From an uncultured virus (IMG/VR IMGVR_UViG_3300042989_000017) (lineage: Duplodnaviria; Heunggongvirae; Uroviricota; Caudoviricetes), in IMG/VR virus record IMGVR_UViG_3300042989_000017: a stretch of 64,000 bases of DNA; one strand, 5' to 3'. The notes under the pieces were generated by a model. The model saw only the letters and a program-made list of their open reading frames with translations. It was not told the DNA's origin and searched no databases. This document shows positions 1 through 64,000 of the stretch, one piece after another. How positions within the stretch are numbered: position 1 is the first letter of the stretch; the number at the start of each line of letters is the position of its first letter. The translations under genes were made by a program, and so were the position numbers.

Positions 1-2
1 GT

Positions 3-2483
3 AATATCAACGCGATACTTCCAAAAATCGCTGCCACACTCGCCAAAACCCAACTGCTTGGCTTCGACATCGAAACCCATGACGCGCTTCGCCATGAAGG
101 TTTAAATCAACTGATGAAGATTGACGAAGACGGTAAGAAGGCAGCAGGTTCAAAGTTAATCTTCGACACAAACCGCACCACGGTAACTGGCTTCTCGCTC
201 TACCCTGATGGTACTGATGAGTCCTATTACTTTAACCTTGCCCACGCTGATACCGAGAACTGTGTTAGCTTCGACGAAGTACGTCACCTCTTTGATAATT
301 ACGAAGGCCACTACATTATCCACAACGCACCGTTCGAGATTGTGATGCTGGAGAAAGGCTTAAACACAAAATGGAAGCTACCTCACGGCAAGGTGATTGA
401 CACGTTAATCTTGTGCGTTACCGCGTACAACTCTGACACTTATACGAAGTCTGAGTTCGCCAAGCGTCAGTTCACTGGCCTCTATAAATTGATACCTGAC
501 ATCATGGTCGCTTACGGCAGCGGTGACATTGAACGGCAAGAAGATTTAGTGAATAAGTTCTGTGCCAAAGAGAGCGACGCGGCTCATTCCTATAATGGCT
601 TCGTGAAAGAGTTTGCTTGGGGTTTCAACCTCAAGAAAGCGAGCAAGCACTGGCTTAATTATACTCAAACAACCTTTGAGGAAGTCTTGCAAGGCCGAGG
701 CCACATGGGGCAGATTACAGGGGCTGAGGTTGTCAATTACGGTGCTGATGACGCGATTACCTGTGTGGGTATTTACCATGAGGTAATGGCTTGGCTAATG
801 CAGGAGAACCCTAATGCGGTTAAGACCTTCTTTAACCAAGAGAACCCCTGCTGCTGGGTTTATGCTCAGATGAACGCAAGCGGGATGCGTGTTGATGTTG
901 ACGCAATCTATCGCGCTCAAGATTCTCAGCGTGAAGAGTACGCTGTCGGCTTGCGTAAGATGAAAACTATCTTGGCAGAAGCTCTCGCAACTGTTTGGAC
1001 AGGCGAACCGAGTCCACAGCTACTCAAATATGAGAAGTGGTATGAGAAAGGCCGCGACCGTTACCTAAGTCTGATTAAACAGTTTGCCACATTACCTGAT
1101 GGGTTATCGGATTACGACCTTGTTAACTTTGGCGTTCGCTCCCCTGTGGGTAAAGGCTGGAGTGGCGAGGAGGTTAATGCCGTGAATCTCAGCCACTATA
1201 TGCCCATGAGAGTCATCTTATTTGAAATCCTTGGGCTAAAAGCGATGGTTGAAGCGCGGAAGATTCAGTCTGACGGGGAGGCGCGTGATAAGTTACGGGC
1301 GAAGGCCGTAGAGAGCGGAAACCAGCTTGTTGTTGAGTTGATGGATTGCTATAAAGCGATGAGCGAGATCGAGGGATCGCTCAAACTTTATATCAACAAC
1401 TATCTGAAAATGGTTGACCCAGATACTGGAAAACTTTATCCCAGTATCAGTTCTATCTTAGATACACGGCGTACCTCCACCTCAAACCCGTCACCACAAC
1501 AGCTTACCAAATTCGGCAGCAGTAAGTTTGTTCGCTCGTTCTTTTTGCCTGATGACGATAATTCAGTGATTTTGGCACCTGACTTTAGCGCAATTGAGCT
1601 TGTCATAATTGGGGGTTACAGCAACGACAGGGGCTTTATTAAGGCTTACGGTCAACGGCCTCACGATGACATTCACAGTCAAACAGCCGCCCTCATGCTT
1701 GGCTTAACGATTGAAGATTTTAATAAGCTGCCGAACAAGAAACAAATGCGAAACGAACAAGGAAAAATTCCTAACTTCTCTCTGTGGTACAGTGGTACTT
1801 TACACACCGCAGGCAAGCAACTCGGTTGGGATGCTGACACTGTGAAGATGAAAACCGAGCTTTACAAAGCAGGTTACGCTGAAGCCGAACAATGGCGTTT
1901 GGACACTATCTCGGACACCAAACTTAAGGGGTATGCTGAATTACCTGACCATCTTCGCCGCTACAGGTTTGAATCGACACCAATGTGGGCACAGTTGATG
2001 CAAAATAAATTTGAGAAACTAGGTGTTAATGAGTTCGGTAAACAGTGTATTAGACGAATCCAAGCTCGTAGCTCAAATATGGCTGTTAACGCTTTGGTTC
2101 AAGGGCTTTGTGCTACCTATGCCAAACGTAAGCTTTACCGCGCCATGTTTGCAGATATACCTCGTCTAGGTTTACGCGCCAGAGTAATGACACTTATTCA
2201 CGATGAGTTAGTTGTTTCCGTTCACCGTGACGACGTAATGAAGGCCAAAGACTACCTTTATGAGTTAATGATTGACGGTGAAGGTATTTTTGACAACGTG
2301 ATGATTGATAGCTCTATGGCTATGGGGCGTAATTACTTAGCTCTTAATGCTGAGAAGAACCCACGAGGGTTAGTAGAGCTGATGGAAATAGATAAGGACT
2401 TACCTTGCATCCCTAAAGAGCGTTGGGGTCAAAGGGCGACCGATGACGAGACGGGTTTAATCCTTGATTACCTTTTTACTTAG
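3..2483 (+). CDS. Family A DNA polymerase with 3'-5' exonuclease (5' end outside window)
   Basis: Frame is open upstream of the 114 ATG and includes ExoI GFDIET; ExoII HNAPFE, ExoIII YGADD; motif A DFSAIEL, motif B RxxxxKxxNFxxxY, motif C HDE. Confidence 0.95.
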   Translation, partial: NINAILPKIAATLAKTQLLGFDIETHDALRHEGLNQLMKIDEDGKKAAGSKLIFDTNRTTVTGFSLYPDGTDESYYFNLAHADTENCVSFDEVRHLFDNYEGHYIIHNAPFEIVMLEKGLNTKWKLPHGKVIDTLILCVTAYNSDTYTKSEFAKRQFTGLYKLIPDIMVAYGSGDIERQEDLVNKFCAKESDAAHSYNGFVKEFAWGFNLKKASKHWLNYTQTTFEEVLQGRGHMGQITGAEVVNYGADDAITCVGIYHEVMAWLMQENPNAVKTFFNQENPCCWVYAQMNASGMRVDVDAIYRAQDSQREEYAVGLRKMKTILAEALATVWTGEPSPQLLKYEKWYEKGRDRYLSLIKQFATLPDGLSDYDLVNFGVRSPVGKGWSGEEVNAVNLSHYMPMRVILFEILGLKAMVEARKIQSDGEARDKLRAKAVESGNQLVVELMDCYKAMSEIEGSLKLYINNYLKMVDPDTGKLYPSISSILDTRRTSTSNPSPQQLTKFGSSKFVRSFFLPDDDNSVILAPDFSAIELVIIGGYSNDRGFIKAYGQRPHDDIHSQTAALMLGLTIEDFNKLPNKKQMRNEQGKIPNFSLWYSGTLHTAGKQLGWDADTVKMKTELYKAGYAEAEQWRLDTISDTKLKGYAELPDHLRRYRFESTPMWAQLMQNKFEKLGVNEFGKQCIRRIQARSSNMAVNALVQGLCATYAKRKLYRAMFADIPRLGLRARVMTLIHDELVVSVHRDDVMKAKDYLYELMIDGEGIFDNVMIDSSMAMGRNYLALNAEKNPRGLVELMEIDKDLPCIPKERWGQRATDDETGLILDYLFT

Positions 2484-2492
2484 GTTTACAAT
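2464..2492 (+). promoter_or_regulatory. sigma70-type promoter of the first C4-like/antirepressor unit
   Basis: TTGATT-17 bp-TACAAT; the paralogous unit at 59.8 kb has TACAAT at the same position. Confidence 0.7.
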
Positions 2493-2548
2493 TCAAAACA
2501 TCTAGTGAGTAGCGTGACAGCAAAGCATTAGGTATTATTAAACGTATG

Positions 2549-2630
2549 AGAAAGCCGTTTTGTTTTCAGCTTGTTGGGTTTACGTTTAGACCCTCTGTCA
2601 CCAAGCGAAGAAAACTAAAGCGGCTTTTTC
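2549..2630 (+). ncRNA. C4/CI-like antisense RNA or attenuator hairpin, copy 1
   Basis: Nested stems AAAGCCGTTT/AAAGCGGCTTT, GCTTG/CAAGC, GGGTTT/AGACCC; unpaired TACGTTTA and CTGTCAC complement upstream TAAACGTA (2539-2546) and GTGACAG (2514-2520). Confidence 0.7.
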
Positions 2631-2641
2631 ATTTCTGAGAT

Positions 2642-3385
2642 TTGAAGACTATGAAAGATTTAATTACGGCTACACCTCCTCAGGTTACTATGACAAGTCT
2701 TGAGCTTGTTGAGTACATCAATAGTCTGCGTGATGGAGATGCGGCTCTTTTAACCCATGCCGACTTCTTGAAGAAAGTGCCCAAAGTCTTGAGTGAAAAA
2801 GATACAGGATTTTTTTCCGACATCTATTTCGACACTTACGGTCGAGAGCAGCGTTGCTATAAATTTCCCAAGCGCGAAGCCTGCCTTATGGCTATGTCTT
2901 ATAGTTATGACCTGCAAGCTAAGGTTTATGATTACATGACGGCTCTGGAGAATAAGATCACCGATACTACGCCGAAGTTATCTATCTTAGATTCCGCTCG
3001 TAACACCTTCGACAACGCTCTCCATTTTGCCAAACTCTTTAACCTTGAAGGTAATCAAGCCCTTCTTGCCGCAGATAAGGCCACCGCAAGACACACTGGC
3101 TTTTCCCCTATGAAGTTCATGCAAATTGAACTCGTCAAAGAAGAGCAGTGCTTAAACCTTACAGCAACTGAGATCGGTAAGGAGTTGACACCGCCTTTGT
3201 CTGCGATCAAAACAAACCTCCTTCTCCAAAACCAAGGCTTCCAAGAGAAGTTAGGTGCTGCTTGGAGTCCAACCGAGAAAGGTAAACCTTTTGCTGTTTT
3301 CTTAGATACAGGGAAGAAGCACTCTGACGGCACCCCAATCACACAACTGAAATGGTTGTCTTCGATTATTAAACACCTCACCTAA
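2642..3385 (+). CDS. Phage antirepressor/regulator (Rha-like N-terminus, KilAC-like C-terminus)
   Basis: MTSLELV...HADFLKKV...Y.FPKREACLMAMSYS N-terminal pattern; C-terminal TATEIGK...W.PTEKGK. Confidence 0.8.
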   Translation: MKTMKDLITATPPQVTMTSLELVEYINSLRDGDAALLTHADFLKKVPKVLSEKDTGFFSDIYFDTYGREQRCYKFPKREACLMAMSYSYDLQAKVYDYMTALENKITDTTPKLSILDSARNTFDNALHFAKLFNLEGNQALLAADKATARHTGFSPMKFMQIELVKEEQCLNLTATEIGKELTPPLSAIKTNLLLQNQGFQEKLGAAWSPTEKGKPFAVFLDTGKKHSDGTPITQLKWLSSIIKHLT

Positions 3386-3433
3386 CTTATGCTAGAATTA
3401 CCCAAACACTAATCAGTCTTTGGGTAACTCTAC

Positions 3434-3808
3434 ATGGCCGCTATATCCGATTTCTCAAAGCACCTAATGTTAAGTGCCTTGCTAACGACAACAAGAAACT
3501 TAACTACGTTGAAGCATCGAGCTGTACCGTTACACGATGGCGTTTTAATTGACCCTGTAACCTATCTCGGTGCAGATGCTCAGGTCTTCGGCCTCCACGT
3601 TTATGGGAATAATCCCCCCGCTGTAACGAACATGGAAGCCATTCAATGGACAGCCATCAACAACTGGCCAACGATTACCGAGATTGCGATCCTAAACTCT
3701 GGTTCTCAGGATGTTATCGCTCGTGCCGTTCTACCCTCCCCTTACACGATGACGGCAGGCAGTATCTTCACCGTACCGATTAACTCGTGGGAGATAGCAC
3801 TTGTTTAA
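3434..3808 (+). CDS. Putative virion/tail protein
   Basis: First gene of the tail-tip cluster; beta-rich W.TIT.IAI pattern. Confidence 0.5.
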   Translation: MAAISDFSKHLMLSALLTTTRNLTTLKHRAVPLHDGVLIDPVTYLGADAQVFGLHVYGNNPPAVTNMEAIQWTAINNWPTITEIAILNSGSQDVIARAVLPSPYTMTAGSIFTVPINSWEIALV

Positions 3809-3825
3809 ATCAGAGGACGGCCACC

Positions 3826-4689
3826 ATGTTTATTAGCTCCCTAGCGAAGTCTCATGTCAGGTTAAACTACCTGCAAAACATCGACTTGAATCTGTTCATG
3901 GTTGAGACGGAGTATCAGGAGTTTGCGGCCAATACCTCTTTCAGCGATAGCTATTCTTTTGCACTTTCCACAAAAGTACCAAGTGTCCGAACCTTTATCC
4001 TGAAGATACCTGTACTAAGATATTACTTCGACTCCTTCGGAGCCATTGACGTTACCGTTGACAAAGACACAAACATGGCTTGGGTTGAGTGGATGTACAA
4101 CGTACACAAACTCCACAAACCGTTTCTGTTTACACACCCTGTTTATGGTGTCGTAAAAGTGAGATTCAAAGAAGCTTTAAAAGTACCAAAGGGAGTAGCA
4201 GGTGGCCAAGCTTGTGTCGAAGCCTTAGAACTACAATTAGTTGAAACCTCAAACCCTAAGCCGATTGCTAACTTCACACCCCAGTTTGACACCCTTCTTT
4301 TTGACTTCCCCTACCATTTAGTCAGTACCGAGTACAAGTCTGAAGGGTTAGCTGTACCGTTAGGCGGCAACTATGCCTACACAGTAGCAGGCAGCAAACC
4401 TGAGCAGAGACGGTTCACGCTTTACTTTAAGGGTTTCAGGTACATCCAAGACGGACTAAACCTTCGGACTGATGAAGACGCACAGCTAAATATGGCAAGG
4501 CTTGAGATGTTCTACAACTTACACAAACTAGACAAACCTTTTGACTATAACCACCCTGTTTTCGGTATGACTAAGGTAAGATTTGACCAGCCGTTAAAAG
4601 TTCCCGCAGGGCTACAAAATAGCAACTGGACAGGTGATTTACAGCTTAATCTGATTGAAGTCGTCACCGACGCTTCACGATATTACTAA
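3826..4689 (+). CDS. Distal tail (gpM-like) protein with internally duplicated domain
   Basis: ATG with GAGGA RBS; two similar halves (YNxHKLxKPFxxxHPVxGxxKVRF); lies before the gpL-like gene. Confidence 0.6.
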   Translation: MFISSLAKSHVRLNYLQNIDLNLFMVETEYQEFAANTSFSDSYSFALSTKVPSVRTFILKIPVLRYYFDSFGAIDVTVDKDTNMAWVEWMYNVHKLHKPFLFTHPVYGVVKVRFKEALKVPKGVAGGQACVEALELQLVETSNPKPIANFTPQFDTLLFDFPYHLVSTEYKSEGLAVPLGGNYAYTVAGSKPEQRRFTLYFKGFRYIQDGLNLRTDEDAQLNMARLEMFYNLHKLDKPFDYNHPVFGMTKVRFDQPLKVPAGLQNSNWTGDLQLNLIEVVTDASRYY

Positions 4690-4698
4690 GGGGTTGAA

Positions 4699-5193
4699 AT
4701 GTTACCGTTAAGTACCGAACCTGTTGAACATCTTGCCGAGGCAAGGAAACTAAATCCAAACCCGTACGTTGAGCTGTTTGAGATACAGATTGATGCTGTC
4801 CACAGTATCTGGTGTACCTCCCACCCCACTATTGTTTGGAAGAATACAAAGTGGGAGAATTATCCCCTTACCTTTAGCGGCTACAATGTTCAATCGACAG
4901 GTGAACAGTCACGCCCTAAGCTTCAGATAGCCAATCCAAATGCTATTTTCTCATCTTTCATTGCTGTAAATGCCTTCAATAAAGCCACTGTTAAACGGTA
5001 TATGGTTTTCAGAGATGACTTAGTATCCGATACGCCTATCTACATTCTCAATAAGTGGAAAGTAAGCCGAGTTGCTAGTTTGACGAAAGATAGTGTCACA
5101 CTTGAGCTGAGAAGCATCTTGGATGGCGTTCGCTATACCCTACCAGCAAGGCAGTATATGAGTCCTGATTTTCCATCCACCACGATGGGTTAA
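4699..5193 (+). CDS. Minor tail protein L-like (no C-terminal Cys cluster)
   Basis: VELFEI...YP..FSG....G..SRPKLQIAN, ELRS.LD...LPARQ. Confidence 0.75.
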   Translation: MLPLSTEPVEHLAEARKLNPNPYVELFEIQIDAVHSIWCTSHPTIVWKNTKWENYPLTFSGYNVQSTGEQSRPKLQIANPNAIFSSFIAVNAFNKATVKRYMVFRDDLVSDTPIYILNKWKVSRVASLTKDSVTLELRSILDGVRYTLPARQYMSPDFPSTTMG

Positions 5194-5204
5194 GGAGAGA
5201 AGTT

Positions 5205-5684
5205 TTGCAGCACAACGAACTGTTAAACCTAGCTTACTCTGACGGCAACCGAGACTGCTACGGCTTAGTTCGTCGTTACTATCTTAAAGAGTACGGCATC
5301 CAGCTCCGAAACTACGCAAGACCTATCGGCTTCGATCACCAAGGTTTAGACTTACTGGCGGATAACTTCGAGAAAGAAGGCTTTGAAAAACTACCTAGTT
5401 TCAGTCAGAAGAATTTAGAAAAAGGCGATGGTATTCTGCTAAAAATTGCAGGTGGAAAAGCTATAAACCATGTCGGTGTCTATATCGGAAACGGTTACTT
5501 CTTACATCACCTGTACGGAAGACCCTCTGAGATAAGTCCTTTTGACCCACGATGGTTTGCACGAACTGTTTTTGTTGTACGCCATCCTGACGTTCAAGAA
5601 GCTAACCATAAAGCCGTTAAAGAAGTTAACCTATTGGATATGTTACCCCCACATTTGAAAGAGAGGATGGGTCATGGAAGCTGA
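5205..5684 (+). CDS. NlpC/P60 tail-tip peptidase (gpK C-terminal half)
   Basis: DCYGLVR, NHVGVYIG..FLHH. Confidence 0.85.
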   Translation: MQHNELLNLAYSDGNRDCYGLVRRYYLKEYGIQLRNYARPIGFDHQGLDLLADNFEKEGFEKLPSFSQKNLEKGDGILLKIAGGKAINHVGVYIGNGYFLHHLYGRPSEISPFDPRWFARTVFVVRHPDVQEANHKAVKEVNLLDMLPPHLKERMGHGS

Positions 5685-5997
5685 ACTGCTGGCTTATTGG
5701 AACCGTCATACCGAACGCTGCGGTTATGTTGACCTGAGCAATAAGGTGTTTGAACTCCCCAATATTCACGAAGATAAAAAGAACGGGTTCGAGCTTACCG
5801 AGATACCGAAGGAAGCCGTCGCTATTTGGCATACGCACCCATCAGGTTGTCCGAACCTATCTATTGAGGACTTCCACCTATTCAGTAGCTTTCCCCATTT
5901 GCTACACATCATTGTCGGCATCCGTAAAATCGCTTACTATTTTGTAGACACAGACGGTTCTCTGTTACGAAAAGAGGGAAACCATGTACCAAGTTAG
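5674..5997 (+). CDS. JAB/Mov34 domain protein (gpK N-terminal half)
   Basis: ERCG...WHTHP......S.ED JAMM motif. Confidence 0.85.
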   Translation: MEAELLAYWNRHTERCGYVDLSNKVFELPNIHEDKKNGFELTEIPKEAVAIWHTHPSGCPNLSIEDFHLFSSFPHLLHIIVGIRKIAYYFVDTDGSLLRKEGNHVPS

Positions 5998-6529
5998 TTT
6001 AGGCGACCTGAGTTTAAGTATTCATGCCAGTACGCCGCGAGAGGCTTTGTCAATCTTCCAAACTCACTTGCCACAGAATGTGCGGCAGCTTGTTGAAGTG
6101 AGTGGTATTCGCTGTCCTGCGGACTTAGATGAAGGTAAGTCGGAAAGCATTTTGGTTATCACTCCCAAGTATTTTGGTGCGGGCGGCGGTAGCGAGAAAG
6201 GTAGCTGGCTACAGATTGGTTTGGGGGTTTTGTTGATTGTATTTGCCACCCCTCTTGCAGCAGGTTTGAGTGGGGGGATATTTGGGACAGTTGGAGCAGG
6301 AACTGTTGCCACCTTCGGTTTCCAGCTCGCGTTAGGCGGAGCTATCGCTCTCCTAAACAAAGCCCCGAAAGCAGACCCCACGAGCGGAGATAAGAAAAGC
6401 CGATTCATTAACGGCAACGTAAACACAATCAAGGAAGGAACACCCATCCCTTTGATTTACGGCTTGCAAAAAGTTTACCTGCACTACCTATCCTTTAACT
6501 TAGATGCGATAGATTACAACCCTACTTAG
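5984..6529 (+). CDS. Tail assembly protein I-like
   Basis: GAGGG, hydrophobic segment, NT..EG.PIPLIYG. Confidence 0.85.
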   Translation: MYQVSLGDLSLSIHASTPREALSIFQTHLPQNVRQLVEVSGIRCPADLDEGKSESILVITPKYFGAGGGSEKGSWLQIGLGVLLIVFATPLAAGLSGGIFGTVGAGTVATFGFQLALGGAIALLNKAPKADPTSGDKKSRFINGNVNTIKEGTPIPLIYGLQKVYLHYLSFNLDAIDYNPT

Positions 6530-6537
6530 GAAACCTT

Positions 6538-9528
6538 ATGAGCCAGCAAAGATTTCGGGGCGCAGGCGGAAAGAAGCCTAAGAACCCAACCTACACGAAT
6601 GATAGCTTGTTCTCAGAGGACAGCATTGAACTATTACTGGCTGTGGGTGAAGGACCTATTTTCGGGTTACAAAACGGTAAACAAAGTTTCTTCGTCGGTG
6701 ACGTACCCCTTCAGCGTATCGAAGCGAGCGTACTTAAAGACAACTTTACGAATTTACGTGTGAACCCAAATAGCATCGGGGATAGCCAAGACATCAATAA
6801 ACATCAAGGTTTACCTAAAACTATCAACGTAGGTATGGGTTTAGCTGCCGATATTATTTTCCAAAAACAAGGTGAGTCAGCCTCAGTTGATGTTGGCACC
6901 CAAGTCCTCTACGCCACGCCTGTTATTCGCTACACTCCGTCCAACATGAGAGGGCGGATTCAACATCTTGAAGTTCGCGTCAACATCGCACAACTAAGTC
7001 GAGAAGATGAGAATGGAAGCTTCCCGCACACGGCCAAGTTTCGGATTGAGTATAAGAAGTCCTTAGACGCTACATGGTTAACCCATGACCCCGTTTACAG
7101 CTTTACCCATCTGCCAACGTCAGTTAGTTTAGTTCCTCAACTCAGCGACCGCGATGGCTTGAATGAGTATGCCCTCACAGGTAAGACAGGCTCAGGTTTC
7201 ATTATCGACTTTAAAATCCCAACAACCCTAACTACCGACGATGATTGGATGATTCGTGTCACCAAAAATAATCCTGATTATGTCTCAAGTGCCAGTGCGA
7301 CTAAAGAGATTGCCGAAATCATTTTTGACAGTTTCCAGATGATCGGCAACGCTACCCGTAAATTCCCTGACACCGCAGTGATACAGATAACAGGAACGGC
7401 TTCTGACCAATTCAGTAGTCTTCCTGATTTCTACGGCATCTATAAAGGGTTAATGACTCCTGTACCGAAGCGGTATTTATCCGAACCGATTAACTTAAAC
7501 CCTTACCGTGACCCTTTGTTTACTTGGACAGGTGAGCTAGAACTTGCCTACCACAGTAACCCTGCTTGGGTTCTCTACGACCTGCTGGATAATGTACGCT
7601 ACGGCTACCGTAAATACGTCAGCGACTTAGTTCTTAACAAGAATGACTTCTACGAAGCAGGTAGATGGTGTGATGAAATGGTGGCAGGTAAGATCGGCCA
7701 AGAACGTCGCTACACTATGAATATCACGATTGCGGAAAATCAAAACGCTTGGGAGTACCTGCAAAACATCGCGGGAGCATTTGACGGCATCTTGTACGAT
7801 GACGGGGAAGGCACAGTTCGATTAAAAGTGGACAGATGGGTAAACCCTAAAGTTATTTTCACACCCGAAACCATTAACGCTGAAGGTTTCTCCTACAGTT
7901 TTACAGATGTAGCAACACAGTACAATGAACTGACGGTGAGCTTTAGCAACCCCGAAAGAGGCTGGGAAGAGTCTCGACTACAAGTGGTGTATGACGATAC
8001 AGACAACGGTCGAAGTGTTAACGGAGCTATCCCTTTAGACTTTGTCGCTGTAGGCTGTATCTCTGAAAGTGAGGCCGTTAGACGAGGACGTGTACGAGGA
8101 CTGACGGCGAGTACCGAAAACACGCTAGTGAACTTTACAACGACAAGATTAGGTTTAGCCTTAGACCCGCTGGAGATTTTCTACGTCTCCGACCCTTACA
8201 TGAATTGGGGGCAGACAGGCCGAGCTGAGGTTATCTCAGGTCTCAATATTTATCTTCGGGATGAGTTACCGTTTACTGTTGCCGATTTAAGTCAGCCGTA
8301 CACGATGAGGATTCAGACTCTTTCTGACTTACTGACCTTTCAGGTTTTACTGACTTCCCCTACCTCTCTCTTAGTCACAGGGACTTCTACAGAGACAGAT
8401 GTTTTTTTAGCCGCAAGTTTTGCCGAGTTCCCCGTTTTTGTACTATCAGGCGGCAGACTAAAGTGTGGGGAGCCGAAACCGTTTAGAGCGACTACGTTAG
8501 AGCCTCTGAACAATTACAACTTGTTCCAGATTTCAGGTTTAGAGGTAAACCCTAAAAAGTTTGACTTCATAAGCAGTAGTGAGCATCTCGAATTAACTAT
8601 CGACCGTAACCAAACTAGCGGCTTAAACCTTCGCCAGTTCGTTGAAGCTTCCGTTTTAACACCTGTCCCTAAATACCTAACGGCAACTATTACCTTAGAC
8701 GGTACAGGCGATGAACTGTACATTGTTGCCGCTGATGTGAACAGCTATGCTTTAACGGTTGGGGACTGGAGCGATATCCTACCCGTAGGAGTTAAGCCAA
8801 AGGTTGTCGTAAAGGGCGGCGGGACAGTTCACATCGTGGGGCGGGGAGGAAGAGGCGGCAACGGTGGGGGCTTAATAGGTTTAGATGTTACAGGAGGAGG
8901 ACTGAGTGGGCACACCCTACCACCTGATTATGGTTTCCCTGTCGAACCTTCCAGTATTATGGGCGGACTCGCAGGTCAAAACGGCGGCCCTGCTGCCAAC
9001 TTTGAGCAGTCAGCCACCTTAGAGATCGAACCTCTGGCCACCCTAAACATAGTTGGCGGCTATGGTGGTGGCTACGGCGGCGATGGAGCTTATGTTACCG
9101 TTCCCGCTTACTTAACAGGTTTTGGCATCCGAGCCTCTGCTGATAGAGCCTTTTCTATCTTCCGTACCGTTGGCGCAGGCGGTAGCGGTGGCCGTCCTCT
9201 TGGAGCGTTTGGATCGGCAGGGGCAGCTAACTACGGGGTGCCTAACGGTGATGCAGGGACTTTAATAGCGGGGGGAGTTTGCCCTGCTGTAACTCCCCAC
9301 CCTGTTGCCCAAACAGGTTTGCTTGTTCTGCACGGGGAAGGTAGAGACGGTTTAAATCTACCTGACACCAATAACCCTGCACCAGGTTTTGTAATAGATC
9401 CAACCGATGGTTACACTACTCTACGCACCTACGCAGGTAGCCGTGTAAACGGAACACAAGGCGTGGCTATTACTAATATAGGCAACCTAGACCTTATTAA
9501 CAACGGCTCACTCGTTGTCACACCTTAA
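6538..9528 (+). CDS. Tip attachment/central tail protein J-like with Gly-rich C-terminus
   Basis: GEGPI.GL, SNPAWVLYDLL...RYG, GC.S..EA.R.GR. Confidence 0.9.
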   Translation: MSQQRFRGAGGKKPKNPTYTNDSLFSEDSIELLLAVGEGPIFGLQNGKQSFFVGDVPLQRIEASVLKDNFTNLRVNPNSIGDSQDINKHQGLPKTINVGMGLAADIIFQKQGESASVDVGTQVLYATPVIRYTPSNMRGRIQHLEVRVNIAQLSREDENGSFPHTAKFRIEYKKSLDATWLTHDPVYSFTHLPTSVSLVPQLSDRDGLNEYALTGKTGSGFIIDFKIPTTLTTDDDWMIRVTKNNPDYVSSASATKEIAEIIFDSFQMIGNATRKFPDTAVIQITGTASDQFSSLPDFYGIYKGLMTPVPKRYLSEPINLNPYRDPLFTWTGELELAYHSNPAWVLYDLLDNVRYGYRKYVSDLVLNKNDFYEAGRWCDEMVAGKIGQERRYTMNITIAENQNAWEYLQNIAGAFDGILYDDGEGTVRLKVDRWVNPKVIFTPETINAEGFSYSFTDVATQYNELTVSFSNPERGWEESRLQVVYDDTDNGRSVNGAIPLDFVAVGCISESEAVRRGRVRGLTASTENTLVNFTTTRLGLALDPLEIFYVSDPYMNWGQTGRAEVISGLNIYLRDELPFTVADLSQPYTMRIQTLSDLLTFQVLLTSPTSLLVTGTSTETDVFLAASFAEFPVFVLSGGRLKCGEPKPFRATTLEPLNNYNLFQISGLEVNPKKFDFISSSEHLELTIDRNQTSGLNLRQFVEASVLTPVPKYLTATITLDGTGDELYIVAADVNSYALTVGDWSDILPVGVKPKVVVKGGGTVHIVGRGGRGGNGGGLIGLDVTGGGLSGHTLPPDYGFPVEPSSIMGGLAGQNGGPAANFEQSATLEIEPLATLNIVGGYGGGYGGDGAYVTVPAYLTGFGIRASADRAFSIFRTVGAGGSGGRPLGAFGSAGAANYGVPNGDAGTLIAGGVCPAVTPHPVAQTGLLVLHGEGRDGLNLPDTNNPAPGFVIDPTDGYTTLRTYAGSRVNGTQGVAITNIGNLDLINNGSLVVTP

Positions 9529-9540
9529 AGAGAGAACCTT

Positions 9541-10554
9541 ATGACACTCATGTCAGGAAAAGTTTACAGCGACGCGGGAACGCCAAGTAATGCAGTTGGC
9601 GAGAACGGCGACATTTTCATGCAACTTGATGGCTTGAAAATCACCTACAGAAAAGAAGGCGGAGCATGGACGGCAATCGGCAACCAGCTCGGTACAATTC
9701 CTGAGTTCTTAAAAGGCGTAGGTGTGCCCTCCAATGTGTCAGGCGAAGACGGACAATACTACCGTGAAGTAAACACGGATGCTATCTACGAGAAACAGTC
9801 AGGCGTTTGGACAAACATAGGCTCGTGGACTTCTCTCGAAATCCAACAACTATTGACCTCTAATGGTATCGGGGCTGATTTAGCGGTAACGAATCATGTT
9901 GCAAACATTGACACGTTTATTGAGGTGGGTGCCGAAGGGTACTTTGACAATACAACAACAGGTACGAAACCCAACACGTATGGCAGGGTAAAAGTAAGAC
10001 AAGCAGGCAATGACCGTTATCAAGAAGCTCAAACCCGTGCAAACAAAGCTTCCACGCGCTACAGTTCTAATAACGGGACAACATGGACAGCGTGGCGTGT
10101 TATGGCTAACGAGGACGGGGACGCGACACGGAAATTTAAAGCCTTGGCGGGTACGGCTTCGGATGACGTTGCTGTTGTGGGTCAACTGCCTGATACACCT
10201 ACTTTTCCTCTACAGACCTACTACCATTCTGGTACTGACGGGTATCAACAACTACCCTCAGGTTACTTAATGCAGTGGGGGAAAACCACTACTGGGGGGA
10301 GTGTAACAATAACCTTCCCTGTAGAGTTTGACACCCTCCTAAACGTGCAGGTAAGCCCGATATATGATACAGATATGACCCCCGCTAACGGGAATTTTGA
10401 CTCCTCTGCGGCTCTAGTGCAAATACGCTCTTTTAGCACCGCACAACTGAACTTAGTGGCTGGAGCAGAAAGCGAGGGTGACGACGTATTTCATGCACAT
10501 AGTCCCGTTCTAGCCTTTTGGTTCGCCGTAGGGTTGAAGACTTATCCCTTATAA
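9541..10554 (+). CDS. Tail fibre protein
   Basis: N-terminal G.P....G.DG.Y repeats; C-terminal GY..LPSG.LMQWG...ITFP..F domain typical of tail fibres. Confidence 0.8.
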   Translation: MTLMSGKVYSDAGTPSNAVGENGDIFMQLDGLKITYRKEGGAWTAIGNQLGTIPEFLKGVGVPSNVSGEDGQYYREVNTDAIYEKQSGVWTNIGSWTSLEIQQLLTSNGIGADLAVTNHVANIDTFIEVGAEGYFDNTTTGTKPNTYGRVKVRQAGNDRYQEAQTRANKASTRYSSNNGTTWTAWRVMANEDGDATRKFKALAGTASDDVAVVGQLPDTPTFPLQTYYHSGTDGYQQLPSGYLMQWGKTTTGGSVTITFPVEFDTLLNVQVSPIYDTDMTPANGNFDSSAALVQIRSFSTAQLNLVAGAESEGDDVFHAHSPVLAFWFAVGLKTYPL

Positions 10555-10563
10555 AACCTCTCC

Positions 10564-10614
10564 TTGATACAAAATCCCTACTGAGTTAAACTAAAACTAT
10601 ACTTAACTCAGTAG
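10564..10614 (+). promoter_or_regulatory. sigma70-type promoter overlapped by a 12-bp inverted repeat
   Basis: TTGATA-17 bp-TAAACT; CTACTGAGTTAA (10578-10589) / TTAACTCAGTAG (10603-10614). Confidence 0.55.
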
Positions 10615-10625
10615 AGAACCTCCTA

Positions 10626-10949
10626 ATGGCTGCCGAAACAGCGACAACCTTTCTAGGTCTAAAATACTCTGCAACAATCGCTGGTTTCTTAGGCAGTATT
10701 GTTGCCTTAACATTTCTAAAAGAATTGACGCATCCTCAAATGTTAGCTGCCATTATTACTGGCGTAACCACCTCCTGCTATACAACACCTATTTTCATGT
10801 ACTATTTTGGCTTACCGACTAGCATCAACGATGGCGTTGCCTTCATCGTAGGCGTAGTCGCTATGAATTTAATTCCTGCTTTGATTAAGCTCTCAGAGGG
10901 GATAAAGGCAGACCCTCTAAGTTTAATCAAGAAGCTCATTCAGAAATAG
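10626..10949 (+). CDS. Putative holin (3 TM)
   Basis: 107 aa with three hydrophobic helices and a basic C-terminus. Confidence 0.6.
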   Translation: MAAETATTFLGLKYSATIAGFLGSIVALTFLKELTHPQMLAAIITGVTTSCYTTPIFMYYFGLPTSINDGVAFIVGVVAMNLIPALIKLSEGIKADPLSLIKKLIQK

Positions 10950-10960
10950 AGGACTGCCAC

Positions 10961-11239
10961 ATGGAACTCCACAACCTATTTACGGTTATCAACATTTTCT
11001 CTCTCAGCATTATCCTCATTCAGAGTTTGTTGATTATCAATCGAATGACTCCGAGTACGTCTCATACTTTACGCTCGGCGTATGTTTTTATTGGGTTTGG
11101 GGCCTTCGGCGGTTTACTGACACCTGAAAACTTCTCTATCGCATCGCTTCTGATGACTTGGGCTATTGCCTATCTTATCTCTATTTTAAAGCCTGAAGTT
11201 AAAGACATCACAGGCGTTCACAAAGCTTTATTCTTTTAG
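10961..11239 (+). CDS. Small membrane protein (holin/antiholin-like)
   Basis: 92 aa with three hydrophobic segments, adjacent to the holin-like gene. Confidence 0.5.
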   Translation: MELHNLFTVINIFSLSIILIQSLLIINRMTPSTSHTLRSAYVFIGFGAFGGLLTPENFSIASLLMTWAIAYLISILKPEVKDITGVHKALFF

Positions 11240-11250
11240 GACTTAACACT

Positions 11251-14200
11251 ATGGCTAATCAATGGTTAACAGGCACAGGGACACCGTCCTTAGCTGTAGG
11301 CGTTACCACAGACTATTACCGAGATACGGCAAGTAATTTTGTTTACTACCGCGAAAATAATTCGACATGGGCTTTAGTCCCTGCTTTCATTCCAAACCCT
11401 GATGGCATAGGTACAACTTGGCTGCACGGCAACACTCCGCCTTTGACGAATCAAGGTAGTGACGGGGATTATTATTACGATGAAGTACAGCAAATTGTTT
11501 ACCGCAAAGACAATCTTGACTGGGTTGCAAAGGGCAGTTTAGATTTTATCGGTATCTATGGTGTGCAGTGGGGTAATGGTTTAGGTGCTCCTGCAAACAC
11601 CGCGCCCTTGAATGCTTTACCTGCGGGTTCTTTTTACTTAGATGTAAATACTTCTGACATCTACTTCAAACCCCCCTCTTTGGTTTGGGAGTTGAAAGGT
11701 CAACTAGGTCTAGGTGGCGGCGGAGAAGGCAGTTCGATCACCGTCGAAGACGTCCTTACATCCACCAGTACCGACAATGCTCTGTCCGCAGCTCAAGGTA
11801 AAGTCTTAAAAGATACGATTGACAGCTTAAATACAGAGACCATAGGGGCAGAACCTGTAGGGGCGGTAGCAGATCACGTTGCTACAACCGACCCACACGG
11901 TGACAGAGCCTATGCAGTTCAACGTGCAAACCATACAGGTACACAATTAGCGACGACCATTTCGGATTTCAGCGCAGCAGTCTCAACTATCTCCCCTATA
12001 CAAAGCGTATTAGGGCGCACAGGAACAGTTACAGCCCAAACGGGTGATTACACGGTAGCTCAAGTAACTGGCGCACAATCTACAGCCAACCTAAGCACAG
12101 ACACCTCGTTAGCAGGCGGAGCAGGTACTTATCCGAACTCACCTGCGGTTAAGGCTTACGTTGATGCTCAAACAGCAGGATTGCTGCAACTGCGTGGAGG
12201 CTGGGATGCTTCGGGTAATTTATTCCCGACAATAGGTGGTAGTGGCACAGCAGGGGCAGTAGATGTAGGCGACACTTGGTATGTTATTGTCGCAGGTACC
12301 CTCGCAGGTAAAGACGTTGTTGTAGGCGATGGTTTCTTTGCAAACGTGGACACACCTGCACAGACTAGTGCAGATTGGACACAGTTTGAGGCAAATGCTG
12401 GATTCACTGCTGAGAGTGTAGCAAATAAAACACAAACTTTATCGGCTAGTGCAACAAGTTACCCAAGCAACGATGCTGTTATCGCTGGCTTGACTCCTAA
12501 AGCGGATAAAACAACTACTGTAGGTGGAACCACTGGACGTATCACAGGCGGTGGAGATCTATCAGCCAACCGTGCATTTGACCTAGCAACGGCGGGAGCA
12601 GGTGCGGCAAACGTAGGCGGGGCGAGTAAAACAATCAGTACCAGTGTTGATATTTACGGTCGCACTCTGACTTTAAGTGAGCAACCGATTGCGATTGCTA
12701 CAAGTCAGGTAGTAGGATTGGATACAGCCTTGAGTGGTAAGCAACCTATTGACACGACTTTGACGGCACTTGCAGCTTACAACACAAATGGCCTGGTGGT
12801 ACAGACATCGGCAGAGACTTTTGTCGGGCGTAGCTTGGCCGACAGTTCAAGTATAGCTTGGACTAATCCTGCGGGAGCAGTAGGTAACCCTAGTGCGAGC
12901 TTAGTTGCCACAGGGGTTACGGCTGGAACCTACGGTAGCGCAACACTAATACCTATCCCTACGATAGGCGCAGACGGTCGCATCACAAGTGTCACTACGG
13001 TATCTGTGTCCCCCCCCGCTATCTTGACAGCCACAGGAAGTTTCACAGCTCTAGCTAATAGAACCTACGAGTGGGGAGCTAGTGTGACGGGAGCTATAGC
13101 TATAACTTTACCCGCATCCCCGTCTGAAGGGGATGTCGTCGAGATAAGAGACAGTTTGGTTTCCACGCGCTACCCGCAATCGGGTGGCATAACCTCCTTG
13201 ACCATTGATGGAGGCCCAAACTGGGTGTACCTCACGGGTATTCTTCATACAACCAATCTTTTTACAGGCGTTGGTAAGGTCGCGGACTCGGTTTATAAGC
13301 TGAGGTATTCGGCGGCAGACACAACTTGGTATATCTCATTCTCTAATTTAGGTTTCTATGCTAATTCAAGATTGTGGCGACTATACGACGGATTGACAGG
13401 GTACGTAATAAATCAAAATATCTCGGCACTAACCGCAGCGAGAAACATCACCTACCCAAATGCAGATGTTGACTTAGGTAAATTGACGACTACCCCAACC
13501 TACAGCGCAACTACTGGAGTCCTAGCATTCCCTAAACTAGACGGCTCTACAGCTACTAGCCTCAGCCTTGGTAATACCACTGATACGGTTTTCAGGATTC
13601 AGGATGATGGTGATATCACTAAGAAAATAGCTTTTGAAGCTAGTGGTATAGCTACCGCCACCACCAGAACAATTACAATGCCTAACGCAAATGTGAACTT
13701 AGGAGCTATGCGTAGACATGAACTGGTTTTTGGCGGAGGTGTACCGTACGTCCTTCCTTCGAGTGAGGTCTCAGGGTTACTTACAACAATAGAAATGGCA
13801 GCTAGCCCTAGCACCTTCAACATAGACAACATACAAACATCTTTAGATATGGTATGTATCGTGGATGGTTCAACAACTCTTACATCTAGTGTAAGTGCCG
13901 TATTTACTGACTGGTTAGGTAGTACGATAACGTCATTGACTTACAAACGTGGGGATCATTTCCTGTTTGTAGCGGTGTCCAGCACCTCATTTCATGTATT
14001 TAAACGTGGTAGTGTATCAGATGCTAACTTTACTATCCGTAAACAAGGTACTAACTTTGGGTTCACAACATCAATACCTACCCTAGCTACCAGTAGGGTT
14101 CTTACTCTACCTGATAGTGATGTTAACCTAGGTAAGTTAACAAACTCAGCAGTAGCTGTTAATAACATTACTGTTACAGCAAGCCCTTTCACCTACCAAA

Positions 14201-14385
14201 ATACGGCGGCCTTTGATGGTGACGTAATTGTAAATGGCGGCACAGCAAGTAACATTGAGTTTAGCCGAGATGGGGCTACCTTTTACAGCACAGGAATGGT
14301 TGCAGGTATCGTAAGACTCAGCCCTAACGACAGATTGCGGGTAACTTACACTGTAGCCCCTACTCTAACTTATGTTCCACGCTAG
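11251..14385 (+). CDS. Long tail fibre/spike protein
   Basis: 1044 aa, Thr/Gly/Ala-rich; QRANHTGTQ and SV.GRTG.V fibre motifs; internal repeats. Confidence 0.8.
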   Translation: MANQWLTGTGTPSLAVGVTTDYYRDTASNFVYYRENNSTWALVPAFIPNPDGIGTTWLHGNTPPLTNQGSDGDYYYDEVQQIVYRKDNLDWVAKGSLDFIGIYGVQWGNGLGAPANTAPLNALPAGSFYLDVNTSDIYFKPPSLVWELKGQLGLGGGGEGSSITVEDVLTSTSTDNALSAAQGKVLKDTIDSLNTETIGAEPVGAVADHVATTDPHGDRAYAVQRANHTGTQLATTISDFSAAVSTISPIQSVLGRTGTVTAQTGDYTVAQVTGAQSTANLSTDTSLAGGAGTYPNSPAVKAYVDAQTAGLLQLRGGWDASGNLFPTIGGSGTAGAVDVGDTWYVIVAGTLAGKDVVVGDGFFANVDTPAQTSADWTQFEANAGFTAESVANKTQTLSASATSYPSNDAVIAGLTPKADKTTTVGGTTGRITGGGDLSANRAFDLATAGAGAANVGGASKTISTSVDIYGRTLTLSEQPIAIATSQVVGLDTALSGKQPIDTTLTALAAYNTNGLVVQTSAETFVGRSLADSSSIAWTNPAGAVGNPSASLVATGVTAGTYGSATLIPIPTIGADGRITSVTTVSVSPPAILTATGSFTALANRTYEWGASVTGAIAITLPASPSEGDVVEIRDSLVSTRYPQSGGITSLTIDGGPNWVYLTGILHTTNLFTGVGKVADSVYKLRYSAADTTWYISFSNLGFYANSRLWRLYDGLTGYVINQNISALTAARNITYPNADVDLGKLTTTPTYSATTGVLAFPKLDGSTATSLSLGNTTDTVFRIQDDGDITKKIAFEASGIATATTRTITMPNANVNLGAMRRHELVFGGGVPYVLPSSEVSGLLTTIEMAASPSTFNIDNIQTSLDMVCIVDGSTTLTSSVSAVFTDWLGSTITSLTYKRGDHFLFVAVSSTSFHVFKRGSVSDANFTIRKQGTNFGFTTSIPTLATSRVLTLPDSDVNLGKLTNSAVAVNNITVTASPFTYQNTAAFDGDVIVNGGTASNIEFSRDGATFYSTGMVAGIVRLSPNDRLRVTYTVAPTLTYVPR

Positions 14386-14397
14386 GGGGAAACTGAC

Positions 14398-14829
14398 ATG
14401 ATAAACAGTCGAGATTTAAAAGACTTACACCCTGTTGTTGCAGGTAAAGCTTATACGTTTGTCGAACGCTGCCGTCAAGCGGGGGTTGACTTGCTTGTCA
14501 CATCAACGTATCGGGATAAACAATCTCAGGATGCGCTGTATGCTGAAGGGCGTACCCTTGCAGGTAAGGTTGTAACAAACGCCAAAGGCGGTCAGAGCTT
14601 TCACAACTACCGCGTTGCTTTCGACATTGTACCTCTGCGTAACGGTAAACCTGTCTGGGGCACGACGACTCCTGAAGACAAAGCGTTATGGAATAAGCTC
14701 GGTGAGATTGGCGAAGACTGTGGCTTAGAGTGGGCAGGAAGATGGAAAGGAAAGATGATCGAAATGGCTCACTTTCAATATCGAGCAGGTTTAAGTTTAG
14801 AGGATTTCCAAAGTGGGAGAACCTTCTGA
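14398..14829 (+). CDS. Endolysin, M15 family (L-Ala-D-Glu peptidase-like)
   Basis: STYR....Q..LYA.GRT, S.HNY..AFD, WAG.W, HFQ. Confidence 0.92.
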   Translation: MINSRDLKDLHPVVAGKAYTFVERCRQAGVDLLVTSTYRDKQSQDALYAEGRTLAGKVVTNAKGGQSFHNYRVAFDIVPLRNGKPVWGTTTPEDKALWNKLGEIGEDCGLEWAGRWKGKMIEMAHFQYRAGLSLEDFQSGRTF

Positions 14830-15374
14830 TGCCTTTAGTAATCTGCCAGCAGTGTTTAGAGCCTTTTGAGGTTAAGGAAATCAAAGCTTCTCAACCTAGA
14901 AAATTCTGCGCTATGGCTTGCAGCAATCGCTCCAGAGCTAAGTACCCTGATCTGTCAAAAGCGGAGTACGATAAGATTTACAGAGTTAGGAACATAGGTA
15001 GAGAAGACCTTAAGGTCTTAAGACGAGCTTCCACTATCTTACGAATGAGTAAAATGGGTGAGAGCCTACAAAAAGCAATGTTAATCAGAGCTAAAGCTAG
15101 AGCGGAGAAGAAGGGCATACCTTTTAACTTAGAGCTTTCGGATATAGCTATACCCAGTCACTGCCCTATTTTAGGTGTAAAGTTAGAAGTTTCCTTTAAG
15201 AAGAGTGGGGGAGAACGCGGCTCTCCTTCCTTAGATAGGATTATCCCAAGTTTAGGTTATGTTAAGGGAAACATCATGGTTATCTCAAAAAGAGCCAATC
15301 AGATAAAGACTGATGCCTCCTTAGAGGAGATTGAAAAAGTAGCTTCTTTTTTACAGAAACTCTTTAAGCTTTAG
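14829..15374 (+). CDS. HNH-like homing endonuclease with N-terminal Zn ribbon
   Basis: CxxC...FC..AC; RAK.RA...G.PF.L, CPILG, SPSLDRI.P..GYVKGN..VIS..AN..K; ATG overlaps the endolysin stop. Confidence 0.8.
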   Translation: MPLVICQQCLEPFEVKEIKASQPRKFCAMACSNRSRAKYPDLSKAEYDKIYRVRNIGREDLKVLRRASTILRMSKMGESLQKAMLIRAKARAEKKGIPFNLELSDIAIPSHCPILGVKLEVSFKKSGGERGSPSLDRIIPSLGYVKGNIMVISKRANQIKTDASLEEIEKVASFLQKLFKL

Positions 15375-15384
15375 GAGATGTTCC

Positions 15385-15789
15385 ATGTGGAACCTTTTAC
15401 CTGTAGTCGGTTCAATTATCGACAAACTTATCCCTGACCCGAAACTAGCTGCTGAAGCAAAGTTAAAGGCAATGGATTTAGCTCAGAGTGGGCAACTTGC
15501 GAGTCTTGATGCCGAACTACGCCTGTCTTTAGGGCAAATTGAAGTTAACAAGGTTGAGGCAGGTACAGACCTATTTCGCGGCGGCTGGCGACCTTTTATC
15601 GGCTGGGTTAGTGGTATTGGTCTAGGTATGCAGTTTATAGCTTCTCCTTTGCTTACTTGGGTAGGTATGTTAGCAGGTCATAACGTAGCTTTTCCTGCTT
15701 TGGATATTTCCATGTTAATGACCTTATTGTTTGGTATGTTGGGTTTAGGCACTTTACGGACGCAAGAAAAGTTAAAAGGTATCCAATAA
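15385..15789 (+). CDS. Holin, 3TM (GTA-type) family
   Basis: GWRPFIGW and GMLGLG..RT.EK.KG signature. Confidence 0.8.
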   Translation: MWNLLPVVGSIIDKLIPDPKLAAEAKLKAMDLAQSGQLASLDAELRLSLGQIEVNKVEAGTDLFRGGWRPFIGWVSGIGLGMQFIASPLLTWVGMLAGHNVAFPALDISMLMTLLFGMLGLGTLRTQEKLKGIQ

Positions 15790-16418
15790 TGTATCTTCTC
15801 CGCCTTCAGCCACTTATCAACAACCAGCCTTTACTTTTAAAGCAGGTCGTTGTTTACCTTTCTGACGGCTCTACGCCTGCCAGCTTATTTCATCTGATAA
15901 CGAATCAGGTTATCGGTAATGTGTTTAAGACAGACGCGAGCGGTTTTATTAGCTTCAAAACTCTCGCGCTCAATACACTGACTTTCCGAACACTGGTAGG
16001 TTTAACTCAATCAGGCTCGGCTTACTTGCTTTACGACACTTCCAACCCTTTACCTGCACCAACGGTAGAGACCGAAATCGCTCTCCCTTGTGCAGAGATG
16101 ATTGTTGAAGGTTATGCGGTTAAGGTAAACAGTCTAAATCAACTTGAACGCTGTTCTTCTCACAATCTTGCTCACCTGAATACGCTTATCGGTCTTGCTA
16201 AACAAACAGGAAACATAGGTGACATTGTTGCCGTCTCGGAAGATGAGTTTATGACTAACTCAAGCTGGAACTGGCAACCTGATAAACCCGTGTTCTTAGG
16301 CACAGATGGAGCTTTAACGCAAACGCTAATTGGTGTACTATTTGTACAGCAGGTTGGTGTTGCGTTAACGCCTACCAAAATTGTTATTAGAATCTCACAA
16401 CCTATCAAACGGGCGTAA
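15789..16418 (+). CDS. Virion protein with C-terminal DUF2190-like domain
   Basis: GLA....GD.V, W.W.P..PVFLG.DG.LTQ, VGVA; paralogous to the next gene. Confidence 0.5.
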   Translation: MYLLRLQPLINNQPLLLKQVVVYLSDGSTPASLFHLITNQVIGNVFKTDASGFISFKTLALNTLTFRTLVGLTQSGSAYLLYDTSNPLPAPTVETEIALPCAEMIVEGYAVKVNSLNQLERCSSHNLAHLNTLIGLAKQTGNIGDIVAVSEDEFMTNSSWNWQPDKPVFLGTDGALTQTLIGVLFVQQVGVALTPTKIVIRISQPIKRA

Positions 16419-16440
16419 CAGCCGACAAGGGGAATACTTC

Positions 16441-16953
16441 ATGGCAGGTCAAGCATTTGTAATTATCGACGACACCACTCAAAGCATGGGTGAAGTCAAA
16501 GCAACTCAAGTCGGCGGTGCAGGGGCTGAGAACCTTATCCCTTCCTTAGACTCCGCAGGCCGTTTAGCTACTTCAATGATGCCTGTAGGTGTCGCCCCCG
16601 AAGTAAAAGTTGGCAATGCCTTTGAAGCGATTGCCGCTAACGCTCTCGTCTACATTAAATCAGACGGCACTGTGGCTAACGCTACGGCAGCAGTCTCAGG
16701 CCACTATGCAAAAGGCTGGTCGCAGTCGGCTGTCAGTATCGGCAACCCTGTCACCGTGCAGTTTGAAGGTACCATGACGGGTTTAAGCGGTTTAACTATC
16801 GACGCTACTTACTTCCTAAGTTCTACGGTCGCTGGTGGTATTACTGCTACTGCACCTACAGCAAGTGGTACTTTATGGCAGGAAATTGGCGTGGCTATCA
16901 GCGCAACTGAGCTGAACTTCACAAACGCTGGTACGAAGATTAAACGGGCGTAA
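16441..16953 (+). CDS. Virion protein, DUF2190-like
   Basis: GLSGLT..ATYFLS...AG.IT.TAP...IGVAISATEL. Confidence 0.55.
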   Translation: MAGQAFVIIDDTTQSMGEVKATQVGGAGAENLIPSLDSAGRLATSMMPVGVAPEVKVGNAFEAIAANALVYIKSDGTVANATAAVSGHYAKGWSQSAVSIGNPVTVQFEGTMTGLSGLTIDATYFLSSTVAGGITATAPTASGTLWQEIGVAISATELNFTNAGTKIKRA

Positions 16954-16959
16954 CCTAGC

Positions 16960-17286
16960 ATGAACAAAGCGATCTCGATTGACGACAGCACCCAGCAGCT
17001 TTTAGAAGTTCGGGTACCGACTTTGAAAACAGTCGAGATTGACTTTGGGTTGTCTGCTATCCGCGATAAAACCTTTACGATTATCGATGCTGACGTTATG
17101 CCGACGAGTCTTGTTATGGCGAACCACAGTGCGGCTGCCGCAACAGGGAAGAGTCAAGACGAGAACGAGATGGATACTCTGATACTGAAAGCGGTTAGCG
17201 GCAACGGCCAATTCACCTTATACGCAACTGCTAACCCTACTTTGGTAGCAGGTAAATTTAATATCACCTATCTAGTAGGGAAGTAA
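16960..17286 (+). CDS. Hypothetical virion protein
   Basis: Tightly packed ORF in the late cluster. Confidence 0.55.
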   Translation: MNKAISIDDSTQQLLEVRVPTLKTVEIDFGLSAIRDKTFTIIDADVMPTSLVMANHSAAAATGKSQDENEMDTLILKAVSGNGQFTLYATANPTLVAGKFNITYLVGK

Positions 17287-17287
17287 T

Positions 17288-18127
17288 ATGGCGGCAATTC
17301 ACAATCAGGCAGGCACAAATTTTCTAGCTATTGATGCTTCGGGAAATGCCCCTGTCACTTTACCTAGTAATCAAGTCGTGAACTTACCGACAACGCAACA
17401 GATTGTAAACCGCGATCAGTTCAGTGATATTCCACGAGGCTTAGTCGCTGGAGCAGTCACAAAGTCAATGCAGGGTTATAACGGTTCAGTAGGTACGGTC
17501 TTTGAACCGTTAATCGTCAACTCTGCCGCAGCATACCCTATCGTAAATACGGCCATTACTCTTACCTTGTCCTCAGCTTCCGCTAATGACACAGCGGCAG
17601 GTACGGGAGCAAGAACCGTACTTGTGGAGGGGGTAGGTGCAAACTTTGTCCTGCAAAGTGAAGTAGTCACTTTAAACGGACAAACAGGTGTTAACACGGT
17701 TAGTACCTACCTAGCTGTCAATGCTATTACAGTTCTCTCCGCAGGAACGGGGCTAGTAAACGCAGGAGCAATCTATGCTGGCTTCGGAACAATCACTACA
17801 GGTGTCCCTGCCAGTGTGCTCTCAGCAGTAGCAGTAGGTGAGAATAAATCTCAAGGTTGTATCTACACAGTCCCCGCAGGCTATACATGGGAGGTCACTT
17901 CCTTCTCGGTTGCTTTCAGCGTAGCAGGTCAGATTCAACTAAGAGTACGGAATAATTTAGGATTAGTTTACTCGGATAATACCTTACCCATTGCTGTAGG
18001 CTGTTGGATTTTACCTGCTTACGTTAGCAAGGTTATCCCTGAAAAAACGCAAGTACAGCTGTGGTGCAGTTGTACCTCCACAGGGATTGTCGGTGCAGTT
18101 TTCCAAGCAGTATTGAGAGCAAACTAA
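17288..18127 (+). CDS. Virion structural protein
   Basis: SS.SANDTAAGTGARTV..EG, YTVPAG motif recurrent in phage virion proteins. Confidence 0.6.
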   Translation: MAAIHNQAGTNFLAIDASGNAPVTLPSNQVVNLPTTQQIVNRDQFSDIPRGLVAGAVTKSMQGYNGSVGTVFEPLIVNSAAAYPIVNTAITLTLSSASANDTAAGTGARTVLVEGVGANFVLQSEVVTLNGQTGVNTVSTYLAVNAITVLSAGTGLVNAGAIYAGFGTITTGVPASVLSAVAVGENKSQGCIYTVPAGYTWEVTSFSVAFSVAGQIQLRVRNNLGLVYSDNTLPIAVGCWILPAYVSKVIPEKTQVQLWCSCTSTGIVGAVFQAVLRAN

Positions 18128-18714
18128 TGTACCTACTAAACTTGAACGCGAGTAAAGTCGTTATAAGCTGCTACTTTACAGAAGAAGACGCGGAACTGAC
18201 TGAGACTCAAGTTCAAGTAAGCTGGGCGGATTACCTGACTGTGCTGGTATCTCCGACAACCCCCTTCTGTTTCATCGAAGAACTTCTCCCTATCCCTTCC
18301 CCCTCTATCTACCATACATGGGTAAACTTCGAGTGGGTATTAGACGAGAATAAGTTAATGAAGGCGAGAAATGAAAGGTGGTTGGAAATTCAAGCCGTAA
18401 GAGACCACAGGTTAGATAAAGGCGGATTCAAGATAGGTAATTATTGGTACCATTCGGATCAACCTTCTCAAAGCAACTACACAGACTTGTTGATGATGGG
18501 GTCTAATGTCCCCGCAGGTTTGATGTGGAAAACGATGTCGAAAGCGTATGTGGAGATGACCTCCCCAATAGTGGGGCAACTACTTTTTCGGAAAGTTACG
18601 CAGAAAAACCTCACCTTCCAAGCGGCGGCATTGCATGAGATAGCTATGAAGCAATCCGCCGACCCACTTAATTATGACTTCACCACAGGCTGGCCCCCTA
18701 TCTACGGAGAATGA
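18127..18714 (+). CDS. DUF4376-like tail fibre assembly protein
   Basis: IQA.RD.R...G, HSD..SQ, WKTM, YDF..GWP. Confidence 0.7.
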   Translation: MYLLNLNASKVVISCYFTEEDAELTETQVQVSWADYLTVLVSPTTPFCFIEELLPIPSPSIYHTWVNFEWVLDENKLMKARNERWLEIQAVRDHRLDKGGFKIGNYWYHSDQPSQSNYTDLLMMGSNVPAGLMWKTMSKAYVEMTSPIVGQLLFRKVTQKNLTFQAAALHEIAMKQSADPLNYDFTTGWPPIYGE

Positions 18715-18717
18715 GCA

Positions 18718-19230
18718 ATGTCTTCCAAAGTCCGCTTAGTTTTCAGCAACAGTTCTCTGCCTCTGAGTCCGATTATACGGGCCGTTACACGGCTAAAGAC
18801 AGGGAGACCCTGTAGTTGGAGCCACGTAGGTCTAGTGCTAACTAATGAGAGCCACCTTGACAACACTGCGGTGATTATCGAGTCCACGTTGTCACATAAA
18901 GGGGTAAACCTAACCTCTCTCGGTGACTTTAAGCGTCGAGCAAAGACATGGTGTTTGGTTGAATTAGAAGAAGAAGTTGAAGATTTTGAAGCGATGGTAG
19001 CTATCGCTAAGTCCAAACTGGGTAAGCCTTACGACTTATCAGGTATCGCAGGACTCAGCATTAACCGCGACTGGCAGGAGAATGACAGGTGGTTCTGCTC
19101 AGAAGACGTAGCAGATACCTTAAAACGTAGCGGATTTAAACGGTTAGCGGGAACTACGAACGTGCATACCGTGTACCCTCAAGCGTGTTTCGATTGGCGG
19201 CACACCGTCTTAGATAAGAGTGTTTTCTAA
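18718..19230 (+). CDS. Permuted papain-like (YiiX/YebB) amidase
   Basis: WSHVGL, GKPYD, WFCSE. Confidence 0.8.
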   Translation: MSSKVRLVFSNSSLPLSPIIRAVTRLKTGRPCSWSHVGLVLTNESHLDNTAVIIESTLSHKGVNLTSLGDFKRRAKTWCLVELEEEVEDFEAMVAIAKSKLGKPYDLSGIAGLSINRDWQENDRWFCSEDVADTLKRSGFKRLAGTTNVHTVYPQACFDWRHTVLDKSVF

Positions 19231-19482
19231 ACAGGTTCGGATTCTTTTTAGATTAGCGGGTTTCATCCTTGAGTCACCTGAAAAGAACCTCACAAGCTGG
19301 GGAACGGTAACGTAAGCGTTTACGTTACAAAAAGCAGTTAAAGTTTTGAATTTTGCAATTATCTCAGCCCTTAGCTCTTGTCTCTCTTTAAGAGAAAGAG
19401 CTATATAATCAGGGTGGTTGTCACGGTAAAAGGTAATTGGCGAACCACCCCTTGATATATCAACCCAACCTATATAAGACAT
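19210..19482 (-). CDS. Hypothetical protein (possible HTH)
   Basis: 90-aa ORF, last gene of the - strand block. Confidence 0.5.
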   Translation of the reverse strand: MSYIGWVDISRGGSPITFYRDNHPDYIALSLKERQELRAEIIAKFKTLTAFCNVNAYVTVPQLVRFFSGDSRMKPANLKRIRTCLENTLI

Positions 19483-19538
19483 AAGGTGTACCTGTTTTAT
19501 AAAAGAGAGCTAAATTAAAGACTTAGCTCTTAGGTTGA

Positions 19539-19580
19539 GGTGTTATGCACCTGCGGTAGGTGTCTAATACTGAGTTAGGC
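19539..19580 (+). mobile_element. attI-like integron recombination site
   Basis: GTCTAAT-ACTGA-GTTAGGC simple site, with GGTGTTATGC whose GTT is 32 nt upstream of the core GTT; same layout as attI1 as I recall it. Confidence 0.55.
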
Positions 19581-19973
19581 ACTCCAATCATCGGTTATCG
19601 CAATCATGCCGTCTGGTAGTTCTCGTGCCGTAAACTCAACGTTTCCGCCATAATAGCCATTGCTACTATTTCTAAAAACTATGTCGGCATAACCTTTATC
19701 AGTAACTATCTTGTAACCGTACACTTCGTCTTCCTCTTGTCGTCCTCGCCCATCGTCTGTGTTGTAACCTTTCATATCTACATCATCAACGCTTATAACA
19801 ATGCCGCCAATTAAAGCGTTAACGCCCGTAATATCGGCAAACCAAGTTTCAGAACAACAATCGCCATAAGCATCGTAAATTGTTCTTGTTCCGTCTTGGT
19901 GTTCAAAAGCCAAAACATCTTCGCCAACACTAACGCTAAGGCCAGTGATTATTTTACCTATAAGCTCTTTCAT
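19575..19973 (-). CDS. Cassette 1 gene, conserved phage hypothetical (DCCS.TW...RN.SNGYYGG)
   Basis: ATG with AGAGGGG RBS; stop lies inside the GTTAGGC core. Confidence 0.75.
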   Translation of the reverse strand: MKELIGKIITGLSVSVGEDVLAFEHQDGTRTIYDAYGDCCSETWFADITGVNALIGGIVISVDDVDMKGYNTDDGRGRQEEDEVYGYKIVTDKGYADIVFRNSSNGYYGGNVEFTARELPDGMIAITDDWSA

Positions 19974-19994
19974 AATAGCCCCTCTGTAAATCGT

Positions 19995-20118
19995 GTCTAA
20001 CTCAGCAATCAAGCGCGATAAACACCCAGCCATTTATCGCTTATTTGCTTAAATCTTGAGTCTCGTGTTAATGTTTAGTTCAGTTGGGTGTTTACGCCTT
20101 ATTGCTTGGCCGTTAGAC
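19995..20118 (+). mobile_element. attC-like site 1 (124 bp)
   Basis: GTCTAAC-TCAGC-AATCAAGC...CCTTATT...GTTAGAC with inner stem TAAACACCCAGC/GTTGGGTGTTTA and an extra C in L''. Confidence 0.75.
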
Positions 20119-20119
20119 G

Positions 20120-20308
20120 CTACTCTTTGCTTGCTCTATCCAAGCATCGTTTAAACCATGCCGCTGTCTTTTGCATTGCGTAAAAATCACGTTTCGCAAT
20201 TGCCCATTCCTCATTTTTTGGCAGGTATAACCAGTAAAAACAAATACAAAAGCCAGTAAATAAGCATATCAAGCAAAAAATAAACGCTAGTCCGCTGTCA
20301 ATCATCAT
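20120..20308 (-). CDS. Cassette 2 gene, small membrane protein
   Basis: GAGGA RBS; N-terminal hydrophobic helix; fills the space between two attC sites. Confidence 0.65.
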   Translation of the reverse strand: MMIDSGLAFIFCLICLFTGFCICFYWLYLPKNEEWAIAKRDFYAMQKTAAWFKRCLDRASKE

Positions 20309-20322
20309 CGTTAATCCTCGCT

Positions 20323-20447
20323 TTCTAACTCTGCATCAAGCGTGATAAGCACCCAGCCTGTTTTGGAGTTATTTATTAGCCTGTTTGCAACCTCATAGTT
20401 GCTTAAAATGGTGTAGGGTGCTTACACCTTATGCTTGGTAGTTAGAG
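20323..20447 (+). mobile_element. attC-like site 2 (125 bp)
   Basis: TTCTAAC-TCTG-CATCAAGC...TAAGCACCC/GGGTGCTTA...CCTTATG...GTTAGAG. Confidence 0.75.
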
Positions 20448-20753
20448 CTTGCCTGTTATTAGGTCTAAAAGCATCTTCATTGCTGTATTACCGTCAGAGT
20501 AACAGCCTTCATATTCAATATTTACCTTCGTTTCTAAACTCATCATGTAATCCCCGCCTTTCCAGCCAGTATAGGTTATGCCGATTACACTCTTAGCTTC
20601 CTCAAGCATCTTACCTACTGTCGTATTTTCAACAGGCTCAAATGCTAATTCAGCATAGATGCCTCTCCAAGAGTGCGGGTTTCCCAAACCAAGTTTTACC
20701 GCAGTATCGAGGTCTTTTGTTTCTAAGTAGCTAATATATTCGCCTAAGTTCAT
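20442..20753 (-). CDS. Cassette 3 gene, conserved phage hypothetical (PHSWRG.Y.ELAF...GWKGG.Y.M)
   Basis: AGGAG RBS; stop lies inside the GTTAGAG core. Confidence 0.75.
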   Translation of the reverse strand: MNLGEYISYLETKDLDTAVKLGLGNPHSWRGIYAELAFEPVENTTVGKMLEEAKSVIGITYTGWKGGDYMMSLETKVNIEYEGCYSDGNTAMKMLLDLITGKL

Positions 20754-20769
20754 CGCAAAGCTCCTATGC

Positions 20770-20849
20770 TTCTAACTCAGCAATTAAGCGTGAAAACGCC
20801 CAGCTAGGTATGTAAGTTTATTAAACTTTTGGCAAAATTGCCGTTAACC
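20770..20849 (+). mobile_element. Truncated attC-like site 3
   Basis: Left arm TTCTAACTCAGCAATTAAGCGTGAAAACGCCCAGC matches sites 1 and 2; right arm missing; ends in GTTAACC. Confidence 0.6.
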
Positions 20850-21431
20850 TAAAACCGCCTTAACTTTCCCGTACAAATCAGTAACCGTACCTTTGTTCTC
20901 AATCACATGATCGAAAACCCGATCTTTTAAACCCCCCTCGCTGCTATGTCCCCCAACCGCACTCTCGCCCCGCACCACTTTAATAGTCTTCACGACCCAC
21001 TCATCAGGGTTAAGGTTCTCAATGAGAAAGTTTCCCTCTAACGGAAAACGGAAGTCATCAATGATAACCACGTTCTCACCGACTAAGGAGTTCAACTTAG
21101 CCAGCATAATTTCACCCCACAACGTAGGCACACCTGTGGACTCACGCCACTCTGTACCGAGTGTCTGCATCAGTTTACGGTAGGTGATAGCGGACTGTAA
21201 GTTAGCAACTCGGCCTTCTTTGTTGTTACCTGTCAAAGCCTCGAAGGTCATATCTGCATCGTGCTGTAGCTCCCCTTTCAGCAGAGCATTAAGCATCCGT
21301 TTCAACGGAGCGGCAAAGGCTAATCTTTCTACGTTGCGTTGACGGGTAAGAAGAATCTGTGCAAGGTAGGTAGCTGCCGTTGACTTACCTGATTGCGGTG
21401 CATCGGCAGCGATTAAAAATAACGTATTCAT
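20844..21431 (-). CDS. Deoxynucleoside monophosphate kinase
   Basis: SGKST, FAAPLK, R.LMQ.LGTE, DDFRFP.E, H.SE. Confidence 0.9.
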   Translation of the reverse strand: MNTLFLIAADAPQSGKSTAATYLAQILLTRQRNVERLAFAAPLKRMLNALLKGELQHDADMTFEALTGNNKEGRVANLQSAITYRKLMQTLGTEWRESTGVPTLWGEIMLAKLNSLVGENVVIIDDFRFPLEGNFLIENLNPDEWVVKTIKVVRGESAVGGHSSEGGLKDRVFDHVIENKGTVTDLYGKVKAVLG

Positions 21432-21832
21432 AAACTAGCTCTCGAACGAGCGACAACTCGCTCACCTTTTTTAACTGTTAAGGCTGCTTGCACAGCCCAC
21501 CCATACTTCAGACGTTTACCGATGGTACCTTTGGCTAGACCGAGTTCTCGTTCACGCTGAGGGACATTTACCCCGTCGATTATCTTCGCTTTCTGCTTAC
21601 CGAGTTCTCTCATCAACTCAGGATTACCTTTCGGAGTGTTACACTTTAAGCTTTGAAGGGGGAACTTACGGTACGGAAGACTCAAGTCTCTAAACCATTT
21701 CCGTACCGTAGGTGCACTAACTTCAAACAAATCAGCAATCAAACCTACGGAGTAACCTAGTCGAGTGTAGAAGGCTAAGGAGTCGGCAATCGACTCCCCC
21801 TCAGCTTCAATTTTCTGAAATTTTGTTGTCAA
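21428..21832 (-). CDS. HTH DNA-binding protein
   Basis: IADLFEVSAPTVRKW; TI.KRL.YGW. Confidence 0.6.
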   Translation of the reverse strand: MTTKFQKIEAEGESIADSLAFYTRLGYSVGLIADLFEVSAPTVRKWFRDLSLPYRKFPLQSLKCNTPKGNPELMRELGKQKAKIIDGVNVPQRERELGLAKGTIGKRLKYGWAVQAALTVKKGERVVARSRASL

Positions 21833-21989
21833 GAGGTTTCCCCTTCAGCCAGCCAATTGCTCTATCTAAGCACCATGAACCACCATAACAGCTAAAGAAA
21901 ATGATAACAGCTACAACAAACAACCCCAGAATGACCCCGTGCAGAAAGCAGATTAAAGTCTTTCTAGGCAGATTGAGTAAAGTGAGCAT
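21807..21989 (-). CDS. Small membrane protein
   Basis: 60 aa with a hydrophobic core, packed between neighbours. Confidence 0.45.
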   Translation of the reverse strand: MLTLLNLPRKTLICFLHGVILGLFVVAVIIFFSCYGGSWCLDRAIGWLKGKPLDNKISEN

Positions 21990-22623
21990 CGAGAATTTTC
22001 TCTAGATTAGGTTTGAAGTAGTTAGGCCCTTTCAAAATCTTGCCATCTTCACGGTAAATCGGCTGACCGTCTTCGCCTAGTTTGCTTATGTTGGAGGCCA
22101 TTACCTCTACAAAGCCTGCTTCAAAAGGGAAACCCAACACTTCAGCCATACCTGTGCAGGTATCAAGTAAATCTTGCAGATTTCTTAAAACCGCACTAAC
22201 TAAGTACCCTTTGGTATTTGGGTACTTACAAAGGTTTTCCAAATTGTCTGTTAAGTTCCAGAAGTTAACTTGAAGAAAGTTGAAGATTCCACCGCTGTCT
22301 TCTAAGACCATTAAGGTTTCTTCTGTGGGTTTCAAACTATCTAGCTTCAGACCATAAACACAAGCTGTACCTAAAGTAATAACAGCAACGTCAACTAAAG
22401 CATCAAAGATTTCAACGAGAGCCAGTTGTTTCTCACTCTCATCGAACTCATCACCGTTTAAGATGTTCTCAGCAGCTTCTCCCTCGTTAATTTCCTCTAT
22501 CAATAAACGTAAACGTAAATCGGCAACTTTCTTGCTGCAAAGCGTTTCAAAGTTAACGTCATTGAAAACAGGGTGTCTAAACTTTCGATGGAACTCTGCC
22601 ACAAGAGCCTGTAAATTCTGCAT
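21964..22623 (-). CDS. MazG-like/PRA-PH nucleotide pyrophosphohydrolase
   Basis: LR..LL.EE..E, DAL.D, EV..SN.SK...DG.PIYREDGKILKGPNY. Confidence 0.85.
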   Translation of the reverse strand: MQNLQALVAEFHRKFRHPVFNDVNFETLCSKKVADLRLRLLIEEINEGEAAENILNGDEFDESEKQLALVEIFDALVDVAVITLGTACVYGLKLDSLKPTEETLMVLEDSGGIFNFLQVNFWNLTDNLENLCKYPNTKGYLVSAVLRNLQDLLDTCTGMAEVLGFPFEAGFVEVMASNISKLGEDGQPIYREDGKILKGPNYFKPNLEKILDAHFTQSA

Positions 22624-22648
22624 AATTTGTACCCTACTTTAATTTAAT

Positions 22649-22993
22649 TTAGCTTCGTGAAATAACTTGGGTGGTCGGAAAAGAGTAGTAGATGATAAAG
22701 TTATCTGTACACTTACTGGTTAGAATCGTTAAGCCTTGAGCATAACGGTCACGCTGGTTAAATCGGGCATTCTCATCACGACTGGGAAAATTTGACCAGT
22801 CTTTACGAGCTTGGATAGAGTAAGCGTGAATGAGGTCTTCGTGGCGACCTAAGTTCCACTGAACTAAGCGTAGTCTAACCGCCTCTACCAAAGGGGATAA
22901 GTCCCTCCACCCCATCTCAACACATAGTTGGGACACCCCTTTATTATCATTCAAAGCTTCGAGAGCTTTTGCCACTTCTTGAGGGTTTAACAT
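22649..22993 (-). CDS. Hypothetical protein
   Basis: 114-aa ORF in operon. Confidence 0.55.
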   Translation of the reverse strand: MLNPQEVAKALEALNDNKGVSQLCVEMGWRDLSPLVEAVRLRLVQWNLGRHEDLIHAYSIQARKDWSNFPSRDENARFNQRDRYAQGLTILTSKCTDNFIIYYSFPTTQVISRS

Positions 22994-23069
22994 TTTTCCT
23001 AGTTTCCAGAGGTATGAAAGGTTAGCGTTGATTTTAACACTAACCTTTCTACGGTTTGTTGGTGCTTTG

Positions 23070-25181
23070 TTACAATTGAGTAAAGAGAACTCGTTTCAAA
23101 CCTTCAACCTCGATAGGTTCTTCTTCGTGACTCACCAAGATAAGCTGCTCAATTGAGTTGCTCTTGATTAAGTTATTAAGAGACTGCCATAGTAAACCTG
23201 TACGGTTTACGTCCATCGAGGCATCTAACTCGTCACCGATAACGACACTGAAGACCTTATGAGTTAACACTTGGCCGAGAGCGATGCGCAGCGCAATGTT
23301 AATCACCGCCTGCTCGCTACCTGAGAACAAGTCAACTCGTTTGCCGTCAGCTTTAACTGAGAAGTCATCAAGCATTTGGATGGAGCGAATGACCCCGTTA
23401 GTCATCACGCTGACAAGAGAAGACGCAGCTTTGTTGAGCGAAGGCAGTAGGAAACTCTTGATACGTTTCTTGGTTTCTTTCAAGCCATTGATTGCTAACT
23501 TATGGTCAGCAATTGTCAGCTCTAAATCTTCAATCAACTCAGCACGTTTAGCGTACTTGGCAGACTCTAACTCGTAAGCTTTTAACTGGTAGTCGTAATG
23601 CTCAGAAGCCTTAATCTTCACCTCTGCTTCTCTTAGATTTTCCTCGCAACCCTCAAGCTTGGCGACATGGGCTTCTGAGATAGCGTTCTTAGCTAGGCTC
23701 TCCTTGAAGTGAACTAAGTTAGCTTCATACGCTGCGTGTGCCGCTACGAGGCTCTCTTGATGTTTGAGTGTGGCTTCAAGCTGACCACAGTAAGTAAAAT
23801 CAAACTCAGTGCTGCCTAAATCTTCAAACTGCTGATTTAGGTCTGTAATCCGCTTAGACTGGTTCTCGTAAGCAGTCACGTCACGTTCAAATTTATCCAA
23901 ACGCTCTAACTGTAGTTTGTAATCGTCAGCGAAAACCTTGTACAGTCTAAGTAACTCGGTCTCGATTTCAGCAATGCGAGCCAAGTTGGGGAGACGCATT
24001 TCTTCGACGATAAGAGAGGCTTCAGAGTATTTTCCGTTTTCCACAATGTCGTTCGCTAAAACGGAAGTTAAATCTTCGGGTTTAACCAAGAGAGCTAAAG
24101 CTTTACTGATTGAAGCTAACTCTCCCTCTGCATTAGGTACAAACTCATGCTCACAGACAGGGCAGGTAACAAGGTGAGCTGAGACTTCATTGAAACGCTT
24201 AACCAGTTTGTAAACCTGACTGCACCAACGGTCATTATCAATCTCCTCCCTCGTCAGCCTAGGTTTATCCAGCAAACCGCGCTCTCTATCCAGCAAACTA
24301 ATCTGCCTGTCAATGTCGGCCATTGCTAAGAGAGCCTCTCTCGGTAACGTATTAGGCCGTACAGGTGCAGTAAGCTTGAAACTATCGCGCTCTTGGGTTA
24401 AGCGTTTCTGTTGAGCAACTTTCTGACCGACTTCAGCTTTCTTAGCAAGCCACCACTTAACGTCTTCGCGTAACTTATCTAAATCCGCCGCCATTAAAAC
24501 CACACCGTTCGGTTTTACAGGTTCAACTAAGGTTACGATTTTCGCTTTCGCATTGCGATAACCTAAAACTAACCCCTGCAAAGAACCTAAAACCTCAACA
24601 CGGTCAGCTAAACTTAAAAAACCTACAGGTATCTGAGGAGCGACAGGTTGCACATGAAGAAGCGTATTCGCTTTCAAGTCTGCCTGCGCCTCTAAAGAAA
24701 CCTTATTCAGCTCGCTGATAACTTTGTCGATTACCGTTAAACCAACCGTGTTCTCCAGCACTTGACGACGATCTTCGGGGCGTAGGCGGTCAGTGAGGGC
24801 GTTCACCTGTCCTTGCTTAATATGGTTGGCCACATTGTAGACTTTCATACCGTAGCCGAGTAAACGTAAAATGGCAGCGTTAACGGCTGTTGTGCTAGAA
24901 GCTGTTGGCGCGTTGCCTTCATACAGCATCGTTTCCTTTTTACTGCGAACGACACGGAGAGGACGGTCTTTCACTTTGAAAAGCAGTTGGCAATCTAAGG
25001 TTGGAAACTCTTCTAAGTTTCCGCGCAGGGCAGCCGTACCGAACAGACAATAGGAAACCATCTCCAGTACCGTGGATTTGCCTCGCCCATTAGGTGCGGT
25101 GAGAAGATTAAAACCTTTCTCAAAATTGATAACGGCATCGGCAACCGTAGGGTGGCCTTTGAGGATGAGTTTAGTGAGCAT
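23070..25181 (-). CDS. SbcC/Rad50-like ABC ATPase
   Basis: Walker A NGRGKST, Q-loop, coiled coil with CPVC zinc hook, FSGSE signature, DELD Walker B, VSH. Confidence 0.92.
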   Translation of the reverse strand: MLTKLILKGHPTVADAVINFEKGFNLLTAPNGRGKSTVLEMVSYCLFGTAALRGNLEEFPTLDCQLLFKVKDRPLRVVRSKKETMLYEGNAPTASSTTAVNAAILRLLGYGMKVYNVANHIKQGQVNALTDRLRPEDRRQVLENTVGLTVIDKVISELNKVSLEAQADLKANTLLHVQPVAPQIPVGFLSLADRVEVLGSLQGLVLGYRNAKAKIVTLVEPVKPNGVVLMAADLDKLREDVKWWLAKKAEVGQKVAQQKRLTQERDSFKLTAPVRPNTLPREALLAMADIDRQISLLDRERGLLDKPRLTREEIDNDRWCSQVYKLVKRFNEVSAHLVTCPVCEHEFVPNAEGELASISKALALLVKPEDLTSVLANDIVENGKYSEASLIVEEMRLPNLARIAEIETELLRLYKVFADDYKLQLERLDKFERDVTAYENQSKRITDLNQQFEDLGSTEFDFTYCGQLEATLKHQESLVAAHAAYEANLVHFKESLAKNAISEAHVAKLEGCEENLREAEVKIKASEHYDYQLKAYELESAKYAKRAELIEDLELTIADHKLAINGLKETKKRIKSFLLPSLNKAASSLVSVMTNGVIRSIQMLDDFSVKADGKRVDLFSGSEQAVINIALRIALGQVLTHKVFSVVIGDELDASMDVNRTGLLWQSLNNLIKSNSIEQLILVSHEEEPIEVEGLKRVLFTQL

Positions 25182-25503
25182 TGGGACACCCCTTTGTAAA
25201 ATCTCCAACTAAAGCAGTTACACGCAGAACATCTTCCATAAAAGGTTTAATAGCAAAGTTGTGGGTTTGAGAGTGGAAAATCTTAGCCTGCCCTCCAACC
25301 TCTACACTGAGACGAACATAGGAGTTTGAGATAACATTTTGAGAACGAGAGGTTGTTTGCAGGGTCAGGTAATCACAACCACCGTGTACTTTCAAACCCT
25401 GTTTTAACAAAATAGTGAAAGCTGCTGGGTCGCAAACAGCAGAGGTATAGTCAACCTGATACTCAGCAAGGGAGTTCAGGATTTCAAGGAATAAGTTTCG
25501 CAT
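25171..25503 (-). CDS. Hypothetical protein between the sbcD- and sbcC-like genes
   Basis: 110-aa ORF, translationally coupled. Confidence 0.6.
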   Translation of the reverse strand: MRNLFLEILNSLAEYQVDYTSAVCDPAAFTILLKQGLKVHGGCDYLTLQTTSRSQNVISNSYVRLSVEVGGQAKIFHSQTHNFAIKPFMEDVLRVTALVGDFTKGCPNAH

Positions 25504-26471
25504 TATGTGTTCTCCATTTTCAGTTCAGTTAAACGAGTCTTCACCCAGTCAGTTAGCTCTACAGACACACCTTCTAAGCACTCAGCTAAGATACTGTCGC
25601 TGTTGAAAGAGTCGTAGGCTACGTCAAGGGCCTCGGTTTCTTCTTCGGCTACGTGTTTGAAAACCAGTGATAGGCAATCAACCTGTTGATCGAAAACCTC
25701 ACCGCCTTTAAGCAAAATCCGAAGATTCACATCTTTGAAACTCTCAGGCTCGCACTTTTCAAACTCGGCCAAAGTCAGTGTTTGATAGAAAGTATCACCA
25801 AATGCCTGCTCACCGTGAGCGTAGGGCTGCATTGAGCCGACTGCGTGAACCGTAACACCATGCCGTTCAATCGTTTGCTGCTTGTGAATATGCCCTGTGT
25901 AAACTTCTGTAATTCCGAGTTTAGCGAAAACCTCCGTCGGCACTAAATTGAAGTCAGAGCTGTGAGAGGTTAAGTCCCAGTGCCCGAAAGCGGCTAAGTA
26001 ATTTGCGCCTTGCTGTAAAGAGCTGGCGAGTTCTGCTGCCGATTTAAAGGCATCGTAGCCGAACAAGGCAATGTAGCCGTTTTCGAGTTGAAGCTCCCAA
26101 ACCTGCTTAACGAAAATCACGTCAGGGCAAAGTTTTTCGAGTACGTCAAAGGAACCTTTCCTAACACTATCTCTACTAGAATCGTGATTGCCCTTTAGAA
26201 CGTAAATCTTCTTCCACTCAGTAGCCGCATTAAGTGTCTCTGCTGTGTCCAGCACAAGGTTTTCTTCCACACTGTACTTATCAAGTAAGTCACCCATAAT
26301 AATCACAGGTATGTTGTCAGTGCTTGAGACCTGTTGGGTGAAGTCTAAGAGAACATCAGCTTCTCTCTCACCTAGTCTGTGAACAGGTACGCCTGTCTTG
26401 AAGACACGGCCTAGATGAGGGTCGCCGATAAGTTTGAACGTCGAGTTACCGACTGGGATTAGTTTGGACAT
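25503..26471 (-). CDS. SbcD/Mre11-like metallophosphoesterase nuclease
   Basis: GDPHLG, GDLLD, GNHD, GH, GHIH. Confidence 0.92.
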   Translation of the reverse strand: MSKLIPVGNSTFKLIGDPHLGRVFKTGVPVHRLGEREADVLLDFTQQVSSTDNIPVIIMGDLLDKYSVEENLVLDTAETLNAATEWKKIYVLKGNHDSSRDSVRKGSFDVLEKLCPDVIFVKQVWELQLENGYIALFGYDAFKSAAELASSLQQGANYLAAFGHWDLTSHSSDFNLVPTEVFAKLGITEVYTGHIHKQQTIERHGVTVHAVGSMQPYAHGEQAFGDTFYQTLTLAEFEKCEPESFKDVNLRILLKGGEVFDQQVDCLSLVFKHVAEEETEALDVAYDSFNSDSILAECLEGVSVELTDWVKTRLTELKMENT

Positions 26472-26527
26472 TTTCAGTTCCTCAGTAAGTGAAACGCCTC
26501 ATCAGAGGCGTTTTAAGTGTAAAGTTT

Positions 26528-26746
26528 CTAATTTTCTAAGGTAGGTGGTTCTTGTCGGTTTTCTGTAACAGTTTCGTTCACCGTAGGTGTATCTCGCCAT
26601 TCTCCTTTACCTGACACGCCGAGAGGGTCCGTCCAGTATTGTTGAAGGATAAGAGTCCAGTGGGGGGTAACTCCGTAATCATAAGGGACTAAACGGTGTA
26701 CCCACCGTATATGCGGCGTTGCCACTAACAAACTATTCGCACTCAT
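26528..26746 (-). CDS. Hypothetical protein
   Basis: 72-aa ORF with LQQYW...GEWRD.P pattern common in phages. Confidence 0.6.
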   Translation of the reverse strand: MSANSLLVATPHIRWVHRLVPYDYGVTPHWTLILQQYWTDPLGVSGKGEWRDTPTVNETVTENRQEPPTLEN

Positions 26747-27023
26747 TTTCTATTTCCTCTAAGCTGACAAGGTCTCGCATACCGCGAAGGTTTCCCCCTA
26801 CCTCCTCATACTGTTGGCGGAAAACAACTTTGAAAATCCGCTGCTCGGCAGGGTCTTGAACATACACAGTATGTTCACCTGCTGGCACAACTTTGTTCCA
26901 ACCAAGAAAGTGGCTAGCAGTAAATTCCACATCAACTTTTGAATTGTTAGTGACGAAGTTTTCCCAGCAGCCTTTTTCTAATCGGCATCGCCAGTTCTTT
27001 TGGCCGTTAGTGAGTTGGGGCAT
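26733..27023 (-). CDS. Hypothetical protein
   Basis: 96-aa coupled ORF. Confidence 0.55.
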   Translation of the reverse strand: MPQLTNGQKNWRCRLEKGCWENFVTNNSKVDVEFTASHFLGWNKVVPAGEHTVYVQDPAEQRIFKVVFRQQYEEVGGNLRGMRDLVSLEEIENECE

Positions 27024-27634
27024 TAGTAATCCTCCGTGGGTACAGGCTCAGGCCGAACTGCGCTAACTCCACACTCCATCTCCGCTAAAAATAGATACTT
27101 CAACTGATGCAGTACATCGTCAACAGCATCGTGCGCTGTACCTTCAAACGGTACAGATTTCTTAGAGCGCATCGGTAAACCTTTGCCTTTGTATAACCCT
27201 CGCACATAAGAGAGTAAATCAACGGTGTCCCAATATTTAATTGGGGAAGGTTGCCCTAAATCCTCAAAATACGATTGCAGGAACATGAAATCAAACCCAT
27301 TTCTGTTTGCCCAAAACGTAGGCCGTACATCGCCAATCCAGTGCTTAAACGCAAGACAGGCAATGTGAGGCGAGTGCGGATTTGTCGTAGCTGCTGCATA
27401 AGCTTCAGGCTTGCTTAACCACCACTCACGTGTTGACTCAGACCACAGACGGTGAGCCATTGTAGGTTTAAGGCAGACGTTGAAAGGTACAGGGTCGTAC
27501 TCTTGTGTTCTTAGGTTGAAGCGTATCGCTGCGATTTGCAGGATATGGCCTCTGTCGGGTGAAACGCTTGTTGTTTCTAAGTCACACATCAAGTCAGGAA
27601 AGCTTGACGGCGGTAGGTCAGGTCTTGGAATCAT
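27023..27634 (-). CDS. DEDDh 3'-5' exonuclease
   Basis: DLETT, FD, HDAVDD. Confidence 0.88.
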   Translation of the reverse strand: MIPRPDLPPSSFPDLMCDLETTSVSPDRGHILQIAAIRFNLRTQEYDPVPFNVCLKPTMAHRLWSESTREWWLSKPEAYAAATTNPHSPHIACLAFKHWIGDVRPTFWANRNGFDFMFLQSYFEDLGQPSPIKYWDTVDLLSYVRGLYKGKGLPMRSKKSVPFEGTAHDAVDDVLHQLKYLFLAEMECGVSAVRPEPVPTEDY

Positions 27635-27727
27635 TTTCGGTTTCCTTTGGTTCTTTGATTTCAGGTGTGGGTCGTGCTTCTAAACGCCGTTCAGCTTCTT
27701 GGTAGAGCTGCATAAACTCCTCATGGC

Positions 27728-27913
27728 TCATATCTCTGTCACCTTCAAAAATTTTACGCATCCTTCACCCAAGAAAGTGAAAACATAACCGAGAACCCAA
27801 GCCGTAAAACGTGGAATAAGAAGTAGGAGAATTAAAAACATAAGCGGGAAAAGTTTCCAGGCGTAATCTTCAATCAAAGAGTCGAGCTTGTCAGGTTTGT
27901 TGGGGTTTTCCAT
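27728..27913 (-). CDS. Small membrane protein
   Basis: Hydrophobic ORF with AAGGG RBS. Confidence 0.45.
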   Translation of the reverse strand: MENPNKPDKLDSLIEDYAWKLFPLMFLILLLLIPRFTAWVLGYVFTFLGEGCVKFLKVTEI

Positions 27914-28218
27914 TTTAGTTTTCCCTTTAGGGTTACGATGCGAATAGAGTTCAGTTTTCACAATCCTCTACTCCGTCTCAGGTAACGGGCAAGTTTTCCA
28001 AGGTGCTTCATGTTCCTAAAGCCCCATTTAAAACTGTAAAATTCAGCCCGAAATTTTTAGAATACATTGCACTTTAACTCCTGAATTGAGCAAGTTGATG
28101 CAGAAGGGGAAAGCTCCCCTTCATTTGTACTACACTGACTCAAAAGAAAAACTGTTCCTACCAAAGTTAAACCTAACAGGAAACCTGCACTGAGCTGTTT
28201 GAGAGCCTGTGACATAAA

Positions 28219-28608
28219 TTACTCCTGCTTGAACTTCTCAAGCGTTGCTAAATCGAAACTTCTTAAACCCTCTTTAACGGCTCGGATGACGATAAAAGAG
28301 GGGACTAAGTACCAGGTTTTAGTCTCTTTTTGAAACAGGTAAAACAGATAGGGCTGGCCAAGCCTATGGATCTGAGCCGCCCATGCAAATTGCGAGGACT
28401 TGATATTTGAGAAAGGGAAAGTCCTCCCCTTAAAAGACTTTACCTCACAGAATACTGACCCTCGCTCATAAACGACAACATAATCGCTTGGGTTGCTCTG
28501 TAACCAGCTACCGTTAGCATCTTTTACATCCTGAAACCGTATCGGTAAACCCCCGTTGAACCTCACTCTATCTTCAAAGAGAAGCTCTACTTGTTTTGGA
28601 CTTAGCAT
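28219..28608 (-). CDS. PD-(D/E)xK nuclease, RecU/Holliday-junction resolvase-like
   Basis: PSDY...FCEVKS...F.NI...Q. Confidence 0.7.
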   Translation of the reverse strand: MLSPKQVELLFEDRVRFNGGLPIRFQDVKDANGSWLQSNPSDYVVVYERGSVFCEVKSFKGRTFPFSNIKSSQFAWAAQIHRLGQPYLFYLFQKETKTWYLVPSFIVIRAVKEGLRSFDLATLEKFKQE

Positions 28609-28678
28609 GGTCTTGATACTCTAAAGTGTGGTTTAGATTATCAGGGTTTCTCATGTTTAATGTTAGTTTTATGTAACC

Positions 28679-28987
28679 TTAAACCTTTACAGCGTGGACT
28701 CTCACGTACCTAATCACATCCCCTGTAGTACAGAGCGTTGTCGCTTCCACCATCACCTTCTTAGCCAGCTCATGTAAGCTGATACGATGTTTCGGTGCGG
28801 CATCTGCTTTGACAACCTCACGAACTAAACCATCGTCAGCGACGATGCCTATTAAAATTTTACAGCTCCAGAGCTGCTTATGTTTCTCGGCAGACAGGAA
28901 TGCTCCCGTGAAACGTAAATCGCGGCGGCTTTCCAAAGTTAGCGCGTCGAACCAAACTTCAGTACGACAGGGTTTACGTTTGGACAT
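28679..28987 (-). CDS. Hypothetical protein
   Basis: ATG with GGAG RBS. Confidence 0.55.
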   Translation of the reverse strand: MSKRKPCRTEVWFDALTLESRRDLRFTGAFLSAEKHKQLWSCKILIGIVADDGLVREVVKADAAPKHRISLHELAKKVMVEATTLCTTGDVIRYVRVHAVKV

Positions 28988-29111
28988 TTTGATTCTCCAG
29001 TTGTGGGAAGGGTTTCCGAAGAAACCCCTTAATTTTTTTACTTTGACTTTCGCTCTAACCAAAAACCTAGAGCGAACAAGACTGCTGAAAACAGTCCAAG
29101 GATTAAGTCAA

Positions 29112-29471
29112 TCAATTAGCGACCCCATCTACGTCAGAACAGCCAACAACCTTCGGCGTGTAGCCACAGTAGCGTTTCTGTTCCTTGTAGCCGCCATTGG
29201 GGTTAGGGACACTGCCAGAACAGCTCACAAAACCATTTGTGTTACTATCAGTAGGGCGGCACTCATTAAGTTGCCCACGCTGGTTGCCTGCGATAACCCA
29301 CTCTTTTTCAAAGTAGGCTTTAGCATTCGACTGAGAACGTAAACGCTCGTCAGCATTTAGAGCATAGACGCGCTCTTCAGTGGCAATACGAATCTTTTCT
29401 TCGGGCGTTTGACGGCTACAAGCAGTGGTTAATAGGGTGAAGGCTAAGATAGCAAGGATTTGCTTTTTCAT
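29112..29471 (-). CDS. Lipoprotein
   Basis: MKKQILAILAFTLLTTA-C lipobox; four further Cys. Confidence 0.7.
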   Translation of the reverse strand: MKKQILAILAFTLLTTACSRQTPEEKIRIATEERVYALNADERLRSQSNAKAYFEKEWVIAGNQRGQLNECRPTDSNTNGFVSCSGSVPNPNGGYKEQKRYCGYTPKVVGCSDVDGVAN

Positions 29472-29539
29472 GGGTTTGTCCTCTGAGACGATAAAAGTAG
29501 GTGGTGTTGAATTAAGGGGTTGCAATGTACCACAGAGTT

Positions 29540-29839
29540 TTATGGTTTCTGTGTATTTTGTGTAATAGTCTGACTCTCCAATAAGTTTTTCATAAACGTG
29601 TTTAAGTCACCTTCAACCCACCAAGCGCGTGGAGAGCAGCCGTCATGTTTCAACTGCCCTGCTGAAACGCTTTGCAGTTTCGTTAAAAGTTTCTGCAAAC
29701 TTCGATAGGACTTCGGATAGTTTGTCGCTTCCCGAAGTTCTACTAAGCCGATGCGTTTTCGGCCTACGAGGTAAGCTAAAATACGGCAGGCTTCAAGAAA
29801 AGTAACTTCAAAGCTTTGTGGGACACCTGTGTTACTCAT
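29540..29839 (-). CDS. Hypothetical protein (possible winged HTH)
   Basis: AGGAG RBS; RSLQKLL.KL...W pattern. Confidence 0.5.
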   Translation of the reverse strand: MSNTGVPQSFEVTFLEACRILAYLVGRKRIGLVELREATNYPKSYRSLQKLLTKLQSVSAGQLKHDGCSPRAWWVEGDLNTFMKNLLESQTITQNTQKP

Positions 29840-30078
29840 TTCAAGGACTCCTGTAAACTTTTCCGTACTAAGAAAGACCCAACGTGCCACTTATGGCAAT
29901 ACGGACACTTGTAGGGTTGACGAGGGCCGCTGGTGGGGCGACGGTTTCCCGCCACTTCCTTAGCTAGGCTAAAAGTGTCAAAGGCTACTTTGCTCTCGCA
30001 AACATATTTTTGAACTTGCTCAAACTCCTCACTACCCTTTTTCGGATGAGCAGCATAGGGACGATTATGGTTAGCCAT
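29836..30078 (-). CDS. Small zinc-finger protein
   Basis: C..KVAF...YKCPYCHKWH. Confidence 0.65.
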   Translation of the reverse strand: MANHNRPYAAHPKKGSEEFEQVQKYVCESKVAFDTFSLAKEVAGNRRPTSGPRQPYKCPYCHKWHVGSFLVRKSLQESLK

Positions 30079-30316
30079 CTTTTAACTTCTCCAGTGAGTG
30101 TTTAATCTCGAAGAAGCCATAGCGTTGACTGACCTCGTTGAGAAAGTCTTTAAACGTGGGACTTACTCGGTGTAGGTCAGTCAGGTGCAGGGTTCTTTGA
30201 AAGAAACCTGTAGAACAGGAAGTTTCCTGATTAGCCGAGTATTGTATTAACTCGCCGTTTTTAAGGAAAAAGGCGAGGTACTGACCTGTTTGGTTGAGAC
30301 GGAATAGAACTTTCAT
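30071..30316 (-). CDS. Hypothetical protein
   Basis: 81-aa ORF with AAGGA RBS. Confidence 0.55.
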   Translation of the reverse strand: MKVLFRLNQTGQYLAFFLKNGELIQYSANQETSCSTGFFQRTLHLTDLHRVSPTFKDFLNEVSQRYGFFEIKHSLEKLKDG

Positions 30317-30336
30317 TTTATTTTCCTTTGTTGCAG

Positions 30337-30453
30337 TTAGTTAAAGAGCCAAGAAACGGCTGCCACAATTAAGAAGAGGCTGCCATCATGTCCTGTGGAA
30401 AAGACAACGGCTGAGGATACGATGCAGATTGCTATGAGGTGTTTATCTGTCAT
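30337..30453 (-). CDS. 38-aa membrane peptide (not in ORF track)
   Basis: GGAG RBS; MTDKHLIAICIVSSAVVFSTGHDGSLFLIVAAVSWLFN. Confidence 0.45.
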   Translation of the reverse strand: MTDKHLIAICIVSSAVVFSTGHDGSLFLIVAAVSWLFN

Positions 30454-30555
30454 TTCGCTCTGCTCTCCAAAGAAACCTTTATCAAAGCTCAAGCCGAAAA
30501 GTGGAAGACTCACATTGATCCGAGAGCCTTCGCAGCTTTAATGGCTTACGAAGTA

Positions 30556-31905
30556 TTACCCACAGATTAAGCCTTCGAGAATTTCCTTGCGGGAGTCCAC
30601 CTCGTTGGCAAGTCTCGATTTCCGTTGAAGAATCCCCAAAACTTTCTGCTCTATGGATTTCTGATACTGAGGGATATAGATGGGGAGGGTAGTTTCCCTG
30701 ACCCCGCGCACCCCCCTTGCTACAGCTTGAGTGAAGGAATCATCAAGATAATCCACTGTCATAAAGACGCAAACGTCCATTAGTTGCCAATTAAAACCCA
30801 CGCCTGCTGTGATTGGGGACGCAATGATGACTTGTAACTCTCCACGGCGAAACCTCTCATCAATCCTCACGCGCTTCTCACCGCTGACTGTGCCGTTAAT
30901 CATCTCAACGGTAAAGCCGAGTTCTGTAACTTTCTGTAAGAGTCTGTCTTGCTCCCCCCGTACGGCACTAAAGATAACAACTCTTTCAAACTGACCCCCC
31001 AATATGTTTTCAAAGAGCCAAGTGTCCTTATAGATTTCAGCAACCTTCAGCCCTAGAACTTCGGGACAGGCTAAAATCTGCCGACAGCGGATAGCGTGAA
31101 CTCCAGCCTCCGTCGCGGATAAAATCGACTCATCCTCAAGCTCGAGCATAGCCATAGACTCAAATTGCTCATACATCTTGCGATGTTTCTCATCTAACTC
31201 AACACTCACAGGTAAGTAAACAAGATTCTTATCCCCATAGACCTCGCGGAAAGTATGGGAAATCGAATGGCGTTCGAGCAACTTCCCTACCTTCTCAGAA
31301 TTTCTCCACCCAATAATCGAGTTTGTAAAACTATCCCGAATTGCGTGAGAGTCCATAAACGATCGGTGATGGCCGTAATAGCGCGGTTCGATAACATGGA
31401 TAATAGGAAACGCACTATCTAAACGACCTCTAACTACAGTAGCGGTTAGGAATATTATCCGCTCGATTTTCCGTGATAGTGCGACGAACCACTCACACCG
31501 CTTCGATGTTATGGAACTGTAATACAGGTGACTCTCATCGCAAGCGATCAAAGTCAATTTCTTCTTTAACATCAGTCGAATCGTCTCAAAATGGTTCATT
31601 AAGGTATCGGCTGTTGTTAAAATAACGTCGAACTGCTCTCCACGCCACTTAGCCTTGGTAGGCTTTCCGCGATAGATTAACACGCTCAGACCTGTCCAGT
31701 TCACGAGTTCTTCTTCATTTTTTCCCAGTAGCGACTTTGGCATGACCCAAATAGAACTCCCATGTTCGTAATCGGAAACGTATTTAAACATGACACAGGT
31801 CGGAGCTGTTTTACCTGTGGCGGTGTCGGAGCGATTTAAACATTTCTTGTTGCCAATGTAAAAACTCAAGTCTCCGACTTGAAGGGGACGGAGTTCTAAA
31901 GACAT
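30556..31905 (-). CDS. SF2 (SNF2-like) helicase
   Basis: TGKT, DESH, TAT, GVGFN, QA..RG.RG. Confidence 0.9.
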   Translation of the reverse strand: MSLELRPLQVGDLSFYIGNKKCLNRSDTATGKTAPTCVMFKYVSDYEHGSSIWVMPKSLLGKNEEELVNWTGLSVLIYRGKPTKAKWRGEQFDVILTTADTLMNHFETIRLMLKKKLTLIACDESHLYYSSITSKRCEWFVALSRKIERIIFLTATVVRGRLDSAFPIIHVIEPRYYGHHRSFMDSHAIRDSFTNSIIGWRNSEKVGKLLERHSISHTFREVYGDKNLVYLPVSVELDEKHRKMYEQFESMAMLELEDESILSATEAGVHAIRCRQILACPEVLGLKVAEIYKDTWLFENILGGQFERVVIFSAVRGEQDRLLQKVTELGFTVEMINGTVSGEKRVRIDERFRRGELQVIIASPITAGVGFNWQLMDVCVFMTVDYLDDSFTQAVARGVRGVRETTLPIYIPQYQKSIEQKVLGILQRKSRLANEVDSRKEILEGLICG

Positions 31906-32387
31906 ACCAGTTTCCCCCCCTCCTGCATTAAGGCTAACGCCCGAACTTGCTCAGAACCCCAAGCAATCAGCATCGAACCGCTACCTGCACCGCTACCGCG
32001 AGACACACCTAAGCCATCCGCGAACTTGACACGACCTTTTAAAAATAGAGTGGCATCGGCTTTCGCAACAGAGTCGTGAAACCAAGCGCAATCTGTTCGA
32101 GCAAACAGCAAAGCCATGCCGTTGCGGTGTTGGTGCATTTTGGCCAACCCTTTAGGGGTCTCTTTGCCGTAAGGAGGATTAAGCCAGACCTTGCCAAACC
32201 AGTAAGAGGTTAGGCCGTTATCCTCCAAATCATAATATCGAATGGCAGGAGTCCACGGTACGCCTCCAGTCGGAGCGCAAGGATCTAAGTCAAATTGCAA
32301 ACCCATGCGTTCGAAAATCCAAGCTGGCGTATACCAATCTACGCTGAGATTGTTTTCATCCTCGTGGGCAAAGCCTTTAGCTACCAT
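31896..32387 (-). CDS. Phage N6-adenine DNA methyltransferase
   Basis: WYTP, FDLDPC, W.NPPY, ARTD..WF. Confidence 0.88.
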   Translation of the reverse strand: MVAKGFAHEDENNLSVDWYTPAWIFERMGLQFDLDPCAPTGGVPWTPAIRYYDLEDNGLTSYWFGKVWLNPPYGKETPKGLAKMHQHRNGMALLFARTDCAWFHDSVAKADATLFLKGRVKFADGLGVSRGSGAGSGSMLIAWGSEQVRALALMQEGGKLVCL

Positions 32388-32625
32388 GTTGGTTCTCCTT
32401 CACAGCATAATACTTAGCCTTCTTAGCGAGATTGTATTTCGAACCCTTCGCGGCCCAGTAGGCGGCCTGTTTGGCAGGATCTTTGGCAAGGCGGTGACAT
32501 TCACAGCAACGGCGGTTAGTGGTCGAATGTTCACCCTTGTGGAGCTTGCAAATAAAGGTGGGCGAGGGTGTAAATCGCGTCAAACCTAACGCTTTGGCCG
32601 CGCGCGCTTCTGAAGATAAACTCAT
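32377..32625 (-). CDS. Hypothetical Cys/His-rich protein
   Basis: R..AK..G..RF....C..H...C.EC. Confidence 0.55.
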   Translation of the reverse strand: MSLSSEARAAKALGLTRFTPSPTFICKLHKGEHSTTNRRCCECHRLAKDPAKQAAYWAAKGSKYNLAKKAKYYAVKENQHGS

Positions 32626-32981
32626 TTTGAAATCTCATCTGAAACGAAAGATTTTAGGAACTCCGTTCTAAAACGAAGCATTTTAATGAGCCAACCATTA
32701 GGTAGCTTGGCTACGCCACGACCTTCTAAACCTGTGGAAGTCTCATCAGGGGAAAAGGTAAGGTTTAACAGGAAACCTTTGCCGTAGATCGCCTCAAAGT
32801 GCGGCCAAAATGCTTTCAGAAATCGTTCCCTTAAAGTTTTAGGGCAGTAGAGACAAAGAACAGGGGGTCTATCTCCATGATGTACATGATGGAAAGCCCA
32901 AGCGTTAGCGATTCGCTTTTTGCGTTTAACTTCTTTGACAGTGAAACGACGAAGAGCGCAGTTCTCAGCTAGGTTTTTCAT
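32622..32981 (-). CDS. Hypothetical protein
   Basis: ATGA-coupled ORF. Confidence 0.55.
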   Translation of the reverse strand: MKNLAENCALRRFTVKEVKRKKRIANAWAFHHVHHGDRPPVLCLYCPKTLRERFLKAFWPHFEAIYGKGFLLNLTFSPDETSTGLEGRGVAKLPNGWLIKMLRFRTEFLKSFVSDEISK

Positions 32982-33226
32982 TTCAAATCCTCGTTATATT
33001 TAGCCACAAATACCTTTGACTCTTTGAGTCGCCAATAGTTAGCTGTCCGCAGAGTCGTTGTCGGCTTTGGTAAACGGCCTGCTGTTATTAGAGCTTCAAC
33101 AGCTATACGGCTTTTAGGATTGTACCCGCAAATTTCAAACGCTTCATGCTGACGAAGCAAAGTTGTCTCAGGTAAATCCTTCATCCAGTCAGGAAAAATG
33201 TAAAGGGGGTCCACAGACTCACGCAT
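32978..33226 (-). CDS. AlpA/excisionase-like DNA-binding protein
   Basis: LLR..E....G...I.AGRLPKP......W. Confidence 0.55.
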   Translation of the reverse strand: MRESVDPLYIFPDWMKDLPETTLLRQHEAFEICGYNPKSRIAVEALITAGRLPKPTTTLRTANYWRLKESKVFVAKYNEDLK

Positions 33227-33623
33227 GGGTGTCCCCTACGAAAATCTCTCTTTCCACGTCTTCAAGCCGTAACCGCATCGCTTCTAAAGTAAGCTCAGGG
33301 ACGCGATGGAGGCCGACAAAATCCCTAGTCGTACGGTAAATACTTACCTGCGACCCGCTTTCCTTAGCCATTTGAAGGTATGGGTCAAGCTCCCAAACCC
33401 TCGTAAAAGTATTGGAGACCACTACATCAAAACCTAACAACAAGGCGTGAAACGCCATACGTTGACACCACAGAGGGGCAGCCTCAATTTTCAAGGCATC
33501 GTAACGGTAGCTTCCATCTACCATGAAAAACATATCTGCTTCAAGGTGAAGGCAGCCGAATTTTCTAGCCAAAGTTGACTTACCGCTTGTAGGTAGGCCG
33601 CGAATGATAGAGAGGATAGGCAT
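33219..33623 (-). CDS. P-loop kinase (AAA_33-like)
   Basis: RGLPTSGKST, EAD.FF, VVSNTF, H.VP. Confidence 0.8.
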   Translation of the reverse strand: MPILSIIRGLPTSGKSTLARKFGCLHLEADMFFMVDGSYRYDALKIEAAPLWCQRMAFHALLLGFDVVVSNTFTRVWELDPYLQMAKESGSQVSIYRTTRDFVGLHRVPELTLEAMRLRLEDVEREIFVGDTHA

Positions 33624-33655
33624 TTTGAAAACTCCAGTTAGAAAAGAGAGGGCAA

Positions 33656-34132
33656 TCAGAAATCATAGCAAGCAGGAATAACCCAGTTACGGTTAGCGAA
33701 ACGTAACTCGCTACGGATAAGCCTACCTAATCGGCTTCGCTTCTCATCTTGCAGTTCAGCAAAGTTAATATGTTTCACAAAAGCCTCTTGATCAGAGGTC
33801 AGTTTCTGTCCACGGTTAAAGTCGAAAGCCTTCGTCAACTCGTGAGCGGCAAACTCAACCCAAGAACCTTCAAAGACTTGGTCAATAACCTCTCGATTGT
33901 AACCCTCACAGTAAGCGGCTTCCTGAGCAAGGTAGCGCACCTGCTCCTCAGCAGAATCGAGACGTAAAACAGTCAAGAGACACTGTAACTTGGTGCGAAT
34001 TGGCATCTCAAGCTCTTCAATAAACCGAGCTGCTTGGCCGAAACTGAGAATTGTAAAAGTTTCATACTTATCACAATTTTCAAAAGTTAAAACGACACGG
34101 CAATTGTTATCAAAAACGTAGAAATAAGACAT
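33656..34132 (-). CDS. Hypothetical early protein
   Basis: GGAG..AAAATG leader. Confidence 0.6.
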   Translation of the reverse strand: MSYFYVFDNNCRVVLTFENCDKYETFTILSFGQAARFIEELEMPIRTKLQCLLTVLRLDSAEEQVRYLAQEAAYCEGYNREVIDQVFEGSWVEFAAHELTKAFDFNRGQKLTSDQEAFVKHINFAELQDEKRSRLGRLIRSELRFANRNWVIPACYDF

Positions 34133-34137
34133 TTTAA

Positions 34138-34384
34138 TTACTCCAAACCATAGCGAACGGCAGTTTCAGGGTGGTTGGCTATCAACCATTTAGTGAACTT
34201 TCGTGAACTTTCGTGTTAAAAGCGGTTTACTGTGGCTGTGAGGCCAAGCTCGTGAGGGAGTACGGTAGCCGTTCTCGTTGATATACTGCTCGGCAGGGGA
34301 GTCAGGTTTTGCGTACCAACGGTTGCCGTTATCTCGATCCATCATCGTGAAAAGGTCAGGCCAAGTGAGGGTTAATTTAGACAT
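34138..34384 (-). pseudogene. Early gene frameshifted by a 10-bp tandem duplication
   Basis: GTGAACTTTC twice (34193-34212); removing one copy gives ...TRKFTKWLIANHPETAVRYGLE* ending next to the RBS of the following gene. Confidence 0.6.
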
Positions 34385-34437
34385 TTTAAAAACTCCGAAA
34401 CTAAAGCCGTTTAAGGGAAACGGCAACCCAGAAGAAA

Positions 34438-34647
34438 CTAGGCAAGCTCAGGCGTTAAACCATCAGTGCGTGGGTACTCGACAACGATAAAACCTCGCCA
34501 AGTGTAAACCGTATGTTTAGAGATTAAAGTACACGCTTGCTGGTGAGTCATAGGGTTGATAGGCATAGCCCAACGTTTTAGCACAACACCCGTTTTTATG
34601 TCATTGCGTGTTACGTCAATCGTGTATAGTTTTTGTGAATCTGTCAT
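34438..34647 (-). CDS. Hypothetical early protein
   Basis: GAGG..TTCAAAATG leader; PMTH..AC. Confidence 0.55.
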   Translation of the reverse strand: MTDSQKLYTIDVTRNDIKTGVVLKRWAMPINPMTHQQACTLISKHTVYTWRGFIVVEYPRTDGLTPELA

Positions 34648-34940
34648 TTTGAAAAACCTCTTAAAAGTTGCTCTGACTCCAAACCAAGTAAGTTTGCTGC
34701 TTGTTGACGTGAGCCTGCTCGGACAAAAGCCTCGCAAGATTCCCCTGCTTCGTCATACCAAGCCGCTCGGTAGAGAGGCATACCCCAACCCCAATAAGCT
34801 CCTCCTGCATCGTATCCTTGACTCAAAGGCAGATGGTGTAAGGTCACGTTAGTAGCTGTTGAGGTGTTACGAGAAGTGTGGCGACCCATAGGTGCGCCGT
34901 AACGACTACTAACTTCAATTAAAGCTGGAAACTTACTCAT
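34644..34940 (-). CDS. Conserved phage hypothetical (YGAPMGR...GYD.GGAYWG)
   Basis: Recognisable motif; GAGG RBS. Confidence 0.65.
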   Translation of the reverse strand: MSKFPALIEVSSRYGAPMGRHTSRNTSTATNVTLHHLPLSQGYDAGGAYWGWGMPLYRAAWYDEAGESCEAFVRAGSRQQAANLLGLESEQLLRGFSK

Positions 34941-34950
34941 TCTGAAACCC

Positions 34951-35088
34951 TCAAATTTGACGAAGTTTACGGTATTCGATACCGTAAGCATTGTTGATAA
35001 ATACCTCAACAAACTGGATTTTGCCAGCTTGTTGGGTCAAGAATTGTTGCATAGCCTCATGGCTGCGAAACTTTCTTAGCTGCCACAT
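34951..35088 (-). CDS. 45-aa hypothetical protein (not in ORF track)
   Basis: GGAG RBS; MWQLRKF...EVFINNAYGIEYRKLRQI. Confidence 0.5.
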   Translation of the reverse strand: MWQLRKFRSHEAMQQFLTQQAGKIQFVEVFINNAYGIEYRKLRQI

Positions 35089-35477
35089 GAAGATAGCTCC
35101 AAAAGTAAACTGTAATCAGAATCTAAGTCCTTCACCGTGTATAGCTCTCGTTTTAAGCAACCTGGTTGCTTAGAGTTGAAACGGGGAACGTCGGCTAGAC
35201 GGAGAAACTTCAAAGCGCAACGTGCCCGTTGCATATAATAGTCACCGTAACCGTACTCAATTACGCCTCGAAGGAGGGTGAAGACTTGACCGTTTTTAAG
35301 GGAAAACTCGACAGCGAAATCGTTGTACGAGTTTCCGTTTACCTTATCAAACCACTCGTGACCGATGACGTTGACGGCTAAAATATCCGAGACGGGAGTC
35401 TCAAGCAGTTGAGAATTAACATAAATACCACAAAGGTCACTTCTGTTGCGGTAGTTTTCGTTCAAAGTAATTTTCAT
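35076..35477 (-). CDS. Hypothetical early protein
   Basis: WFDKVNGNSY...YGYGD.Y; conserved leader. Confidence 0.6.
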   Translation of the reverse strand: MKITLNENYRNRSDLCGIYVNSQLLETPVSDILAVNVIGHEWFDKVNGNSYNDFAVEFSLKNGQVFTLLRGVIEYGYGDYYMQRARCALKFLRLADVPRFNSKQPGCLKRELYTVKDLDSDYSLLLELSSCGS

Positions 35478-35528
35478 TTTAAAATCCTCGAAATTTAAGC
35501 GGTTTACGTTTAAGGGAGACGGTAAACC

Positions 35529-36155
35529 CTAAAGTGTGCGGTTAAAGGAAACGCTAAAGAACTCGTCAAGCAAAGCGCGTAACCCCTCGTCCTTACAGTT
35601 CCTAATACGGTGAAACAATTCATCTAACCGTATATGTGCTTCGGTAAACTCTAACTCGAAGTCTTCGTCGGTCAAGTCTGAATATACAGCTAGGTCACGG
35701 ATAACGGTTGAAACAGATTTAGGTTCGGCCTCAAAATCCCCGCCGTATTTATGCCTGCTCAACTTCTCGACGAGTTGCCCCGCTTCGTAATCGCTCAGAA
35801 CTTCGGGTAAAACAAAATCTAAGCGGGAAACCTCGTGGATAACAACAGAGACAGGTAAACCGCGACGGTCTCGATTAAACTTGACAGCGTAAAGTAGGTT
35901 GCCGAGAGTCAAGCCATACTCGTACTCGCTACCGTACAAGATAGATAGCCCAAGTAGGGGTTGAAGGGGGGATAAATCAGCCTCCTCAAACCAGAGGGAT
36001 TCTTTCCAAACCCAAAAGGGTTGCCCTTTCGGATCGCCGAAATCTTCTGCGCTGCCATAACCTTGGTCAGCAACCTCTTCCTTTTGCTCATCGGACAAAT
36101 TATCGTAACCTACGATTGCGGGGAGAGTTTCGGGGGAACCGATTAAGTTGAACAT
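35529..36155 (-). CDS. Hypothetical acidic early protein
   Basis: 208 aa; conserved leader. Confidence 0.6.
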   Translation of the reverse strand: MFNLIGSPETLPAIVGYDNLSDEQKEEVADQGYGSAEDFGDPKGQPFWVWKESLWFEEADLSPLQPLLGLSILYGSEYEYGLTLGNLLYAVKFNRDRRGLPVSVVIHEVSRLDFVLPEVLSDYEAGQLVEKLSRHKYGGDFEAEPKSVSTVIRDLAVYSDLTDEDFELEFTEAHIRLDELFHRIRNCKDEGLRALLDEFFSVSFNRTL

Positions 36156-36211
36156 TTTGAAAACTCCGAAATCAGAGCCGCTTAAAGGGAAACGGCAAAC
36201 CCAAAAAAAGC

Positions 36212-36592
36212 TTAATCTTCAGACTCACACTCCTCGCGGCAGACTTCTTCCAAAGCCCACCAAGCGAGGATATTGTAAACGATTTGCTTCTCCTCAGAGC
36301 GAGGGTTAAACAGCCCGTCCTCAATCTCGAAAGAGGAGTAACCTTTCAACCCGTTAAACCCTGACAGCATAATTACAACCGAAGACTCACCGAAACTCAA
36401 ACAATCCTCTCGCAAAGCGGCGAGAATTTTCGTTTTGTTTCTTTTTGCGAAAGCAACGGTATCAGAATAGTAGATAAAACCGCTGAAACCGCAAGCCGCC
36501 CCGTGGTTGTAAACATCGGAGGCAAGTTCACGGAAAGAGGCAAGGCCGCCGCATTGACGGATAACGGCGCGACGAAGAGGATGATTTTTCAT
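36212..36592 (-). CDS. Conserved phage hypothetical (HG...GFSGFIYYSDT..F)
   Basis: Recognisable motif; conserved leader. Confidence 0.65.
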   Translation of the reverse strand: MKNHPLRRAVIRQCGGLASFRELASDVYNHGAACGFSGFIYYSDTVAFAKRNKTKILAALREDCLSFGESSVVIMLSGFNGLKGYSSFEIEDGLFNPRSEEKQIVYNILAWWALEEVCREECESED

Positions 36593-36663
36593 TTTGAAAA
36601 CTCCGAAATAAAGAAGTTAGGGAAAACCTGATGAAAAGCAGGAAACCCCCAAAAGAAAGAGAA

Positions 36664-37182
36664 TTAAACTAAGTAACCTTGAATAGCATCGAGTAGACCT
36701 GACTCGGCATGGTCAGACCCGATAAACCCCCAACAGGAGTCGATTTCTTCTCCGTCAACTTCGACAGAGTAACCATAGCACTCACCTTGCAGGTAATCGT
36801 CCAATATCTTGACGTAAGATGCTAAGGCTTTTCGGAAGGCTGCACGGCGTTTAAACTCGCCGCCTCGCGATGGACGTTTAACGGCACAGTAACCGAGAAC
36901 CCCACTATCCCAACGGCAACCGAAAGGGGTGATGGACACGGTTACGCTACTGTGGATGTAAGCGTAGACTGGCTCGTACCAGTAGTCGGGGTGGTTTTGG
37001 TCGCCGTCTACGAACTCTAAGTCTTCAGGGTAGTTTTCCGAACGCATTGAAAAATACCGCGCTGCCTGTAAATTCCACTCAAAAGGTAAATCCCAGTTTT
37101 TCCACGGGTTTTCAGCGTCTTCGTCCTGAATAGCAAAAATCTTGACGTTGCCTTTTTCGGCAATCAGTTCACGGTTTAACAT
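36664..37182 (-). CDS. Conserved phage hypothetical (Y.HS...WDSG..G...DSCWGF.G)
   Basis: Recognisable motif; GAGGA RBS. Confidence 0.65.
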   Translation of the reverse strand: MLNRELIAEKGNVKIFAIQDEDAENPWKNWDLPFEWNLQAARYFSMRSENYPEDLEFVDGDQNHPDYWYEPVYAYIHSSVTVSITPFGCRWDSGVLGYCAVKRPSRGGEFKRRAAFRKALASYVKILDDYLQGECYGYSVEVDGEEIDSCWGFIGSDHAESGLLDAIQGYLV

Positions 37183-37194
37183 TTTAAAAATCCT

Positions 37195-37407
37195 CTAGGA
37201 TGTAAAGTTTCTGTAGCACTTGTCCAAAACAGCTTCGGAAACCTGAATCTGCCTAGCAAACAGGTGCCAGTAAACAGATTGAGGCCAAGAGCTGTCACGC
37301 TCTCGCCATTGTTGTACCGCCGACCAATAAGGGAGAAGGAGGCAATCTACACCCTCAACAGGGTGGGGTGGAACTACCTTCGGGAAAGAAGGTGGGGTCA
37401 AGGTCAT
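37195..37407 (-). CDS. Hypothetical protein
   Basis: AGGAG RBS; 70 aa. Confidence 0.45.
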   Translation of the reverse strand: MTLTPPSFPKVVPPHPVEGVDCLLLPYWSAVQQWRERDSSWPQSVYWHLFARQIQVSEAVLDKCYRNFTS

Positions 37408-37651
37408 CTAAAAGCTCCTTAATCTGACCAGTGTTTAGTTTAAGGCAGCCAAAACAATCGTAAGCTGCCGACAGGTTATCGTTGGTGTGAAACCAACGAA
37501 GGGTTGACTCACTAAAACTAGCCGAGTCAAAAACGTACAGATATTGACCACAAGCCAAGATAGTGGCTCGGTTCGCTCTACAAAACCGAAGGATATCATC
37601 TTCGGTGCGGAGAAGTTTCCGAATCAAAATTCGGGTAGGTTTAGGCTGCAT
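37355..37651 (-). CDS. Hypothetical protein
   Basis: 98-aa ORF in the early cluster. Confidence 0.45.
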   Translation of the reverse strand: MQPKPTRILIRKLLRTEDDILRFCRANRATILACGQYLYVFDSASFSESTLRWFHTNDNLSAAYDCFGCLKLNTGQIKELLDDLDPTFFPEGSSTPPC

Positions 37652-37838
37652 CTTGCCCCCATATCGCCAAGCAAGCGAGACTTAGAGCGGCATAAGCCGC
37701 TACCAAATAAAGGGAACAGTTAAGGTAACTGTTCAGAACATCGTGGCCGTCGAACCCCGCGAACAGGACACCGAACACGGCGACGACGAGGCTTACGGCA
37801 AACATCGTCGCGAAAATAGATAGAAACTTGATAAACAT
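37641..37838 (-). CDS. Small two-TM membrane protein
   Basis: Two hydrophobic helices; conserved leader. Confidence 0.55.
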   Translation of the reverse strand: MFIKFLSIFATMFAVSLVVAVFGVLFAGFDGHDVLNSYLNCSLYLVAAYAALSLACLAIWGQDAA

Positions 37839-37850
37839 TTTGAAAATCCC

Positions 37851-38195
37851 TCAGTCTTCGCCGTAGACGTTTAACGGTGAAGACGGTGAAGACGGTGAAG
37901 ACGGTGAAGACGGTGAAGACGGTGAAGACGGTGAAGACGGTGAAGACGGTGAAGACGGTGAAGACGGTGAAGAATCCTCTTTGAACAATTCGGGGAAAGA
38001 TGCCCCGATCTCAAGGCAGACCGCCGAATAATCGGCGTAAAGGCGCGGCAAGCCTTTACAAACCCCACTTGTGTGGGGAATAGGGTGTAGTACCGCACCC
38101 CGCCAATCTTTGACGCTCAAGAGCGTCAAAGATTGGCCATAAATGTGACCTGTAACGGTTTTGCCGTCTTTTAAGACAACTGTGAAATCACTCAT
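37851..38195 (-). CDS. Hypothetical protein with (SSP)11 tail
   Basis: GGAG..TTAAAATG leader; the tandem repeat is in frame. Confidence 0.55.
   Translation of the reverse strand: MSDFTVVLKDGKTVTGHIYGQSLTLLSVKDWRGAVLHPIPHTSGVCKGLPRLYADYSAVCLEIGASFPELFKEDSSPSSPSSPSSPSSPSSPSSPSSPSSPSSPSSPLNVYGED
37874..37972. repeat. Perfect 9-bp tandem repeat (ACGGTGAAG)x11
   Basis: Counted directly, 99 bp. Confidence 0.97.
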
Positions 38196-38360
38196 TTTAA
38201 AAATCTCCAAAATAAAAAAAAGTAGGTTAGCCGTGTCCTTCATAACTGTCACGACTTGCATGATTGAGTTAGAAATCTCATGCGGGATTCCGTTCAGCGT
38301 TATGCGCTGATAGCTTAACTCAAAACTAACCGCTTTTGCAGAGTCTAAACGCTGGCGCGT

Positions 38361-38705
38361 TTAGGCTGAAAAACTGTACAAGCTGAAAACAAAAGTCGCC
38401 TTAACAACTTCATCTTCAGTGTACTCGTGACGGTCAGTTAGGCGAGGTAAGCCGCGAACACCCATAACGATGACAGAATCACCGTCCGCTACTGCAACGC
38501 GGGGGGGTTGTTCGGGGATTGCCACATCTAAGCCAAAACGGTTACGCATCGCGGTGATGGTAGCCACATGGCTTGGGTTGCAGCAACTTACTACGCCTGT
38601 TTGAATCAATGCGCTGACCTGTTCAACAGTCAGAGACTGGCGAACTATTACCCCGTCTGTGAACATTGAATCAGCCAACGCAAAGCCAAAATAGACTCTA
38701 GATAT
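38361..38705 (-). CDS. DUF1874 (STIV B116/AcrIII-1-like) protein, putative ring nuclease
   Basis: VY...A...M, S.....H..T, GD...V, RL....YT..E layout; GGAG 8 nt before an ATA codon (114 aa); alternative ATG at 38759. Confidence 0.55.
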   Translation of the reverse strand: MSRVYFGFALADSMFTDGVIVRQSLTVEQVSALIQTGVVSCCNPSHVATITAMRNRFGLDVAIPEQPPRVAVADGDSVIVMGVRGLPRLTDRHEYTEDEVVKATFVFSLYSFSA

Positions 38706-38774
38706 AGCAGATACTCCGATTGCGATACCGCCTACTTGAAATGTGAAACGGCTTAACATTTTGGTTAGGAAAAA

Positions 38775-39047
38775 GGGGGTAAAAATAAAACTAGTATTTT
38801 TAGACAAAGTATGAGTTGTACAAAAAATGAGCGAAAAATAAAAAAAATAGGGTATTGACATTTCTCGTTTGTACATTTTTTGTACAGCAAAATCTTATAA
38901 AAAAGGTTAGGAAGCGGTACATTTTTTGTACAGAAAGTCGAGAAAATCGCTCAGTTTCTATACAGTTAATATACAAGTGTATAGAAACTATTGCTTAAAA
39001 AATAGGCACTTCACACTTTTGACAAAAATGCTAGTTTTATTTCACCC
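38775..39047. repeat. AT-rich element with imperfect terminal inverted repeats and internal repeats
   Basis: AAATAAAACTAGTATTTTT (38783-38801) / AAAAATGCTAGTTTTATTT (39024-39042); GTACATTTTTTGTACAG at 38871 and 38917. Confidence 0.7.
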
Positions 39048-39916
39048 TATTTTTTAGGTGGAAACTTGAGTGGGCAAATCTCTGACTATCTATAGCAAAT
39101 TTTTAATTGGTGGTTTTTCAGTTTTCGGATTGTTAAAATGCGGCGATTTAAGGCGTGTCTCAAGGGTTAGGGTATAGTCGGATACCTTTTTAGCTTTTAC
39201 TAGAGCTTAAACGCGATTTTGGAGCGTATAGGCTGCTTTTGCAGAGGTCATTTTAGGGCTGTTTGCCATTGGTGCGATACTGGTAACGGTATCGGGCTGT
39301 GGAAACGGGCTGTTTTTACGGTTTCGGACTGGGTCGAAGGGGGTTCTAAAGCTGTGTTAAGAAGACACCTGTCTAATATACAGCTTTCCAAAAGACTTTC
39401 ACTAATAAGAAAAAAGCCATATTTTAATTTCTTATATTTTTCTAAATTCTCTATTTTTTTCCCAATGACATCTTTTTTTTTTCTCACATATCAGGTAGGT
39501 GTTAAAAACACACAAAAATTTATTACTCGCTTTTACCGCTTAAAACAATTAACCCTACTGGCTATTTTGCCGCGTTACCCGTTACTACTTATGGCCAAAC
39601 TGTCTCACCTAAACGGCAACCGTTACCTGTCACCTTTACGGCTTGGGTTAAAGAGTTAGGAAAACGTAACCGTTACCCGTTACTAGCTACTGACAAAAAG
39701 TTTTGAAAAACTGCTAATTCGCGGTCTCAAAAATATTTTGAAGAGCCTGTGGTTCGCGGTCTTATCAGTAAACGGGTAACGTGTACCGATAACAGTAAAC
39801 GGTAAGACCGCCCCCATTACCCCGTCAAACGTCCTACGTTCACGTTTAAGCCGCGTTAAAACGTGAAGATATAGGTGAGTGCAGGTAACGTGCTGTTAAA
39901 ACGTAAACAAGCAAAA

Positions 39917-39951
39917 CAAAAAGCCTAACTAATTAAAGTATAGGCTTTTTG
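39917..39951. terminator. Bidirectional intrinsic terminator
   Basis: CAAAAAGCCTA/TAGGCTTTTTG with U-tracts on both strands. Confidence 0.65.
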
Positions 39952-40037
39952 TTGTTACCTTTACCATTAAACGCCTTAGAGCAGCGTTTAATGGTAAAGG
40001 TAAAAGAGTCACTTAGTAACTCTTTTACGGTCTTGAG

Positions 40038-40769
40038 TTACGCGGCCTTAACGGCGCGTAACTCAAGAATCAGTGAAAACTCAACAATGAGGGCTTGCAA
40101 GCCCTCATTGTTGAGGGTAGCGGCGGCGGCACGGATGACGCCTAAAGCGTCAAAGTCGGCGGCGACGTTTAGCGCGTCAAACGCGCTAAACAAAGGGAGG
40201 ACATCGTCCTCCCATTCTTGAGAGGCCGTTTTAACGGCCTCTTTTACCCCTTGTGAGGCCGTTAAAACGGCCTCACAGAAGGTGGCCAACGTGTCGCCAT
40301 CCGTAGACACGGACGGCGCGGGGATTGCATCAAGCCGCGCCTTGTGCGCGTCTTGTTCCATTTTGGCCGCGCTTTTAAGCGCGGCCTCCCTGCCTTGACC
40401 AATGAGGGCTTTTACACCCTCACTGGTTAAGCCACCAGTGAGGTGTTGGTACACCTCACTGGCCTCTAGGACCTTGCTTTTAGGGAGGGCTTGCACACCC
40501 TCCAGGGTCTCTATTGAGACCCCTTTTCCTGACTTAATCTCTTTGATTGCTACTGCAATCAAAGAGATTGAACGGCCTTGCACAAGGCCGTTTAATTGGA
40601 CGGCTGTCACGCCGTCCAACACGTTTTTTAGCTTGGCACTAAGTGCCAAGTCTAAAGAAAGGGGGTTATTTTTAACCCCCTTAGCAAAGGCTGTTAAAGC
40701 ACTGGCAGATTTGCCAGTGTTTGACGCATTGGCAAGAAACGCCAACACGCCTTGAGCGGTTAATTTCAT
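40038..40769 (-). CDS. 243-aa Ala/Leu-rich hypothetical protein whose coding sequence is tiled with hairpins
   Basis: AAGGAA RBS and AAAATG start as in the other early genes; about 20 inverted repeats inside the ORF. Confidence 0.7.
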   Translation of the reverse strand: MKLTAQGVLAFLANASNTGKSASALTAFAKGVKNNPLSLDLALSAKLKNVLDGVTAVQLNGLVQGRSISLIAVAIKEIKSGKGVSIETLEGVQALPKSKVLEASEVYQHLTGGLTSEGVKALIGQGREAALKSAAKMEQDAHKARLDAIPAPSVSTDGDTLATFCEAVLTASQGVKEAVKTASQEWEDDVLPLFSAFDALNVAADFDALGVIRAAAATLNNEGLQALIVEFSLILELRAVKAA

Positions 40770-40789
40770 TTTAACAATTCCTTAACAAA

Positions 40790-41555
40790 GTATTCGATAT
40801 TGAATACCTTAAAAAGCCTAACATAAGCCTTTTAAGGTATCACACTCACGTCTAACTATTAGCGTGAGTGTGAAAATACTTGGGACAAAGTGCTGATATT
40901 TTACCCGTCACTTTGTCTCTTAGCTAGTCAGCCCTTAAAGCCTTTCGCTTTAATAGCTATACTCTCACCTATCGTCAAATTATGACTGTACCGCGTGAGT
41001 TGCAGTGTATTACAGTGTGTGGAGGGGCTTGCCAAGCGACAATCACTAACTGCATATAACATCTAGTTTTTACTTGTCTTGTGTCAGTAATAGACACGAC
41101 TCACCCTAAGAACAGGGTTTTAGTAACGGCACTAAGAAAGCCGTTTTTCTTCTATCGTGTTCTGTTCTTAGTAGTTAGCTGCCTTCATTTTGTTACCCAA
41201 TGGTAGCAATCTGAGTAAATCAGATCCCGTAACGGGATCAACTGGCTATTGTCGCCGCTCTCACGAACGACATACTTTTGCACAAGATTGCCAAAACAAT
41301 CCACCACTAACAGCATGGTGTCGTGGTAATCATTTACTTCGTACATAGTCTTAGTCTCTTAGTAGTTAGTTTATCTATGCACTAAAACAATGCACAGATT
41401 GCTAACCACTAAGAACAGAACACGATAAACTGTTAAAGAACACGTTAGGCCATCAATAGTTGCCTAACTCTTTATACTGCTAAGTGTATGATATTATCAC
41501 ACACTTAGCAAGTATGCAATTGTAACTGTTTGTAAGTGTTACAATCGCATCCATA
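40790..41555 (-). ncRNA. Large structured leader/ncRNA candidate (~770 nt)
   Basis: More than 15 local hairpins plus a 27-bp long-range helix 41153-41179/41401-41427; no ORF; begins at the predicted sigma54 start. Confidence 0.55.
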
Positions 41556-41565
41556 CAGTACATAA

Positions 41566-41582
41566 TGCAGTTACCATGCCAA
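41566..41582 (-). promoter_or_regulatory. sigma54 (-24/-12) promoter
   Basis: TTGGCATGGTAACTGCA = GG-N10-GC. Confidence 0.7.
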
Positions 41583-41597
41583 GTATGCAATATATCG

Positions 41598-41610
41598 TAA
41601 GTCGTTGATT
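41598..41610 (-). promoter_or_regulatory. IHF binding site
   Basis: AATCAACGACTTA matches WATCAANNNNTTR, about -43 to -55 from the predicted start. Confidence 0.7.
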
Positions 41611-41654
41611 TATATGGGGTTTATTTTAAGGTGTTTTTCTTGACACTGTAAAGA

Positions 41655-41751
41655 CGTTACCTTGTAACGGTATATGTGTTACCTAGGTAACACAATGTGT
41701 TACCGAAGTGTTACCTAGGTAACACTTTTAAGAGTTGTAACATACGTTACA
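41655..41751. promoter_or_regulatory. Palindromic enhancer-like (UAS) sites
   Basis: TGTGTTACCTAGGTAACACA (41675-41694) and AAGTGTTACCTAGGTAACACTT (41706-41727), plus weaker GTTAC/GTAAC dyads. Confidence 0.6.
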
Positions 41752-41930
41752 CGTTATGTAATGAAGGCATACCGTTACACTGTGACAGTGTAGACTGACA
41801 AGGGGCATACCTTAATATAGGGCTAACAGCCACTATCTCGGGTGCTGTCCCAAAAGTACCCGTGTTAAAAAATTTCGATTTACAAGGTGCGATTCTCACA
41901 TAAATAGAAAAGGATTCGGCAACCGTATCT

Positions 41931-42002
41931 CGTTTACGGCAACAGAGTCCTTAGAGCTTTTACTTTTACTTTTACTTTTACGTTTACGGCAACAGAGTCC
42001 TT
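41931..42002. repeat. 22-bp direct repeat flanking (CTTTTA)4
   Basis: CGTTTACGGCAACAGAGTCCTT at 41931 and 41981. Confidence 0.85.
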
Positions 42003-42073
42003 CAAAACAAACCGTTTAGCTATCCAACCTAACCCCCCATCTCCAGAGCCCTTATTCCCTGCCCCCTCAAGCC

Positions 42074-43060
42074 TCAAACCTCAAACCTCAAACTTTTCCG
42101 TCCTCGTATAGCCTCCCGTTTCACAACTCCCGAACCCAACCCACCCCCCTTAAAGCTCTCCTTTAAACCTTTCCCCTCCCCTGTTGAGCTTCTTTTTACC
42201 CAGTGGCGAGGGTTCAAATCTAAATAGTCTGTCATGTCGCAGATGTTAAGCCAATTTTTACCGAACAATAGCTTTTTCACATCTTCATCTCGACCCTTAA
42301 ATATTAAACGCCCTCTAGGGTACTTCCAATAGCCTGTCTGTCTGCTGTAACCCCAAGACCCCCAAGACCCCCCAAAGAACCATTTTCCCGAAGTGGGGTT
42401 AAAGGTCTCCACTAACGGAAAACCAAGCTCAATCAGGTTAGGGGTCTTCTTTAACTTCGCTAAGTTCGGGAGGATTGATGAACCCCTCTCAGCCTGCCTC
42501 ACGAACACAGAACCTAAGCTGTCATTATCCAAAACAGGAAAGAATAAACCCCCTTGTTGGATTAACCATTTGAGGGCGTTTGCCGACTCTCGTACCCCTT
42601 CCGCAAGCCTCTCTGGAGTGACTTCTAAAGGGTGTATCTTCTCAAAAACCAGTTCAGCGAGGTCAAGATTCTCAAGAAGGTAGTCTCCATTAGGGAATAA
42701 AGTACAGAGGTTCTGTAAATGTTTCTTTAAGGCTATACCCCTTTTGGCTTCAGGAGCAAAAGTAAAGTCCTGCCCACCTATAACCAGTTTTCGCTTCAGT
42801 AAAACAGCAATCATCTGCCTTACAGAGACGTGTGGGCTGTGAGACATAATTGTTGTTAAAAGAGATTGTCTTTTTACTAGCTTTACCTGCATCACCAGCT
42901 CGCGGCTCAAATCTTCCGATAACCGAGGCACGACTTGGATTAACTCCAAACGGGTCATAGCTGCTATTTTGGATACCTCTGTAGGGATAAGCAGGTTTGA
43001 GTCAGCTCGCTTCGGCCCCCGTTTCTTCCCTGCAACTAGTTCGTTTTCTGCTAATATCAT
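42074..43060 (-). CDS. Hypothetical basic protein
   Basis: 328-aa ORF with GAGGA RBS. Confidence 0.65.
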   Translation of the reverse strand: MILAENELVAGKKRGPKRADSNLLIPTEVSKIAAMTRLELIQVVPRLSEDLSRELVMQVKLVKRQSLLTTIMSHSPHVSVRQMIAVLLKRKLVIGGQDFTFAPEAKRGIALKKHLQNLCTLFPNGDYLLENLDLAELVFEKIHPLEVTPERLAEGVRESANALKWLIQQGGLFFPVLDNDSLGSVFVRQAERGSSILPNLAKLKKTPNLIELGFPLVETFNPTSGKWFFGGSWGSWGYSRQTGYWKYPRGRLIFKGRDEDVKKLLFGKNWLNICDMTDYLDLNPRHWVKRSSTGEGKGLKESFKGGGLGSGVVKREAIRGRKSLRFEV

Positions 43061-43075
43061 GGCTTTCCTCTTCCG

Positions 43076-43807
43076 TTACGGCTTTAAGAAGTCTTCTGGT
43101 GAGACTAAACCACCTACTTTTGGCTTATAACCGCCCCACTTTGAGGCGTAATGGCTTCCCTCAAGGCGCACAACTGCACAAAGTTCCGATATATCCCCGA
43201 AATTTATCGTCTCATATACCGTTTTAGCCCAAAATTTAAGCAAACTCAGCTCGTGAAGCCGTGTCATTTCCTCGGGTCTGACCAGTGTTTTAAGGTACTG
43301 GCCATGCAGGGGTAAGGTGTCTTCCTCATCCAAAACCATGATTAGCGGCCTTAAACGAGGCAACCGAGACAGTTCCCGTAGACTTTTACCCCCAAGTTTC
43401 AAACTTTTGGCTGAAACCAAGACTGGTAGGAGGTTCGTTTTCGTTAAAACAGACCGAAAATCGGTAAAACCCATCGCAAACGGCTCTCGTGTGTGGAAAA
43501 CAATCGGCTCTTCGTCCACGATAACGACTGGCGGCAAATCTCCCAGTTCCTCTAAGTAAGGTATCGGCAACAGAGGGCGAACTCGTCTATAGCACTCGAT
43601 GTCGAACTCGCGCCAGAGGTTTTCGTTGATGTTCTCCAGCATCATGTTACTGATTTGTAACAGAGAAGGCATCCCTGTAAGCCTTCTAAAACCCTGACTT
43701 GCGAAATTAGGGGTTAAAGGTACTACTGCATGGCCGAGGTTTAAACGGACTGAGCCTGTTTGGAAGTTAATTTCCACGCCACTCCCTAAATGCTCTTGGG
43801 TTCTCAT
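43076..43807 (-). CDS. Hypothetical protein
   Basis: 243-aa ORF, ATGA-coupled to the primase gene. Confidence 0.65.
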   Translation of the reverse strand: MRTQEHLGSGVEINFQTGSVRLNLGHAVVPLTPNFASQGFRRLTGMPSLLQISNMMLENINENLWREFDIECYRRVRPLLPIPYLEELGDLPPVVIVDEEPIVFHTREPFAMGFTDFRSVLTKTNLLPVLVSAKSLKLGGKSLRELSRLPRLRPLIMVLDEEDTLPLHGQYLKTLVRPEEMTRLHELSLLKFWAKTVYETINFGDISELCAVVRLEGSHYASKWGGYKPKVGGLVSPEDFLKP

Positions 43808-46248
43808 ACACTACCCCCTTTCTTAACAGGCAACCCTACCCCGTGGTAAACAGCCGCACCCGTAGCTTCATTCATTTCAATCTCAAACCCCATGCTTAGG
43901 CTGAGTTCTCTCATGCGTAGGCGGAACTCGCCAATGTTCATCATCTTGACTGAGCCGTGGGTTAATGCCCAAGACCAGAAAATCTCGTAGACTCTCTTCT
44001 CAGGGATTTGCGCGTTAGGTGTGAACGACAGCTCGTTTGAGTTCTTAACAAAAGCTCTTACGATATTGTTAATACACGCCATCTCCTCCATAATCTTGGT
44101 GTGCGACCTTGGTAAAGTATAGCCTTGCTGCGCTAACACTCTTGGCATAGCTTGGATCGCCCACGCTGTAATCATCTCGCGTTCCTGTAAAATAATTTTT
44201 CCTGCGATGTCGAGTTCGATTTTAGAGTCGGGAACGGGTCTGTTGAAGGTTAAAATTAACCAACGGCGGTTAAAGCCCTCGCTTGAGTCCTTCGTCTTTG
44301 GCAGCGGGTTAGAGCCAAACCAGTGTGTAGCTGTGATTTGCGCTCGAAACGGATCGCCATAAGGTTTACGGCAGGTGATCTCAGACCCGTCCATAATCTC
44401 TTTAAACTTCTGGCCGTCAATTCGCTTCTCCTCAGACAACTCCCCCGCGATGTTCAGCAGCTTGCCTACCATGTGGGCGGGCGAGTAGGGGTCTCCCCAA
44501 GCGTTCGGGCTTACCGCAGACCTTGCCTCATCGCTGACTAGCGCACTCGCAATACTGAGCAACTGGCTTTTACCTGACTTGGCCACGCCTTGCAGTAAGA
44601 TAACCTTCTGGAACTTGCTTCCCCAACCAAATAATGTCACCAAGAGAGCTTCCTGTAAGGCTTGAACCTTCTCCATAAAGTCTGAATCACCGCCCCAGCA
44701 CGTCTCTAAAAAGTCGGAGAACAGCGGCGCATCGTGGTGAAGATTAACCCCCCCTGCTGAAGCGATATAGCGAAACGGTAGCGTGTACATCATCCCGTAC
44801 TCAGGTTTGTGGGGCAGCAATTCCAGTTTGTCAGTTAGGAAACCGTTGACGAAGTTCACACCTTGCAGGTGAGATTTTTTTATCTCTTGAGGGCTTAAAC
44901 TTTGCATCAATTCCAATATGCCTTTCAAGTCACCGTTGCGCCTTGCCGCGTCGTAAGTCCCGTAGTTTTGGCTGATGTGGCGAATAAGCCAAGCATCCCT
45001 GATGGTCTCCCAATGGCTGCCGTTGAACTTCCAGAAATCCCCTTTATCGAAAGCGAAATCGAAAAGCACCTCCATGTCCTGTAACACTGCTTCGGCAATC
45101 TCTGAATGGTTTGCGCCAGCCATGCCGTCTTCTTTTCTCGTCTCATTTATCTGTTTATTGAGGGTGCCAATCTTGACCCCCAGCCCGCTCTCCTTAACAA
45201 TCAAGCTTAGAATTCTATCTACTTCCATACGATTTAAATTTTTGGAGTGAGCCATCTTGCGTAGAATCTTATCTGTGGCTTCCATACTTATGGTTGTACC
45301 TAACCCCTCATCTTGGGTGAAAACCTCCTTTAAAAAATCAACAATCTCAATGCACCGCCACTCTTCGGTATCTCGGTCAAAGTTAATGTTCAGGTTTTTC
45401 TTTTCTTCGTCGGATAGTCCTGTGTCCCAGCCTTCAGGCAGGATTTTCTTCTTTTCCATTACATCACGAGTCAGGAAACGAATCAGGTTACGCTTATGTT
45501 TCTCAATATCCATTGAATCGCCAACGACGTTTTGGATAAACTCATTTGCGTAAGACTGTAGCATTCCTAACGCTTCCAGCAGCGTTCTCTCACCACGCAT
45601 TACCGCCATAGCAAACAGTCCCGCCTTCTCCGTCAGGTTTGTATCACGACTTCCCGAGCTAACATACTCCGTCAACTTTGAATGGCCACTGCGGGACAGA
45701 ACGATACCGTAATTGCTTATTACCGCCCTGAGTTTTTCCTCAATGTCGGGTTGGAGTTTCGGCAAGGAATCGACAACCGTGAACAGGTCGCAGTTTGCCG
45801 TGTACGGTAGTTTCGTCTCAGGGTGGATGGAAGCAGGTAAAACAACCTGCGTTTTCTCAGACAGCAGTTCGCAAATTGTCTCACCAGTCGCCGCTTTAAT
45901 GCGGAAAGTTTTCTGCCCACTGTAAGCGTAAGCGAGAACCTTACCCTTCTTACCGTAGCGTATCCACGGTGATTTCGGCAAAGCTTCTTCAATCAGCCGA
46001 ATTAGGCTTTCATCAGTCGTGTCGATGTCGAGGGCGATAACCCGCGACTGTTTGCCAAGAGGTAAGCCGATGTTACCGTTCGGGTATTGCTTCAGCCAGT
46101 TTGTTCGCGTTTGTTCGTCAGGCATTGAATCGTGAAAATTCTGCCAGCCTAGCGGCACTGGCACCTTCGCCATAGAACGGAGAGGGATAACAGGCATACC
46201 TGCTTTCCAGTAGTTCGGAGCGGTATCAGCAAAGATATTTTTGGACAT
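43804..46248 (-). CDS. Primase-polymerase fused to a D5/P4-type SF3 helicase
   Basis: VIPL....K.P...W, GNIG...LDID, LPASIHP; G.AKSGKS, GEL, D.S.GF.RR. Confidence 0.92.
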   Translation of the reverse strand: MSKNIFADTAPNYWKAGMPVIPLRSMAKVPVPLGWQNFHDSMPDEQTRTNWLKQYPNGNIGLPLGKQSRVIALDIDTTDESLIRLIEEALPKSPWIRYGKKGKVLAYAYSGQKTFRIKAATGETICELLSEKTQVVLPASIHPETKLPYTANCDLFTVVDSLPKLQPDIEEKLRAVISNYGIVLSRSGHSKLTEYVSSGSRDTNLTEKAGLFAMAVMRGERTLLEALGMLQSYANEFIQNVVGDSMDIEKHKRNLIRFLTRDVMEKKKILPEGWDTGLSDEEKKNLNINFDRDTEEWRCIEIVDFLKEVFTQDEGLGTTISMEATDKILRKMAHSKNLNRMEVDRILSLIVKESGLGVKIGTLNKQINETRKEDGMAGANHSEIAEAVLQDMEVLFDFAFDKGDFWKFNGSHWETIRDAWLIRHISQNYGTYDAARRNGDLKGILELMQSLSPQEIKKSHLQGVNFVNGFLTDKLELLPHKPEYGMMYTLPFRYIASAGGVNLHHDAPLFSDFLETCWGGDSDFMEKVQALQEALLVTLFGWGSKFQKVILLQGVAKSGKSQLLSIASALVSDEARSAVSPNAWGDPYSPAHMVGKLLNIAGELSEEKRIDGQKFKEIMDGSEITCRKPYGDPFRAQITATHWFGSNPLPKTKDSSEGFNRRWLILTFNRPVPDSKIELDIAGKIILQEREMITAWAIQAMPRVLAQQGYTLPRSHTKIMEEMACINNIVRAFVKNSNELSFTPNAQIPEKRVYEIFWSWALTHGSVKMMNIGEFRLRMRELSLSMGFEIEMNEATGAAVYHGVGLPVKKGGSV

Positions 46249-46292
46249 AGCTTTGTTTTCTCAATCGGCGGTCTTCCTTGACCTTGTTAAGT

Positions 46293-46829
46293 CTAGATCG
46301 CGCCGTAAATTTCTTCGTAATCCGCCACTACTTTGCGTAGGGTTTCTTCAATGTTGTCAGGCAAAGGTTTTAAGCTTGCCTCATAAAGTGGGTAGTTTTC
46401 AACGTAAGGTTGCAAGCTCGTCGGGTGTAAGCTTGGAGCTAGAGCAAGCTGTCTGCGGTTTGAGATCAACTCGCACACCACCTTGCCTGCCTTGCTTTTG
46501 ATGAGGAAAGGGGCTGTGTGGTTAAACTTGAATGCCAACGCTTTACCTTTGTGGCCACAGCGTATCCACGAGGTTGTGCCTTCTAAAGCTGTTTGGATGA
46601 AAGCTGAAAGGTCACAGTTAACGTCGATGTCCAAAACCTCGATGCCTGATACCTCACCAAGTAACAGGCCAATGTTACCGTCAGCGTAATCGGTTAGCAG
46701 TTGCGGGTCTTGAGAAGGCGTTTGCCAGTTAGTAACAGCGGGAATTTTACTTGCTTTGTTTAGTGGGATTACAGGTAAGCCAGCGTTCCAGTAAGCAGGG
46801 GCTGTATTTGCAAAAATGTTGTTTATCAT
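46293..46829 (-). CDS. Stand-alone Prim-Pol domain, paralog of the primase N-terminus
   Basis: NIFANTAPAYWNAGLPVIPL vs NIFADTAPNYWKAGMPVIPL; GNIG, LDID, PSLHP. Confidence 0.8.
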   Translation of the reverse strand: MINNIFANTAPAYWNAGLPVIPLNKASKIPAVTNWQTPSQDPQLLTDYADGNIGLLLGEVSGIEVLDIDVNCDLSAFIQTALEGTTSWIRCGHKGKALAFKFNHTAPFLIKSKAGKVVCELISNRRQLALAPSLHPTSLQPYVENYPLYEASLKPLPDNIEETLRKVVADYEEIYGAI

Positions 46830-46846
46830 GGTAGTTTCTCTCTGAG

Positions 46847-47059
46847 TTAAGTTAAATCAATTTCTGTTACTTCAATCACCATCGGTTGTTTGTTTTTCTC
46901 AACCGTTATTTTCGTAGCTGGGTGCAAGTCTCCAACCTCCCCGCAGCCGACCCGTTCCTCATAACCAATCTCTTGAGCGGATTCTGCATCTTCCGCCCAC
47001 ACCTCATGGCAAACGTAGCCGACAACAGGTACTAAGACCTTAAATTTCTTCTTCATCAC
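46847..47059 (-). CDS. Hypothetical protein
   Basis: 70-aa coupled ORF. Confidence 0.55.
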   Translation of the reverse strand: MMKKKFKVLVPVVGYVCHEVWAEDAESAQEIGYEERVGCGEVGDLHPATKITVEKNKQPMVIEVTEIDLT

Positions 47060-47517
47060 ATACTCTCCAAAGCTTTCATAAACTCATTACGTTGGTCGGG
47101 GTCTAAGTACGCACCGATTGTGTTAATCACAATCTCGCGGAACTGTCCGTATTTCTTCACTTCGCTTGCGCGTTCTAGTTGACCGAGAAGTTTCTCCAGC
47201 AACTGCGTCCGTGTCTTAATGGCGTTAAGGATTTCGCCTGTGTCCAAACTGCCATCGTTCTCCACAACAAAGTCAGCCAGTTCGTCGTACAGTGCGCGAG
47301 TTTCCGCCTCTAAATCCAAAGTAGTTCCCGCCTTAACCCGCTCTTTTTTTACTTTAAGGCTGCCACTCGTGAAAAGATGTCGTAAGTTTGTTACTATCTC
47401 CTCAGAGTAATTAGCATTAGCGAGATAGTCCTCGCCTTCGGTCTGTATTGCTGCTTTGACAACGAGCAAAGCGCGGAGTGACCCCTCCTGAAGCGGAGGG
47501 TAGTAATGTTTAGCCAT
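47056..47517 (-). CDS. Hypothetical helical protein (possible terminase small subunit)
   Basis: GAGGA RBS; adjacent to and divergent from terL. Confidence 0.5.
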   Translation of the reverse strand: MAKHYYPPLQEGSLRALLVVKAAIQTEGEDYLANANYSEEIVTNLRHLFTSGSLKVKKERVKAGTTLDLEAETRALYDELADFVVENDGSLDTGEILNAIKTRTQLLEKLLGQLERASEVKKYGQFREIVINTIGAYLDPDQRNEFMKALESM

Positions 47518-47599
47518 TTGTGTGTCCTCTGTGGGTGAAGTAAGATTACTTTTTAAGAGGTGCGAATGCAACACCTTTTTACATTAGAGCAACAAAACT

Positions 47600-49297
47600 A
47601 TGTCCTCAAATTTGTTTGCCTTAGACCTTAAAAACGAAATAAATTCTCGTTTCTCAGTCGATTCTGCGTCGATGAGTTATTCTGACTGGATTTGTAAAAA
47701 CACGACTCTAAAGGCGGCACCTTTTAACTTCAAGCGTTTTCCCTTTCAGAAGGCGATTGTTGATGACTTACACCCTAACCTGCACGTTATAAAAATTTCA
47801 CAGGTGGGGGCAAGCGAGGTTCAATTCCGCAAAGCGGCTGCCTTCTGTGCGCGTAATCGTGGCGTAACAGTGCTTATTACTTTCCCCAACGAACCGATGA
47901 TGAAGAAAAACTCGCAAACGCGGATTATGCCTATCATCGAAACCGATAAGGTGTTTAACCTAGGCGGCGGCAAACCTATCCGCTCCGTGGATATTCAGCA
48001 AATCGGTAACTCTTACCTTATGGTAGTACCTGCAACCGAAGGTAGTGCAACTTCAACCCCTGCTGACTTTGTGATGGTTGACGAAGTTGATCTATCAAAT
48101 CAGCAAATGGTTGGCTTGCTCGGTTCGCGTATGCAAGCATCCAACTTCCGTATTATGCAGCAATTCAGTACACCGACCTTCGAGAACTTCGGCATCCATC
48201 AGGGGTACTCGACAACAGACAGCCGTGAATACTTTATTAAGTGTAGTTGTTGTAACCACTGGCAGTTACCTTTGTTTACAAAGGACTTCGTTCATATCGA
48301 CGGCTTGCCTGATGAGATTAAGCTGACAGATATTGATACCTCGATCATCGACCGTTATGAGTTGAAGTTAAACAACGTCGCCGTGACTTGTAGTGAATGT
48401 TTCGCACCCTTAGACTTGATTGGCGGCAAACGTGAGTGGGTTGCCGAGTTCCCTCACCGTGAACACGCTCGCGGCTACCGTGTTCGTCCCTTCACCGTCT
48501 CCACCCTCTCTCCCGCTTATATTATTAGCGAGCTTATCAAGTACCGAGACCGAGACTTCCTCCGTGGTTGGTATAACACGGTACTGGGTGAAACCTTTGA
48601 GGAGTCGGCAAGCCGTTTAACCGAGAGCGAACTTAACCCGTGTTTCCATGTGGGTGAGGTACCAATCGGTGTGGACTATTTCATCGGCATTGACGTGGGT
48701 TCCATCTGCCATATCACCGTTGGCTTGTCGGCGGCGGGTTTGAAGTCAGGGCTTGATGTCGTCGAGTTCTTAACTGTGGCAGGTGAAGACTTACTGGAGC
48801 GAGTTAAAGTTTTAGATGAGAAGTACCACTTCAGGCAAGGTGGCGTGGATTTATTCCCCGAGCAAACCCTAGCTAAAAACTTATTTGACATGTCAAACGG
48901 TCGGATTATCCCTGTTAACTACACGGGAAGTATTGAGATTGCTGATAAGGTTGAGACGCGCAAGACCTTGCAAGTGGATAGAACAACCCACCTTGATACG
49001 TTGGCTAACCTCGTTCGCGGAAGTCTACTTTCGCTTTATAACTTCGGGCAGCAAAAAGAGGTTATTAAAGCTCACCTACGCGACATGGTTCGTGAGAAGA
49101 ATGGTGAGAAAACACCTATTTGGCGTAAGCTAACTGGCCATGACCATTACTTCCACAGCCTTGCCTATCTTTCGACTTCCGTTAAATTTTACCGTGGAGA
49201 GTTTACGGGGTACAAGGATGAGTCTGCGTTGACTGTTTTAGCTTACGGTTCGATTAACTTAGGTGGTCAAAGTAAAGCGAGCCTGTGGGGTTATTAA
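47600..49297 (+). CDS. terL: Terminase large subunit (GpA-like)
   Basis: PFQ, K.SQVG.SE, DEVD, STPT, CxxC zinc motifs, GIDVG, HDHYFH nuclease domain. Confidence 0.9.
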   Translation: MSSNLFALDLKNEINSRFSVDSASMSYSDWICKNTTLKAAPFNFKRFPFQKAIVDDLHPNLHVIKISQVGASEVQFRKAAAFCARNRGVTVLITFPNEPMMKKNSQTRIMPIIETDKVFNLGGGKPIRSVDIQQIGNSYLMVVPATEGSATSTPADFVMVDEVDLSNQQMVGLLGSRMQASNFRIMQQFSTPTFENFGIHQGYSTTDSREYFIKCSCCNHWQLPLFTKDFVHIDGLPDEIKLTDIDTSIIDRYELKLNNVAVTCSECFAPLDLIGGKREWVAEFPHREHARGYRVRPFTVSTLSPAYIISELIKYRDRDFLRGWYNTVLGETFEESASRLTESELNPCFHVGEVPIGVDYFIGIDVGSICHITVGLSAAGLKSGLDVVEFLTVAGEDLLERVKVLDEKYHFRQGGVDLFPEQTLAKNLFDMSNGRIIPVNYTGSIEIADKVETRKTLQVDRTTHLDTLANLVRGSLLSLYNFGQQKEVIKAHLRDMVREKNGEKTPIWRKLTGHDHYFHSLAYLSTSVKFYRGEFTGYKDESALTVLAYGSINLGGQSKASLWGY

Positions 49298-49360
49298 CTG
49301 GGCGTTTGCTCTGCTATACTTCCACCTAACTAACAAATTTTGTACAAGAGGCTTAACCTC

Positions 49361-50833
49361 ATGGCGACTACTAGCTTAACCAGTAAATTGGGTCAGATTC
49401 TCTTACCTAAAAAGACTCCAAACCCACAAGGGGTGGCTAATTCGCCTACCTACCAAAGTAACAACCCTCAGAATGTGTTGACTGTTCCCACATACACGGA
49501 TCACCGAACCGACATCTTCGCCAGTCGTGCTGCTGATGATGCCAACGCGCTGCTCCAAAGCCTACTGGTTCAGGACCCCGACGTGTCTGCGGCCTTGAAC
49601 GCTTATCTTACTGTCGCCGATACCGAACCTGTTATGTACGTCAAGGACATAAACGATAAAATTGACCGAAACGGTCAGAAGGTGTTGAACGCGATTCTTG
49701 ATACACTGACGACTCGTTACGATTACAACACCGTTGGCTTCCAATATAAGCCCACGTTACGAGCGATGGCTGAGGAGTTGCGGTATATGTTGCTCCTGCG
49801 CGGCATGATGGTCGCCGAAGCGATTGTCAGTAAAGAGGGTATCTTCGACGCTATTCGGCTGATTGACCCAATTAGTTTAAAGTGGTTCGAGAAAACAAAC
49901 GGACGACTGACTCCAGAACAGACCCCCACAGGCGGCGGCAACAACATATCACTCGACGTGCCTTCCGTCTTCGTTTCCTATTTTAGGCAAGATCCAACAC
50001 GTGCTTATTCCAACTCACCATTCGTAGCTTCCATCAATACAGTCGCCGCTCGCCAAAGAATTATTAACGACCTATACCGTATAATGACCCTGACAGGATA
50101 CCCACGGCTCGACATCACGGTACTTGAAGAAGTTATCATAAAAAATGCACCGCTTGACACCAAAGGCGACCCTGCAAAATTGACGCAATACATCAACAAC
50201 ACCATCACCTCGATCACCAGTACGGTTTCAGGTTTACGCGCCGATCAAGCCTTCGTTCACACTGATAGTATTAAGGCGGATATGGTTAATACCAAGTCAG
50301 CAGGCATGACTTTGAATATTGAGCCAATTATCAAAACACTCAATGCACAAAACCAAGCAGCCTTACGGGTCATGGCTACTACTTTAGGTAGAGGGGAGAG
50401 CGGAGTTAATACTGCAAGTGTAGAGGCTTTATTGTTTGCGAAGAATGCCGAGGCACTAAATTTACCTATAGCAGAGCTTTGGGAGCAAATTTTCACTTTC
50501 ATTTTAAGACTAACTGGCTCTACGTCCAGAGTCGTTGTGAAGTTCAGGCCAGTTGAGCTTCGCCCCACTACTGAGCTATGGGCACAAAAGGTGTTGCAAC
50601 AATCCTTCTTGCAAAAAGAGTTGAGCTTAGGTTCAATAGATGATGACGACTATCATTTAGAGCTATTTGGTCACATACGCCCTGACTCCGCCCCTATTTT
50701 AAGTGGAACTGGTTTTAACGGGGGCGGGAGTGTAGTTAACGCTGGAGGTATTAGCCCTAACACCGACTCCACTGGTAGGTCGGTATCCTCTGCGGCTGAT
50801 AAGACCGCGAAAAGTAATGCGGTTAAAAAGTAA
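49361..50833 (+). CDS. Portal protein
   Basis: About 490 aa directly after terL; D.DVS.A, G.PR.D. Confidence 0.75.
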   Translation: MATTSLTSKLGQILLPKKTPNPQGVANSPTYQSNNPQNVLTVPTYTDHRTDIFASRAADDANALLQSLLVQDPDVSAALNAYLTVADTEPVMYVKDINDKIDRNGQKVLNAILDTLTTRYDYNTVGFQYKPTLRAMAEELRYMLLLRGMMVAEAIVSKEGIFDAIRLIDPISLKWFEKTNGRLTPEQTPTGGGNNISLDVPSVFVSYFRQDPTRAYSNSPFVASINTVAARQRIINDLYRIMTLTGYPRLDITVLEEVIIKNAPLDTKGDPAKLTQYINNTITSITSTVSGLRADQAFVHTDSIKADMVNTKSAGMTLNIEPIIKTLNAQNQAALRVMATTLGRGESGVNTASVEALLFAKNAEALNLPIAELWEQIFTFILRLTGSTSRVVVKFRPVELRPTTELWAQKVLQQSFLQKELSLGSIDDDDYHLELFGHIRPDSAPILSGTGFNGGGSVVNAGGISPNTDSTGRSVSSAADKTAKSNAVKK

Positions 50834-50945
50834 CTAAGGTAAACTATTAGTAGGTCACGTTCCTTTGCGTTCTGTGCCTTTTGACCAAGGACGAAGTTGT
50901 TTTAGTTGATAGTTACTTAACCACCTACGAGCGTAAGTGGTAAAC

Positions 50946-50971
50946 AAGAAAAAGCCCTCAAAAGAGGGCTT
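50946..50971 (-). terminator. Intrinsic terminator of the tRNA/ncRNA transcript
   Basis: AAGCCCTC/GAGGGCTT with a U-tract on the - strand. Confidence 0.6.
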
Positions 50972-51206
50972 CAGTAATCTTCTGTTCTTCGTGACCGCTC
51001 TTTACCTAAGGCATCGAACATCACATTGTTTCTGTTGGTACCAAACAGAGAAGACCGTAACAAGTAACCTACTGAAGCCTCCTTTCGGAAGCTTTTTGCT
51101 ATCAGGTTGTTTATCTCGTAGATTCTACCGCCATAAGGCGATGTCACCAACTATCTGGCCACTACTCAGACTGTACCTGCAAACGTCTTTTAGTTCTTTA
51201 CAATTT

Positions 51207-51280
51207 TGGCAGCGAGGGACGGAATCAAACCGCCTTCTTCGGTTTTGGAGACCGAGGTAATATCAATATACGACCAAGCT
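51207..51280 (-). tRNA. trnW: tRNA-Trp(CCA), atypical
   Basis: TCGGT-CTCCAAA-ACCGA anticodon arm, GGCGG-TTTGATT-CCGTC T arm, 3' GCCA; two acceptor mismatches. Confidence 0.75.
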
Positions 51281-51283
51281 AAA

Positions 51284-51473
51284 AACTTAAAAATCCTAGG
51301 TTAAAACTGCTACTTCCCACCAGGTTTTTATTCGTCAACTACTCGCTCAGGTTTCAATTCTTTCCCGCAAAAGATATGCGATTACCTTTATGCTTCTAAA
51401 CCCTCCTGTTCGCATTACTCAAGAGTTCATAGGCCAACCTACTATTCGGAGTTTCAACTTAGGTTTTTAAGTT
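51284..51473 (-). ncRNA. Stem-closed ncRNA candidate A
   Basis: Ends AACTTAAAAATCCTAGGTTAAAACT / AGTTTCAACTTAGGTTTTTAAGTT pair imperfectly. Confidence 0.4.
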
Positions 51474-51494
51474 CTCTCATTGTTAAGCTACACG

Positions 51495-51596
51495 ATAACT
51501 GACTAAACTCTGCTCACCAAGCCATCATTGTAGTAGCTGAGAAGTAGCAGGATTTATGGGGAACCCTTCCCAGCTCACAGAGTTTAGTCAGTTATC
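51495..51596 (-). ncRNA. Stem-closed ncRNA candidate B
   Basis: Perfect 19-bp GATAACTGACTAAACTCTG/CAGAGTTTAGTCAGTTATC. Confidence 0.5.
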
Positions 51597-51604
51597 AAGT
51601 AAAG

Positions 51605-51679
51605 TGGACTAGGTAAGGGACTCGAACCCCTATTTCCCACTTTTGAAAGCAAGCGTCTTAACCGTTAGACGACCCGCGC
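51605..51679 (-). tRNA. Degenerate tRNA-Glu(TTC)-like gene
   Basis: Intact D arm GTCT..AGAC, T arm AGGGG-TTCGAGT-CCCTT and CCA; poorly paired acceptor and anticodon stems. Confidence 0.5.
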
Positions 51680-51959
51680 CAGAATAAACTATCCACTTCT
51701 TTTCGGCAACGGTAAGTGGTCAACCATCAATCAGAGATATGATGCACCCCTGCCTTCTTCCTTTTGACTCGAACTACACCCACTGGAGTAACCGTCTCAA
51801 TAGCCAAGTATTGTAGGGAGGAAGCCGCCATGAGTTGAAAGATTACTTCGACTGACCTTCTTTGTCTGTATCTTCTTTGTAACTTTTATAATCTGTTTGC
51901 AAACCTAGCCTCGTTATAGTAACCTTAATACACCTACAAAATTTATACAAAAGTACGCC

Positions 51960-53123
51960 ATGAAACGTATTGAAATCACAGAACGTATCAAAGCTCTCAT
52001 CAAAGCATCAGTTGGAGATGAGATTGATTACAGCCAAGTTGCTGCTTTCGAGGCAACCGCAGTTACTTCCTTACCGCTCAATAGACGCGGCTCTATCTTT
52101 GATAAGGGTCGGATCACTGCCGAGACATTTATCGAAGCAGCCACTCTTTTAAATACTGGCGGTTTCGTACCCCTTCACACGTTGCACGAGCAAGATTATG
52201 AAATCCCAGTAGGTCGTCTGTTCTACGGTGAACATTTAAAGACACCTCAAGGTACTGACGAACTCCGTACTTTATTCTTTGTTGATAGTACAAGCCCTAA
52301 CTTAATTAGCCGCCTTGATACAGGAACCATTGAGGAGGTCAGCGTAGGTATGCAATTTAAGCGTTTACTTTGCTCTACCTGCGGTGTTGACCTGATGGAA
52401 GATACCGAATCTATGTGGTCGCAGACCTGCAAGAACGGTCATGTTATGGGTATGGGTACAAACCACGTTCGCCCTGACGGTGTCGCCAATTTCCGTGAAA
52501 TGAGCTTAGTTTCCAAAGGTGCCAGTAATGGCGCGAAGGTTCTAGGCGCACAGAAGCGTTTACTTGCTTCCGCTTACTATAAAGAAGGCTCTCAATTAGC
52601 TGCTTCTTTGAAAGACCCTGAACTTATGCTTTTTGGCTCTCCCACTAAGCTTGCTGAGGAAGACCCTATGTTAATTGCTGAATTAGAAGCTAAGTTAGCA
52701 AAAGCTGAAGGTGATTTAACCTTAACAGCGACCGCTAAGATTGAAGCTGAAGGTAAAGTAGCTATGCTCGAAGCGGCTAAAGTTACTCTGGAAGCGGCTA
52801 AAACTGAAACCGAAGGTAAAATCGTTGCTCTTGAAGCCAAGTTAGCAGTCGAAGCTGAGAATAATGTCGGCCTTGCTACCAGCGTCACAACTTGGGAAGC
52901 AGCTTGTACAGCTTCCGAAGCTGCCAAAGTAGAAGCCGAAACTAAGTTAGCTGCGGCTGAAACCGAAGTCGCCGCCCTTAAAGCGACCTCAAACATGACG
53001 CTGACTCAGCGACCATTTAAGCTCCCTCTTGGTGGCGTTGAAGGCTTGCGAGCCACGACTACCGATAGCGAAAACCCAAACCTTGTTACGATTGGCTCTA
53101 CCGCCTTTCGGACACCCAAGTAA
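51960..53123 (+). CDS. Prohead protease with C-terminal scaffold
   Basis: H...PVGR, EVSVG, EMSLV..GA; Ala/Glu coiled-coil C-terminus. Confidence 0.75.
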   Translation: MKRIEITERIKALIKASVGDEIDYSQVAAFEATAVTSLPLNRRGSIFDKGRITAETFIEAATLLNTGGFVPLHTLHEQDYEIPVGRLFYGEHLKTPQGTDELRTLFFVDSTSPNLISRLDTGTIEEVSVGMQFKRLLCSTCGVDLMEDTESMWSQTCKNGHVMGMGTNHVRPDGVANFREMSLVSKGASNGAKVLGAQKRLLASAYYKEGSQLAASLKDPELMLFGSPTKLAEEDPMLIAELEAKLAKAEGDLTLTATAKIEAEGKVAMLEAAKVTLEAAKTETEGKIVALEAKLAVEAENNVGLATSVTTWEAACTASEAAKVEAETKLAAAETEVAALKATSNMTLTQRPFKLPLGGVEGLRATTTDSENPNLVTIGSTAFRTPK

Positions 53124-53158
53124 CTTTGTAGACTAAACCCCCACTAGGAGACAACGCG

Positions 53159-53548
53159 ATGACAGAAATCGCATCAGGTGGCGTGACCCTCGTGGGCATT
53201 CCCCAACAAGACTTCCGCTTCACTTGCCGCTTAACCGCAGGTATGGTTGCTGCGGATATTGGCAAACCAGTTGCTTTATCGACTGCTGCCAACAACACAG
53301 TTAAATTAGCAGGCGATGGCGACATCGTGATCGGTCGCTTATTGACTTATCGCAATTTGACAACCGAAGGCATTATCGTTGGTAGTGTTGAGTTCAAAGG
53401 CGGTTTCCGCTTTGACACAACTGATACTGTCGTTATCGGTGACGGTGTTGTCGGTTCTGCAACGGCTGGTAAAGTCAAAGCAGGTACAAACCCTCGTTCA
53501 TTAGTAGTTGCCGTTAACGGTACAACTGCTGATGTAATCTTCATCTAA
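53159..53548 (+). CDS. Head decoration/cement protein
   Basis: D.GK.V......TVKLA.DG..V.GRL; precedes the MCP. Confidence 0.65.
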   Translation: MTEIASGGVTLVGIPQQDFRFTCRLTAGMVAADIGKPVALSTAANNTVKLAGDGDIVIGRLLTYRNLTTEGIIVGSVEFKGGFRFDTTDTVVIGDGVVGSATAGKVKAGTNPRSLVVAVNGTTADVIFI

Positions 53549-53559
53549 GGAGTAGGTAT

Positions 53560-54738
53560 ATGCGTCCTTTATCAGATATTAAGAAAACTACTCCTGAAGC
53601 CGTTGCTGCTTTGTTGATGACGATTAGCAAGTCTGACTCCAAAGAAAACGGCATGGCGTTAGTGAAAGAAGCTGCCTCTTTCGGCTTGAACCTACGTGAT
53701 TACCTAACACTTTCTGTTGACACCAAAGGTGGCGAAGACAAGTGGAAAGGTTATAACGGTTATGAGGCGATTAAAGTTGCTTTGAACTTGCCTCACGCAA
53801 ATGACTTTGAAGCTGGTATCACTTTGCAAGCTGCGGCTAACACTTTTAACACATACGCGGGTACTCGCGCTATGTTCCCTGAAGTGATTGACGATATGTT
53901 GAAGTTTAAAACGCTTCAAGATAACAAAGTTGAAAACATTGCTTCGATTGTTGGCCAGTCTCGTACTGTGTCTCAGCGTGAAATGATTTCGACTTACTAT
54001 GAAGATGACTTGGCTGACGGCAGCGTGGACACATTCACGATTGCTGAGCTCGGTAAAATCCCTGTTCGTAGCGTCCGCACAAGCCAAAGCTCTGTTAACT
54101 TCGGCAAACGCGGTAGTGGTATTGAGTTGTCTTACGAGTTCACTCGTGAAGCGTCTCTCGACATCATTGCTCCGTTTGCTGCTCGTATTGCTCGTGCCTT
54201 GGAGAAATCCAAAGTGGCTGCTGCAACTTCGATCTTGATTAACGGTGATGGTGTTAACGCGGCTGCTGAAGTTCAAGCCTTCTCTAGCTTCGGCGCAACT
54301 GGCGGTGTTATCAGCGCGGCAAACTACAAAGCCTTAGCGAAGTTCTTAATGAGCAACGCTAACAACGGTTATGTCTTCGACACATTCGTTGTGAACTTTG
54401 ATATGTATGTTGAATTGATGTTCATGTCCCAGCCTGTTGTTGGTGCTGGCTTGAGTACAGTTGACTTCATGCAGAACAAAGGCACACCTGCAATCAGCAC
54501 AACCTTACCATTTATGAATGGCATGGTTAACGTGGTTTTATCTTCTAGCGTACCTGCTGGCAAGATTATCGCCATGACTAAGGCTGAATGTATCGAAGAA
54601 CTCGTTATGGCTGGTGGTAACATCTCCGAAAGCGAGCGTTCGATCACTAACCAATCTATCACTTATGTGAAAACAGAAGAGACAGGTTACAAGTTAGCGG
54701 TGCCTAAAGCGCGTGTTGTTTTAAACGTAGCAGCTTAA
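53560..54738 (+). CDS. Major capsid protein
   Basis: 392 aa; IAE...IP, K.G.GIE.SYE, ILINGDG; followed by a terminator. Confidence 0.85.
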   Translation: MRPLSDIKKTTPEAVAALLMTISKSDSKENGMALVKEAASFGLNLRDYLTLSVDTKGGEDKWKGYNGYEAIKVALNLPHANDFEAGITLQAAANTFNTYAGTRAMFPEVIDDMLKFKTLQDNKVENIASIVGQSRTVSQREMISTYYEDDLADGSVDTFTIAELGKIPVRSVRTSQSSVNFGKRGSGIELSYEFTREASLDIIAPFAARIARALEKSKVAAATSILINGDGVNAAAEVQAFSSFGATGGVISAANYKALAKFLMSNANNGYVFDTFVVNFDMYVELMFMSQPVVGAGLSTVDFMQNKGTPAISTTLPFMNGMVNVVLSSSVPAGKIIAMTKAECIEELVMAGGNISESERSITNQSITYVKTEETGYKLAVPKARVVLNVAA

Positions 54739-54776
54739 CGGTTGTGGTCTGGGAGGTTGTAAAAAGCCTCCTGAAG

Positions 54777-54803
54777 AAAGCCCTGCGAAAGCGGGGCTTT
54801 TTT
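54777..54803 (+). terminator. Intrinsic terminator after the MCP
   Basis: AAAGCCCTGC-GAAA-GCGGGGCTTTTTT. Confidence 0.85.
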
Positions 54804-54833
54804 ATGTTAAAATATCCGAAACGAGGTGAAACT

Positions 54834-55157
54834 ATGTTAGTTATTGTAAAGACCACAGGTTCCTTTATGCTCTCCCCTTACGACGGTGGAGCTACCCCTT
54901 TGATTGAAGCGGGACTTCCAACATTATGCAAACTTACCCCCTTCATACAGTATCGGGTCAAGTTAGGTCAGTTAAAGATTTTGGCAGAGAATGTTCCCGA
55001 AACAGCAACTCAGTCAGGGATACTTGCTGGGATACAGGCTGCTGATGGAGATGTTGAGGCGTATATCAAAAGTTTGACTTCCGCTCTCCAGTTAGCCAAA
55101 GAAGTTCCACCAATAAAAAACCCATCTCCAACTGCAAAAACTAAAAAGAGTATTTAA
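54834..55157 (+). CDS. Hypothetical head-associated protein
   Basis: GAGGTG RBS. Confidence 0.6.
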   Translation: MLVIVKTTGSFMLSPYDGGATPLIEAGLPTLCKLTPFIQYRVKLGQLKILAENVPETATQSGILAGIQAADGDVEAYIKSLTSALQLAKEVPPIKNPSPTAKTKKSI

Positions 55158-55159
55158 TC

Positions 55160-55879
55160 ATGGCAAATTGGTTTGAGAGTGGCGAAGCGGCAAGTTTAAG
55201 CTTTAACTTGATGCAGCAAGGGGATTTCGTCATTCCTGACCCTGCTACGAATGTTGTACTTACAATCCGAAACAAGCTTGGGGCGACCCTTCATACCGAG
55301 TCTCAGACTTCAGCAGGTAGCCTGTACAGTTTTGCTGTCCCTGCTTTGACAAATACCCTAACAGGTTCAAATACGATTGAAGCTCGTTTCGTGAAAGTGA
55401 GATACGTTTTAAACGGTGGAGCGGAAACCCTTAACGAAAACTACCAGCTTTCAGCTTTTATCCCTTTTACAGTAACAAGTGAAAGTGTTAGAACCTACTT
55501 AGGGATTACGATTGACGAGTTAGAGGATAATGAAATTGACTTACTTCAGGCTTACCATACTCTTGTTGGTACTTACGGTTCAAATTTCACCACTCCGTTT
55601 GCCACTGAGGGTGTTCTTAGTTTCGCCGCCAATAAAGCTGTGGCGATCCAAGCAGCAATTAACCTTGCGGTCGGATTACCTCAACGCATCGCGCAGAAAA
55701 CGGATGCTGAGAAAGCAAGTTTTCAACGGGCAACAAAATTTGACCCTTACAAGTTAATTGCCAAGCTTGAAGAAGAGCTGAGTGAGACCTTAGCGGGAAT
55801 TTTACCCTCAACAGATACAACTGTTGGCGCAGCTAACTTTTCCGTCTCTGCGGGTACTGACCCATTCACGGGGGCTTAA
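55160..55879 (+). CDS. Putative head-tail adaptor
   Basis: Position; VR.YLG....EL.D..I. Confidence 0.55.
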   Translation: MANWFESGEAASLSFNLMQQGDFVIPDPATNVVLTIRNKLGATLHTESQTSAGSLYSFAVPALTNTLTGSNTIEARFVKVRYVLNGGAETLNENYQLSAFIPFTVTSESVRTYLGITIDELEDNEIDLLQAYHTLVGTYGSNFTTPFATEGVLSFAANKAVAIQAAINLAVGLPQRIAQKTDAEKASFQRATKFDPYKLIAKLEEELSETLAGILPSTDTTVGAANFSVSAGTDPFTGA

Positions 55880-55921
55880 CCTTGCCTAAACTCCCCGCAC
55901 TCCACAAACAGGAGCTTAACC

Positions 55922-56437
55922 TTGCGTAAACTCCACCATAGACGGTTTAAGTTTGCCCTTAAAAACTTGACGCGAGGTGTAAGCTTGATGGGGGAGTTTG
56001 TTGACCCGTCAGGTGAACTTTTAGCAACTGAGGAAGCCAACCAGTTGCTTAGGGTGACAAAGAAGGCAGTTTTAAACTCGGGCGATCATCTTTACTTTCA
56101 AGGCAACCACTATGGTGTTTCCTCTTATAGTAAAGAGGTCTTAGACACCATCTATCGCTTAATACCTTTTCCTGACATAGTAAGCTGGCAAGTGCAGCAA
56201 GTCTCAGTCGAAGACCCCTTAACGGGGCTGCTAAAGCCTGTAGATACTATCTCTCCGCCTGTTCAAGCCTTGCACTGTAAAAAGAAGACGGAAGGTTTTG
56301 AAGGTGATATTCACTCCAGCATGAAACCTAAAACCTGCTACCTGATGACAGAAGTGGTTAGTGTGGGCGACCTACTGGATGGTGTTCCTGTGAAACGGAT
56401 TTACAAAGAGCAGGACATTTACAAGGTTGAAACGTAA
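55922..56437 (+). CDS. Putative head closure protein
   Basis: Position; AGGAG RBS with TTG start. Confidence 0.45.
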   Translation: MRKLHHRRFKFALKNLTRGVSLMGEFVDPSGELLATEEANQLLRVTKKAVLNSGDHLYFQGNHYGVSSYSKEVLDTIYRLIPFPDIVSWQVQQVSVEDPLTGLLKPVDTISPPVQALHCKKKTEGFEGDIHSSMKPKTCYLMTEVVSVGDLLDGVPVKRIYKEQDIYKVET

Positions 56438-57288
56438 TGGCGGCGCGCGATAACTTTGCAGGTATCTTTAGTCAGGTGGCTACCAGAGCCTCCGAGCAAG
56501 GTCACGCAAACTTTATCGGTAAGATTGTCGCTGCCCCTCATAAGAAAGCTCTAGCTAAGAAGTTAAACACAAAACTGGATAAGTTCAAAGGTGATGTGGC
56601 CACCTTGATTATTGGGGTATCAAGTGGGTTGAACCTATCAAAGGAGCCTCGAAGTCAAGAAGACCCTAGTAAGTTCACAGGGGGTGAGACGCATGAGTAC
56701 AAAACCCTATCCACTTCTTGGTTGAAGAAGAAAGCTAAGTATGGTGTGCCTACCCCTAGCTTCTTTAAGTTCAGCAAAGTTGTAAAAAGAACAGGGGCAA
56801 GAGGGGGCAAAACAGAAGAGAACACCCCTCAAAAGTTTCTTGGCGACTATTTAAACGAAAAACTGAGCCACGCTTCTGCTAAGTTCGGGGCTGTGAAACC
56901 TGCTGACATCAAGATATTCAATGAGCAGGGCGAGGAGATGAAACTCAAAGGCGGGGGCACAAAAGAGAGTCGAGCGATTAAGGCCGCAGGTGGAACACAA
57001 GGTAGCCGTATCTACAACTTCAGCCCAAAAGGTAGAAAGTATTCTGTAAGAGTTCGCCTGATGCCAAATGTTCGCTACTTGGGGCAGAACCCTATTAGAC
57101 TTCAATACTTTGTAGCTAGGATCCTTGACCCCACAAACAACAACGCTTCGGGGTTTGCGCGTTCCAAGCTAGGGCGACAAGCCGTAGGCCGTCCAAACGT
57201 AGGCCATTTACTGTTATGGTACTATCAGGTCAAGTTACCTGCCGTAATCAAAAGCCACTATAGCCATACTAAAGTGAAGGAAATCTAA
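56437..57288 (+). CDS. Basic neck/tail-completion protein
   Basis: Position; Y..LS..W...K. Confidence 0.45.
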   Translation: MAARDNFAGIFSQVATRASEQGHANFIGKIVAAPHKKALAKKLNTKLDKFKGDVATLIIGVSSGLNLSKEPRSQEDPSKFTGGETHEYKTLSTSWLKKKAKYGVPTPSFFKFSKVVKRTGARGGKTEENTPQKFLGDYLNEKLSHASAKFGAVKPADIKIFNEQGEEMKLKGGGTKESRAIKAAGGTQGSRIYNFSPKGRKYSVRVRLMPNVRYLGQNPIRLQYFVARILDPTNNNASGFARSKLGRQAVGRPNVGHLLLWYYQVKLPAVIKSHYSHTKVKEI

Positions 57289-57290
57289 TT

Positions 57291-57749
57291 ATGTTAATCG
57301 GCAACGGTTTACTTAACATCATCGAGTCTAGTTTACTGGCACGTTCTAAGGCTCTCGCAGAAGCGATTAACGGCACTCTTGGCTACAATACAAAGTCTGT
57401 GTTGTTTGATGACTACACCCTAGAGGAAAAGCTCCCTCAGCAAGATATTATCGGTTGCTGGCAGTTAGAGTTAGAGGTTGATGAGCATATTGTCTCAGGC
57501 ACATTTCTACTAACCCTTAGCACCTTTAATGACGCAGGTTTGTTCCGCCTAAGAAATGCAGCGAGCTTGGTTTTCGATGAGATGAAACCGATGCAGGAGT
57601 TTAGTCTCTATCAACCTGACGGTACTCAGGTTGAAGGAACTATTATTGTGATGAATGGTGTGAAGATGCTGCCTGTCGAGAAAGGGGATGAACGCCCTGC
57701 CAAGACGTTCGCTATCCCCTTCAAATGTACTCGGACTATTGGGCTTTAA
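57291..57749 (+). CDS. Putative tail terminator
   Basis: 152 aa, acidic, before the tail tube gene. Confidence 0.5.
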   Translation: MLIGNGLLNIIESSLLARSKALAEAINGTLGYNTKSVLFDDYTLEEKLPQQDIIGCWQLELEVDEHIVSGTFLLTLSTFNDAGLFRLRNAASLVFDEMKPMQEFSLYQPDGTQVEGTIIVMNGVKMLPVEKGDERPAKTFAIPFKCTRTIGL

Positions 57750-57979
57750 TTAAAGAAACCTTCAGGGTCGTACACCTTGCCGTTAGGTATTTTCTCATGC
57801 CAATGTACCTCAAGCTGCTCAAGATTAGCTCCCCCTTTTAACCCTAACTCAAGATAGTGCCGAATCACATTTGTCTTAGTTCGGCCTTCTAAGGCTGCAA
57901 CTTTAACAACCATATCTTCTAGCTCTTGCGTGATACGGACGCTGTACATAATATCTACTTTGGCTTTAACTCTGGACAT
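57746..57979 (-). CDS. Ribbon-helix-helix (Arc/CopG-like) DNA-binding protein
   Basis: YSVRIT.EL......A..EGRTK..VIR..LE.GL. Confidence 0.7.
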   Translation of the reverse strand: MSRVKAKVDIMYSVRITQELEDMVVKVAALEGRTKTNVIRHYLELGLKGGANLEQLEVHWHEKIPNGKVYDPEGFFN

Positions 57980-58083
57980 GGTGAACTCTCTTAATTCGTG
58001 TGTTTTAAAAACCTGTGGTTGTGTAAGTGTATCTTTGTTAAACTACAAGAACAACCACTTTTTTGTAACTTCGGAGAACAACT

Positions 58084-58872
58084 ATGGCGGGCAACGCTAA
58101 AAGTATTGATTTCTTAGTCGGCACTGCCACCATTATGTTGGGGCTTCCTGCTGACTTACGCGATTTTCGTCCTGAGACTCACTCCATTGGCTTAGTTAAA
58201 AACGTCAAGTTAATGGCTGAGGCAACTTATATTGAATTAACTCAAGGTATCCGTAACTCGATCGTTCACTCGATTAAAACAGGTGAGCCAGTTCGTGCTT
58301 CTGCCGAAGTTTACGAGTTTAATGCTTCTAACTGGAGCTATGCTCTAGGCTTTAGCGGTTACAATATTGTAAACACTGAACTCGAAACAACTGTTACGAC
58401 TGCTGTCGCTGCTTCTTCTTTAGGTACAGATACCTTTGACGTAACCTCAGCAACAGGTTATGTGGTTGGTGACTACGCAATGATGCAGGTAGGCTATGAC
58501 GACGTAGTTATCCCTCGCCGTATTACTGCAACGACCTCGACAACTGTGACTTTCGATGCTCCGATTAAAAACGTAGCTGTTCCTATTGGCGCGAAAATTC
58601 GTCGCTGCTTAGTTGTTCCTGTTGGTCGTAAGTCTGAGCAACCTTTCTTAGCTATGAAAATTGTAGGTAGTACGGCTGACGGTCGTGAGATTGCAATTGA
58701 GGTGCCGAAGTTGCGGGTTACTAAAGGATTTGACATTGTATTCCAGACTTCTGACTATGCAAACTTGCCGTTCGAGTTCACTGTCTACGATCAAGTGCCT
58801 TCTGACCCTCAGTATGCTCGTTTCCAAAATGAGTTCGATGGCTCCTCGGCCACTGTTTACACTACCCATTGA
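58084..58872 (+). CDS. Major tail (tube) protein
   Basis: 262 aa before the chaperones and TMP; DY.NLPFEF; followed by a terminator. Confidence 0.75.
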   Translation: MAGNAKSIDFLVGTATIMLGLPADLRDFRPETHSIGLVKNVKLMAEATYIELTQGIRNSIVHSIKTGEPVRASAEVYEFNASNWSYALGFSGYNIVNTELETTVTTAVAASSLGTDTFDVTSATGYVVGDYAMMQVGYDDVVIPRRITATTSTTVTFDAPIKNVAVPIGAKIRRCLVVPVGRKSEQPFLAMKIVGSTADGREIAIEVPKLRVTKGFDIVFQTSDYANLPFEFTVYDQVPSDPQYARFQNEFDGSSATVYTTH

Positions 58873-58904
58873 TGTGTTAGAGAGTCCTCCTCTAACCTTT
58901 CGGT

Positions 58905-58937
58905 AAACAAAACCCGCTTAAAGCGGGTTTTGTTTTT
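58905..58937. terminator. Bidirectional intrinsic terminator
   Basis: AAACAAAACCCGCT/AGCGGGTTTTGTTT. Confidence 0.85.
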
Positions 58938-58944
58938 AATCGGT

Positions 58945-59661
58945 TTAAGCGTTTAACACACTCTTTTTCCATTTGTAATTATAGCCACTCTTGTTTCCGA
59001 CAACCCATTGGTGGCGAACCGCAAAAGGTTTACCTTTATCAGTTGGTACCCACTCACTGTTGATCTTCGCCTGAAAGCCTCTTTCTTCTAACCATTGGTT
59101 CATTTTAACTGCTGTTAAACCTAAGCGTTTACCTAACTCGGTTGGCTCTACGGCTTCGTCTTCTAATCGGATCATGCCTTGAGCAGGAGCCAGTCGTAAC
59201 ATTTCGGTGAAATCAATGTGGTAAGTTAGTCTCGCACCTTTCACGGCTTCTACCTGTGCGAGATGGATTGGCACCTCGAAGAGGGTGGCTAACTGCATCA
59301 CCGCAGTAATGTGGTTAAGAGCCAAGTCGGTAGGGGTTCGAGGAAGCACAGGAGCGGAGGAGGCGGTGAGAGTTTTCAACTTCCCTAAAACAGTACGCCG
59401 AACAGCTTTAGATCCGCGCATTGACACTAACATACATTGGTCTTCTGTTAATTTAAAAACAGTTGACTCAGTATTGTTTGAATTTTGCACTACGAAACTT
59501 TCGTAGTGGTCTCCTTCAAGTTCATCCTGAATACGCGAGATAAAATCATTTGCCCTAATAACTTTTTCACCATGCTGTAGGCGAGCATTGTTTACGAGTT
59601 CCAGTAAGTCACGGCTGGACATAGTTGAGGTTGTTGCAGTTAAATCTTTCATCATCTTCAA
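58945..59661 (-). CDS. Second phage antirepressor-like protein (KilAC-like C-terminus)
   Basis: MSSRDLL...DF..RI.DEL, Q..LV.MR.SKAVR; PTELGK...W.PTDKGK, as in 2642..3385. Confidence 0.8.
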   Translation of the reverse strand: MKMMKDLTATTSTMSSRDLLELVNNARLQHGEKVIRANDFISRIQDELEGDHYESFVVQNSNNTESTVFKLTEDQCMLVSMRGSKAVRRTVLGKLKTLTASSAPVLPRTPTDLALNHITAVMQLATLFEVPIHLAQVEAVKGARLTYHIDFTEMLRLAPAQGMIRLEDEAVEPTELGKRLGLTAVKMNQWLEERGFQAKINSEWVPTDKGKPFAVRHQWVVGNKSGYNYKWKKSVLNA

Positions 59662-59670
59662 ATCCTAGAA

Positions 59671-59752
59671 ACAGAAAAGCCGTATTATCATAAGCTAGGC
59701 AGTGGAGGGTTAAGTGTGGAACCCAACTAGCAAGATAAAACGGCTTTTCTGT
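59671..59752 (-). ncRNA. C4/CI-like antisense RNA or attenuator hairpin, copy 2
   Basis: ACAGAAAAGCCGT/ACGGCTTTTCTGT, GCTAG/CTAGC, GGGTT/AACCC; unpaired ACACTTA and CCACTGC complement upstream TAAGTGT and GTAGTGG. Confidence 0.7.
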
Positions 59753-59804
59753 ACACTTAAAATACCCAATGTCTCGCCACTACGCTACCCATCAGATGTT
59801 TATA

Positions 59805-59833
59805 ATTGTAAACGCAAGAACGCCTAACGTCAA
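59805..59833 (-). promoter_or_regulatory. sigma70 promoter of the second C4-like unit
   Basis: TTGACG-17 bp-TACAAT. Confidence 0.8.
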
Positions 59834-59892
59834 TCGCTTAACAAAAATCGAACCACCTGTTACAATCAAACCTCACAAGAGAGGACAAACTT

Positions 59893-60264
59893 ATGACTAC
59901 CGCTTTAACCCAAACCTACACCGCGCCCGAACCTTTTTTCAATCTAACCAGTGGCCGAGAGTTAAAGATGACTTTTGGTATGCTTAATCGTCTCGCTCGT
60001 ATTGCGGGCAATGTTGAGACGTTAGGCATGGTGATGATTGACAGCGACCTCCAACAAGCCCTATTAAGCCAGTTGTTTGCCACCTATGACGCAAACGGTA
60101 AGCAAAGTGCTTTAGCGGACATTGATGACATTAACTGTTCAATGGAGGAGCTACTTCAATTGTTAGCGTGGGTGTTAGAGAGTCTAACCTATTTTTTTCT
60201 CAAGAATCTTCAAAACTCGGCGAAGATAGCGCAGCAGTACAAGCCCGAGGAAAAAGCACAGTAG
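59893..60264 (+). CDS. Tail assembly chaperone (gpG-like)
   Basis: Between tail tube and TMP; GAGGA RBS. Confidence 0.7.
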   Translation: MTTALTQTYTAPEPFFNLTSGRELKMTFGMLNRLARIAGNVETLGMVMIDSDLQQALLSQLFATYDANGKQSALADIDDINCSMEELLQLLAWVLESLTYFFLKNLQNSAKIAQQYKPEEKAQ

Positions 60265-60596
60265 AGTTTAAGGCTTTCCAATCTTGGTTTGGAAGCCTAA
60301 CCTTTCACGAAAGCGTGGCTTGGGCTTACGGTTGCTCTAAGAGCAACCTAAGAACAATCTACTGGAGTGAGACTTTTGAGGACATACAGTTAAAGCTTCG
60401 TTTCAAGGTAGGGGAGAAACAGATCGAAGCCTCCCAAATGTACGAAGCGATAGTGTCCGTAGCGTCTCAAGTCTTTGGTAGTGATGAGGGCAGCAACTCG
60501 AAGGACTTGAGTAAGGTCAAAGTAGCCGATCAGAACGTGGCCAAGACAAGCCATGAAGCAATCAATATGTTCAACGATATTTTTGGAAGGGGTTAG
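60192..60596 (+). CDS. gpT-like -1 frameshift extension of the chaperone
   Basis: Overlapping -1 frame ORF with no good RBS; T TTT TTT slippery heptamer at 60192-60198. Confidence 0.6.
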   Translation, partial: FFSQESSKLGEDSAAVQARGKSTVEFKAFQSWFGSLTFHESVAWAYGCSKSNLRTIYWSETFEDIQLKLRFKVGEKQIEASQMYEAIVSVASQVFGSDEGSNSKDLSKVKVADQNVAKTSHEAINMFNDIFGRG

Positions 60597-60599
60597 GGT

Positions 60600-63500
60600 A
60601 TGAGCGGTGAGAATGAAAGTAAGTTGGTGTTTGATACGCTTATTGGCTCTGACACCCTGACCAAAGTTCTTGATAAACAGTTGAATGTAGCAACGCTTCT
60701 CACCACTGAGCTTGGTAAGATTAAGAACCAAATAGCTGCTGCTAAAGCTCCATTAGACAAGGAGGGAATAAGCTTAGTTGGAATCTCCAGCCTTAGAACG
60801 ACTGTTGAGCTTTACCATAAATTACTTGAGGGTAAAGAAGCTGTAGCGAAGATGTCTACAGGTTTAGGGCTAAAAGGGGGGGATCTAACTACCCTTGAAG
60901 GTATGATTAACGCCATGCACAAGCTGGTTGGCGTTACCGAGAAATACTCGCAGCTATCTAATAAGAAGCTACAGCTCGCAGCCTTTGACGGCACTCTTAC
61001 CAAAGAGCAATTCGACCAGCATAAAGGTAACATCAACGCGCTAAAAGCAATTAACAAAGGCTATGCTCAAGGGCAAGCTCACCTTGATGGTGAGAGTAAA
61101 GAGCGAGCCAAACTTGGTATTAAGCTTGTTGAAGAACACACCGCCGCTTTAGGAAAACAAAACCAAGAAAGGATTGTAGGTGAACGTCAAACAGCAGCCG
61201 AGCAACGTAATCGAACGCTCACCGTAGCTCGACGTATCAAGGAAGGCAATTCCAGCACTAATTTTATTGGTCAAGCTTCCCCTCTTGAAGCAAATCAATT
61301 ACGGAGTAAGCTTCGCGTCGAGAGTTTAAGGGCTAACCTAACCCCCATTGAGCGCACTCGTATTGAAGCAAGCCTTGCTGCAACTTCCAGCCGTATCGAG
61401 TCTTTTAAAGCCCCTAAAGCTGCTGTTCCAGACCTAAGCTTCTTTAACAATTTAGGTAAGGGTTTTAAAGAGCAAGGTAATGCTCAGAATGCCTTAACAG
61501 ATTTAAGGGCAGCTTTATCTCACGCTAAGAAAACAGGTAACGCTCCTGAGCGTGAACGTCTATCAGCAATCTACGAAGAGGCTCGTTCGATTGTCTCTAA
61601 GAAATTCGCTCCTCATTCCCCCCACCAAGAGCGGTTAAAGCAGAGTCTGGAGTTAGCCAATAAAACCTCTAAGTTGAATCCTGAGCAATTAGCTTCGGTT
61701 AGCTCAAGAGATGTCGTTGCCCAGCACCTTCGCCTTAGTGCCTTAAGAGCTAAGGACTTACCTGAGGGGGAGAAGAAGGATGACGAGCATCGTTACCAAA
61801 GACAGTTAAGTTTACATGGTAAAGAACTGGCTAAAATTGATAAGCGTAGCTCTGAGACAAGACCTCATGAGGCAGATAAAGAGTCACCCACAGCCTACTT
61901 AAACCGAGCTAGACAGCATGGTGCAAACGAAGAAATAGCTAAAACTGATTTAGGCTTTAGAACTAAAGTTACAGAAGCGCAGCAGGCGGGAGCTTTAGCT
62001 GTTGAAAGACAGGCTCGTAAGAATAAACGCGATCAGGAGCTGGAAACACTAGCTAAGACACAATACTTAACGCTAAGTTCTCTGCAAGGTCTTACCCACG
62101 CTGAGATGGTTCAAGCTAGTCGAATTTTGAACTACCGTAAAAATATGGCTGTAGTGGCAGGTCAGGCTGACACCCTAAACATTAACTTATTAGATGAACT
62201 GTCGAAGCAAAAGACAGCTTTGAAAAAACAGACAAGGGAAATCGAAAAGGCGGCTGAACGCCAACGTAGGTTGGCTGCTGACCCAGATTATGCTGCAAAA
62301 TACCACTTAAAAAACCAAAAGGATGCTTTGGTAACAAACAGCTTACAAGATCGCATGGAAGGTCAACGAGTGGCCGATGCTCGTTTACGCACAAAAGCTG
62401 ATAATGACCGCATACATGATGAGGCACGTCGGAATGGCACTTACGCCACCGATGCAAGTCTTCGAGCCTTAACTACACCAAGACAGGTTCAAGATGCTCG
62501 TGATGCTTTGAACTACCAAAAAGGGTTAGGGACACCTGCGGAGGTAATCCATGCAAAGGATATGCTGCAACTTCTTGGTGAGATTCACGGCAAGGAGAAA
62601 GCTATAGCAGGCACTGACAACTTAATTGCTCAACTCGAGAAAACTCATTACCAAACCAAAGCTAGTCTTAATGGTTTGGGGCGTGAAGAGTTACAGCAGG
62701 CTATTGCTGTTCTAAGTTATCGGAAAAGTATTGCTACCACAGAGCAACAGCGAGCTGCTGCCCAAGGATTACTCAACACAGCAAACCAAGGTTATAAAGT
62801 TAACCCTGAGCATCAAGCCGAAAACCGAGCAGGTTCACGCGAACGTATCCTCGGTGATGCAGGCGCGAGTGTGTTAACCATTCAAGCAGGCTTGATGCTT
62901 AACTACAAACTCTTGGCAGGTATGCAGGGTTTGTTCAGCAACGCTATCGGTTCAGTGATTGAACTAGATTCCGCCTTCCGTCAACTGCAAGCGATTTCCG
63001 CTTCAACGAACACCGAAATGGTGTCGATGAAACAGAACCTGATTCTTGTCGCGCAGGCAAGTAAGTTCAGCGCGGCAGAGGTTGGCAATACGGCTGTATT
63101 ATTAGCACAAGCAGGCTACAGCGTTGGTGAAATTAGCCAGTCGATGAAAGGGATCATCTCCCTAGCTCAAGCTACAGGGACAGACTTAGGTAAGTCTGTT
63201 GACGTTGTTACCTCAGTGCTATCTGTGTTCAACAAAGGCGCGGGTGAGACTGCCCAAGTAGCTAACCAGTTAACTGAAGCGTTGAACAGATCGAAACTTG
63301 ACATCAACAAGATGGCGTTAGGTATTCAGTACGCAGGTAACATCGCTGCCGATTCAGGTGTGAGTTTTGAAGAACTCACGGCGGCTCTGGGCGCAATGGC
63401 CAACGCGGGTATTCGCAGCGGCTCGACCTTGGGTACTGGCACAAGGCAGATGCTCCTTGATCTACAGAAACCAAGTGAGAAGTTACAAGCCAGACTAACA

Positions 63501-64000
63501 GACTTAGGTTTGAGTTTAGATCAGGTTAACTCTCGTTCACAAGGTTTAGTGGGTGTTCTTGAGAACCTAAAAAACGCTGGCTTTACCACAGGAGATGCTT
63601 TTAAAACTTTCGAGGTGCGAGGAGCGGCCGCCTTTGCTGCCTTATCAGGTAACATGGAGGACTTTAACCAGATTAAAGAAAGCTTAAATGATACAACTGC
63701 GGCCTTCGACGCGAACGGTGTACAGCTAGAGGCTCTAGCTGTTCAATTAGACCATTTAAAATCGAACCTTGGCATCCTATCAGCCGAGGCCCTACAACCT
63801 GTTGCTGCCCTTGTACGGGACTTTGCAAAGGCTACTGCTCATGCGATGGAGAAGACAGAAGAAGGGTCAGGTACTCTACAGAAATTCGGTACGGTTTTAA
63901 TGGGGCTAACTGTGGCAGTAGCTGCGGGGTGGATGGCTAAACTGACTTTTGAGCTTTTCGGGTTACTTGGAGGACTATACAAGTTTCCCGCCGCTTTCGG
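60600..64000 (+). CDS. Tape measure protein (3' end outside window; absent from ORF track)
   Basis: ATG at 60600; TP901-type core from ~62.9 kb (SKFSA.EV...LAQAG, LA.ATG.DL, AGIR.GS..GT). Confidence 0.9.
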   Translation, partial: MSGENESKLVFDTLIGSDTLTKVLDKQLNVATLLTTELGKIKNQIAAAKAPLDKEGISLVGISSLRTTVELYHKLLEGKEAVAKMSTGLGLKGGDLTTLEGMINAMHKLVGVTEKYSQLSNKKLQLAAFDGTLTKEQFDQHKGNINALKAINKGYAQGQAHLDGESKERAKLGIKLVEEHTAALGKQNQERIVGERQTAAEQRNRTLTVARRIKEGNSSTNFIGQASPLEANQLRSKLRVESLRANLTPIERTRIEASLAATSSRIESFKAPKAAVPDLSFFNNLGKGFKEQGNAQNALTDLRAALSHAKKTGNAPERERLSAIYEEARSIVSKKFAPHSPHQERLKQSLELANKTSKLNPEQLASVSSRDVVAQHLRLSALRAKDLPEGEKKDDEHRYQRQLSLHGKELAKIDKRSSETRPHEADKESPTAYLNRARQHGANEEIAKTDLGFRTKVTEAQQAGALAVERQARKNKRDQELETLAKTQYLTLSSLQGLTHAEMVQASRILNYRKNMAVVAGQADTLNINLLDELSKQKTALKKQTREIEKAAERQRRLAADPDYAAKYHLKNQKDALVTNSLQDRMEGQRVADARLRTKADNDRIHDEARRNGTYATDASLRALTTPRQVQDARDALNYQKGLGTPAEVIHAKDMLQLLGEIHGKEKAIAGTDNLIAQLEKTHYQTKASLNGLGREELQQAIAVLSYRKSIATTEQQRAAAQGLLNTANQGYKVNPEHQAENRAGSRERILGDAGASVLTIQAGLMLNYKLLAGMQGLFSNAIGSVIELDSAFRQLQAISASTNTEMVSMKQNLILVAQASKFSAAEVGNTAVLLAQAGYSVGEISQSMKGIISLAQATGTDLGKSVDVVTSVLSVFNKGAGETAQVANQLTEALNRSKLDINKMALGIQYAGNIAADSGVSFEELTAALGAMANAGIRSGSTLGTGTRQMLLDLQKPSEKLQARLTDLGLSLDQVNSRSQGLVGVLENLKNAGFTTGDAFKTFEVRGAAAFAALSGNMEDFNQIKESLNDTTAAFDANGVQLEALAVQLDHLKSNLGILSAEALQPVAALVRDFAKATAHAMEKTEEGSGTLQKFGTVLMGLTVAVAAGWMAKLTFELFGLLGGLYKFPAAF

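Follow-up and report, generated by a model that had tools for sequence, protein, structure and literature searches.

A freshwater phage array of attC-bounded gene cassettes headed by an attI-like site and lacking an integrase

A 64-kb stretch of DNA from a freshwater tailed phage (hereafter 'the window', meaning the whole of the sequence that was analysed) was found to contain, between positions 19539 and 20805, an attI-like site followed by three cassettes of one gene each. This arrangement likely represents a phage-borne, integrase-less integron platform, in which an attI-like docking site precedes three attC-bounded cassettes. In published terms the array is a CALIN (a cluster of attC sites lacking an integrase), here furnished with its own attI: the term is defined by two or more attC sites without a nearby integron integrase (Qi et al. 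2023), and the 64 kb searched held two complete attC sites, one truncated site and no intI, the last of which, together with attI and attC-bounded cassettes, is needed for a complete integron. An earlier note on this DNA had arrived at a similar reading of the array, which the present analysis largely supports, and direct reading of the sequence placed all of the array elements where that note had put them.

Layout of the array and the search for an integrase

The features of the locus are given below, in which E1 to E3 denote the attC elements, R1 a covariance model of their family, and G192 a bacterial genome that carries an IntI gene.

19210..19482, minus strand: backbone flank, a 90-aa gene with no family match, past the terminator-like hairpin
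19506..19530, minus strand: terminator-like hairpin, a 10-pair stem followed by a T run, with the tail CTTTTATAAA
19539..19580, plus strand: attI-like site (repeat layout, conserved block, G192 core match)
19575..20112, plus strand: cassette 1, unit TTAGGC...G (missing from one contig of run X3)
19575..19976, minus strand: cassette 1 gene, 133 aa, DUF7448 / phrog_2650 (ORF and family matches)
19995..20118, plus (top) strand: attC E1, 124 nt (fold, R1 match)
20120..20308, minus strand: cassette 2 gene, 62 aa (ORF)
20323..20447, plus strand: attC E2, 125 nt (fold, R1 match of 76 bits)
20442..20753, minus strand: cassette 3 gene, 103 aa, phrog_12889 (ORF and family match)
20770..20805, plus strand: truncated attC E3, left arm (R''-L'') only (repeat identity, no fold)
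20844..21431, minus strand: backbone flank, deoxynucleoside monophosphate kinase (conserved in the relatives L099 and L100)

The three related elements described earlier begin with GTCTAAC at 19995, TTCTAAC at 20323 and TTCTAAC at 20770, in each case followed by TC(A/T)GC-A(A)T(C/T)AAGCG, and their left-end repeats correspond to the direct-repeat families D1, D3 and D5. The 12-mer TCTAACTCWGCA occurs in exactly three copies in the window, all within the array; when up to two mismatches were allowed, 33 matches were counted in the window against 10.5 expected, a number reached by none of 100 shuffles. Each spacer holds a single small gene, as had been claimed, and all three genes lie on the minus strand. 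For cassette 1 the start codon (ATG at 19976) was chosen by eye, the mechanical ORF start at 20033 falling inside E1, while the stop codon of the cassette 3 gene falls within the right box of E2. The description of the genes as phage-type agrees with their matches to phage protein families; the product of the cassette 2 gene is probably a membrane protein, its sole Pfam match (FixQ) being weak and below the cut-off for that family.

The terminator-like hairpin closes the minus-strand operon just beyond the attI-like site, and a hairpin of different sequence was seen at the equivalent position in L100 and L003 when the alignment was inspected by eye. At the opposite end the array is fused to the phage backbone at E3, which is 88% identical to E1 over 26 nt, displays no fold (z -1.1) and gave no R1 match. 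Given the truncation of E3, this boundary is not a product of att x att recombination, and the array lacks a clean att site at its far end. Megablast with positions 17000-25000 as the query returned no similar cultured phage, and the window shows no signs of integration.

The reported lack of intI was upheld in that none of the 56 window proteins scanned with Pfam contains a Phage_integrase domain, and an IntI query compared with the window by tblastn gave a best E value of 0.99. No PF00589 match was found in the Pfam-scanned proteins of the window, of a 68.5-kb relative or of six other array-bearing viral records. The genes at both ends of the window are cut, and the completeness of the closest relative is rated at only 84%, so that a recombinase might be encoded beyond the sequence examined. 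It might thus be argued that the cassettes are moved by such a recombinase, or by a phage enzyme unlike any recognisable tyrosine recombinase, and the absence of part of the genome from the window, together with the many window genes that belong to no family, would accommodate that explanation. The uniform lack of PF00589 matches speaks against it, as does the correspondence of the sites, attI core included, to those of IntI-linked integrons of the putative hosts, and we regard it as very improbable.

Anatomy of the attC elements and the attI-like site

Sites of the attC type, as set out by Nivina et al. 2016 (PMC5027507), are imperfect hairpins that bear extrahelical bases on one of their arms, close to L'', and whose central spacer is unpaired and terminal structure variable. 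The window sites display an imperfect hairpin, extrahelical bases on one arm, an unpaired spacer and a variable terminal structure, and thus have attC anatomy. Both complete elements are long imperfect hairpins with the ends described in the earlier note: E1 (GTCTAAC...GTTAGAC) and E2 (TTCTAAC...GTTAGAG) conform to the core pattern RYYYAAC...GTTRRRY, although each core box of E2 deviates from the consensus in its outermost base. Their DNA folds were calculated at -21.2 kcal/mol (z -3.9) for E1 and -18.7 kcal/mol (z -2.3) for E2, and the unpaired C previously seen in L'' is indeed present, the unpaired bases of the left arm being C, a further C, and A. The folding (bottom) strand of E1 is the minus strand of the window, and R1 scored E1 at 79.4 bits in the forward direction versus 19.7 bits in reverse.

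The covariance model R1 was built from 24 elements of the window-type family and applied in a reciprocal test, in place of the IntegronFinder/HattCI models, to canonical attC sites. R1 found the attC sites of the aadA1, fosE, aac(6')-Ib3 and Kovacikia cassettes, with a score of 34.5 bits (E 2e-7) for aadA1 and of 21-24 bits for the other three, all four on the gene-sense strand; it missed at least two canonical sites, those of blaIMP-1 and aac(6')-Ib in L066. The aadA1 attC of plasmid NR1 (NC_009133.1) agrees with the window attC in its boxes and in having C and A as the two unpaired bases of its 5' arm, but is 60 nt long rather than about 125 nt, and E1 and E2 differ from it further in a third unpaired base and a longer right side of the central spacer.

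Over 49 family members, pairing was observed in 86.8% of cells, compared with 69.7% in shuffled alignments (none of 500 reaching the observed value) and 31-40% when partners were slid; two-sided changes occur in 17 of 26 pairs, and the covariation score was 0.45 (0.16 shuffled, 0.04-0.08 slid). The ends of the family follow the consensus R-Y-C-T-A-A-C and G-T-T-A-R-R-Y. In the left box, column 1 is R in 43 of the 49 sites, columns 2-4 are Y save for four sites with A at column 3, and AAC is invariant; in the right box GTTA is invariant and the final three columns fit RRY in 41, 49 and 47 sites. An unpaired A is found in every one of the 49, and 28 of them have C at the second unpaired position, both on the top-strand 5' arm as in the aadA1 attC. 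The central spacer measures 3 nt versus 6 alignment columns, and the sites range from 83 to 126 nt in length. RNAalifold, run on a MAFFT alignment, returned only nine inner pairs, and the outer pairs were obtained after the structure had been drawn by hand and the sequences re-aligned to the model. A scan for TAAC...GTTA hairpins was unspecific, with many chance matches across the window, and the covariance model was used instead. Pattern scans of viral sequences yielded 27 loci, of which five contained true family members and 22 were dropped as chance matches within coding sequence (20 in one conserved gene and two in another); in genomes, five of 13 loci (L034, L036, L037, L039 and L040) were dropped as chance, having no R1 match.

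Mobile promoter and stem-loop cassettes are found in T4-type phages, and provide a parallel for an explanation in which the hairpins would be regulatory or structural repeats of the phage (such as RNA processing sites or terminators) and the cassettes would be reshuffled by homologous recombination between these similar repeats, with no integrase. The elements lie between genes of one operon, two terminator-like matches fall within E1 and E2, and the similarity of the repeats between arrays, at 80-97%, suffices for homologous exchange. What is conserved in the family, however, is structure and not sequence; the family has the core boxes and unpaired bases of attC, the same elements serve bacterial arrays adjacent to IntI, and junctions between attI-like and attC sites share just 5-7 bases. 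A search of Rfam gave no family match, the lone match being to IsrM (18.9 bits against a threshold of 376; E 0.022). We therefore attach very little weight to regulatory repeats as an account of these elements, and favour their identity as attC sites.

The attI-like site consists of a proximal repeat, GTTATGC (19542-19548), a left box, TGTCTAA (19561-19567), a 6-nt spacer and a right box, GTTAGGC (19574-19580). The GTTATGC repeat stands 32 nt ahead of GTTAGGC (start to start), as the earlier note had it, and the same spacing is found in attI1 of NR1, which reads GTTACGC-12-GCCCTAA-AACAAA-GTT; the two sites have in common the layout 7-12-7-6, or GTTAYGC-12-NNNCTAA-6-GTTRRRY. The alignment to attI sites that had been suggested thus recovered the geometry of attI1, and further demonstrated that 21 of 23 core bases are identical to those of a site by IntI in G192. 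That site is situated about 270 nt from the IntI gene, and is accompanied by a repeat that is similar to GTTATGC but spaced differently from the 32 nt of the window. An attI-like block also heads the arrays of L100 (where it is 97.7% identical to that of the window), L003, L008, L098 and L070, with homology ending after GTTAGRY. As in an attI, the site heads the array and is made up of two inverted boxes with a terminal GTTRRRY, from which point cassettes are homologous; no divergent intI adjoins the site, the window being without that gene.

Cassette turnover, gene polarity and bacterial counterparts

The comparison of related phages proposed in the earlier note bore out its expectation of variable cassette content: L099 and L100 share the backbone of the window and differ in the cassettes at this locus, with no cassette in common. 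One and the same PAPS-reductase cassette is preceded by the attI-like site in L008 and by an attC in L070. Likewise, the cassette that comes first in L003 is found behind an attC in L028, and in both cases homology starts exactly at GTTAGRY. In run X3, from another sample and study, a contig of a near-identical variant joins 19573 to 20112, skipping 538 nt and thereby lacking exactly cassette 1. The breakpoints fall at G/TT, as anticipated, and the X3 joint has five shared letters. Loose contig ends in four runs, at 19992/3, 20111/2, 20115, 20439 and 20446, coincide with R boxes. The comparison of junctions was made without the small-share runs X7-X22; in runs X1, X4 and X6, parts of the stretch had no contig cover. 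Cassette content therefore varies among near-identical and related phages, with junctions at GTTRRRY boxes. What the contigs display are alternative junctions, and the enzyme, which is not visible from them, is inferred. No R1 match was present beside homologues of cassette genes 1 and 3 in the 10 other viral loci examined, so that mobility, among these window genes, is documented for cassette 1 only.

The genes had further been described as antisense to the att sites, and all three indeed lie on the attC bottom strand, such that each attC precedes its gene; canonical cassettes, including those of the class 1 integron of NR1, have the opposite polarity, with the gene on the attC top strand. 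Among 47 phage spacers, 39 are antisense, six sense and two without an ORF, whereas the 21 spacers of IntI-linked chromosomal arrays comprise 13 sense, three antisense and five without an ORF. Orientation was assigned crudely, from the longest ORF per spacer, and some 'sense' calls in phages are artefacts, for example the methyltransferase spacer of L003; the strand was calibrated on the aadA1, fosE, aac(6')-Ib3 and Kovacikia cassettes. Short MAG contigs containing cassettes only (32 spacers: 23 antisense, seven sense and two without an ORF) could be ascribed to neither phage nor chromosome and were left out of this contrast. The cassette genes of the phages are thus opposite in strand to what is the norm in bacteria.

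These observations bear upon an alternative in which the array would be passive cargo: a piece of a host chromosomal integron, acquired once by illegitimate recombination, with no ongoing recombination in the phage. Illegitimate recombination has been proposed as the origin of phage CALINs in the account given by Qi et al. 2023, and the truncation of E3, where the far end joins the backbone without an att site, is in keeping with such an event. A single acquisition is difficult to reconcile with the opposed polarity of phage and host arrays, the presence of an attI-like block at the array head in at least six different phage contexts, the other cassettes found at the same locus in relatives, the near-identical variant without exactly cassette 1, and the match of the cassette genes to phage protein families. 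We consider passive carriage very unlikely, and prefer an array that exchanges cassettes within phages.

A search for this attC family in the vicinity of a host intI, which the earlier note had called for, located it in G005, G160 and G192. The first of these, a MAG labelled Agitococcus, encodes an IntI with a score of 483 bits (cut-off 265) and contains 49 R1 matches; such matches were found in 10 of 41 genomes of its family and in none of 150 other genomes sampled from its order. Because its IntI contig (C247) ends 45 nt past attI, with no other contig continuing it, polarity could not be read in G005, and G160 and G192 were used. In both, IntI lies beside arrays of window-type attC, numbering at least 21 sites in G160. 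These sedentary chromosomal integrons (G160 contig C6 and G192 contig C11), of uniform attC type, share with the window the attC family, the order and polarity of attI followed by attC, and the type of attI core; they differ in possessing IntI, in having mostly sense genes and in their larger arrays. By sequence, the attC sites and attI core of the window are of the type found in chromosomal integrons of Agitococcus-family bacteria (Moraxellaceae), which, judging from the similarity of the sites and the MAG label, are probably the hosts of the phage.

A possible role for the host integrase, and comparison with known systems

A tentative proposal, which we hold to be possible at somewhat less than even chances, is that phages of Agitococcus-family bacteria, integrase-less as well as temperate, keep a dedicated mirror-image integron: a copy of the host attI placed where an early operon ends, served by a separate pool of reversed cassettes with phage accessory genes (DNA methyltransferases, an HNH endonuclease and a PAPS-reductase-like enzyme being examples), with the host integrase reshuffling these genes during infection and polarity separating host from phage expression. 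In the favoured reading of the array itself, host IntI would act in trans during infection, inserting circular cassettes at the phage attI and excising cassettes between attC sites; the folded bottom strand that recombines would be, in the phage array, the gene-sense strand. With its genes reversed, the array would be read by the long minus-strand operon from the far end towards attI, stopping at the hairpin 19530-19506, so that a newly inserted cassette would land in a promoter-distal position. Cassettes of the host type would presumably be silent in the phage, and those of the phage type silent in the host.

Clusters of attC sites in phages have been published, and phage attC sites have been shown to be substrates of IntI1 for recombination into attI1 (Qi et al. 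2023). The phage CALINs of that study resemble the present array in consisting of attC-bounded cassettes in phage genomes without intI, and also include methyltransferase cassettes, which are found in the window-related arrays L003, L008 and L038. In the passages of Qi et al. 2023 that describe them, phages TJE1 and PH101 have a layout 'most typical' of bacterial arrays, in contrast to the reversed genes of the window, and no attI is reported for CALINs of virulent phages, whereas arrays of the window type are headed by a host-matched attI-like block. The Shewanella prophage M16-3, described by the same authors, carries an integron that is complete as well as a CALIN, both of them having a Shewanella-type attI, and thus likewise shows, at the head of a phage-associated array, an attI of host type; it is, however, a cryptic prophage with its own intI nearby. 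The supplementary tables of Qi et al. 2023 left aside, a host-matched attI and reversed polarity were not found in print.

Integrons are treated as devices of bacteria, and published attC clusters of phages have been presented as dispersed components, possibly carrying cassettes from one bacterium to another. In the present case a single attC family can be traced in both partners: in bacteria, with IntI and sense genes, and in several unrelated phages, with an attI of host type and reversed genes. Together with naturally occurring arrays distinguished by exactly one cassette, this offers a testable system for the use of a host recombinase by phages to vary their accessory genes, for the reason behind the reversed polarity and for the origin of cassettes from phage genes.

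The attC family of the array

At 19539-20805 of the window, a phage carries a genuine cassette array of integron type that has no integrase. It represents a new form of phage CALIN (cluster of attC sites lacking an integron integrase), a kind of element already in print. The earlier note's three related elements, two of them complete hairpins, and its single gene per spacer were all found at the places claimed. E1 and E2 form long imperfect hairpins when folded with DNA parameters, and in all three elements the starting box is directly followed by TC(A/T)GC-A(A)T(C/T)AAGCG (direct-repeat families D1, D3 and D5). An exact 12-mer of that repeat occurs at three places in 64 kb, solely at the element starts; at up to two mismatches there were 33 matches against 10.5 expected, a number that no shuffle reached. 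Each of the three spacers holds one minus-strand gene, and the far array end, where E3 is truncated, is not an att site.

Features of the array in the window
19539-19580: attI-like site; GTTATGC (19542) lies 32 nt ahead of GTTAGGC (19574)
19995-20118, plus strand: E1, starts GTCTAAC, ends GTTAGAC; DNA-parameter fold -21.2 kcal/mol, z -3.9
20323-20447, plus strand: E2, starts TTCTAAC, ends GTTAGAG; DNA-parameter fold -18.7 kcal/mol, z -2.3
from 20770, plus strand: E3, starts TTCTAAC; left arm only, without a fold
cassette 1 gene, minus strand: 133 aa, DUF7448 / phrog_2650
cassette 2 gene, minus strand: 62 aa, probably membrane-bound
cassette 3 gene, minus strand: 103 aa, phrog_12889

A pattern scan of viral contigs returned 27 loci, five of which (L003, L008, L011, L021 and L025, with arrays of up to ten elements) were judged true relatives; the other 22, all within coding sequence (one conserved gene gave 20 of them, another gave two), were dropped as chance matches. 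A covariance model of the family, R1, was built from 24 elements. Its only matches in the window are E1 (79.4 bits) and E2 (76 bits); on its reverse strand E1 scores 19.7 bits. In an alignment of 49 members drawn from 11 sources, 86.8% of cells are paired, as against 69.7% after shuffling (none of 500 shuffles reached the observed value) and 31-40% in a slid-partner control; two-sided changes occur in 17 of 26 pairs, with a covariation score of 0.45 versus 0.16 shuffled and 0.04-0.08 slid. These members end in boxes that fit RYYYAAC and GTTRRRY. All have one particular A unpaired, 28 of the 49 have C at the second unpaired position, the loop is variable, and site length ranges from 83 to 126 nt. 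The family's features are those that define attC, described by Nivina et al. 2016 (PMC5027507) as extrahelical bases, an unpaired central spacer and a variable terminal structure. R1 also matches 51 nt of L021 (3680-3730) at 30 bits (E 3e-5); this site is much shorter than other members and may be a minimal or decayed attC.

Calibration made use of class 1 integrons from plasmids, found by tblastn with the IntI of the bacterial genome G005. The attI1 of NR1 (GTTACGC-12-GCCCTAA-AACAAA-GTT) displays a 32-nt layout identical to that of the window's attI-like site, in agreement with the attI1 spacing given in the earlier note. The aadA1 attC, which carries an unpaired C and A on its 5' arm as does the window's family, scored 34.5 bits with R1 (E 2e-7); apart from the reverse echo of this site (21.4 bits), nothing else in the 8.9 kb was significant. 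Further canonical matches were fosE (23.8 bits), aac(6')-Ib3 (23.4) and a Kovacikia cassette (21.4); the attC sites of blaIMP-1 and aac(6')-Ib were missed. All four matches lie on the gene-sense strand, so that the plus orientation of R1 corresponds to the canonical top strand, and the cassette genes of the window therefore lie on the bottom strand.

Bacterial integrons with the same attC family

Among species-representative genomes, a pattern scan found arrays on contigs of metagenome-assembled genomes (MAGs), one of which (G005) is labelled Agitococcus (Moraxellaceae). The IntI of G005 scores 483 bits with TIGR02249 (cut-off 265) and is 52.8% identical to IntI1. R1 matches numbered 49 in G005. 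Of 41 genomes sampled from the bacterial family of G005, 10 had such matches; under stricter filters, none was found in 150 others sampled from its order. The same attC family was seen beside a bacterial intI, a check proposed in the earlier note: in G160 the IntI gene adjoins an array of at least 21 attC sites, and in G192 it adjoins two. A site approximately 270 nt from the G192 IntI gene, AGGTGTCTAATACTAAGTTAGGG, agrees at 21 of 23 bases with the attI-like core of the window, AGGTGTCTAATACTGAGTTAGGC; in G160 and G005 the attI region is built alike but differs in sequence.

Several further features of these genomes were observed. The attI region beside the G005 IntI (L048 2590-2655) contains three GACGT-led units, 12 nt apart, and an array head on another contig of that MAG (L038 4400-4470, contig C122), adjoining large genes without assigned function, is a diverged copy of it without intI. 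A lone attC of the family (57 bits, sense orientation) follows a hicA-hicB toxin-antitoxin pair in L069 (G005 contig C110, 4367-5131), in a chromosomal setting near hslVU-like and RidA-like genes and away from any array, and may represent cassette insertion at a non-integron site. In the G160 array (L096), six spacers of 213-214 nt with an absent or very short ORF recur (1843-2055, 6298-6510, 6634-6846, 8580-8792, 10366-10579 and 12469-12681); mutually 82-96% identical, they look like repeated gene-less cassettes.

Cassette turnover and gene polarity

The earlier note had expected variable cassette content in related phages, and two relatives do differ from the window at the same locus. L099, a 68.5-kb contig with about 77% DNA identity to the window and syntenic from SbcD to dNMP kinase, has four attC sites there, and L100 has three; neither shares a cassette with the window at this locus, and the attI-like block of L100 is 97.7% identical to the window's. 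A PAPS-reductase cassette heads the L008 array, next to the attI-like site, and lies behind an attC in L070; the first cassette of L003 recurs behind an attC of L028. Homology in both pairs starts exactly at GTTAGRY, and in the second it also stops after the next GTTAGG. These limits define a mobile unit of TTAGRY, reversed gene or genes, and attC up to its G, which, as delimited by alignment, is the classical cassette unit with its gene turned round.

Natural variants were sought by aligning contigs of four freshwater metagenome runs (X1, X3, X4 and X6) to window 18800-21600, a comparison informative on alternative junctions rather than on their frequencies or the acting enzyme. A 585-nt contig of X3, whose sample and study differ from the probable source of the window, joins 19573 to 20112 and leaves out 538 nt, exactly cassette 1. 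Its flanks are 98-100% identical, and the overlap at the joint, only five letters (GTTAG), is too short for an assembly artefact by repeat collapse. The loose contig ends lie mostly in the R boxes of E1 and E2 (19992/3, 20111/2, 20115, 20439 and 20446), and two from X4 (20009 and 20080) are inside E1; past these ends the contigs continue into other sequence. Junctions fall at G/TT, as expected in the earlier note, in the X3 contig and in both locus pairs.

Homologues of cassette genes 1 and 3 at 10 other viral loci had no flanking R1 match, and so are ordinary phage genes there. Two L003 cassettes (323-936 and 3057-3763), both with an XRE-type gene, are alike at their ends (81.6% and 83.2% identity) and diverged in their middles, a pattern that looks like duplication of a cassette and replacement of one gene.

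Gene polarity per spacer, called by a crude rule (longest ORF of at least 40 aa), under which some sense calls in phage arrays reflect a real gene overrunning the chosen margin
Phage (window, L003, L008, L025, L038, L070, L098, L099, L100), n = 47: 39 antisense, 6 sense, 2 without ORF
IntI-linked chromosomal (L096, L097), n = 21: 3 antisense, 13 sense, 5 without ORF
Short cassette-only MAG contigs, n = 32: 23 antisense, 7 sense, 2 without ORF

The short MAG contigs were excluded from the contrast because their phage or chromosomal origin was not assigned. Neighbouring genes, by their predicted products, support a phage context for L008 (endolysin and SSB), L070 (a tail-fibre-like protein) and L098 (small terminase and holins), the last lying within a 318-kb chromosomal contig and thus a prophage.

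Phage setting and proposed mechanism

Judged by its encoded proteins, the window is a tailed-phage genome, with genes for replication and nucleotide metabolism (DNA polymerase, primase, helicase, SbcCD, dNMP kinase and a MazG-like enzyme) and for structure and lysis (large terminase, portal, major head protein, tape measure, tail proteins, holin and endolysin-type enzymes). The reported absence of intI held: no Phage_integrase domain was found among 56 window proteins scanned with Pfam, and tblastn of the window with true IntI gave a best E of 0.99. The array occupies the 3' end of a long minus-strand operon, and a terminator-like hairpin (minus strand, 19530-19506) lies beyond the attI-like site.

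Site anatomy, use in common with IntI-linked arrays, differences of cassette size with R-box junctions, and reversed gene polarity are established. In the mechanism that we propose, an IntI supplied in trans by the host would act on the attI and attC sites of the phage, and the minus-strand operon would read the reversed genes towards attI and the hairpin. Insertion at attI would then add genes at the promoter-distal end, and reversed polarity may keep host and phage cassette pools from mutual gene expression.

According to Qi et al. 2023 (PMC9892861), 17 CALINs occur in phages, virulent ones included; five of six tested phage attC sites underwent IntI1-dependent recombination; an attI at the CALIN of a cryptic Shewanella prophage is accompanied by intI; and illegitimate recombination was proposed as the origin of phage CALINs. 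The cassette layout of TJE1 and PH101 is there called 'most typical' of bacterial arrays, whereas the window's genes are reversed. A 2026 survey of Acinetobacter phages reports no CALIN among 71 dfrA-positive genomes screened. Neither reversed cassette polarity in phages nor a host-matched attI in integrase-less phages was found in the literature searched; the window newly contributes such an attI, the contrast of phage and host polarity side by side within one attC family, and a natural variant differing by a single cassette.

No similar cultured phage was found by megablast with window 17000-25000. Two Ant-like anti-repressor genes (phrog_63; 2642-3385 and 58945-59661) are present in this phage, in which no integrase or repressor was detected. 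In the window (19480-19535), L100, L003 and L098, a hairpin just upstream of the attI-like block keeps its place and differs in sequence (alignment read by eye), the one in the window being the terminator-like hairpin. The window is incomplete at either end; the completeness of its closest relative is rated at 84%. The DNA polymerase gene is cut at the start (3-2483, plus strand) and the tape-measure gene at the end (60600-63998), so that the window falls short of a whole genome and is not a simple circular permutation either. The polymerase gene stands just before tail genes, and a replication gene thus seems to lie inside the structural module.

What the first reader, a model, noticed from the sequence alone, without database searches (positions are those of the whole stretch)
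39955..40769. Protein-coding gene built almost entirely of back-to-back hairpins
Seen inside and just past the 243-aa ORF: a perfect 36-bp palindrome (40080-40115) and stems at 39955-40003 (20 bp), 40031-40068 (13), 40167-40191 (11), 40195-40213, 40221-40242, 40252-40277, 40365-40386, 40435-40462 (12) and 40536-40569 (15). Further stems: AACGGCCTTG/CAAGGCCGTT, TTGGACGGC/GCCGTCCAA, CTTGGCACT/AGTGCCAAG, CACTGGCA/TGCCAGTG. No other gene in the window looks like this. Inference: dual selection on protein and nucleic-acid structure, e.g. an mRNA shielded from RNA-targeting defence or RNases, a dsRNA/cruciform decoy, or DNA that is transiently single-stranded near a genome end. The phage also encodes an SbcCD-like nuclease, a family known to cut hairpins.
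Basis: partly seen in the sequence, partly recalled or inferred. Interest (0 to 1): 0.88.

Follow-up and report, generated by a model that had tools for sequence, protein, structure and literature searches.

The report
Phage gene saturated with perfect palindromes
A genuine protein-coding gene of a freshwater phage, lying where related phages carry their terminal repeat, is half made of short perfect DNA palindromes, most likely written in by fold-back copying errors; whether the hairpins do anything is still open.

Summary
There are 17 perfect hairpins (stem >=8 bp, loop <=10) in 39955-40719, against 29 in the other 63 kb. The ORF (40038-40769, minus strand, 243 aa) has 14, against 0.8 in synonymous-codon shuffles (RNA folding z = -15.3; 16 ordinary genes average -1.5, minimum -4.0).

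The ORF behaves as a real gene. Its codon usage is typical of this phage. Strain variants show 10 synonymous and 10 conservative nonsynonymous codon changes.

By gene order it matches the single ~175-280 aa gene inside the 1.5-2.3 kb direct terminal repeat of JWF-, Seuss-, Lumi- and EAb13-like siphophages. GTTACC-type repeats flank it on both sides. Ten such counterpart genes have 0-5 hairpins (z +0.7 to -4.2), so the saturation is specific to this lineage.

The palindromes are Watson-Crick only and fold equally well on both strands. No stem sequence recurs elsewhere in the window. They turn over between near-identical strains.

Best reading (about 0.45): repeated fold-back template-switch mutations in a tolerant gene. 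Main rival (about 0.3): the hairpins are kept because the transcript benefits from them.

Earlier scan findings of palindromes inside genes concerned dispersed mobile repeats. That explanation was tested here and does not fit.

The parts
40038..40769 (-). 243-aa ORF that carries the hairpins. It is coding-like and all-helical at low confidence, with no detectable relatives.
   Evidence: ORF; codon score 0.43 per codon against 0.18-0.55 for 21 confident genes; the other five frames score -0.06 to -0.71; G at codon position 1 is 44%; 10 synonymous and 10 nonsynonymous codon changes in strain variants; no Pfam, PHROG, tblastn or protein-database relatives. AlphaFold2 pLDDT 42.
40779..40783 (-). 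AAGGA ribosome-binding-site-like motif, 9 nt before the ATG at 40769
   Evidence: Read directly.
40950..40978 (-). Promoter-like TTGACG-17 nt-TATTAA, found by eye and not flagged by the scan tool
   Evidence: Read. One search did not list it because its last -10 base is A. This is an inference.
40804..40873 (-). Two hairpins in the putative 5' leader: 40804-40840 (17-nt arms, 88% complementary) and 40840-40873 (11-bp stem, 12-nt loop)
   Evidence: I5, I16; both pair in the MFE fold.
40080..40115 (.). Perfect 36-bp palindrome encoding LNNEGL|QALIVE, with its centre on a codon boundary
40167..40277 (.). Four back-to-back hairpins: 40167-40191, 40195-40213, 40221-40242 and 40252-40277. The last two share the arm GAGGCCGTT/AACGGCCTC.
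40365..40462 (.). Hairpins 40365-40386, 40418-40443 and 40435-40462. The last two share an arm (a-a'-a arrangement).
40536..40719 (.). Six hairpins: 40536-40569, 40571-40592, 40596-40619, 40632-40650, 40659-40682 and 40700-40719
40031..40068 (.). Hairpin overlapping the stop codon. The TAA stop is the reverse complement of the in-frame TTA in the opposite arm.
39915..40028 (-). 3' trailer with three hairpins: 40000-40028, 39955-40003 (20-bp stem) and the terminator-like 39915-39953 with flanking A and T runs
39574..39890 (.). Downstream repeat cluster: GTTACC/CGTTAC-type repeats (7 GTTACC/GGTAAC sites in kb 39-40) and two TTCGCGGTCT copies at 39718 and 39753
   Evidence: The same motifs stand in tandem in relatives L004 and L013.
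41570..41727 (.). Upstream repeat cluster: 8 GTTACC/GGTAAC sites in kb 41-42, including the GTGTTACC-N-GGTAACAC palindromes at 41675-41694, 41686-41704 and 41706-41727
   Evidence: A matching palindrome lies at L004 7514-7545.
38877..42073 (.). ORF-poor 3.2-kb stretch downstream of the primase block. By gene order it corresponds to the long direct terminal repeat and its surroundings in relatives.
   Evidence: The boundaries in this phage were not mapped.

Best explanation
The 243-aa ORF is a real, translated gene. It is the counterpart, by position, of the single mid-sized gene that JWF-, Seuss-, Lumi- and EAb13-like siphophages carry inside their long direct terminal repeat, between two clusters of GTTACC-type repeats (a probable replication or packaging control region).

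In this lineage its DNA has been rewritten piece by piece into perfect short inverted repeats. The proposed cause is fold-back (intra-strand) template switching during DNA synthesis: the new strand briefly copies itself or the opposite strand, which makes or re-perfects a palindrome in one event.

On this reading the palindromes persist because the all-helical, Ala/Leu-rich protein tolerates them. Only events that keep the frame, avoid stops and give acceptable codons survive. The locus is prone to misalignment errors in the whole phage group; relatives show tandem low-complexity repeats at the same place. No dedicated hairpin function is needed.

Shown: the density, the strand symmetry, coding status, lineage specificity and turnover between strains.

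Inferred: the template-switch mechanism, the terminal-repeat location in this phage, and neutrality.
For: Origin at the DNA level:
- Stems are perfect Watson-Crick with 0-10 nt loops.
- Sense and antisense RNA folds are nearly equal (-414.7 and -403.8). G.U pairs make up 6% and 5%, against 10-15% in 8 ordinary genes.
- Arms are shared between neighbouring hairpins (a-a'-a at 40418-40462; twin hairpins at 40221-40277).

One-arm, multi-base differences between strains:
- In run X3 the 36-bp palindrome differs at 5 sites, all in one arm (40098, 40104, 40109, 40112, 40113). None is listed in the other arm.
- At 40632-40650, X3 (a loose end from one contig) and X4 (indel pattern, depth 46) carry a different stem (TGGCGG...CCGCCA) centred on the same Leu codon. 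That is a multi-base compensatory change.
- At 40699, X3 and X4 have the paired base where the window has G.T.

Lineage-specific:
- 10 counterpart genes have 0-5 hairpins and z of +0.7 to -4.2.
- Their whole terminal repeats or gaps have 1.1-2.7 hairpins per kb, against 6.9 here.

Locus prone to misalignment:
- Counterparts carry hypervariable tandem repeats: DA/GA, EA, AADK, PTVDA, TVAD, ATTE and PA.

Real gene that filters the events:
- Codon score is 0.43. Both arms are codon-adapted (0.53 and 0.49, against about 0.03 for stop-free antisense of ordinary genes).
- Variants show 10 synonymous and 10 conservative nonsynonymous codon changes.

Published mechanism:
- Template switching can create perfect stems and multi-base compensatory changes in one event (PMC8794818, abstract and introduction read).
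- Quasi-palindrome mutations arise under high transcription in yeast (PMC3820800, abstract read).
Against: - Hairpins are confined to about 39915-40873, which matches one putative transcription unit. A neighbouring noncoding stretch that varies between strains (40928-41059, 10 listed differences) has none. A purely regional mutational process should also hit that stretch.
- The protein is under purifying selection. Sixteen or more multi-codon replacements fixed without any benefit is a lot.
- Both arms have good codons. That fits long co-adaptation as well as it fits filtering.
- 7 of 9 stem transitions between strains give G.U on the mRNA strand rather than A.C (hand count; one-sided p about 0.09). 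This hints at an RNA-level constraint.
One search lists 40 difference rows and withholds 115.
- Why this lineage alone is affected remains unexplained.
Confidence: 0.45

Rival explanations
1. Selected transcript structure. However they arose, the hairpins are kept because a messenger built as a chain of stable stem-loops benefits the phage. It might resist single-strand-specific RNases, toxin endoribonucleases or RNA-guided defence, or simply be long-lived, while ribosomes can still open it.
For: - The hairpin zone (39915-40873) coincides with the leader, coding region and trailer of one gene. It stops near the by-eye promoter.
- The ribosome-binding site and the first 12 nt of the ORF are unpaired in the MFE fold.
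- Both arms are codon-adapted.
- A hairpin sits at the same codon with a different stem in X3 and X4.
- 7 of 9 stem transitions give G.U on the sense strand (hand count).
- z of -15 is far beyond any other gene.
Against: - There is no strand asymmetry, and G.U pairs are scarce in this allele.
- 10 of 10 positional counterparts lack the structure.
- Listed strain differences fall in stems about as often as outside: 11 of 26 by hand count, where stems are roughly half of the sequence.
- There are no expression data. All available runs were DNA contigs.
Confidence: 0.3
2. DNA-level function in the terminal repeat or origin. The palindromes fold as hairpins or cruciforms when the repeat is single-stranded or supercoiled. 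They would act in end protection, recombination-dependent replication, priming, packaging or a T5-like injection pause.
For: - Watson-Crick-only perfect palindromes that are the same on both strands.
- The position between two GTTACC repeat clusters and, by gene order, inside or beside the direct terminal repeat.
- The phage encodes SbcCD-like proteins.
- T5's left terminal repeat holds a dense palindrome and inverted-repeat region tied to the injection stop (bioRxiv 10.1101/866236, passages read).
- Streptomyces telomeres are tightly packed palindromes (PMC4513846, abstract start seen in the search listing only).
Against: - Four characterised relatives with mapped terminal repeats, and six metagenomic ones, lack such arrays. 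An essential cis function for this phage group is therefore unlikely.
- The T5 region is untranslated and conserved in order across relatives. This one is translated and varies between strains.
- The constant noncoding flanks, which carry the repeat clusters, have few hairpins.
- The stems are short, which is marginal for cruciform extrusion (from general knowledge).
Confidence: 0.12
3. Not a protein-coding gene. On this reading it is a structured non-coding RNA or DNA element whose open frame is incidental.
For: - It is an orphan: only itself among 5.8 billion clustered proteins, and no shorter fragments.
- No Pfam or PHROG match.
- A profile of the positional counterparts does not detect it (E 2.3 and 3).
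- The structure model is poor (pLDDT 42; Atlas model pLDDT 0.46).
Against: - Codon score of 0.43 in one frame only, and G1 at 44%.
- 11 of 21 listed variant sites are at third codon positions. Codon changes are 10 synonymous and 10 conservative.
- A ribosome-binding-site-like AAGGA lies 9 nt upstream.
- A gene of similar size and orientation occupies this position in all relatives examined.
- No Rfam family reaches threshold.
Confidence: 0.04
4. In-frame insertions of a mobile palindromic repeat family, like REP or Rickettsia palindromic elements.
For: Translated palindromes inside genes are known from such elements. The scan's earlier notes describe several on other genomes.
Against: - All 16 or more stems differ in sequence.
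- A blastn-short search of 39915-40873 against the window found only 9 matches of 12-17 nt elsewhere, all with E >= 0.75.
- The hairpins make up the body of the protein rather than added loops.
Confidence: 0.02

Closest known systems
Template-switch (quasi-palindrome) mutations that create or perfect hairpins (Monttinen and Loytynoja 2022, PMC8794818; Kim et al. 2013, PMC3820800)
   Same: Both give perfect reverse-complement arms with short loops. Several bases change in one arm at once. Multi-base 'compensatory' changes occur. There is a link to strong transcription.
   Different: The published cases are single events in RNA genes or reporter genes. Here about 20 hairpins fill one 0.96-kb unit of a protein-coding phage gene.
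The gene inside the long direct terminal repeat of JWF-, Seuss-, Lumi- and EAb13-like siphophages (JWF gp002, Seuss gp003, Lumi_003, EAb13 CDS0121) and its metagenomic counterparts (L004, L013, L017-L020, P0003-P0014)
   Same: It has the same place (a few hundred bases to 2 kb downstream of the primase block), the same strand as the primase and a similar size (175-281 aa). The flanking repeat motifs are shared with L004 and L013. All are Ala-rich and end in K/T-A/V/G-A/T-type tails.
   Different: A profile built without the window's protein does not detect it (E 2.3). The counterparts carry tandem low-complexity linkers, not palindromes, with 0-5 hairpins each.
Injection-stop (iss) repeat region of the phage T5 left terminal repeat (bioRxiv 10.1101/866236)
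   Same: A siphophage with a long terminal repeat and SbcCD-like genes has a kilobase crowded with palindromes and inverted repeats inside that repeat.
   Different: The T5 region is untranslated, conserved in order across T5-like phages and carries DnaA boxes. This one is an ORF, is specific to one lineage and varies between strains.
Tightly packed telomere palindromes of Streptomyces linear replicons (PMC4513846; only the start of the abstract was seen, in a search listing)
   Same: Both have back-to-back palindromes near the end of a linear replicon that fold when single-stranded.
   Different: The Streptomyces palindromes are at the very 3' end, non-coding and work with terminal proteins. 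No terminal-protein genes were seen here. By analogy with relatives this gene should lie 0.6-1.3 kb from the end.
Rickettsia palindromic elements and intragenic REPs (named from the scan's earlier notes, and from recall)
   Same: Palindromic DNA is read through as protein.
   Different: Those are dispersed copies of one repeat family, inserted as extra loops. Here every stem is unique and none recurs in the window.

Membership tests
Mobile palindromic repeats inside genes (REP / RPE-like) | Several copies of the same element dispersed in the genome | tested here: not met
   only 9 chance-level matches (12-17 nt, E >= 0.75) outside the region. The stems all differ. Only the 64-kb window could be searched, because no whole genome is held.
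Mobile palindromic repeats inside genes (REP / RPE-like) | The element is an insertion relative to homologues without it | tested here: inconclusive
   No alignable homologue exists, so presence and absence cannot be compared.
Terminal-repeat gene of JWF/Seuss-like siphophages | Position and strand: first mid-sized ORF downstream of the primase block, in the ORF-poor repeat-bearing stretch | tested here: met
   Shared flanking motifs with L004 and L013.
Terminal-repeat gene of JWF/Seuss-like siphophages | Detectable sequence similarity to family members | tested here: not met
   A profile of 13 members without the query gives E 2.3 among 244 window ORFs. A C-terminal-only profile gives E 3, and an N-terminal-only profile does not list it among its best 27 rows printed. 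Pairwise hits are only weak: E 0.006-0.03 to L004, and 48% identity over 25 aa to EAb13 at E 0.01.
Terminal-repeat gene of JWF/Seuss-like siphophages | Lies inside a direct terminal repeat of the packaged genome | not testable with these tools
   Only contigs, not raw reads, were available. The repeat is documented for JWF (1,466 bp), Seuss (1,748 bp; and PMC4591317), Lumi (2,298 bp, PMC9959647) and EAb13 (2,177 bp).
Template-switch-derived hairpins | Perfect reverse-complement arms that are equal on both strands, with few G.U pairs | tested here: met
Template-switch-derived hairpins | Clustered multi-base differences confined to one arm, or matching changes in both arms, between close relatives | tested here: inconclusive
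   Seen at 40098-40113 (5 sites in one arm) and at 40632-40650 (alternative stem). But the table is truncated (115 rows withheld), and other stems show single uncompensated changes.
Known structured RNA families (Rfam 15) | A match at the family's gathering score | tested here: not met
   the only match in the window is a tRNA; sub-threshold chance hits only.
T5-type injection-stop repeat region | Untranslated, and conserved in order among relatives | tested here: not met
   It is an ORF with coding statistics, it is absent from relatives and it varies between strains.
Intrinsic terminator array | G+C-rich stem followed by a U run on the transcribed strand | tested here: not met
   8 terminator-like sites in 5 kb, against 6.0 +/- 2.6 in shuffles. 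Only 3 minus-strand hits lie inside the ORF.

The most novel reading that the evidence does not exclude
The gene is written in two codes at once. It encodes a protein while its messenger, or the single-stranded form of the terminal repeat, is deliberately a chain of about 20 perfect stem-loops. This would be an 'armoured' first-expressed gene whose structure shields it from single-strand-specific host nucleases or nucleic-acid-guided defence. Template switching would supply and repair the stems. This would be a new way for a phage to protect an early gene, and a natural example of template switching building functional structure inside a coding sequence.
Probability: 0.3. Interest if true: 0.8.

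Novelty: new variant of a known kind. Interest (0 to 1): 0.6.

Why it matters
I could find no described protein-coding gene with half of its bases in unique perfect hairpins. Two literature searches returned only single-event template-switch work and mobile-repeat cases.

If the palindromes are mutational, this is an unusually clear natural record of fold-back template switching reshaping a gene under purifying selection. It would also mark the terminal-repeat gene of a widespread group of siphophages as a hot spot for misalignment errors.

If they are selected, the locus shows that a phage can overlay a dense nucleic-acid structure on a coding sequence. That bears on mRNA stability, on evasion of RNA- or DNA-sensing defences, and on how terminal repeats are handled.

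Either way it is a compact test bed of 0.96 kb with natural alleles. Structure and protein can be separated by recoding.

Tried and rejected
Searches for relatives of the protein found nothing:
- Pfam and PHROGs.
- tblastn against phage records, and megablast of 39000-42000 against phages.
- The 5.8-billion-protein search at near lengths (only itself) and at shorter lengths (none).
- ESM Atlas (best score 0.85, below the lead level).
- AlphaFold2 on the single sequence gave pLDDT 42, so no fold search was run.

Searches for closer alleles with DNA found nothing:
- A 27-mer from the trailer in IMG/VR (none, so the window itself is not in that collection).
- The protein in IMG/VR (none).
- The neighbouring 328-aa protein in JGI metagenomes (4 loci, all about 39% identical) and in GTDB genomes (none).

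No whole genome is held, and the scan has no notes for this genome.

Homology to the positional counterparts:
- The profile search of 1.84 billion representatives used an alignment containing the query, so the query's own hit is circular.
- Profiles built without it do not detect it.
- The resemblance of ..TLNNEGLQAL.. to the family's ..DNDSLQAIL.. is therefore not evidence. The same goes for the idea that variant X3 (N220D, N221D, E222D) is the more ancestral form.

Contig depth as a sign of a two-copy terminal repeat:
- In all four runs laid, contigs within about 39.7-42.1 kb have about 1.5-4 times the depth of the flanks.
- The tool states that contig depth cannot be used this way, so it is not counted.

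An adapter-like loose end after 41754 in X3 (adapter identity recalled) is not evidence of a genome end.

Stretches without cover in X3 and X4 (about 40250-40440) may simply be too divergent or filtered out.

Two statistics did not reach significance:
- Frame preference of palindrome centres: 7 of 13 even-length hairpins are centred on a codon boundary, 5 one base on and 1 two bases on (hand chi-square p about 0.12).
- G.U bias of stem transitions toward the mRNA strand: 7 against 2 (hand count, one-sided p about 0.09).

The plus-strand ORFs 39949-40221 and 40402-40755 were rejected as genes. Their codon score is -0.06, and they stay open only because palindromes mirror the open minus-strand frame.

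One search timed out and was repeated in smaller form.
Full report
**What the window is.**
The 64-kb window is most of a siphophage genome. The ORF's protein is recorded on 2 contigs, the longer of 70,086 bases. The window carries DNA polymerase, an SbcC/SbcD-like pair, helicase, a P4-type primase, terminase, portal, major head, tape measure and tail genes. By primase similarity (35-48% aa) its nearest named relatives are Achromobacter phages JWF and 2-1, Xylophilus phage Lumi, Caulobacter phage Seuss and Acinetobacter phages such as EAb13. Nothing in the phage collection matches at the DNA level. Near-identical DNA occurs in freshwater metagenomes from several studies.

**The observation.**
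- With a strict definition (perfect stem >=8 bp, loop <=10 nt), 17 of the window's 46 hairpins lie in 39955-40719.
- The ORF (40038-40769, minus strand, 243 aa) holds 14. 200 synonymous-codon shuffles average 0.81 (maximum 4), and 200 codon-order shuffles average 0.12.
- Its RNA folding energy is -414.7 kcal/mol, against -274 +/- 9 (z -15.3) and -252 +/- 9 (z -18.9).
- 52% of its bases lie in hairpins with stems >=7.
- The same test on 16 ordinary genes of the window gives z of -1.5 +/- 1.4, minimum -4.0.
- In 120-nt DNA folds the region averages -35.4 kcal/mol, against -11.7 +/- 3.9 elsewhere.
- An independent run (X5) has two stretches of the same allele without a single difference, so this is not an assembly artefact.

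**Is it a gene?**
The protein has no detectable relatives and no confident fold. The DNA nevertheless behaves as coding.
- A codon-usage score trained on 21 confident genes is 0.43 per codon in the ORF's frame (training genes 0.18-0.55). The other five frames score -0.06 to -0.71. G at first codon positions is 44%.
- An AAGGA motif lies 9 nt before the ATG.
- Of the 21 single-base differences listed for strain variants X3 and X4 inside the ORF, 11 are at third codon positions. They change 20 codons: 10 synonymously and 10 conservatively (A/V, T/A, G/S, V/I, N/D, E/D, K/R). This fits purifying selection on a protein.
- The two plus-strand ORFs over the same DNA are mirror effects of the palindromes.

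**Where it sits.**
The ORF lies in the middle of a 3.2-kb ORF-poor stretch (38877-42073), downstream of the primase and two small genes.
- GTTACC/CGTTAC-type repeats cluster on both sides. There are 7 GTTACC/GGTAAC sites in kb 39-40 and 8 in kb 41-42, against about 0.5 per kb elsewhere. They include palindromic GTGTTACC..GGTAACAC sites at 41675-41727.
- Two TTCGCGGTCT copies stand at 39718 and 39753.
- The IMG/VR relatives L004 and L013 have the same order: primase, small genes, GTTACC palindromes, one 254-281 aa ORF, terminator, CCGTTACC repeats, then tandem copies of the same GAGACCGCGAA motif.
- In four characterised relatives this place is the long direct terminal repeat: JWF 1,466 bp, Seuss 1,748 bp (PMC4591317, whole text read), Lumi 2,298 bp (PMC9959647, passages read) and EAb13 2,177 bp.
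- Each repeat carries one 195-265 aa gene on the primase strand. The repeat's inner border is 158-532 bp upstream of that gene's start, and the physical end is 0.6-1.3 kb beyond its stop (hand arithmetic on those calls).
- By analogy the hairpin gene lies in the terminal repeat, roughly a kilobase from each genome end. This is an inference. Only contigs were available, so the ends could not be mapped.

**The counterparts.**
A profile search found a family of such genes (P0003-P0014, with L004, L013 and L009). They share a conserved N-terminal domain, a hypervariable tandem low-complexity linker (DA/GA, EA, AADK, PTVDA, TVAD, ED) and a conserved C-terminal helix.
- A second, G+C-rich clade (L017-L020; primase 50% identical) has the same plan, with ATTE or PA repeats.
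- The window's protein cannot be tied to them by sequence. Profiles built without it give E of 2.3 (whole length) and 3 (C-terminus) among 244 window ORFs. I therefore call it a positional counterpart only.
- None of the ten complete counterparts is hairpin-rich. They have 0-5 hairpins, with z of +0.7 to -4.2. An eleventh, L009, is cut by its contig end and was left out.
- Their terminal repeats or gaps have 1.1-2.7 hairpins per kb, against 6.9 here.
- The saturation is specific to this lineage.

**Nature of the palindromes.**
- They are perfect Watson-Crick repeats, equally foldable on either strand (sense -414.7, antisense -403.8). G.U pairs make up 6% and 5%, against 10-15% in ordinary genes.
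- All stems differ, and none recurs elsewhere in the window. This excludes a mobile repeat family of the kind the scan noted in other genomes.
- Neighbouring hairpins share arms (40418-40462; 40221-40277).
- Three copies of an EG[LV][QK]AL motif include the fully palindromic EGLQAL codons.
- Both arms are good coding sequence (5' arms 0.53, 3' arms 0.49, non-hairpin 0.42). The antisense of ordinary genes scores -0.2 to -0.5, or about 0.03 when stop-free. Only palindromes compatible with the frame have survived.
- No Rfam family fits.

**Variation between strains (contigs only, 40 of 155 difference rows shown).**
- The flanks 39088-39563 and 42323-43359 are identical in X3. In contrast 40008-41060 differs by 8-15%, and about 40250-40440 did not align at 80% identity.
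- Inside stems most changes are uncompensated: 40008, 40035, 40044, 40068, 40603, and five in one arm of the 36-bp palindrome with none listed in the other arm.
- At 40632-40650, X3 and X4 carry a different stem centred on the same Leu codon.
- At 40699 they have the paired base where the window has G.T.
- Hairpins are therefore old enough to be shared between alleles, are not protected from change, and are sometimes re-made. The noncoding stretch 40928-41059, which also varies between strains, has no hairpins.

**Reading.**
The strand symmetry, the perfect arms, the one-arm multi-base differences and the re-made stem all point to the DNA-level process described as template-switch or quasi-palindrome mutation. 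That process can create a perfect stem or a multi-base compensatory change in one event (PMC8794818, abstract and introduction read), and in yeast it is promoted by strong transcription (PMC3820800, abstract read).
- A terminal repeat is plausibly resected and used to start recombination-dependent synthesis in a phage with an SbcCD/Mre11-Rad50-like pair. This is general knowledge and was not tested here. It would give such errors opportunity.
- The tandem-repeat linkers of the counterparts show that the locus is prone to misalignment in the whole group.
- I put 0.45 on 'template switching plus tolerance, with no hairpin function'.
- The main rival (0.3) is that the stems are retained because the transcript benefits. 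The hairpin zone matches one putative transcription unit (promoter-like TTGACG-17-TATTAA at 40950-40978, by eye; terminators at 39915-40003). The start region is open. Multi-codon replacements in a constrained protein are hard to fix neutrally. Stem transitions lean toward G.U on the sense strand (7 of 9, not significant).
- A DNA-level role in the repeat or origin, with T5's injection-stop region as the nearest analogue (bioRxiv 10.1101/866236, passages read), gets 0.12. It is limited by the absence of hairpins in relatives.
- A non-coding element (0.04), mobile repeats (0.02) and artefact are unlikely.

**Novelty.**
The ingredients are known: template-switch hairpins, translated palindromes, repeat-rich phage termini. 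The combination is new to me: a gene under purifying selection with half of its bases in about 16 unique perfect hairpins, in one lineage only. The searches returned nothing that describes such a gene. I class it as a new variant of a known kind, with interest 0.6.

Noticed in passing
window 59702-59794 (-): ARAGORN calls a 93-nt 'tRNA-Stop' with anticodon TTA. Rfam finds only the tRNA-Trp at 51210-51280 at gathering score. It may be a false call or an odd suppressor-like tRNA.
   Followed up: partly
window 37851-38261 (-): This neighbouring 136-aa ORF carries a 17-bp perfect stem (38102-38137) and another hairpin (38037-38059). Its z is -5.0 against synonymous shuffles, the second most structured gene in the window. 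Its codon score is low (0.04).
   Followed up: partly
L004 8290-8520; L009 3' end; P0003-P0014; L018 and L020 counterpart genes: The positional counterparts of the gene carry hypervariable tandem low-complexity linkers (DA/GA, EA, AADK, PTVDA, TVAD, ATTE, PA). These differ even between close relatives, as in a microsatellite-like hot spot.
   Followed up: partly
window 39574-39890 and 41570-41727; L004 7514-7545 and 8790-9080: GTTACC-type repeat clusters bracket the gene, and GAGACCGCGAA-containing repeats stand in tandem (spaced 35 bp apart, 3-4 copies) in L013 and L015. The motifs are conserved across relatives whose proteins are about 37% identical. They are probably binding sites for a replication or packaging protein.
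   Followed up: partly
L017-L020, about 10.8-18.3 kb: In a G+C-rich sister clade a 20-22 bp perfect palindrome (core AAAAGTGCAATTGCACTTTT) recurs 3 times in L017 and 11-15 times in each of L018-L020, between early genes. It looks like a shared operator, promoter or terminator motif.
   Followed up: no
window 41957-41987 and 42065-42093: Short tandem repeats (CTTTTA x5, CCTCAAA x4) lie at the 3' end of, and just beyond, the 328-aa ORF 42074-43060. A direct repeat TTTACGGCAACAGAGTCCTT occurs twice at 41934-41996.
   Followed up: no
window 41676/41726 in run X4; 41754 in run X3: One X4 contig switches strand at the GTTACC palindromes. One X3 contig runs from 41754 into what looks like a library adapter (identity recalled). 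Both are probably assembly or library effects.
   Followed up: no
window 46293-46829 (-) and 43804-46248 (-): A separate 178-aa ORF upstream of the primase matches the N-terminal part of the same primase family (phrog_1156 positions 9-198). JWF has a similar 180-aa ORF in the same place.
   Followed up: no
window 2642-3385 (+) and 58945-59661 (-): Two anti-repressor (Ant)-like genes are present, in a phage otherwise without obvious lysogeny genes in the window.
   Followed up: no

Follow-up and report, generated by a model that had tools for sequence, protein, structure and literature searches.

A long hairpin-rich leader with a nested small gene at the predicted front of a two-gene phage message

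Locus, promoter and predicted transcript

The window analysed here is a 64,000-nucleotide stretch of a tailed phage, from freshwater metagenomes according to the sample labels. Besides a terminase and portal protein on the plus strand and a primase-polymerase on the minus strand, it encodes an SNF2 helicase and SbcC-like and SbcD-like nucleases. The leader lies within a 1.3-kb stretch poor in long open reading frames (40770-42073), which is flanked on one side by two minus-strand genes of no known function that come after the primase, and on the opposite side by a 243-codon gene that we call the hairpin gene. Iteron-like repeats are found near the leader, at 41931-41952 and 41981-42002. The features on which the analysis turns are the following:

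47600-50833, plus strand: terminase and portal protein
43804-46248, minus strand: primase-polymerase with D5-type helicase
41676-41693 and 41708-41725: two identical 18-bp palindromes, candidate activator (enhancer) sites ~100-160 bp upstream of the promoter
41598-41614, minus strand: A/T-rich, IHF-site-like block between palindromes and promoter
41566-41581, minus strand: sigma-54-type -24/-12 promoter, predicted start ~41555
41514-41550, minus strand: hairpin H1, 13-bp stem and 11-nt loop, beginning 3-5 nt past the predicted 5' end
41477-41511, minus strand: hairpin H2, 15-16-bp stem and 3-nt loop (-21.0 kcal/mol on the minus strand vs -16.7 on the plus)
41444-41468, minus strand: hairpin H3, 7-bp stem and 11-nt loop
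41401-41427, minus strand: arm R, the 5' arm of the predicted long-range helix
41373-41399, minus strand only: small hairpin with two G-U pairs (-10.3 kcal/mol on the minus strand vs -1.6 on the plus)
41357-41369, minus strand: direct repeat (second copy) of the inner 13 nt of arm L, able to pair with arm R in the nascent RNA
41185-41346, minus strand: small gene P0003, 53 aa, a conserved coding frame enclosed by the 27-bp helix
41153-41179, minus strand: arm L, the 3' arm of the predicted long-range helix
40926-41152, minus strand: variable spacer of weak structure, with short stems only (41121-41146, 41103-41120, 41080-41098)
40789-40920, minus strand: 3' hairpin module, with stems 40884-40917, 40840-40873, 40804-40840 and 40789-40806
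40038-40769, minus strand: hairpin gene P0001, 243 aa, an orphan, evidently coding
39915-39953, minus strand: terminator-like hairpin with a U run, where the transcript probably ends

The -24/-12 pattern has a single match in the window, while 3 of 100 shuffled sequences gave one. Its -24 GG and -12 GC elements stand at canonical spacing and are kept in the closest relative, L002 (primase 79% identical), as well as in L006 and L008, whose primases are only 50% identical to that of the window. The two 18-bp palindromes are exact and unique in the window; L002 has paired palindromes at the equivalent position and L006 has two of a different sequence. The A/T-rich block, conserved in the window, L002, L006 and L008, fits what we take to be the IHF-site consensus, of which there are only five matches in the window on both strands. 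Conservation with L002 stops just after the -12 element. A search of IMG/VR with the promoter pattern matched only the contig of L002, which is also the contig of L004 in our set of related loci.

This layout recalls the enhancer-dependent sigma-54 promoters with upstream activator and IHF sites, such as glnAp2, nifH and Pu: the GG and GC elements have canonical spacing, two palindromes lie 100-160 bp upstream with an IHF-like block between, and the arrangement is kept in relatives. Unlike those promoters, the present one is phage-borne, and no sigma-54 activator domain or gene was recognised among the 52 ORFs of the window covered by our domain scans. In those parts of the literature that were accessible to our search, no example of a natural sigma-54 promoter in a phage surfaced.

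The minus strand of 40790-41555 yielded no sigma-70-like site, and no terminator was found between the leader and the hairpin gene. Beyond that gene, L002 shares the terminator-like hairpin at 39915-39953; L009 has no more than a weak 30-nt match (E 0.78). From these signals we infer transcription of the region itself, and the simplest reading would be one minus-strand mRNA of ~1.65 kb, running from ~41555 to ~39915 and carrying both genes. An earlier note on this DNA had placed the edge of the structured region at the predicted sigma-54 start, and this agrees with the position of H1, the first stem.

Coding content and relatives of the stretch

The same note had described 40790-41555 as free of open reading frames. 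This is wrong, as the stretch contains a conserved 53-codon minus-strand gene, P0003, at 41185-41346. Six homologues were found, two in database searches at E ~1e-13 and four encoded by the metagenomic and viral loci L009-L012, all 47-70% identical to P0003 over the full length and sharing 21 invariant residues. All five DNA copies examined are open in the sense frame, and stops interrupt every other frame apart from one antisense frame in the window copy. Between the window and L009 and L010, 18-22 differences fall at third codon positions vs 4 at second positions, and synonymous codons outnumber non-synonymous ones by 17 to 10 (L009) and 16 to 9 (L010). Judged by these substitution patterns, P0003 is a real protein-coding gene under purifying selection.

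The gene fills 162 of the 766 nt, about one-fifth of the stretch. It had no match in Pfam, PHROGs, PADLOC or NCBIfam and no usable match in an Atlas search, and its AlphaFold model is weak (pLDDT 63, four short strands). More generally, the case advises caution, as regions read as ORF-free may conceal conserved genes of ~50 codons.

Two further minus-strand ORFs in the leader were considered and rejected, one of 44 aa (40928-41062), which loses its stop in the natural variant X3, and one of 40 aa (40975-41097), which gains a stop there (both by hand reading). Neither has a relative in the loci or a convincing ribosome-binding site.

The distribution of the small gene is patchy. At locus L009 it lies downstream of the hairpin-gene counterpart, after a repeat block whose homologue in the window, at ~39610-39690, does not have the small gene next to it; at L010 it sits among other small genes with a sigma-70-like promoter of its own; and it is missing from the L002 record (68.5 kb, 84% complete). 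Run X3 supplied, as contigs, the one natural variant readable across the leader; in runs X5 and X6 parts of the stretch are without contig cover. In X3, a lower-depth contig of 270 nt joins 41179 to 41358 and is therefore a form without the gene and its ribosome-binding site, with both arms of the helix kept. The missing piece, 41180-41357, sits between the direct 13-nt copies at 41166-41178 and 41357-41369. The small gene is thus either an accessory insert, lodged in a leader-hairpin loop, or the subject of a deletion from that loop.

Downstream, the hairpin gene P0001 had no homologue among 5,601 scored candidates from a collection of 5.8 billion clusters and no match in IMG/VR, and shows only marginal similarity (E 0.006) to its positional counterpart in L002. 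Comparison of the window with X3 gave 11 synonymous and 7 non-synonymous codon changes; within 40573-40700, 11 of 17 differences fall at third codon positions (p 0.008), and the five small indels there sum to zero. These patterns mark P0001 as an orphan that is evidently coding. Since it is coding, the stretch upstream of it would be an ordinary leader plus intercistronic region.

One more contig belongs to this gene: run X9, labelled metatranscriptomic and flagged as 'probably DNA', contains a single contig at 40478-40727, inside the hairpin gene.

We compared the leader with 13 related loci (L001-L013). Outside the small gene, no similarity was found in any of them, apart from an H1-like palindrome in L007 and L008. 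The leaders of relatives are short, ~150 nt in L002 and ~87 nt in L006, with no similarity past the -12 element. Since leaders of ~87-150 nt suffice for these relatives, the phage group in general does not depend on any of the leader hairpins. Elsewhere, phage GenBank records gave no DNA match and no protein match for P0002, and primase and small-gene alignments run against the genome collection found no relative.

Folding of the leader and the long inverted repeat

Folded as minus-strand RNA, the 786 nt of 40770-41555 reach -292.8 kcal/mol, against a mean of -196.2 for 20 shuffles (z -12.9). The plus strand reaches -251.5 kcal/mol against -175.2 for its 20 shuffles (z -10.6). The minus fold lies 41 kcal/mol below the plus fold, and base composition explains ~21 of these.

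To place this strength locally, windows of 150 nt were scored against the genome background (mean z -0.46, sd 1.26; 5 of 452 windows below -4). Structure is strong at 41326-41625 (z -5.6 to -6.9) and at 40726-40950 (z -5.8 to -6.8), whereas 40951-41325 scores 0 to -3.1, which is ordinary for this genome. All hairpins named in the earlier note were recovered (40804-40840, 40840-40873, 40884-40917, 41223-41239, 41444-41468 and 41478-41510); its picture of continuous hairpins is overstated. Two modules stand out, a 5' hairpin module at 41373-41550 (fold z -6.5) and the 3' module at 40790-40920 (-55.5 kcal/mol, z -8.2), with ~370 ordinary nt between them. The 3' module lies directly before the ribosome-binding site AAGGA of the hairpin gene (40779-40783) and has no listed difference in the main X3 contig. 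The leader hairpins are unlike one another and form no shared sequence family.

The strongest local structure of all (z -6 to -20) lies within the hairpin gene and in the stretch that directly follows it. Among perfect stems of at least 9 bp, 53 of 73 entries fall at 38-42 kb, 38 of them at 40-41 kb, in a count where one palindrome may yield several entries. The closest relative has no such hot spot (4 hairpins in 12.9 kb), so the feature is young.

The long-range helix described in the earlier note withstood scrutiny: 41153-41179 and 41401-41427 pair at 26 of 27 positions, the pair is unique in the window, and none of 100 shuffles contained two copies. The bracketed unit, helix plus small gene, folds with z -8.8, and the predicted helix in it has 29 bp, in the centroid too. 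What had been taken for a ~220-nt multi-stem domain inside the helix turns out to be mostly the coding sequence of the 53-codon gene. No second copy of the arms was found in the window, an IMG/VR search with the arm pattern was without match, and no inverted repeat was found around the homologous small genes of L009-L012 or the partial match in L013.

RNase III has a duplex length requirement, and a near-perfect predicted duplex of 27-29 bp would be long enough for an enzyme that takes such duplexes of ~20 bp or more as substrate. A second pairing is possible for the same arm. The repeat copy at 41357-41369 overlaps a Shine-Dalgarno-like AAGAG (41356-41360). In the predicted fold of the nascent RNA, arm R pairs with this copy, over the AAGAG before the small-gene start; in the predicted fold of the full RNA, the long helix with the distal arm supplants that pairing.

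Readings of the hairpin-rich leader

Strand asymmetry offers a way to decide between RNA and DNA as the level at which the hairpins act. In the strong leader stems, seven interior pairs depart from Watson-Crick pairing, and all seven are G-U on the minus strand: six belong to local hairpins, one to the long helix. None is G-U on the plus strand. The count is small, with a two-sided p of ~0.016. At loop edges and in weak stems, mismatches of either kind occur; the earlier suggestion of a bias toward minus-strand RNA stands for the strong stems. This G-U asymmetry favours minus-strand RNA, with the hairpins acting in RNA. Palindromes inside the hairpin gene are mostly perfect Watson-Crick and show no such bias (3 on the minus strand vs 4 on the plus).

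Variation in X3 bears on the same question. The sole change in a strong leader stem, at 41546, turns the one minus-strand G-U pair of H1 (41518/41546) into A-U. Ten of the 12 listed leader differences fall at 40928-41059, in weak predicted pairs, and none is compensatory. In the hairpin gene, at the 5' end that adjoins the leader, X3 carries 22 changes over 158 nt (14% divergence), and all four hairpins are still in place; by hand reading, two G-C pairs become minus-strand G-U and one stem carries matched changes in both arms. The minus fold of the variant is -74.3 kcal/mol, compared with -59.7 +/- 5.2 for randomly placed changes (3 of 300 as good), and the plus strand is also preserved in this permutation test (0 of 300 random sets as good).

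Taken globally, we read the stretch, with middling confidence, as the long, lineage-specific front of a two-gene minus-strand messenger, whose hairpins act in cis in the RNA. Because relatives have short leaders and no Rfam family matches, a composite leader is the verdict that we reach: on the sequence comparisons made here, the region neither belongs to a known RNA class nor testifies to a new conserved one.

Mechanistically, the transcript would start at the host sigma-54-type promoter near 41555, cross the small gene and then the hairpin gene, and end near 39915. Stabilisers of the 5'-terminal type begin near the 5' end of an mRNA, and the three to four stems found here would protect the message against decay that depends on the 5' end. 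Between the two genes, the stems would block 3' exonucleases and in this way protect the upstream part; possibly they would also be a barrier to Rho and keep the 415-nt untranslated gap structured. The 27-29-bp duplex would be a candidate RNase III site, where a cut would separate or trim the small-gene segment. The alternative pairing, of 15 bp, would hide the ribosome-binding site of the small gene until the distal arm has been transcribed, delaying its translation.

By analogy, the leader would work most like the stems that process and stabilise polycistronic messages in phages and bacteria. Known RNase III stems include the stalks that flank 16S and 23S rRNA and the intercistronic sites of phage T7 early mRNA. 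As in these, sequences on either side of a functional unit in a longer transcript would pair into a near-perfect duplex exceeding two helical turns (27-29 bp) and, as in T7, the setting is an early or replication region of a phage. Unlike the rRNA stalks, the unit bracketed here is a 53-codon protein gene, and unlike the T7 sites, which are local hairpins between genes, the predicted stem brackets a gene. The helix is also absent from all homologous copies of the gene, and is to be regarded as a candidate site only. Stabilising stems are known from the ompA leader, with its 5'-terminal stem-loops, and from the REP-type intercistronic region of malE-malF. The leader shares with ompA the strong stems from the first few nucleotides past the (here predicted) 5' end, and with malE-malF a row of stems between two cistrons; it differs from both in having far more and longer stems, and its hairpins form no sequence family among themselves.

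What is unusual is the size of the leader, the nesting of a gene inside a stem and the presence/absence polymorphism. The case is that of a phage message, from a conserved host sigma-54-type promoter (predicted), whose leader has grown from ~100 to nearly 800 nt in one lineage, with a small accessory gene nested in a 27-bp stem and natural strains with and without that gene. It could serve as a natural test bed for the interplay of RNA structure, processing and gene insertion in phage operons.

A rather unlikely alternative is that the palindromes act or arise in DNA, either as sites for a dimeric regulator or replication protein near a candidate origin, or as by-products of some local mutational process, for example template switching at quasi-palindromes, and without a role at the RNA level. 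We give it weight because both strands outfold their shuffles (the plus strand with z -10.6) and because the plus strand was preserved in the permutation test. The setting also fits: a 3.5-kb hot spot of perfect palindromes extends into coding DNA, iteron-like repeats adjoin it, the primase gene lies upstream, and its lack in L002 makes it recent. The mostly Watson-Crick, strand-neutral stems of the hairpin gene point the same way, and the ten mid-leader differences that fail to preserve predicted pairs speak against RNA or are neutral. Against a DNA-level origin, however, stand the 7 to 0 count of G-U pairs on the transcribed strand of the strong leader stems, where template switching predicts perfect Watson-Crick arms, and the hairpin at 41373-41399, which forms on the minus strand only. 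In addition, the leader hairpins differ from one another in sequence, whereas the operator-type palindrome of L006 and L008 is repeated, and the 5' hairpins of the hairpin gene survive 14% divergence partly through changes from G-C to minus-strand G-U.

For H1 the two levels may be combined. Its likeness in L007 and L008 is one of sequence and not only of shape, and falls in an A/T-rich island in both of these distant relatives, which counts toward the DNA alternative. H1 also lies inside a cluster of GTTAC motifs (13 per 500 nt vs a mean of 1.4), and such clusters, at 41500-42000 and 39500-40000, count toward it as well. Given this likeness and the cluster, H1 may perhaps be a protein-binding DNA site in addition to a stem in the RNA.

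Within the messenger reading, an extended version is conceivable, although we consider it unlikely: the whole transcript from ~41555 to ~39915 would be an 'armoured' message, selected as a chain of hairpins that extends from leader and spacer into the coding sequence and the 3' end. Structure and protein would both have been kept through the 14% divergence, and the accessory gene would sit in a stem loop with its translation gated by the alternative pairing. If this were true, pervasive structure could resist host ribonucleases or RNA-guided defences, and would be a lineage-specific adaptation, as the closest relative is without the hairpin chain.

The earlier note had proposed a large phage ncRNA or a regulatory leader. 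The leader half of this proposal holds by position, between a conserved promoter and the long minus-strand gene that follows it, while the large ncRNA is not supported. A new class of large phage ncRNA would have been important. We set out what speaks for and against a discrete cis-regulatory RNA or ncRNA of an undescribed type, be it the whole stretch or its 5' module, which might act in processive antitermination, in the titration of a protein or in the priming of an origin. For the last there is precedent in other replicons, whose origins can be primed or activated by transcripts (ColE1 RNA II, lactococcal phage c2); here the strong, strand-biased structure sets in directly at the predicted 5' end, long untranslated stretches run from promoter to hairpin gene, and candidate origin repeats adjoin. 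Rfam, however, gave no match inside 40790-41555 even at E up to 1; at gathering scores it found only a tRNA in the whole window. About one-fifth of the stretch codes for protein, and the rest has no homologous sequence in the 13 loci. Relatives with the same promoter lack the stretch (the L002 leader has ~150 nt), no terminator precedes the hairpin gene and the middle part varies freely between strains. A discrete RNA of this kind is in our view improbable.

Particular RNA types were considered and set aside as well. Retron, group I intron, tRNA-like RNA and tmRNA found no counterpart in the region (no reverse transcriptase, no Rfam hit, no ARAGORN call), and Phe/Thr leader-like Rfam hits at 39914-40025 are below threshold and coincide with terminator-like hairpins.

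Finally, it is very improbable that the 27-bp inverted repeat is a mobile or switchable DNA unit, such as a miniature transposable cassette bringing the small gene or an invertible segment: near-perfect terminal inverted repeats do flank a gene that sits elsewhere in L009 and L010, is missing from the 84% complete L002 record and drops out as exactly 41180-41357 in one lower-depth X3 contig. That gene-less form, however, retains both arms, which are therefore not the termini of a moving unit. The outer flanks differ with no target-site duplication, the arm pair is single in the window and without a further copy in IMG/VR, and such a repeat is missing around the homologous genes of L009-L012 and around the partial match in L013. 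Scans of 52 ORFs, a subset of the total, turned up neither a transposase nor a recombinase domain, and the contigs of four runs, which as contigs drop rare forms, all have the reference orientation across the arms.

In its patchy distribution, varying neighbours and natural gene-less form, the small gene resembles the moron or accessory small genes of phages, which change place from genome to genome. It differs from them in having neither a promoter nor a terminator of its own at this locus, where it sits in the loop of a predicted leader hairpin between repeat copies of 12-13 nt.

A sigma-54-type promoter in four phage contigs

Four phage contigs, among which primase identity falls as low as 50%, share a complete predicted sigma-54 promoter of the enhancer type, conserved 3' of the primase gene block. 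The parts counted towards this promoter were two palindromes, an IHF-like block and the -24/-12 elements, and it was located as follows.

Window 41566-41725, predicted enhancer-type sigma-54 promoter
L002 (the closest related contig) 7504-7665, predicted enhancer-type sigma-54 promoter
L006 (a more distant relative) 9580-9751, predicted enhancer-type sigma-54 promoter
L008 (a more distant relative) 9702-9741, predicted enhancer-type sigma-54 promoter

The two palindromes, candidate activator sites, vary in sequence from lineage to lineage. Literature searches listed no natural example from a phage.

Upstream of the promoter, two exact 22-nt direct repeats (window 41931-42002) enclose four copies of a 6-nt unit and adjoin three copies of a 7-nt repeat in the 3'-terminal part of the upstream gene. 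A related repeat is present in three copies at the matching position of L002, and the repeats are candidates for a replication origin or a binding array.

Palindromes of the hairpin gene

The hairpin gene (window 40038-40769) is an orphan ORF composed mostly of perfect palindromes; one of these, 18 nt long and accompanied by further variant copies, encodes the six residues EGLQAL identically on both strands. Comparison with a natural variant revealed a coding pattern in spite of this palindromic make-up, and the hairpins are kept through 14% divergence. Relative to the window, the variant read from sequencing run X3 has two dinucleotide changes in a 20-bp inverted repeat, TT>AA on one arm and AA>TT on its partner.

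Window 40231-40232 and 40264-40265, paired X3 changes in the 20-bp inverted repeat

These substitutions, changed together, preserve the complementarity of the arms while exchanging Leu and Lys between two repeated peptides.

Whereas the hairpins of the window all differ from one another, the more distant relatives repeat one palindrome: a 22-nt element found in at least eight copies between small ORFs (L006 10662-14477, L008 10707-13685), spread over 5 kb 3' of the sigma-54 promoter, and resembling a repeated operator or terminator.

Other features of the window

Located 3' of the hairpin gene, a second region, about 1.16 kb long (38877-40037), has no convincing ORF; it is A/T-rich (lowest GC 31%), shares repeats with L002 and L009, another related contig, and contains the second GTTAC motif cluster.

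A separate 178-aa ORF (46293-46829), immediately upstream of the full-length primase gene, represents a second version of the primase-polymerase N-terminal domain.

ARAGORN predicted a 93-nt tRNA (59702-59794, minus strand) whose anticodon, TTA, would decode TAA, a stop codon; at its gathering score Rfam reported no tRNA there. Translated with the standard code, the long structural genes are open. Finally, another long inverted repeat (51489-51601; 24 nt, 92% complementary, arms 65 nt apart) lies in an intergenic region close to a tRNA-Trp gene.
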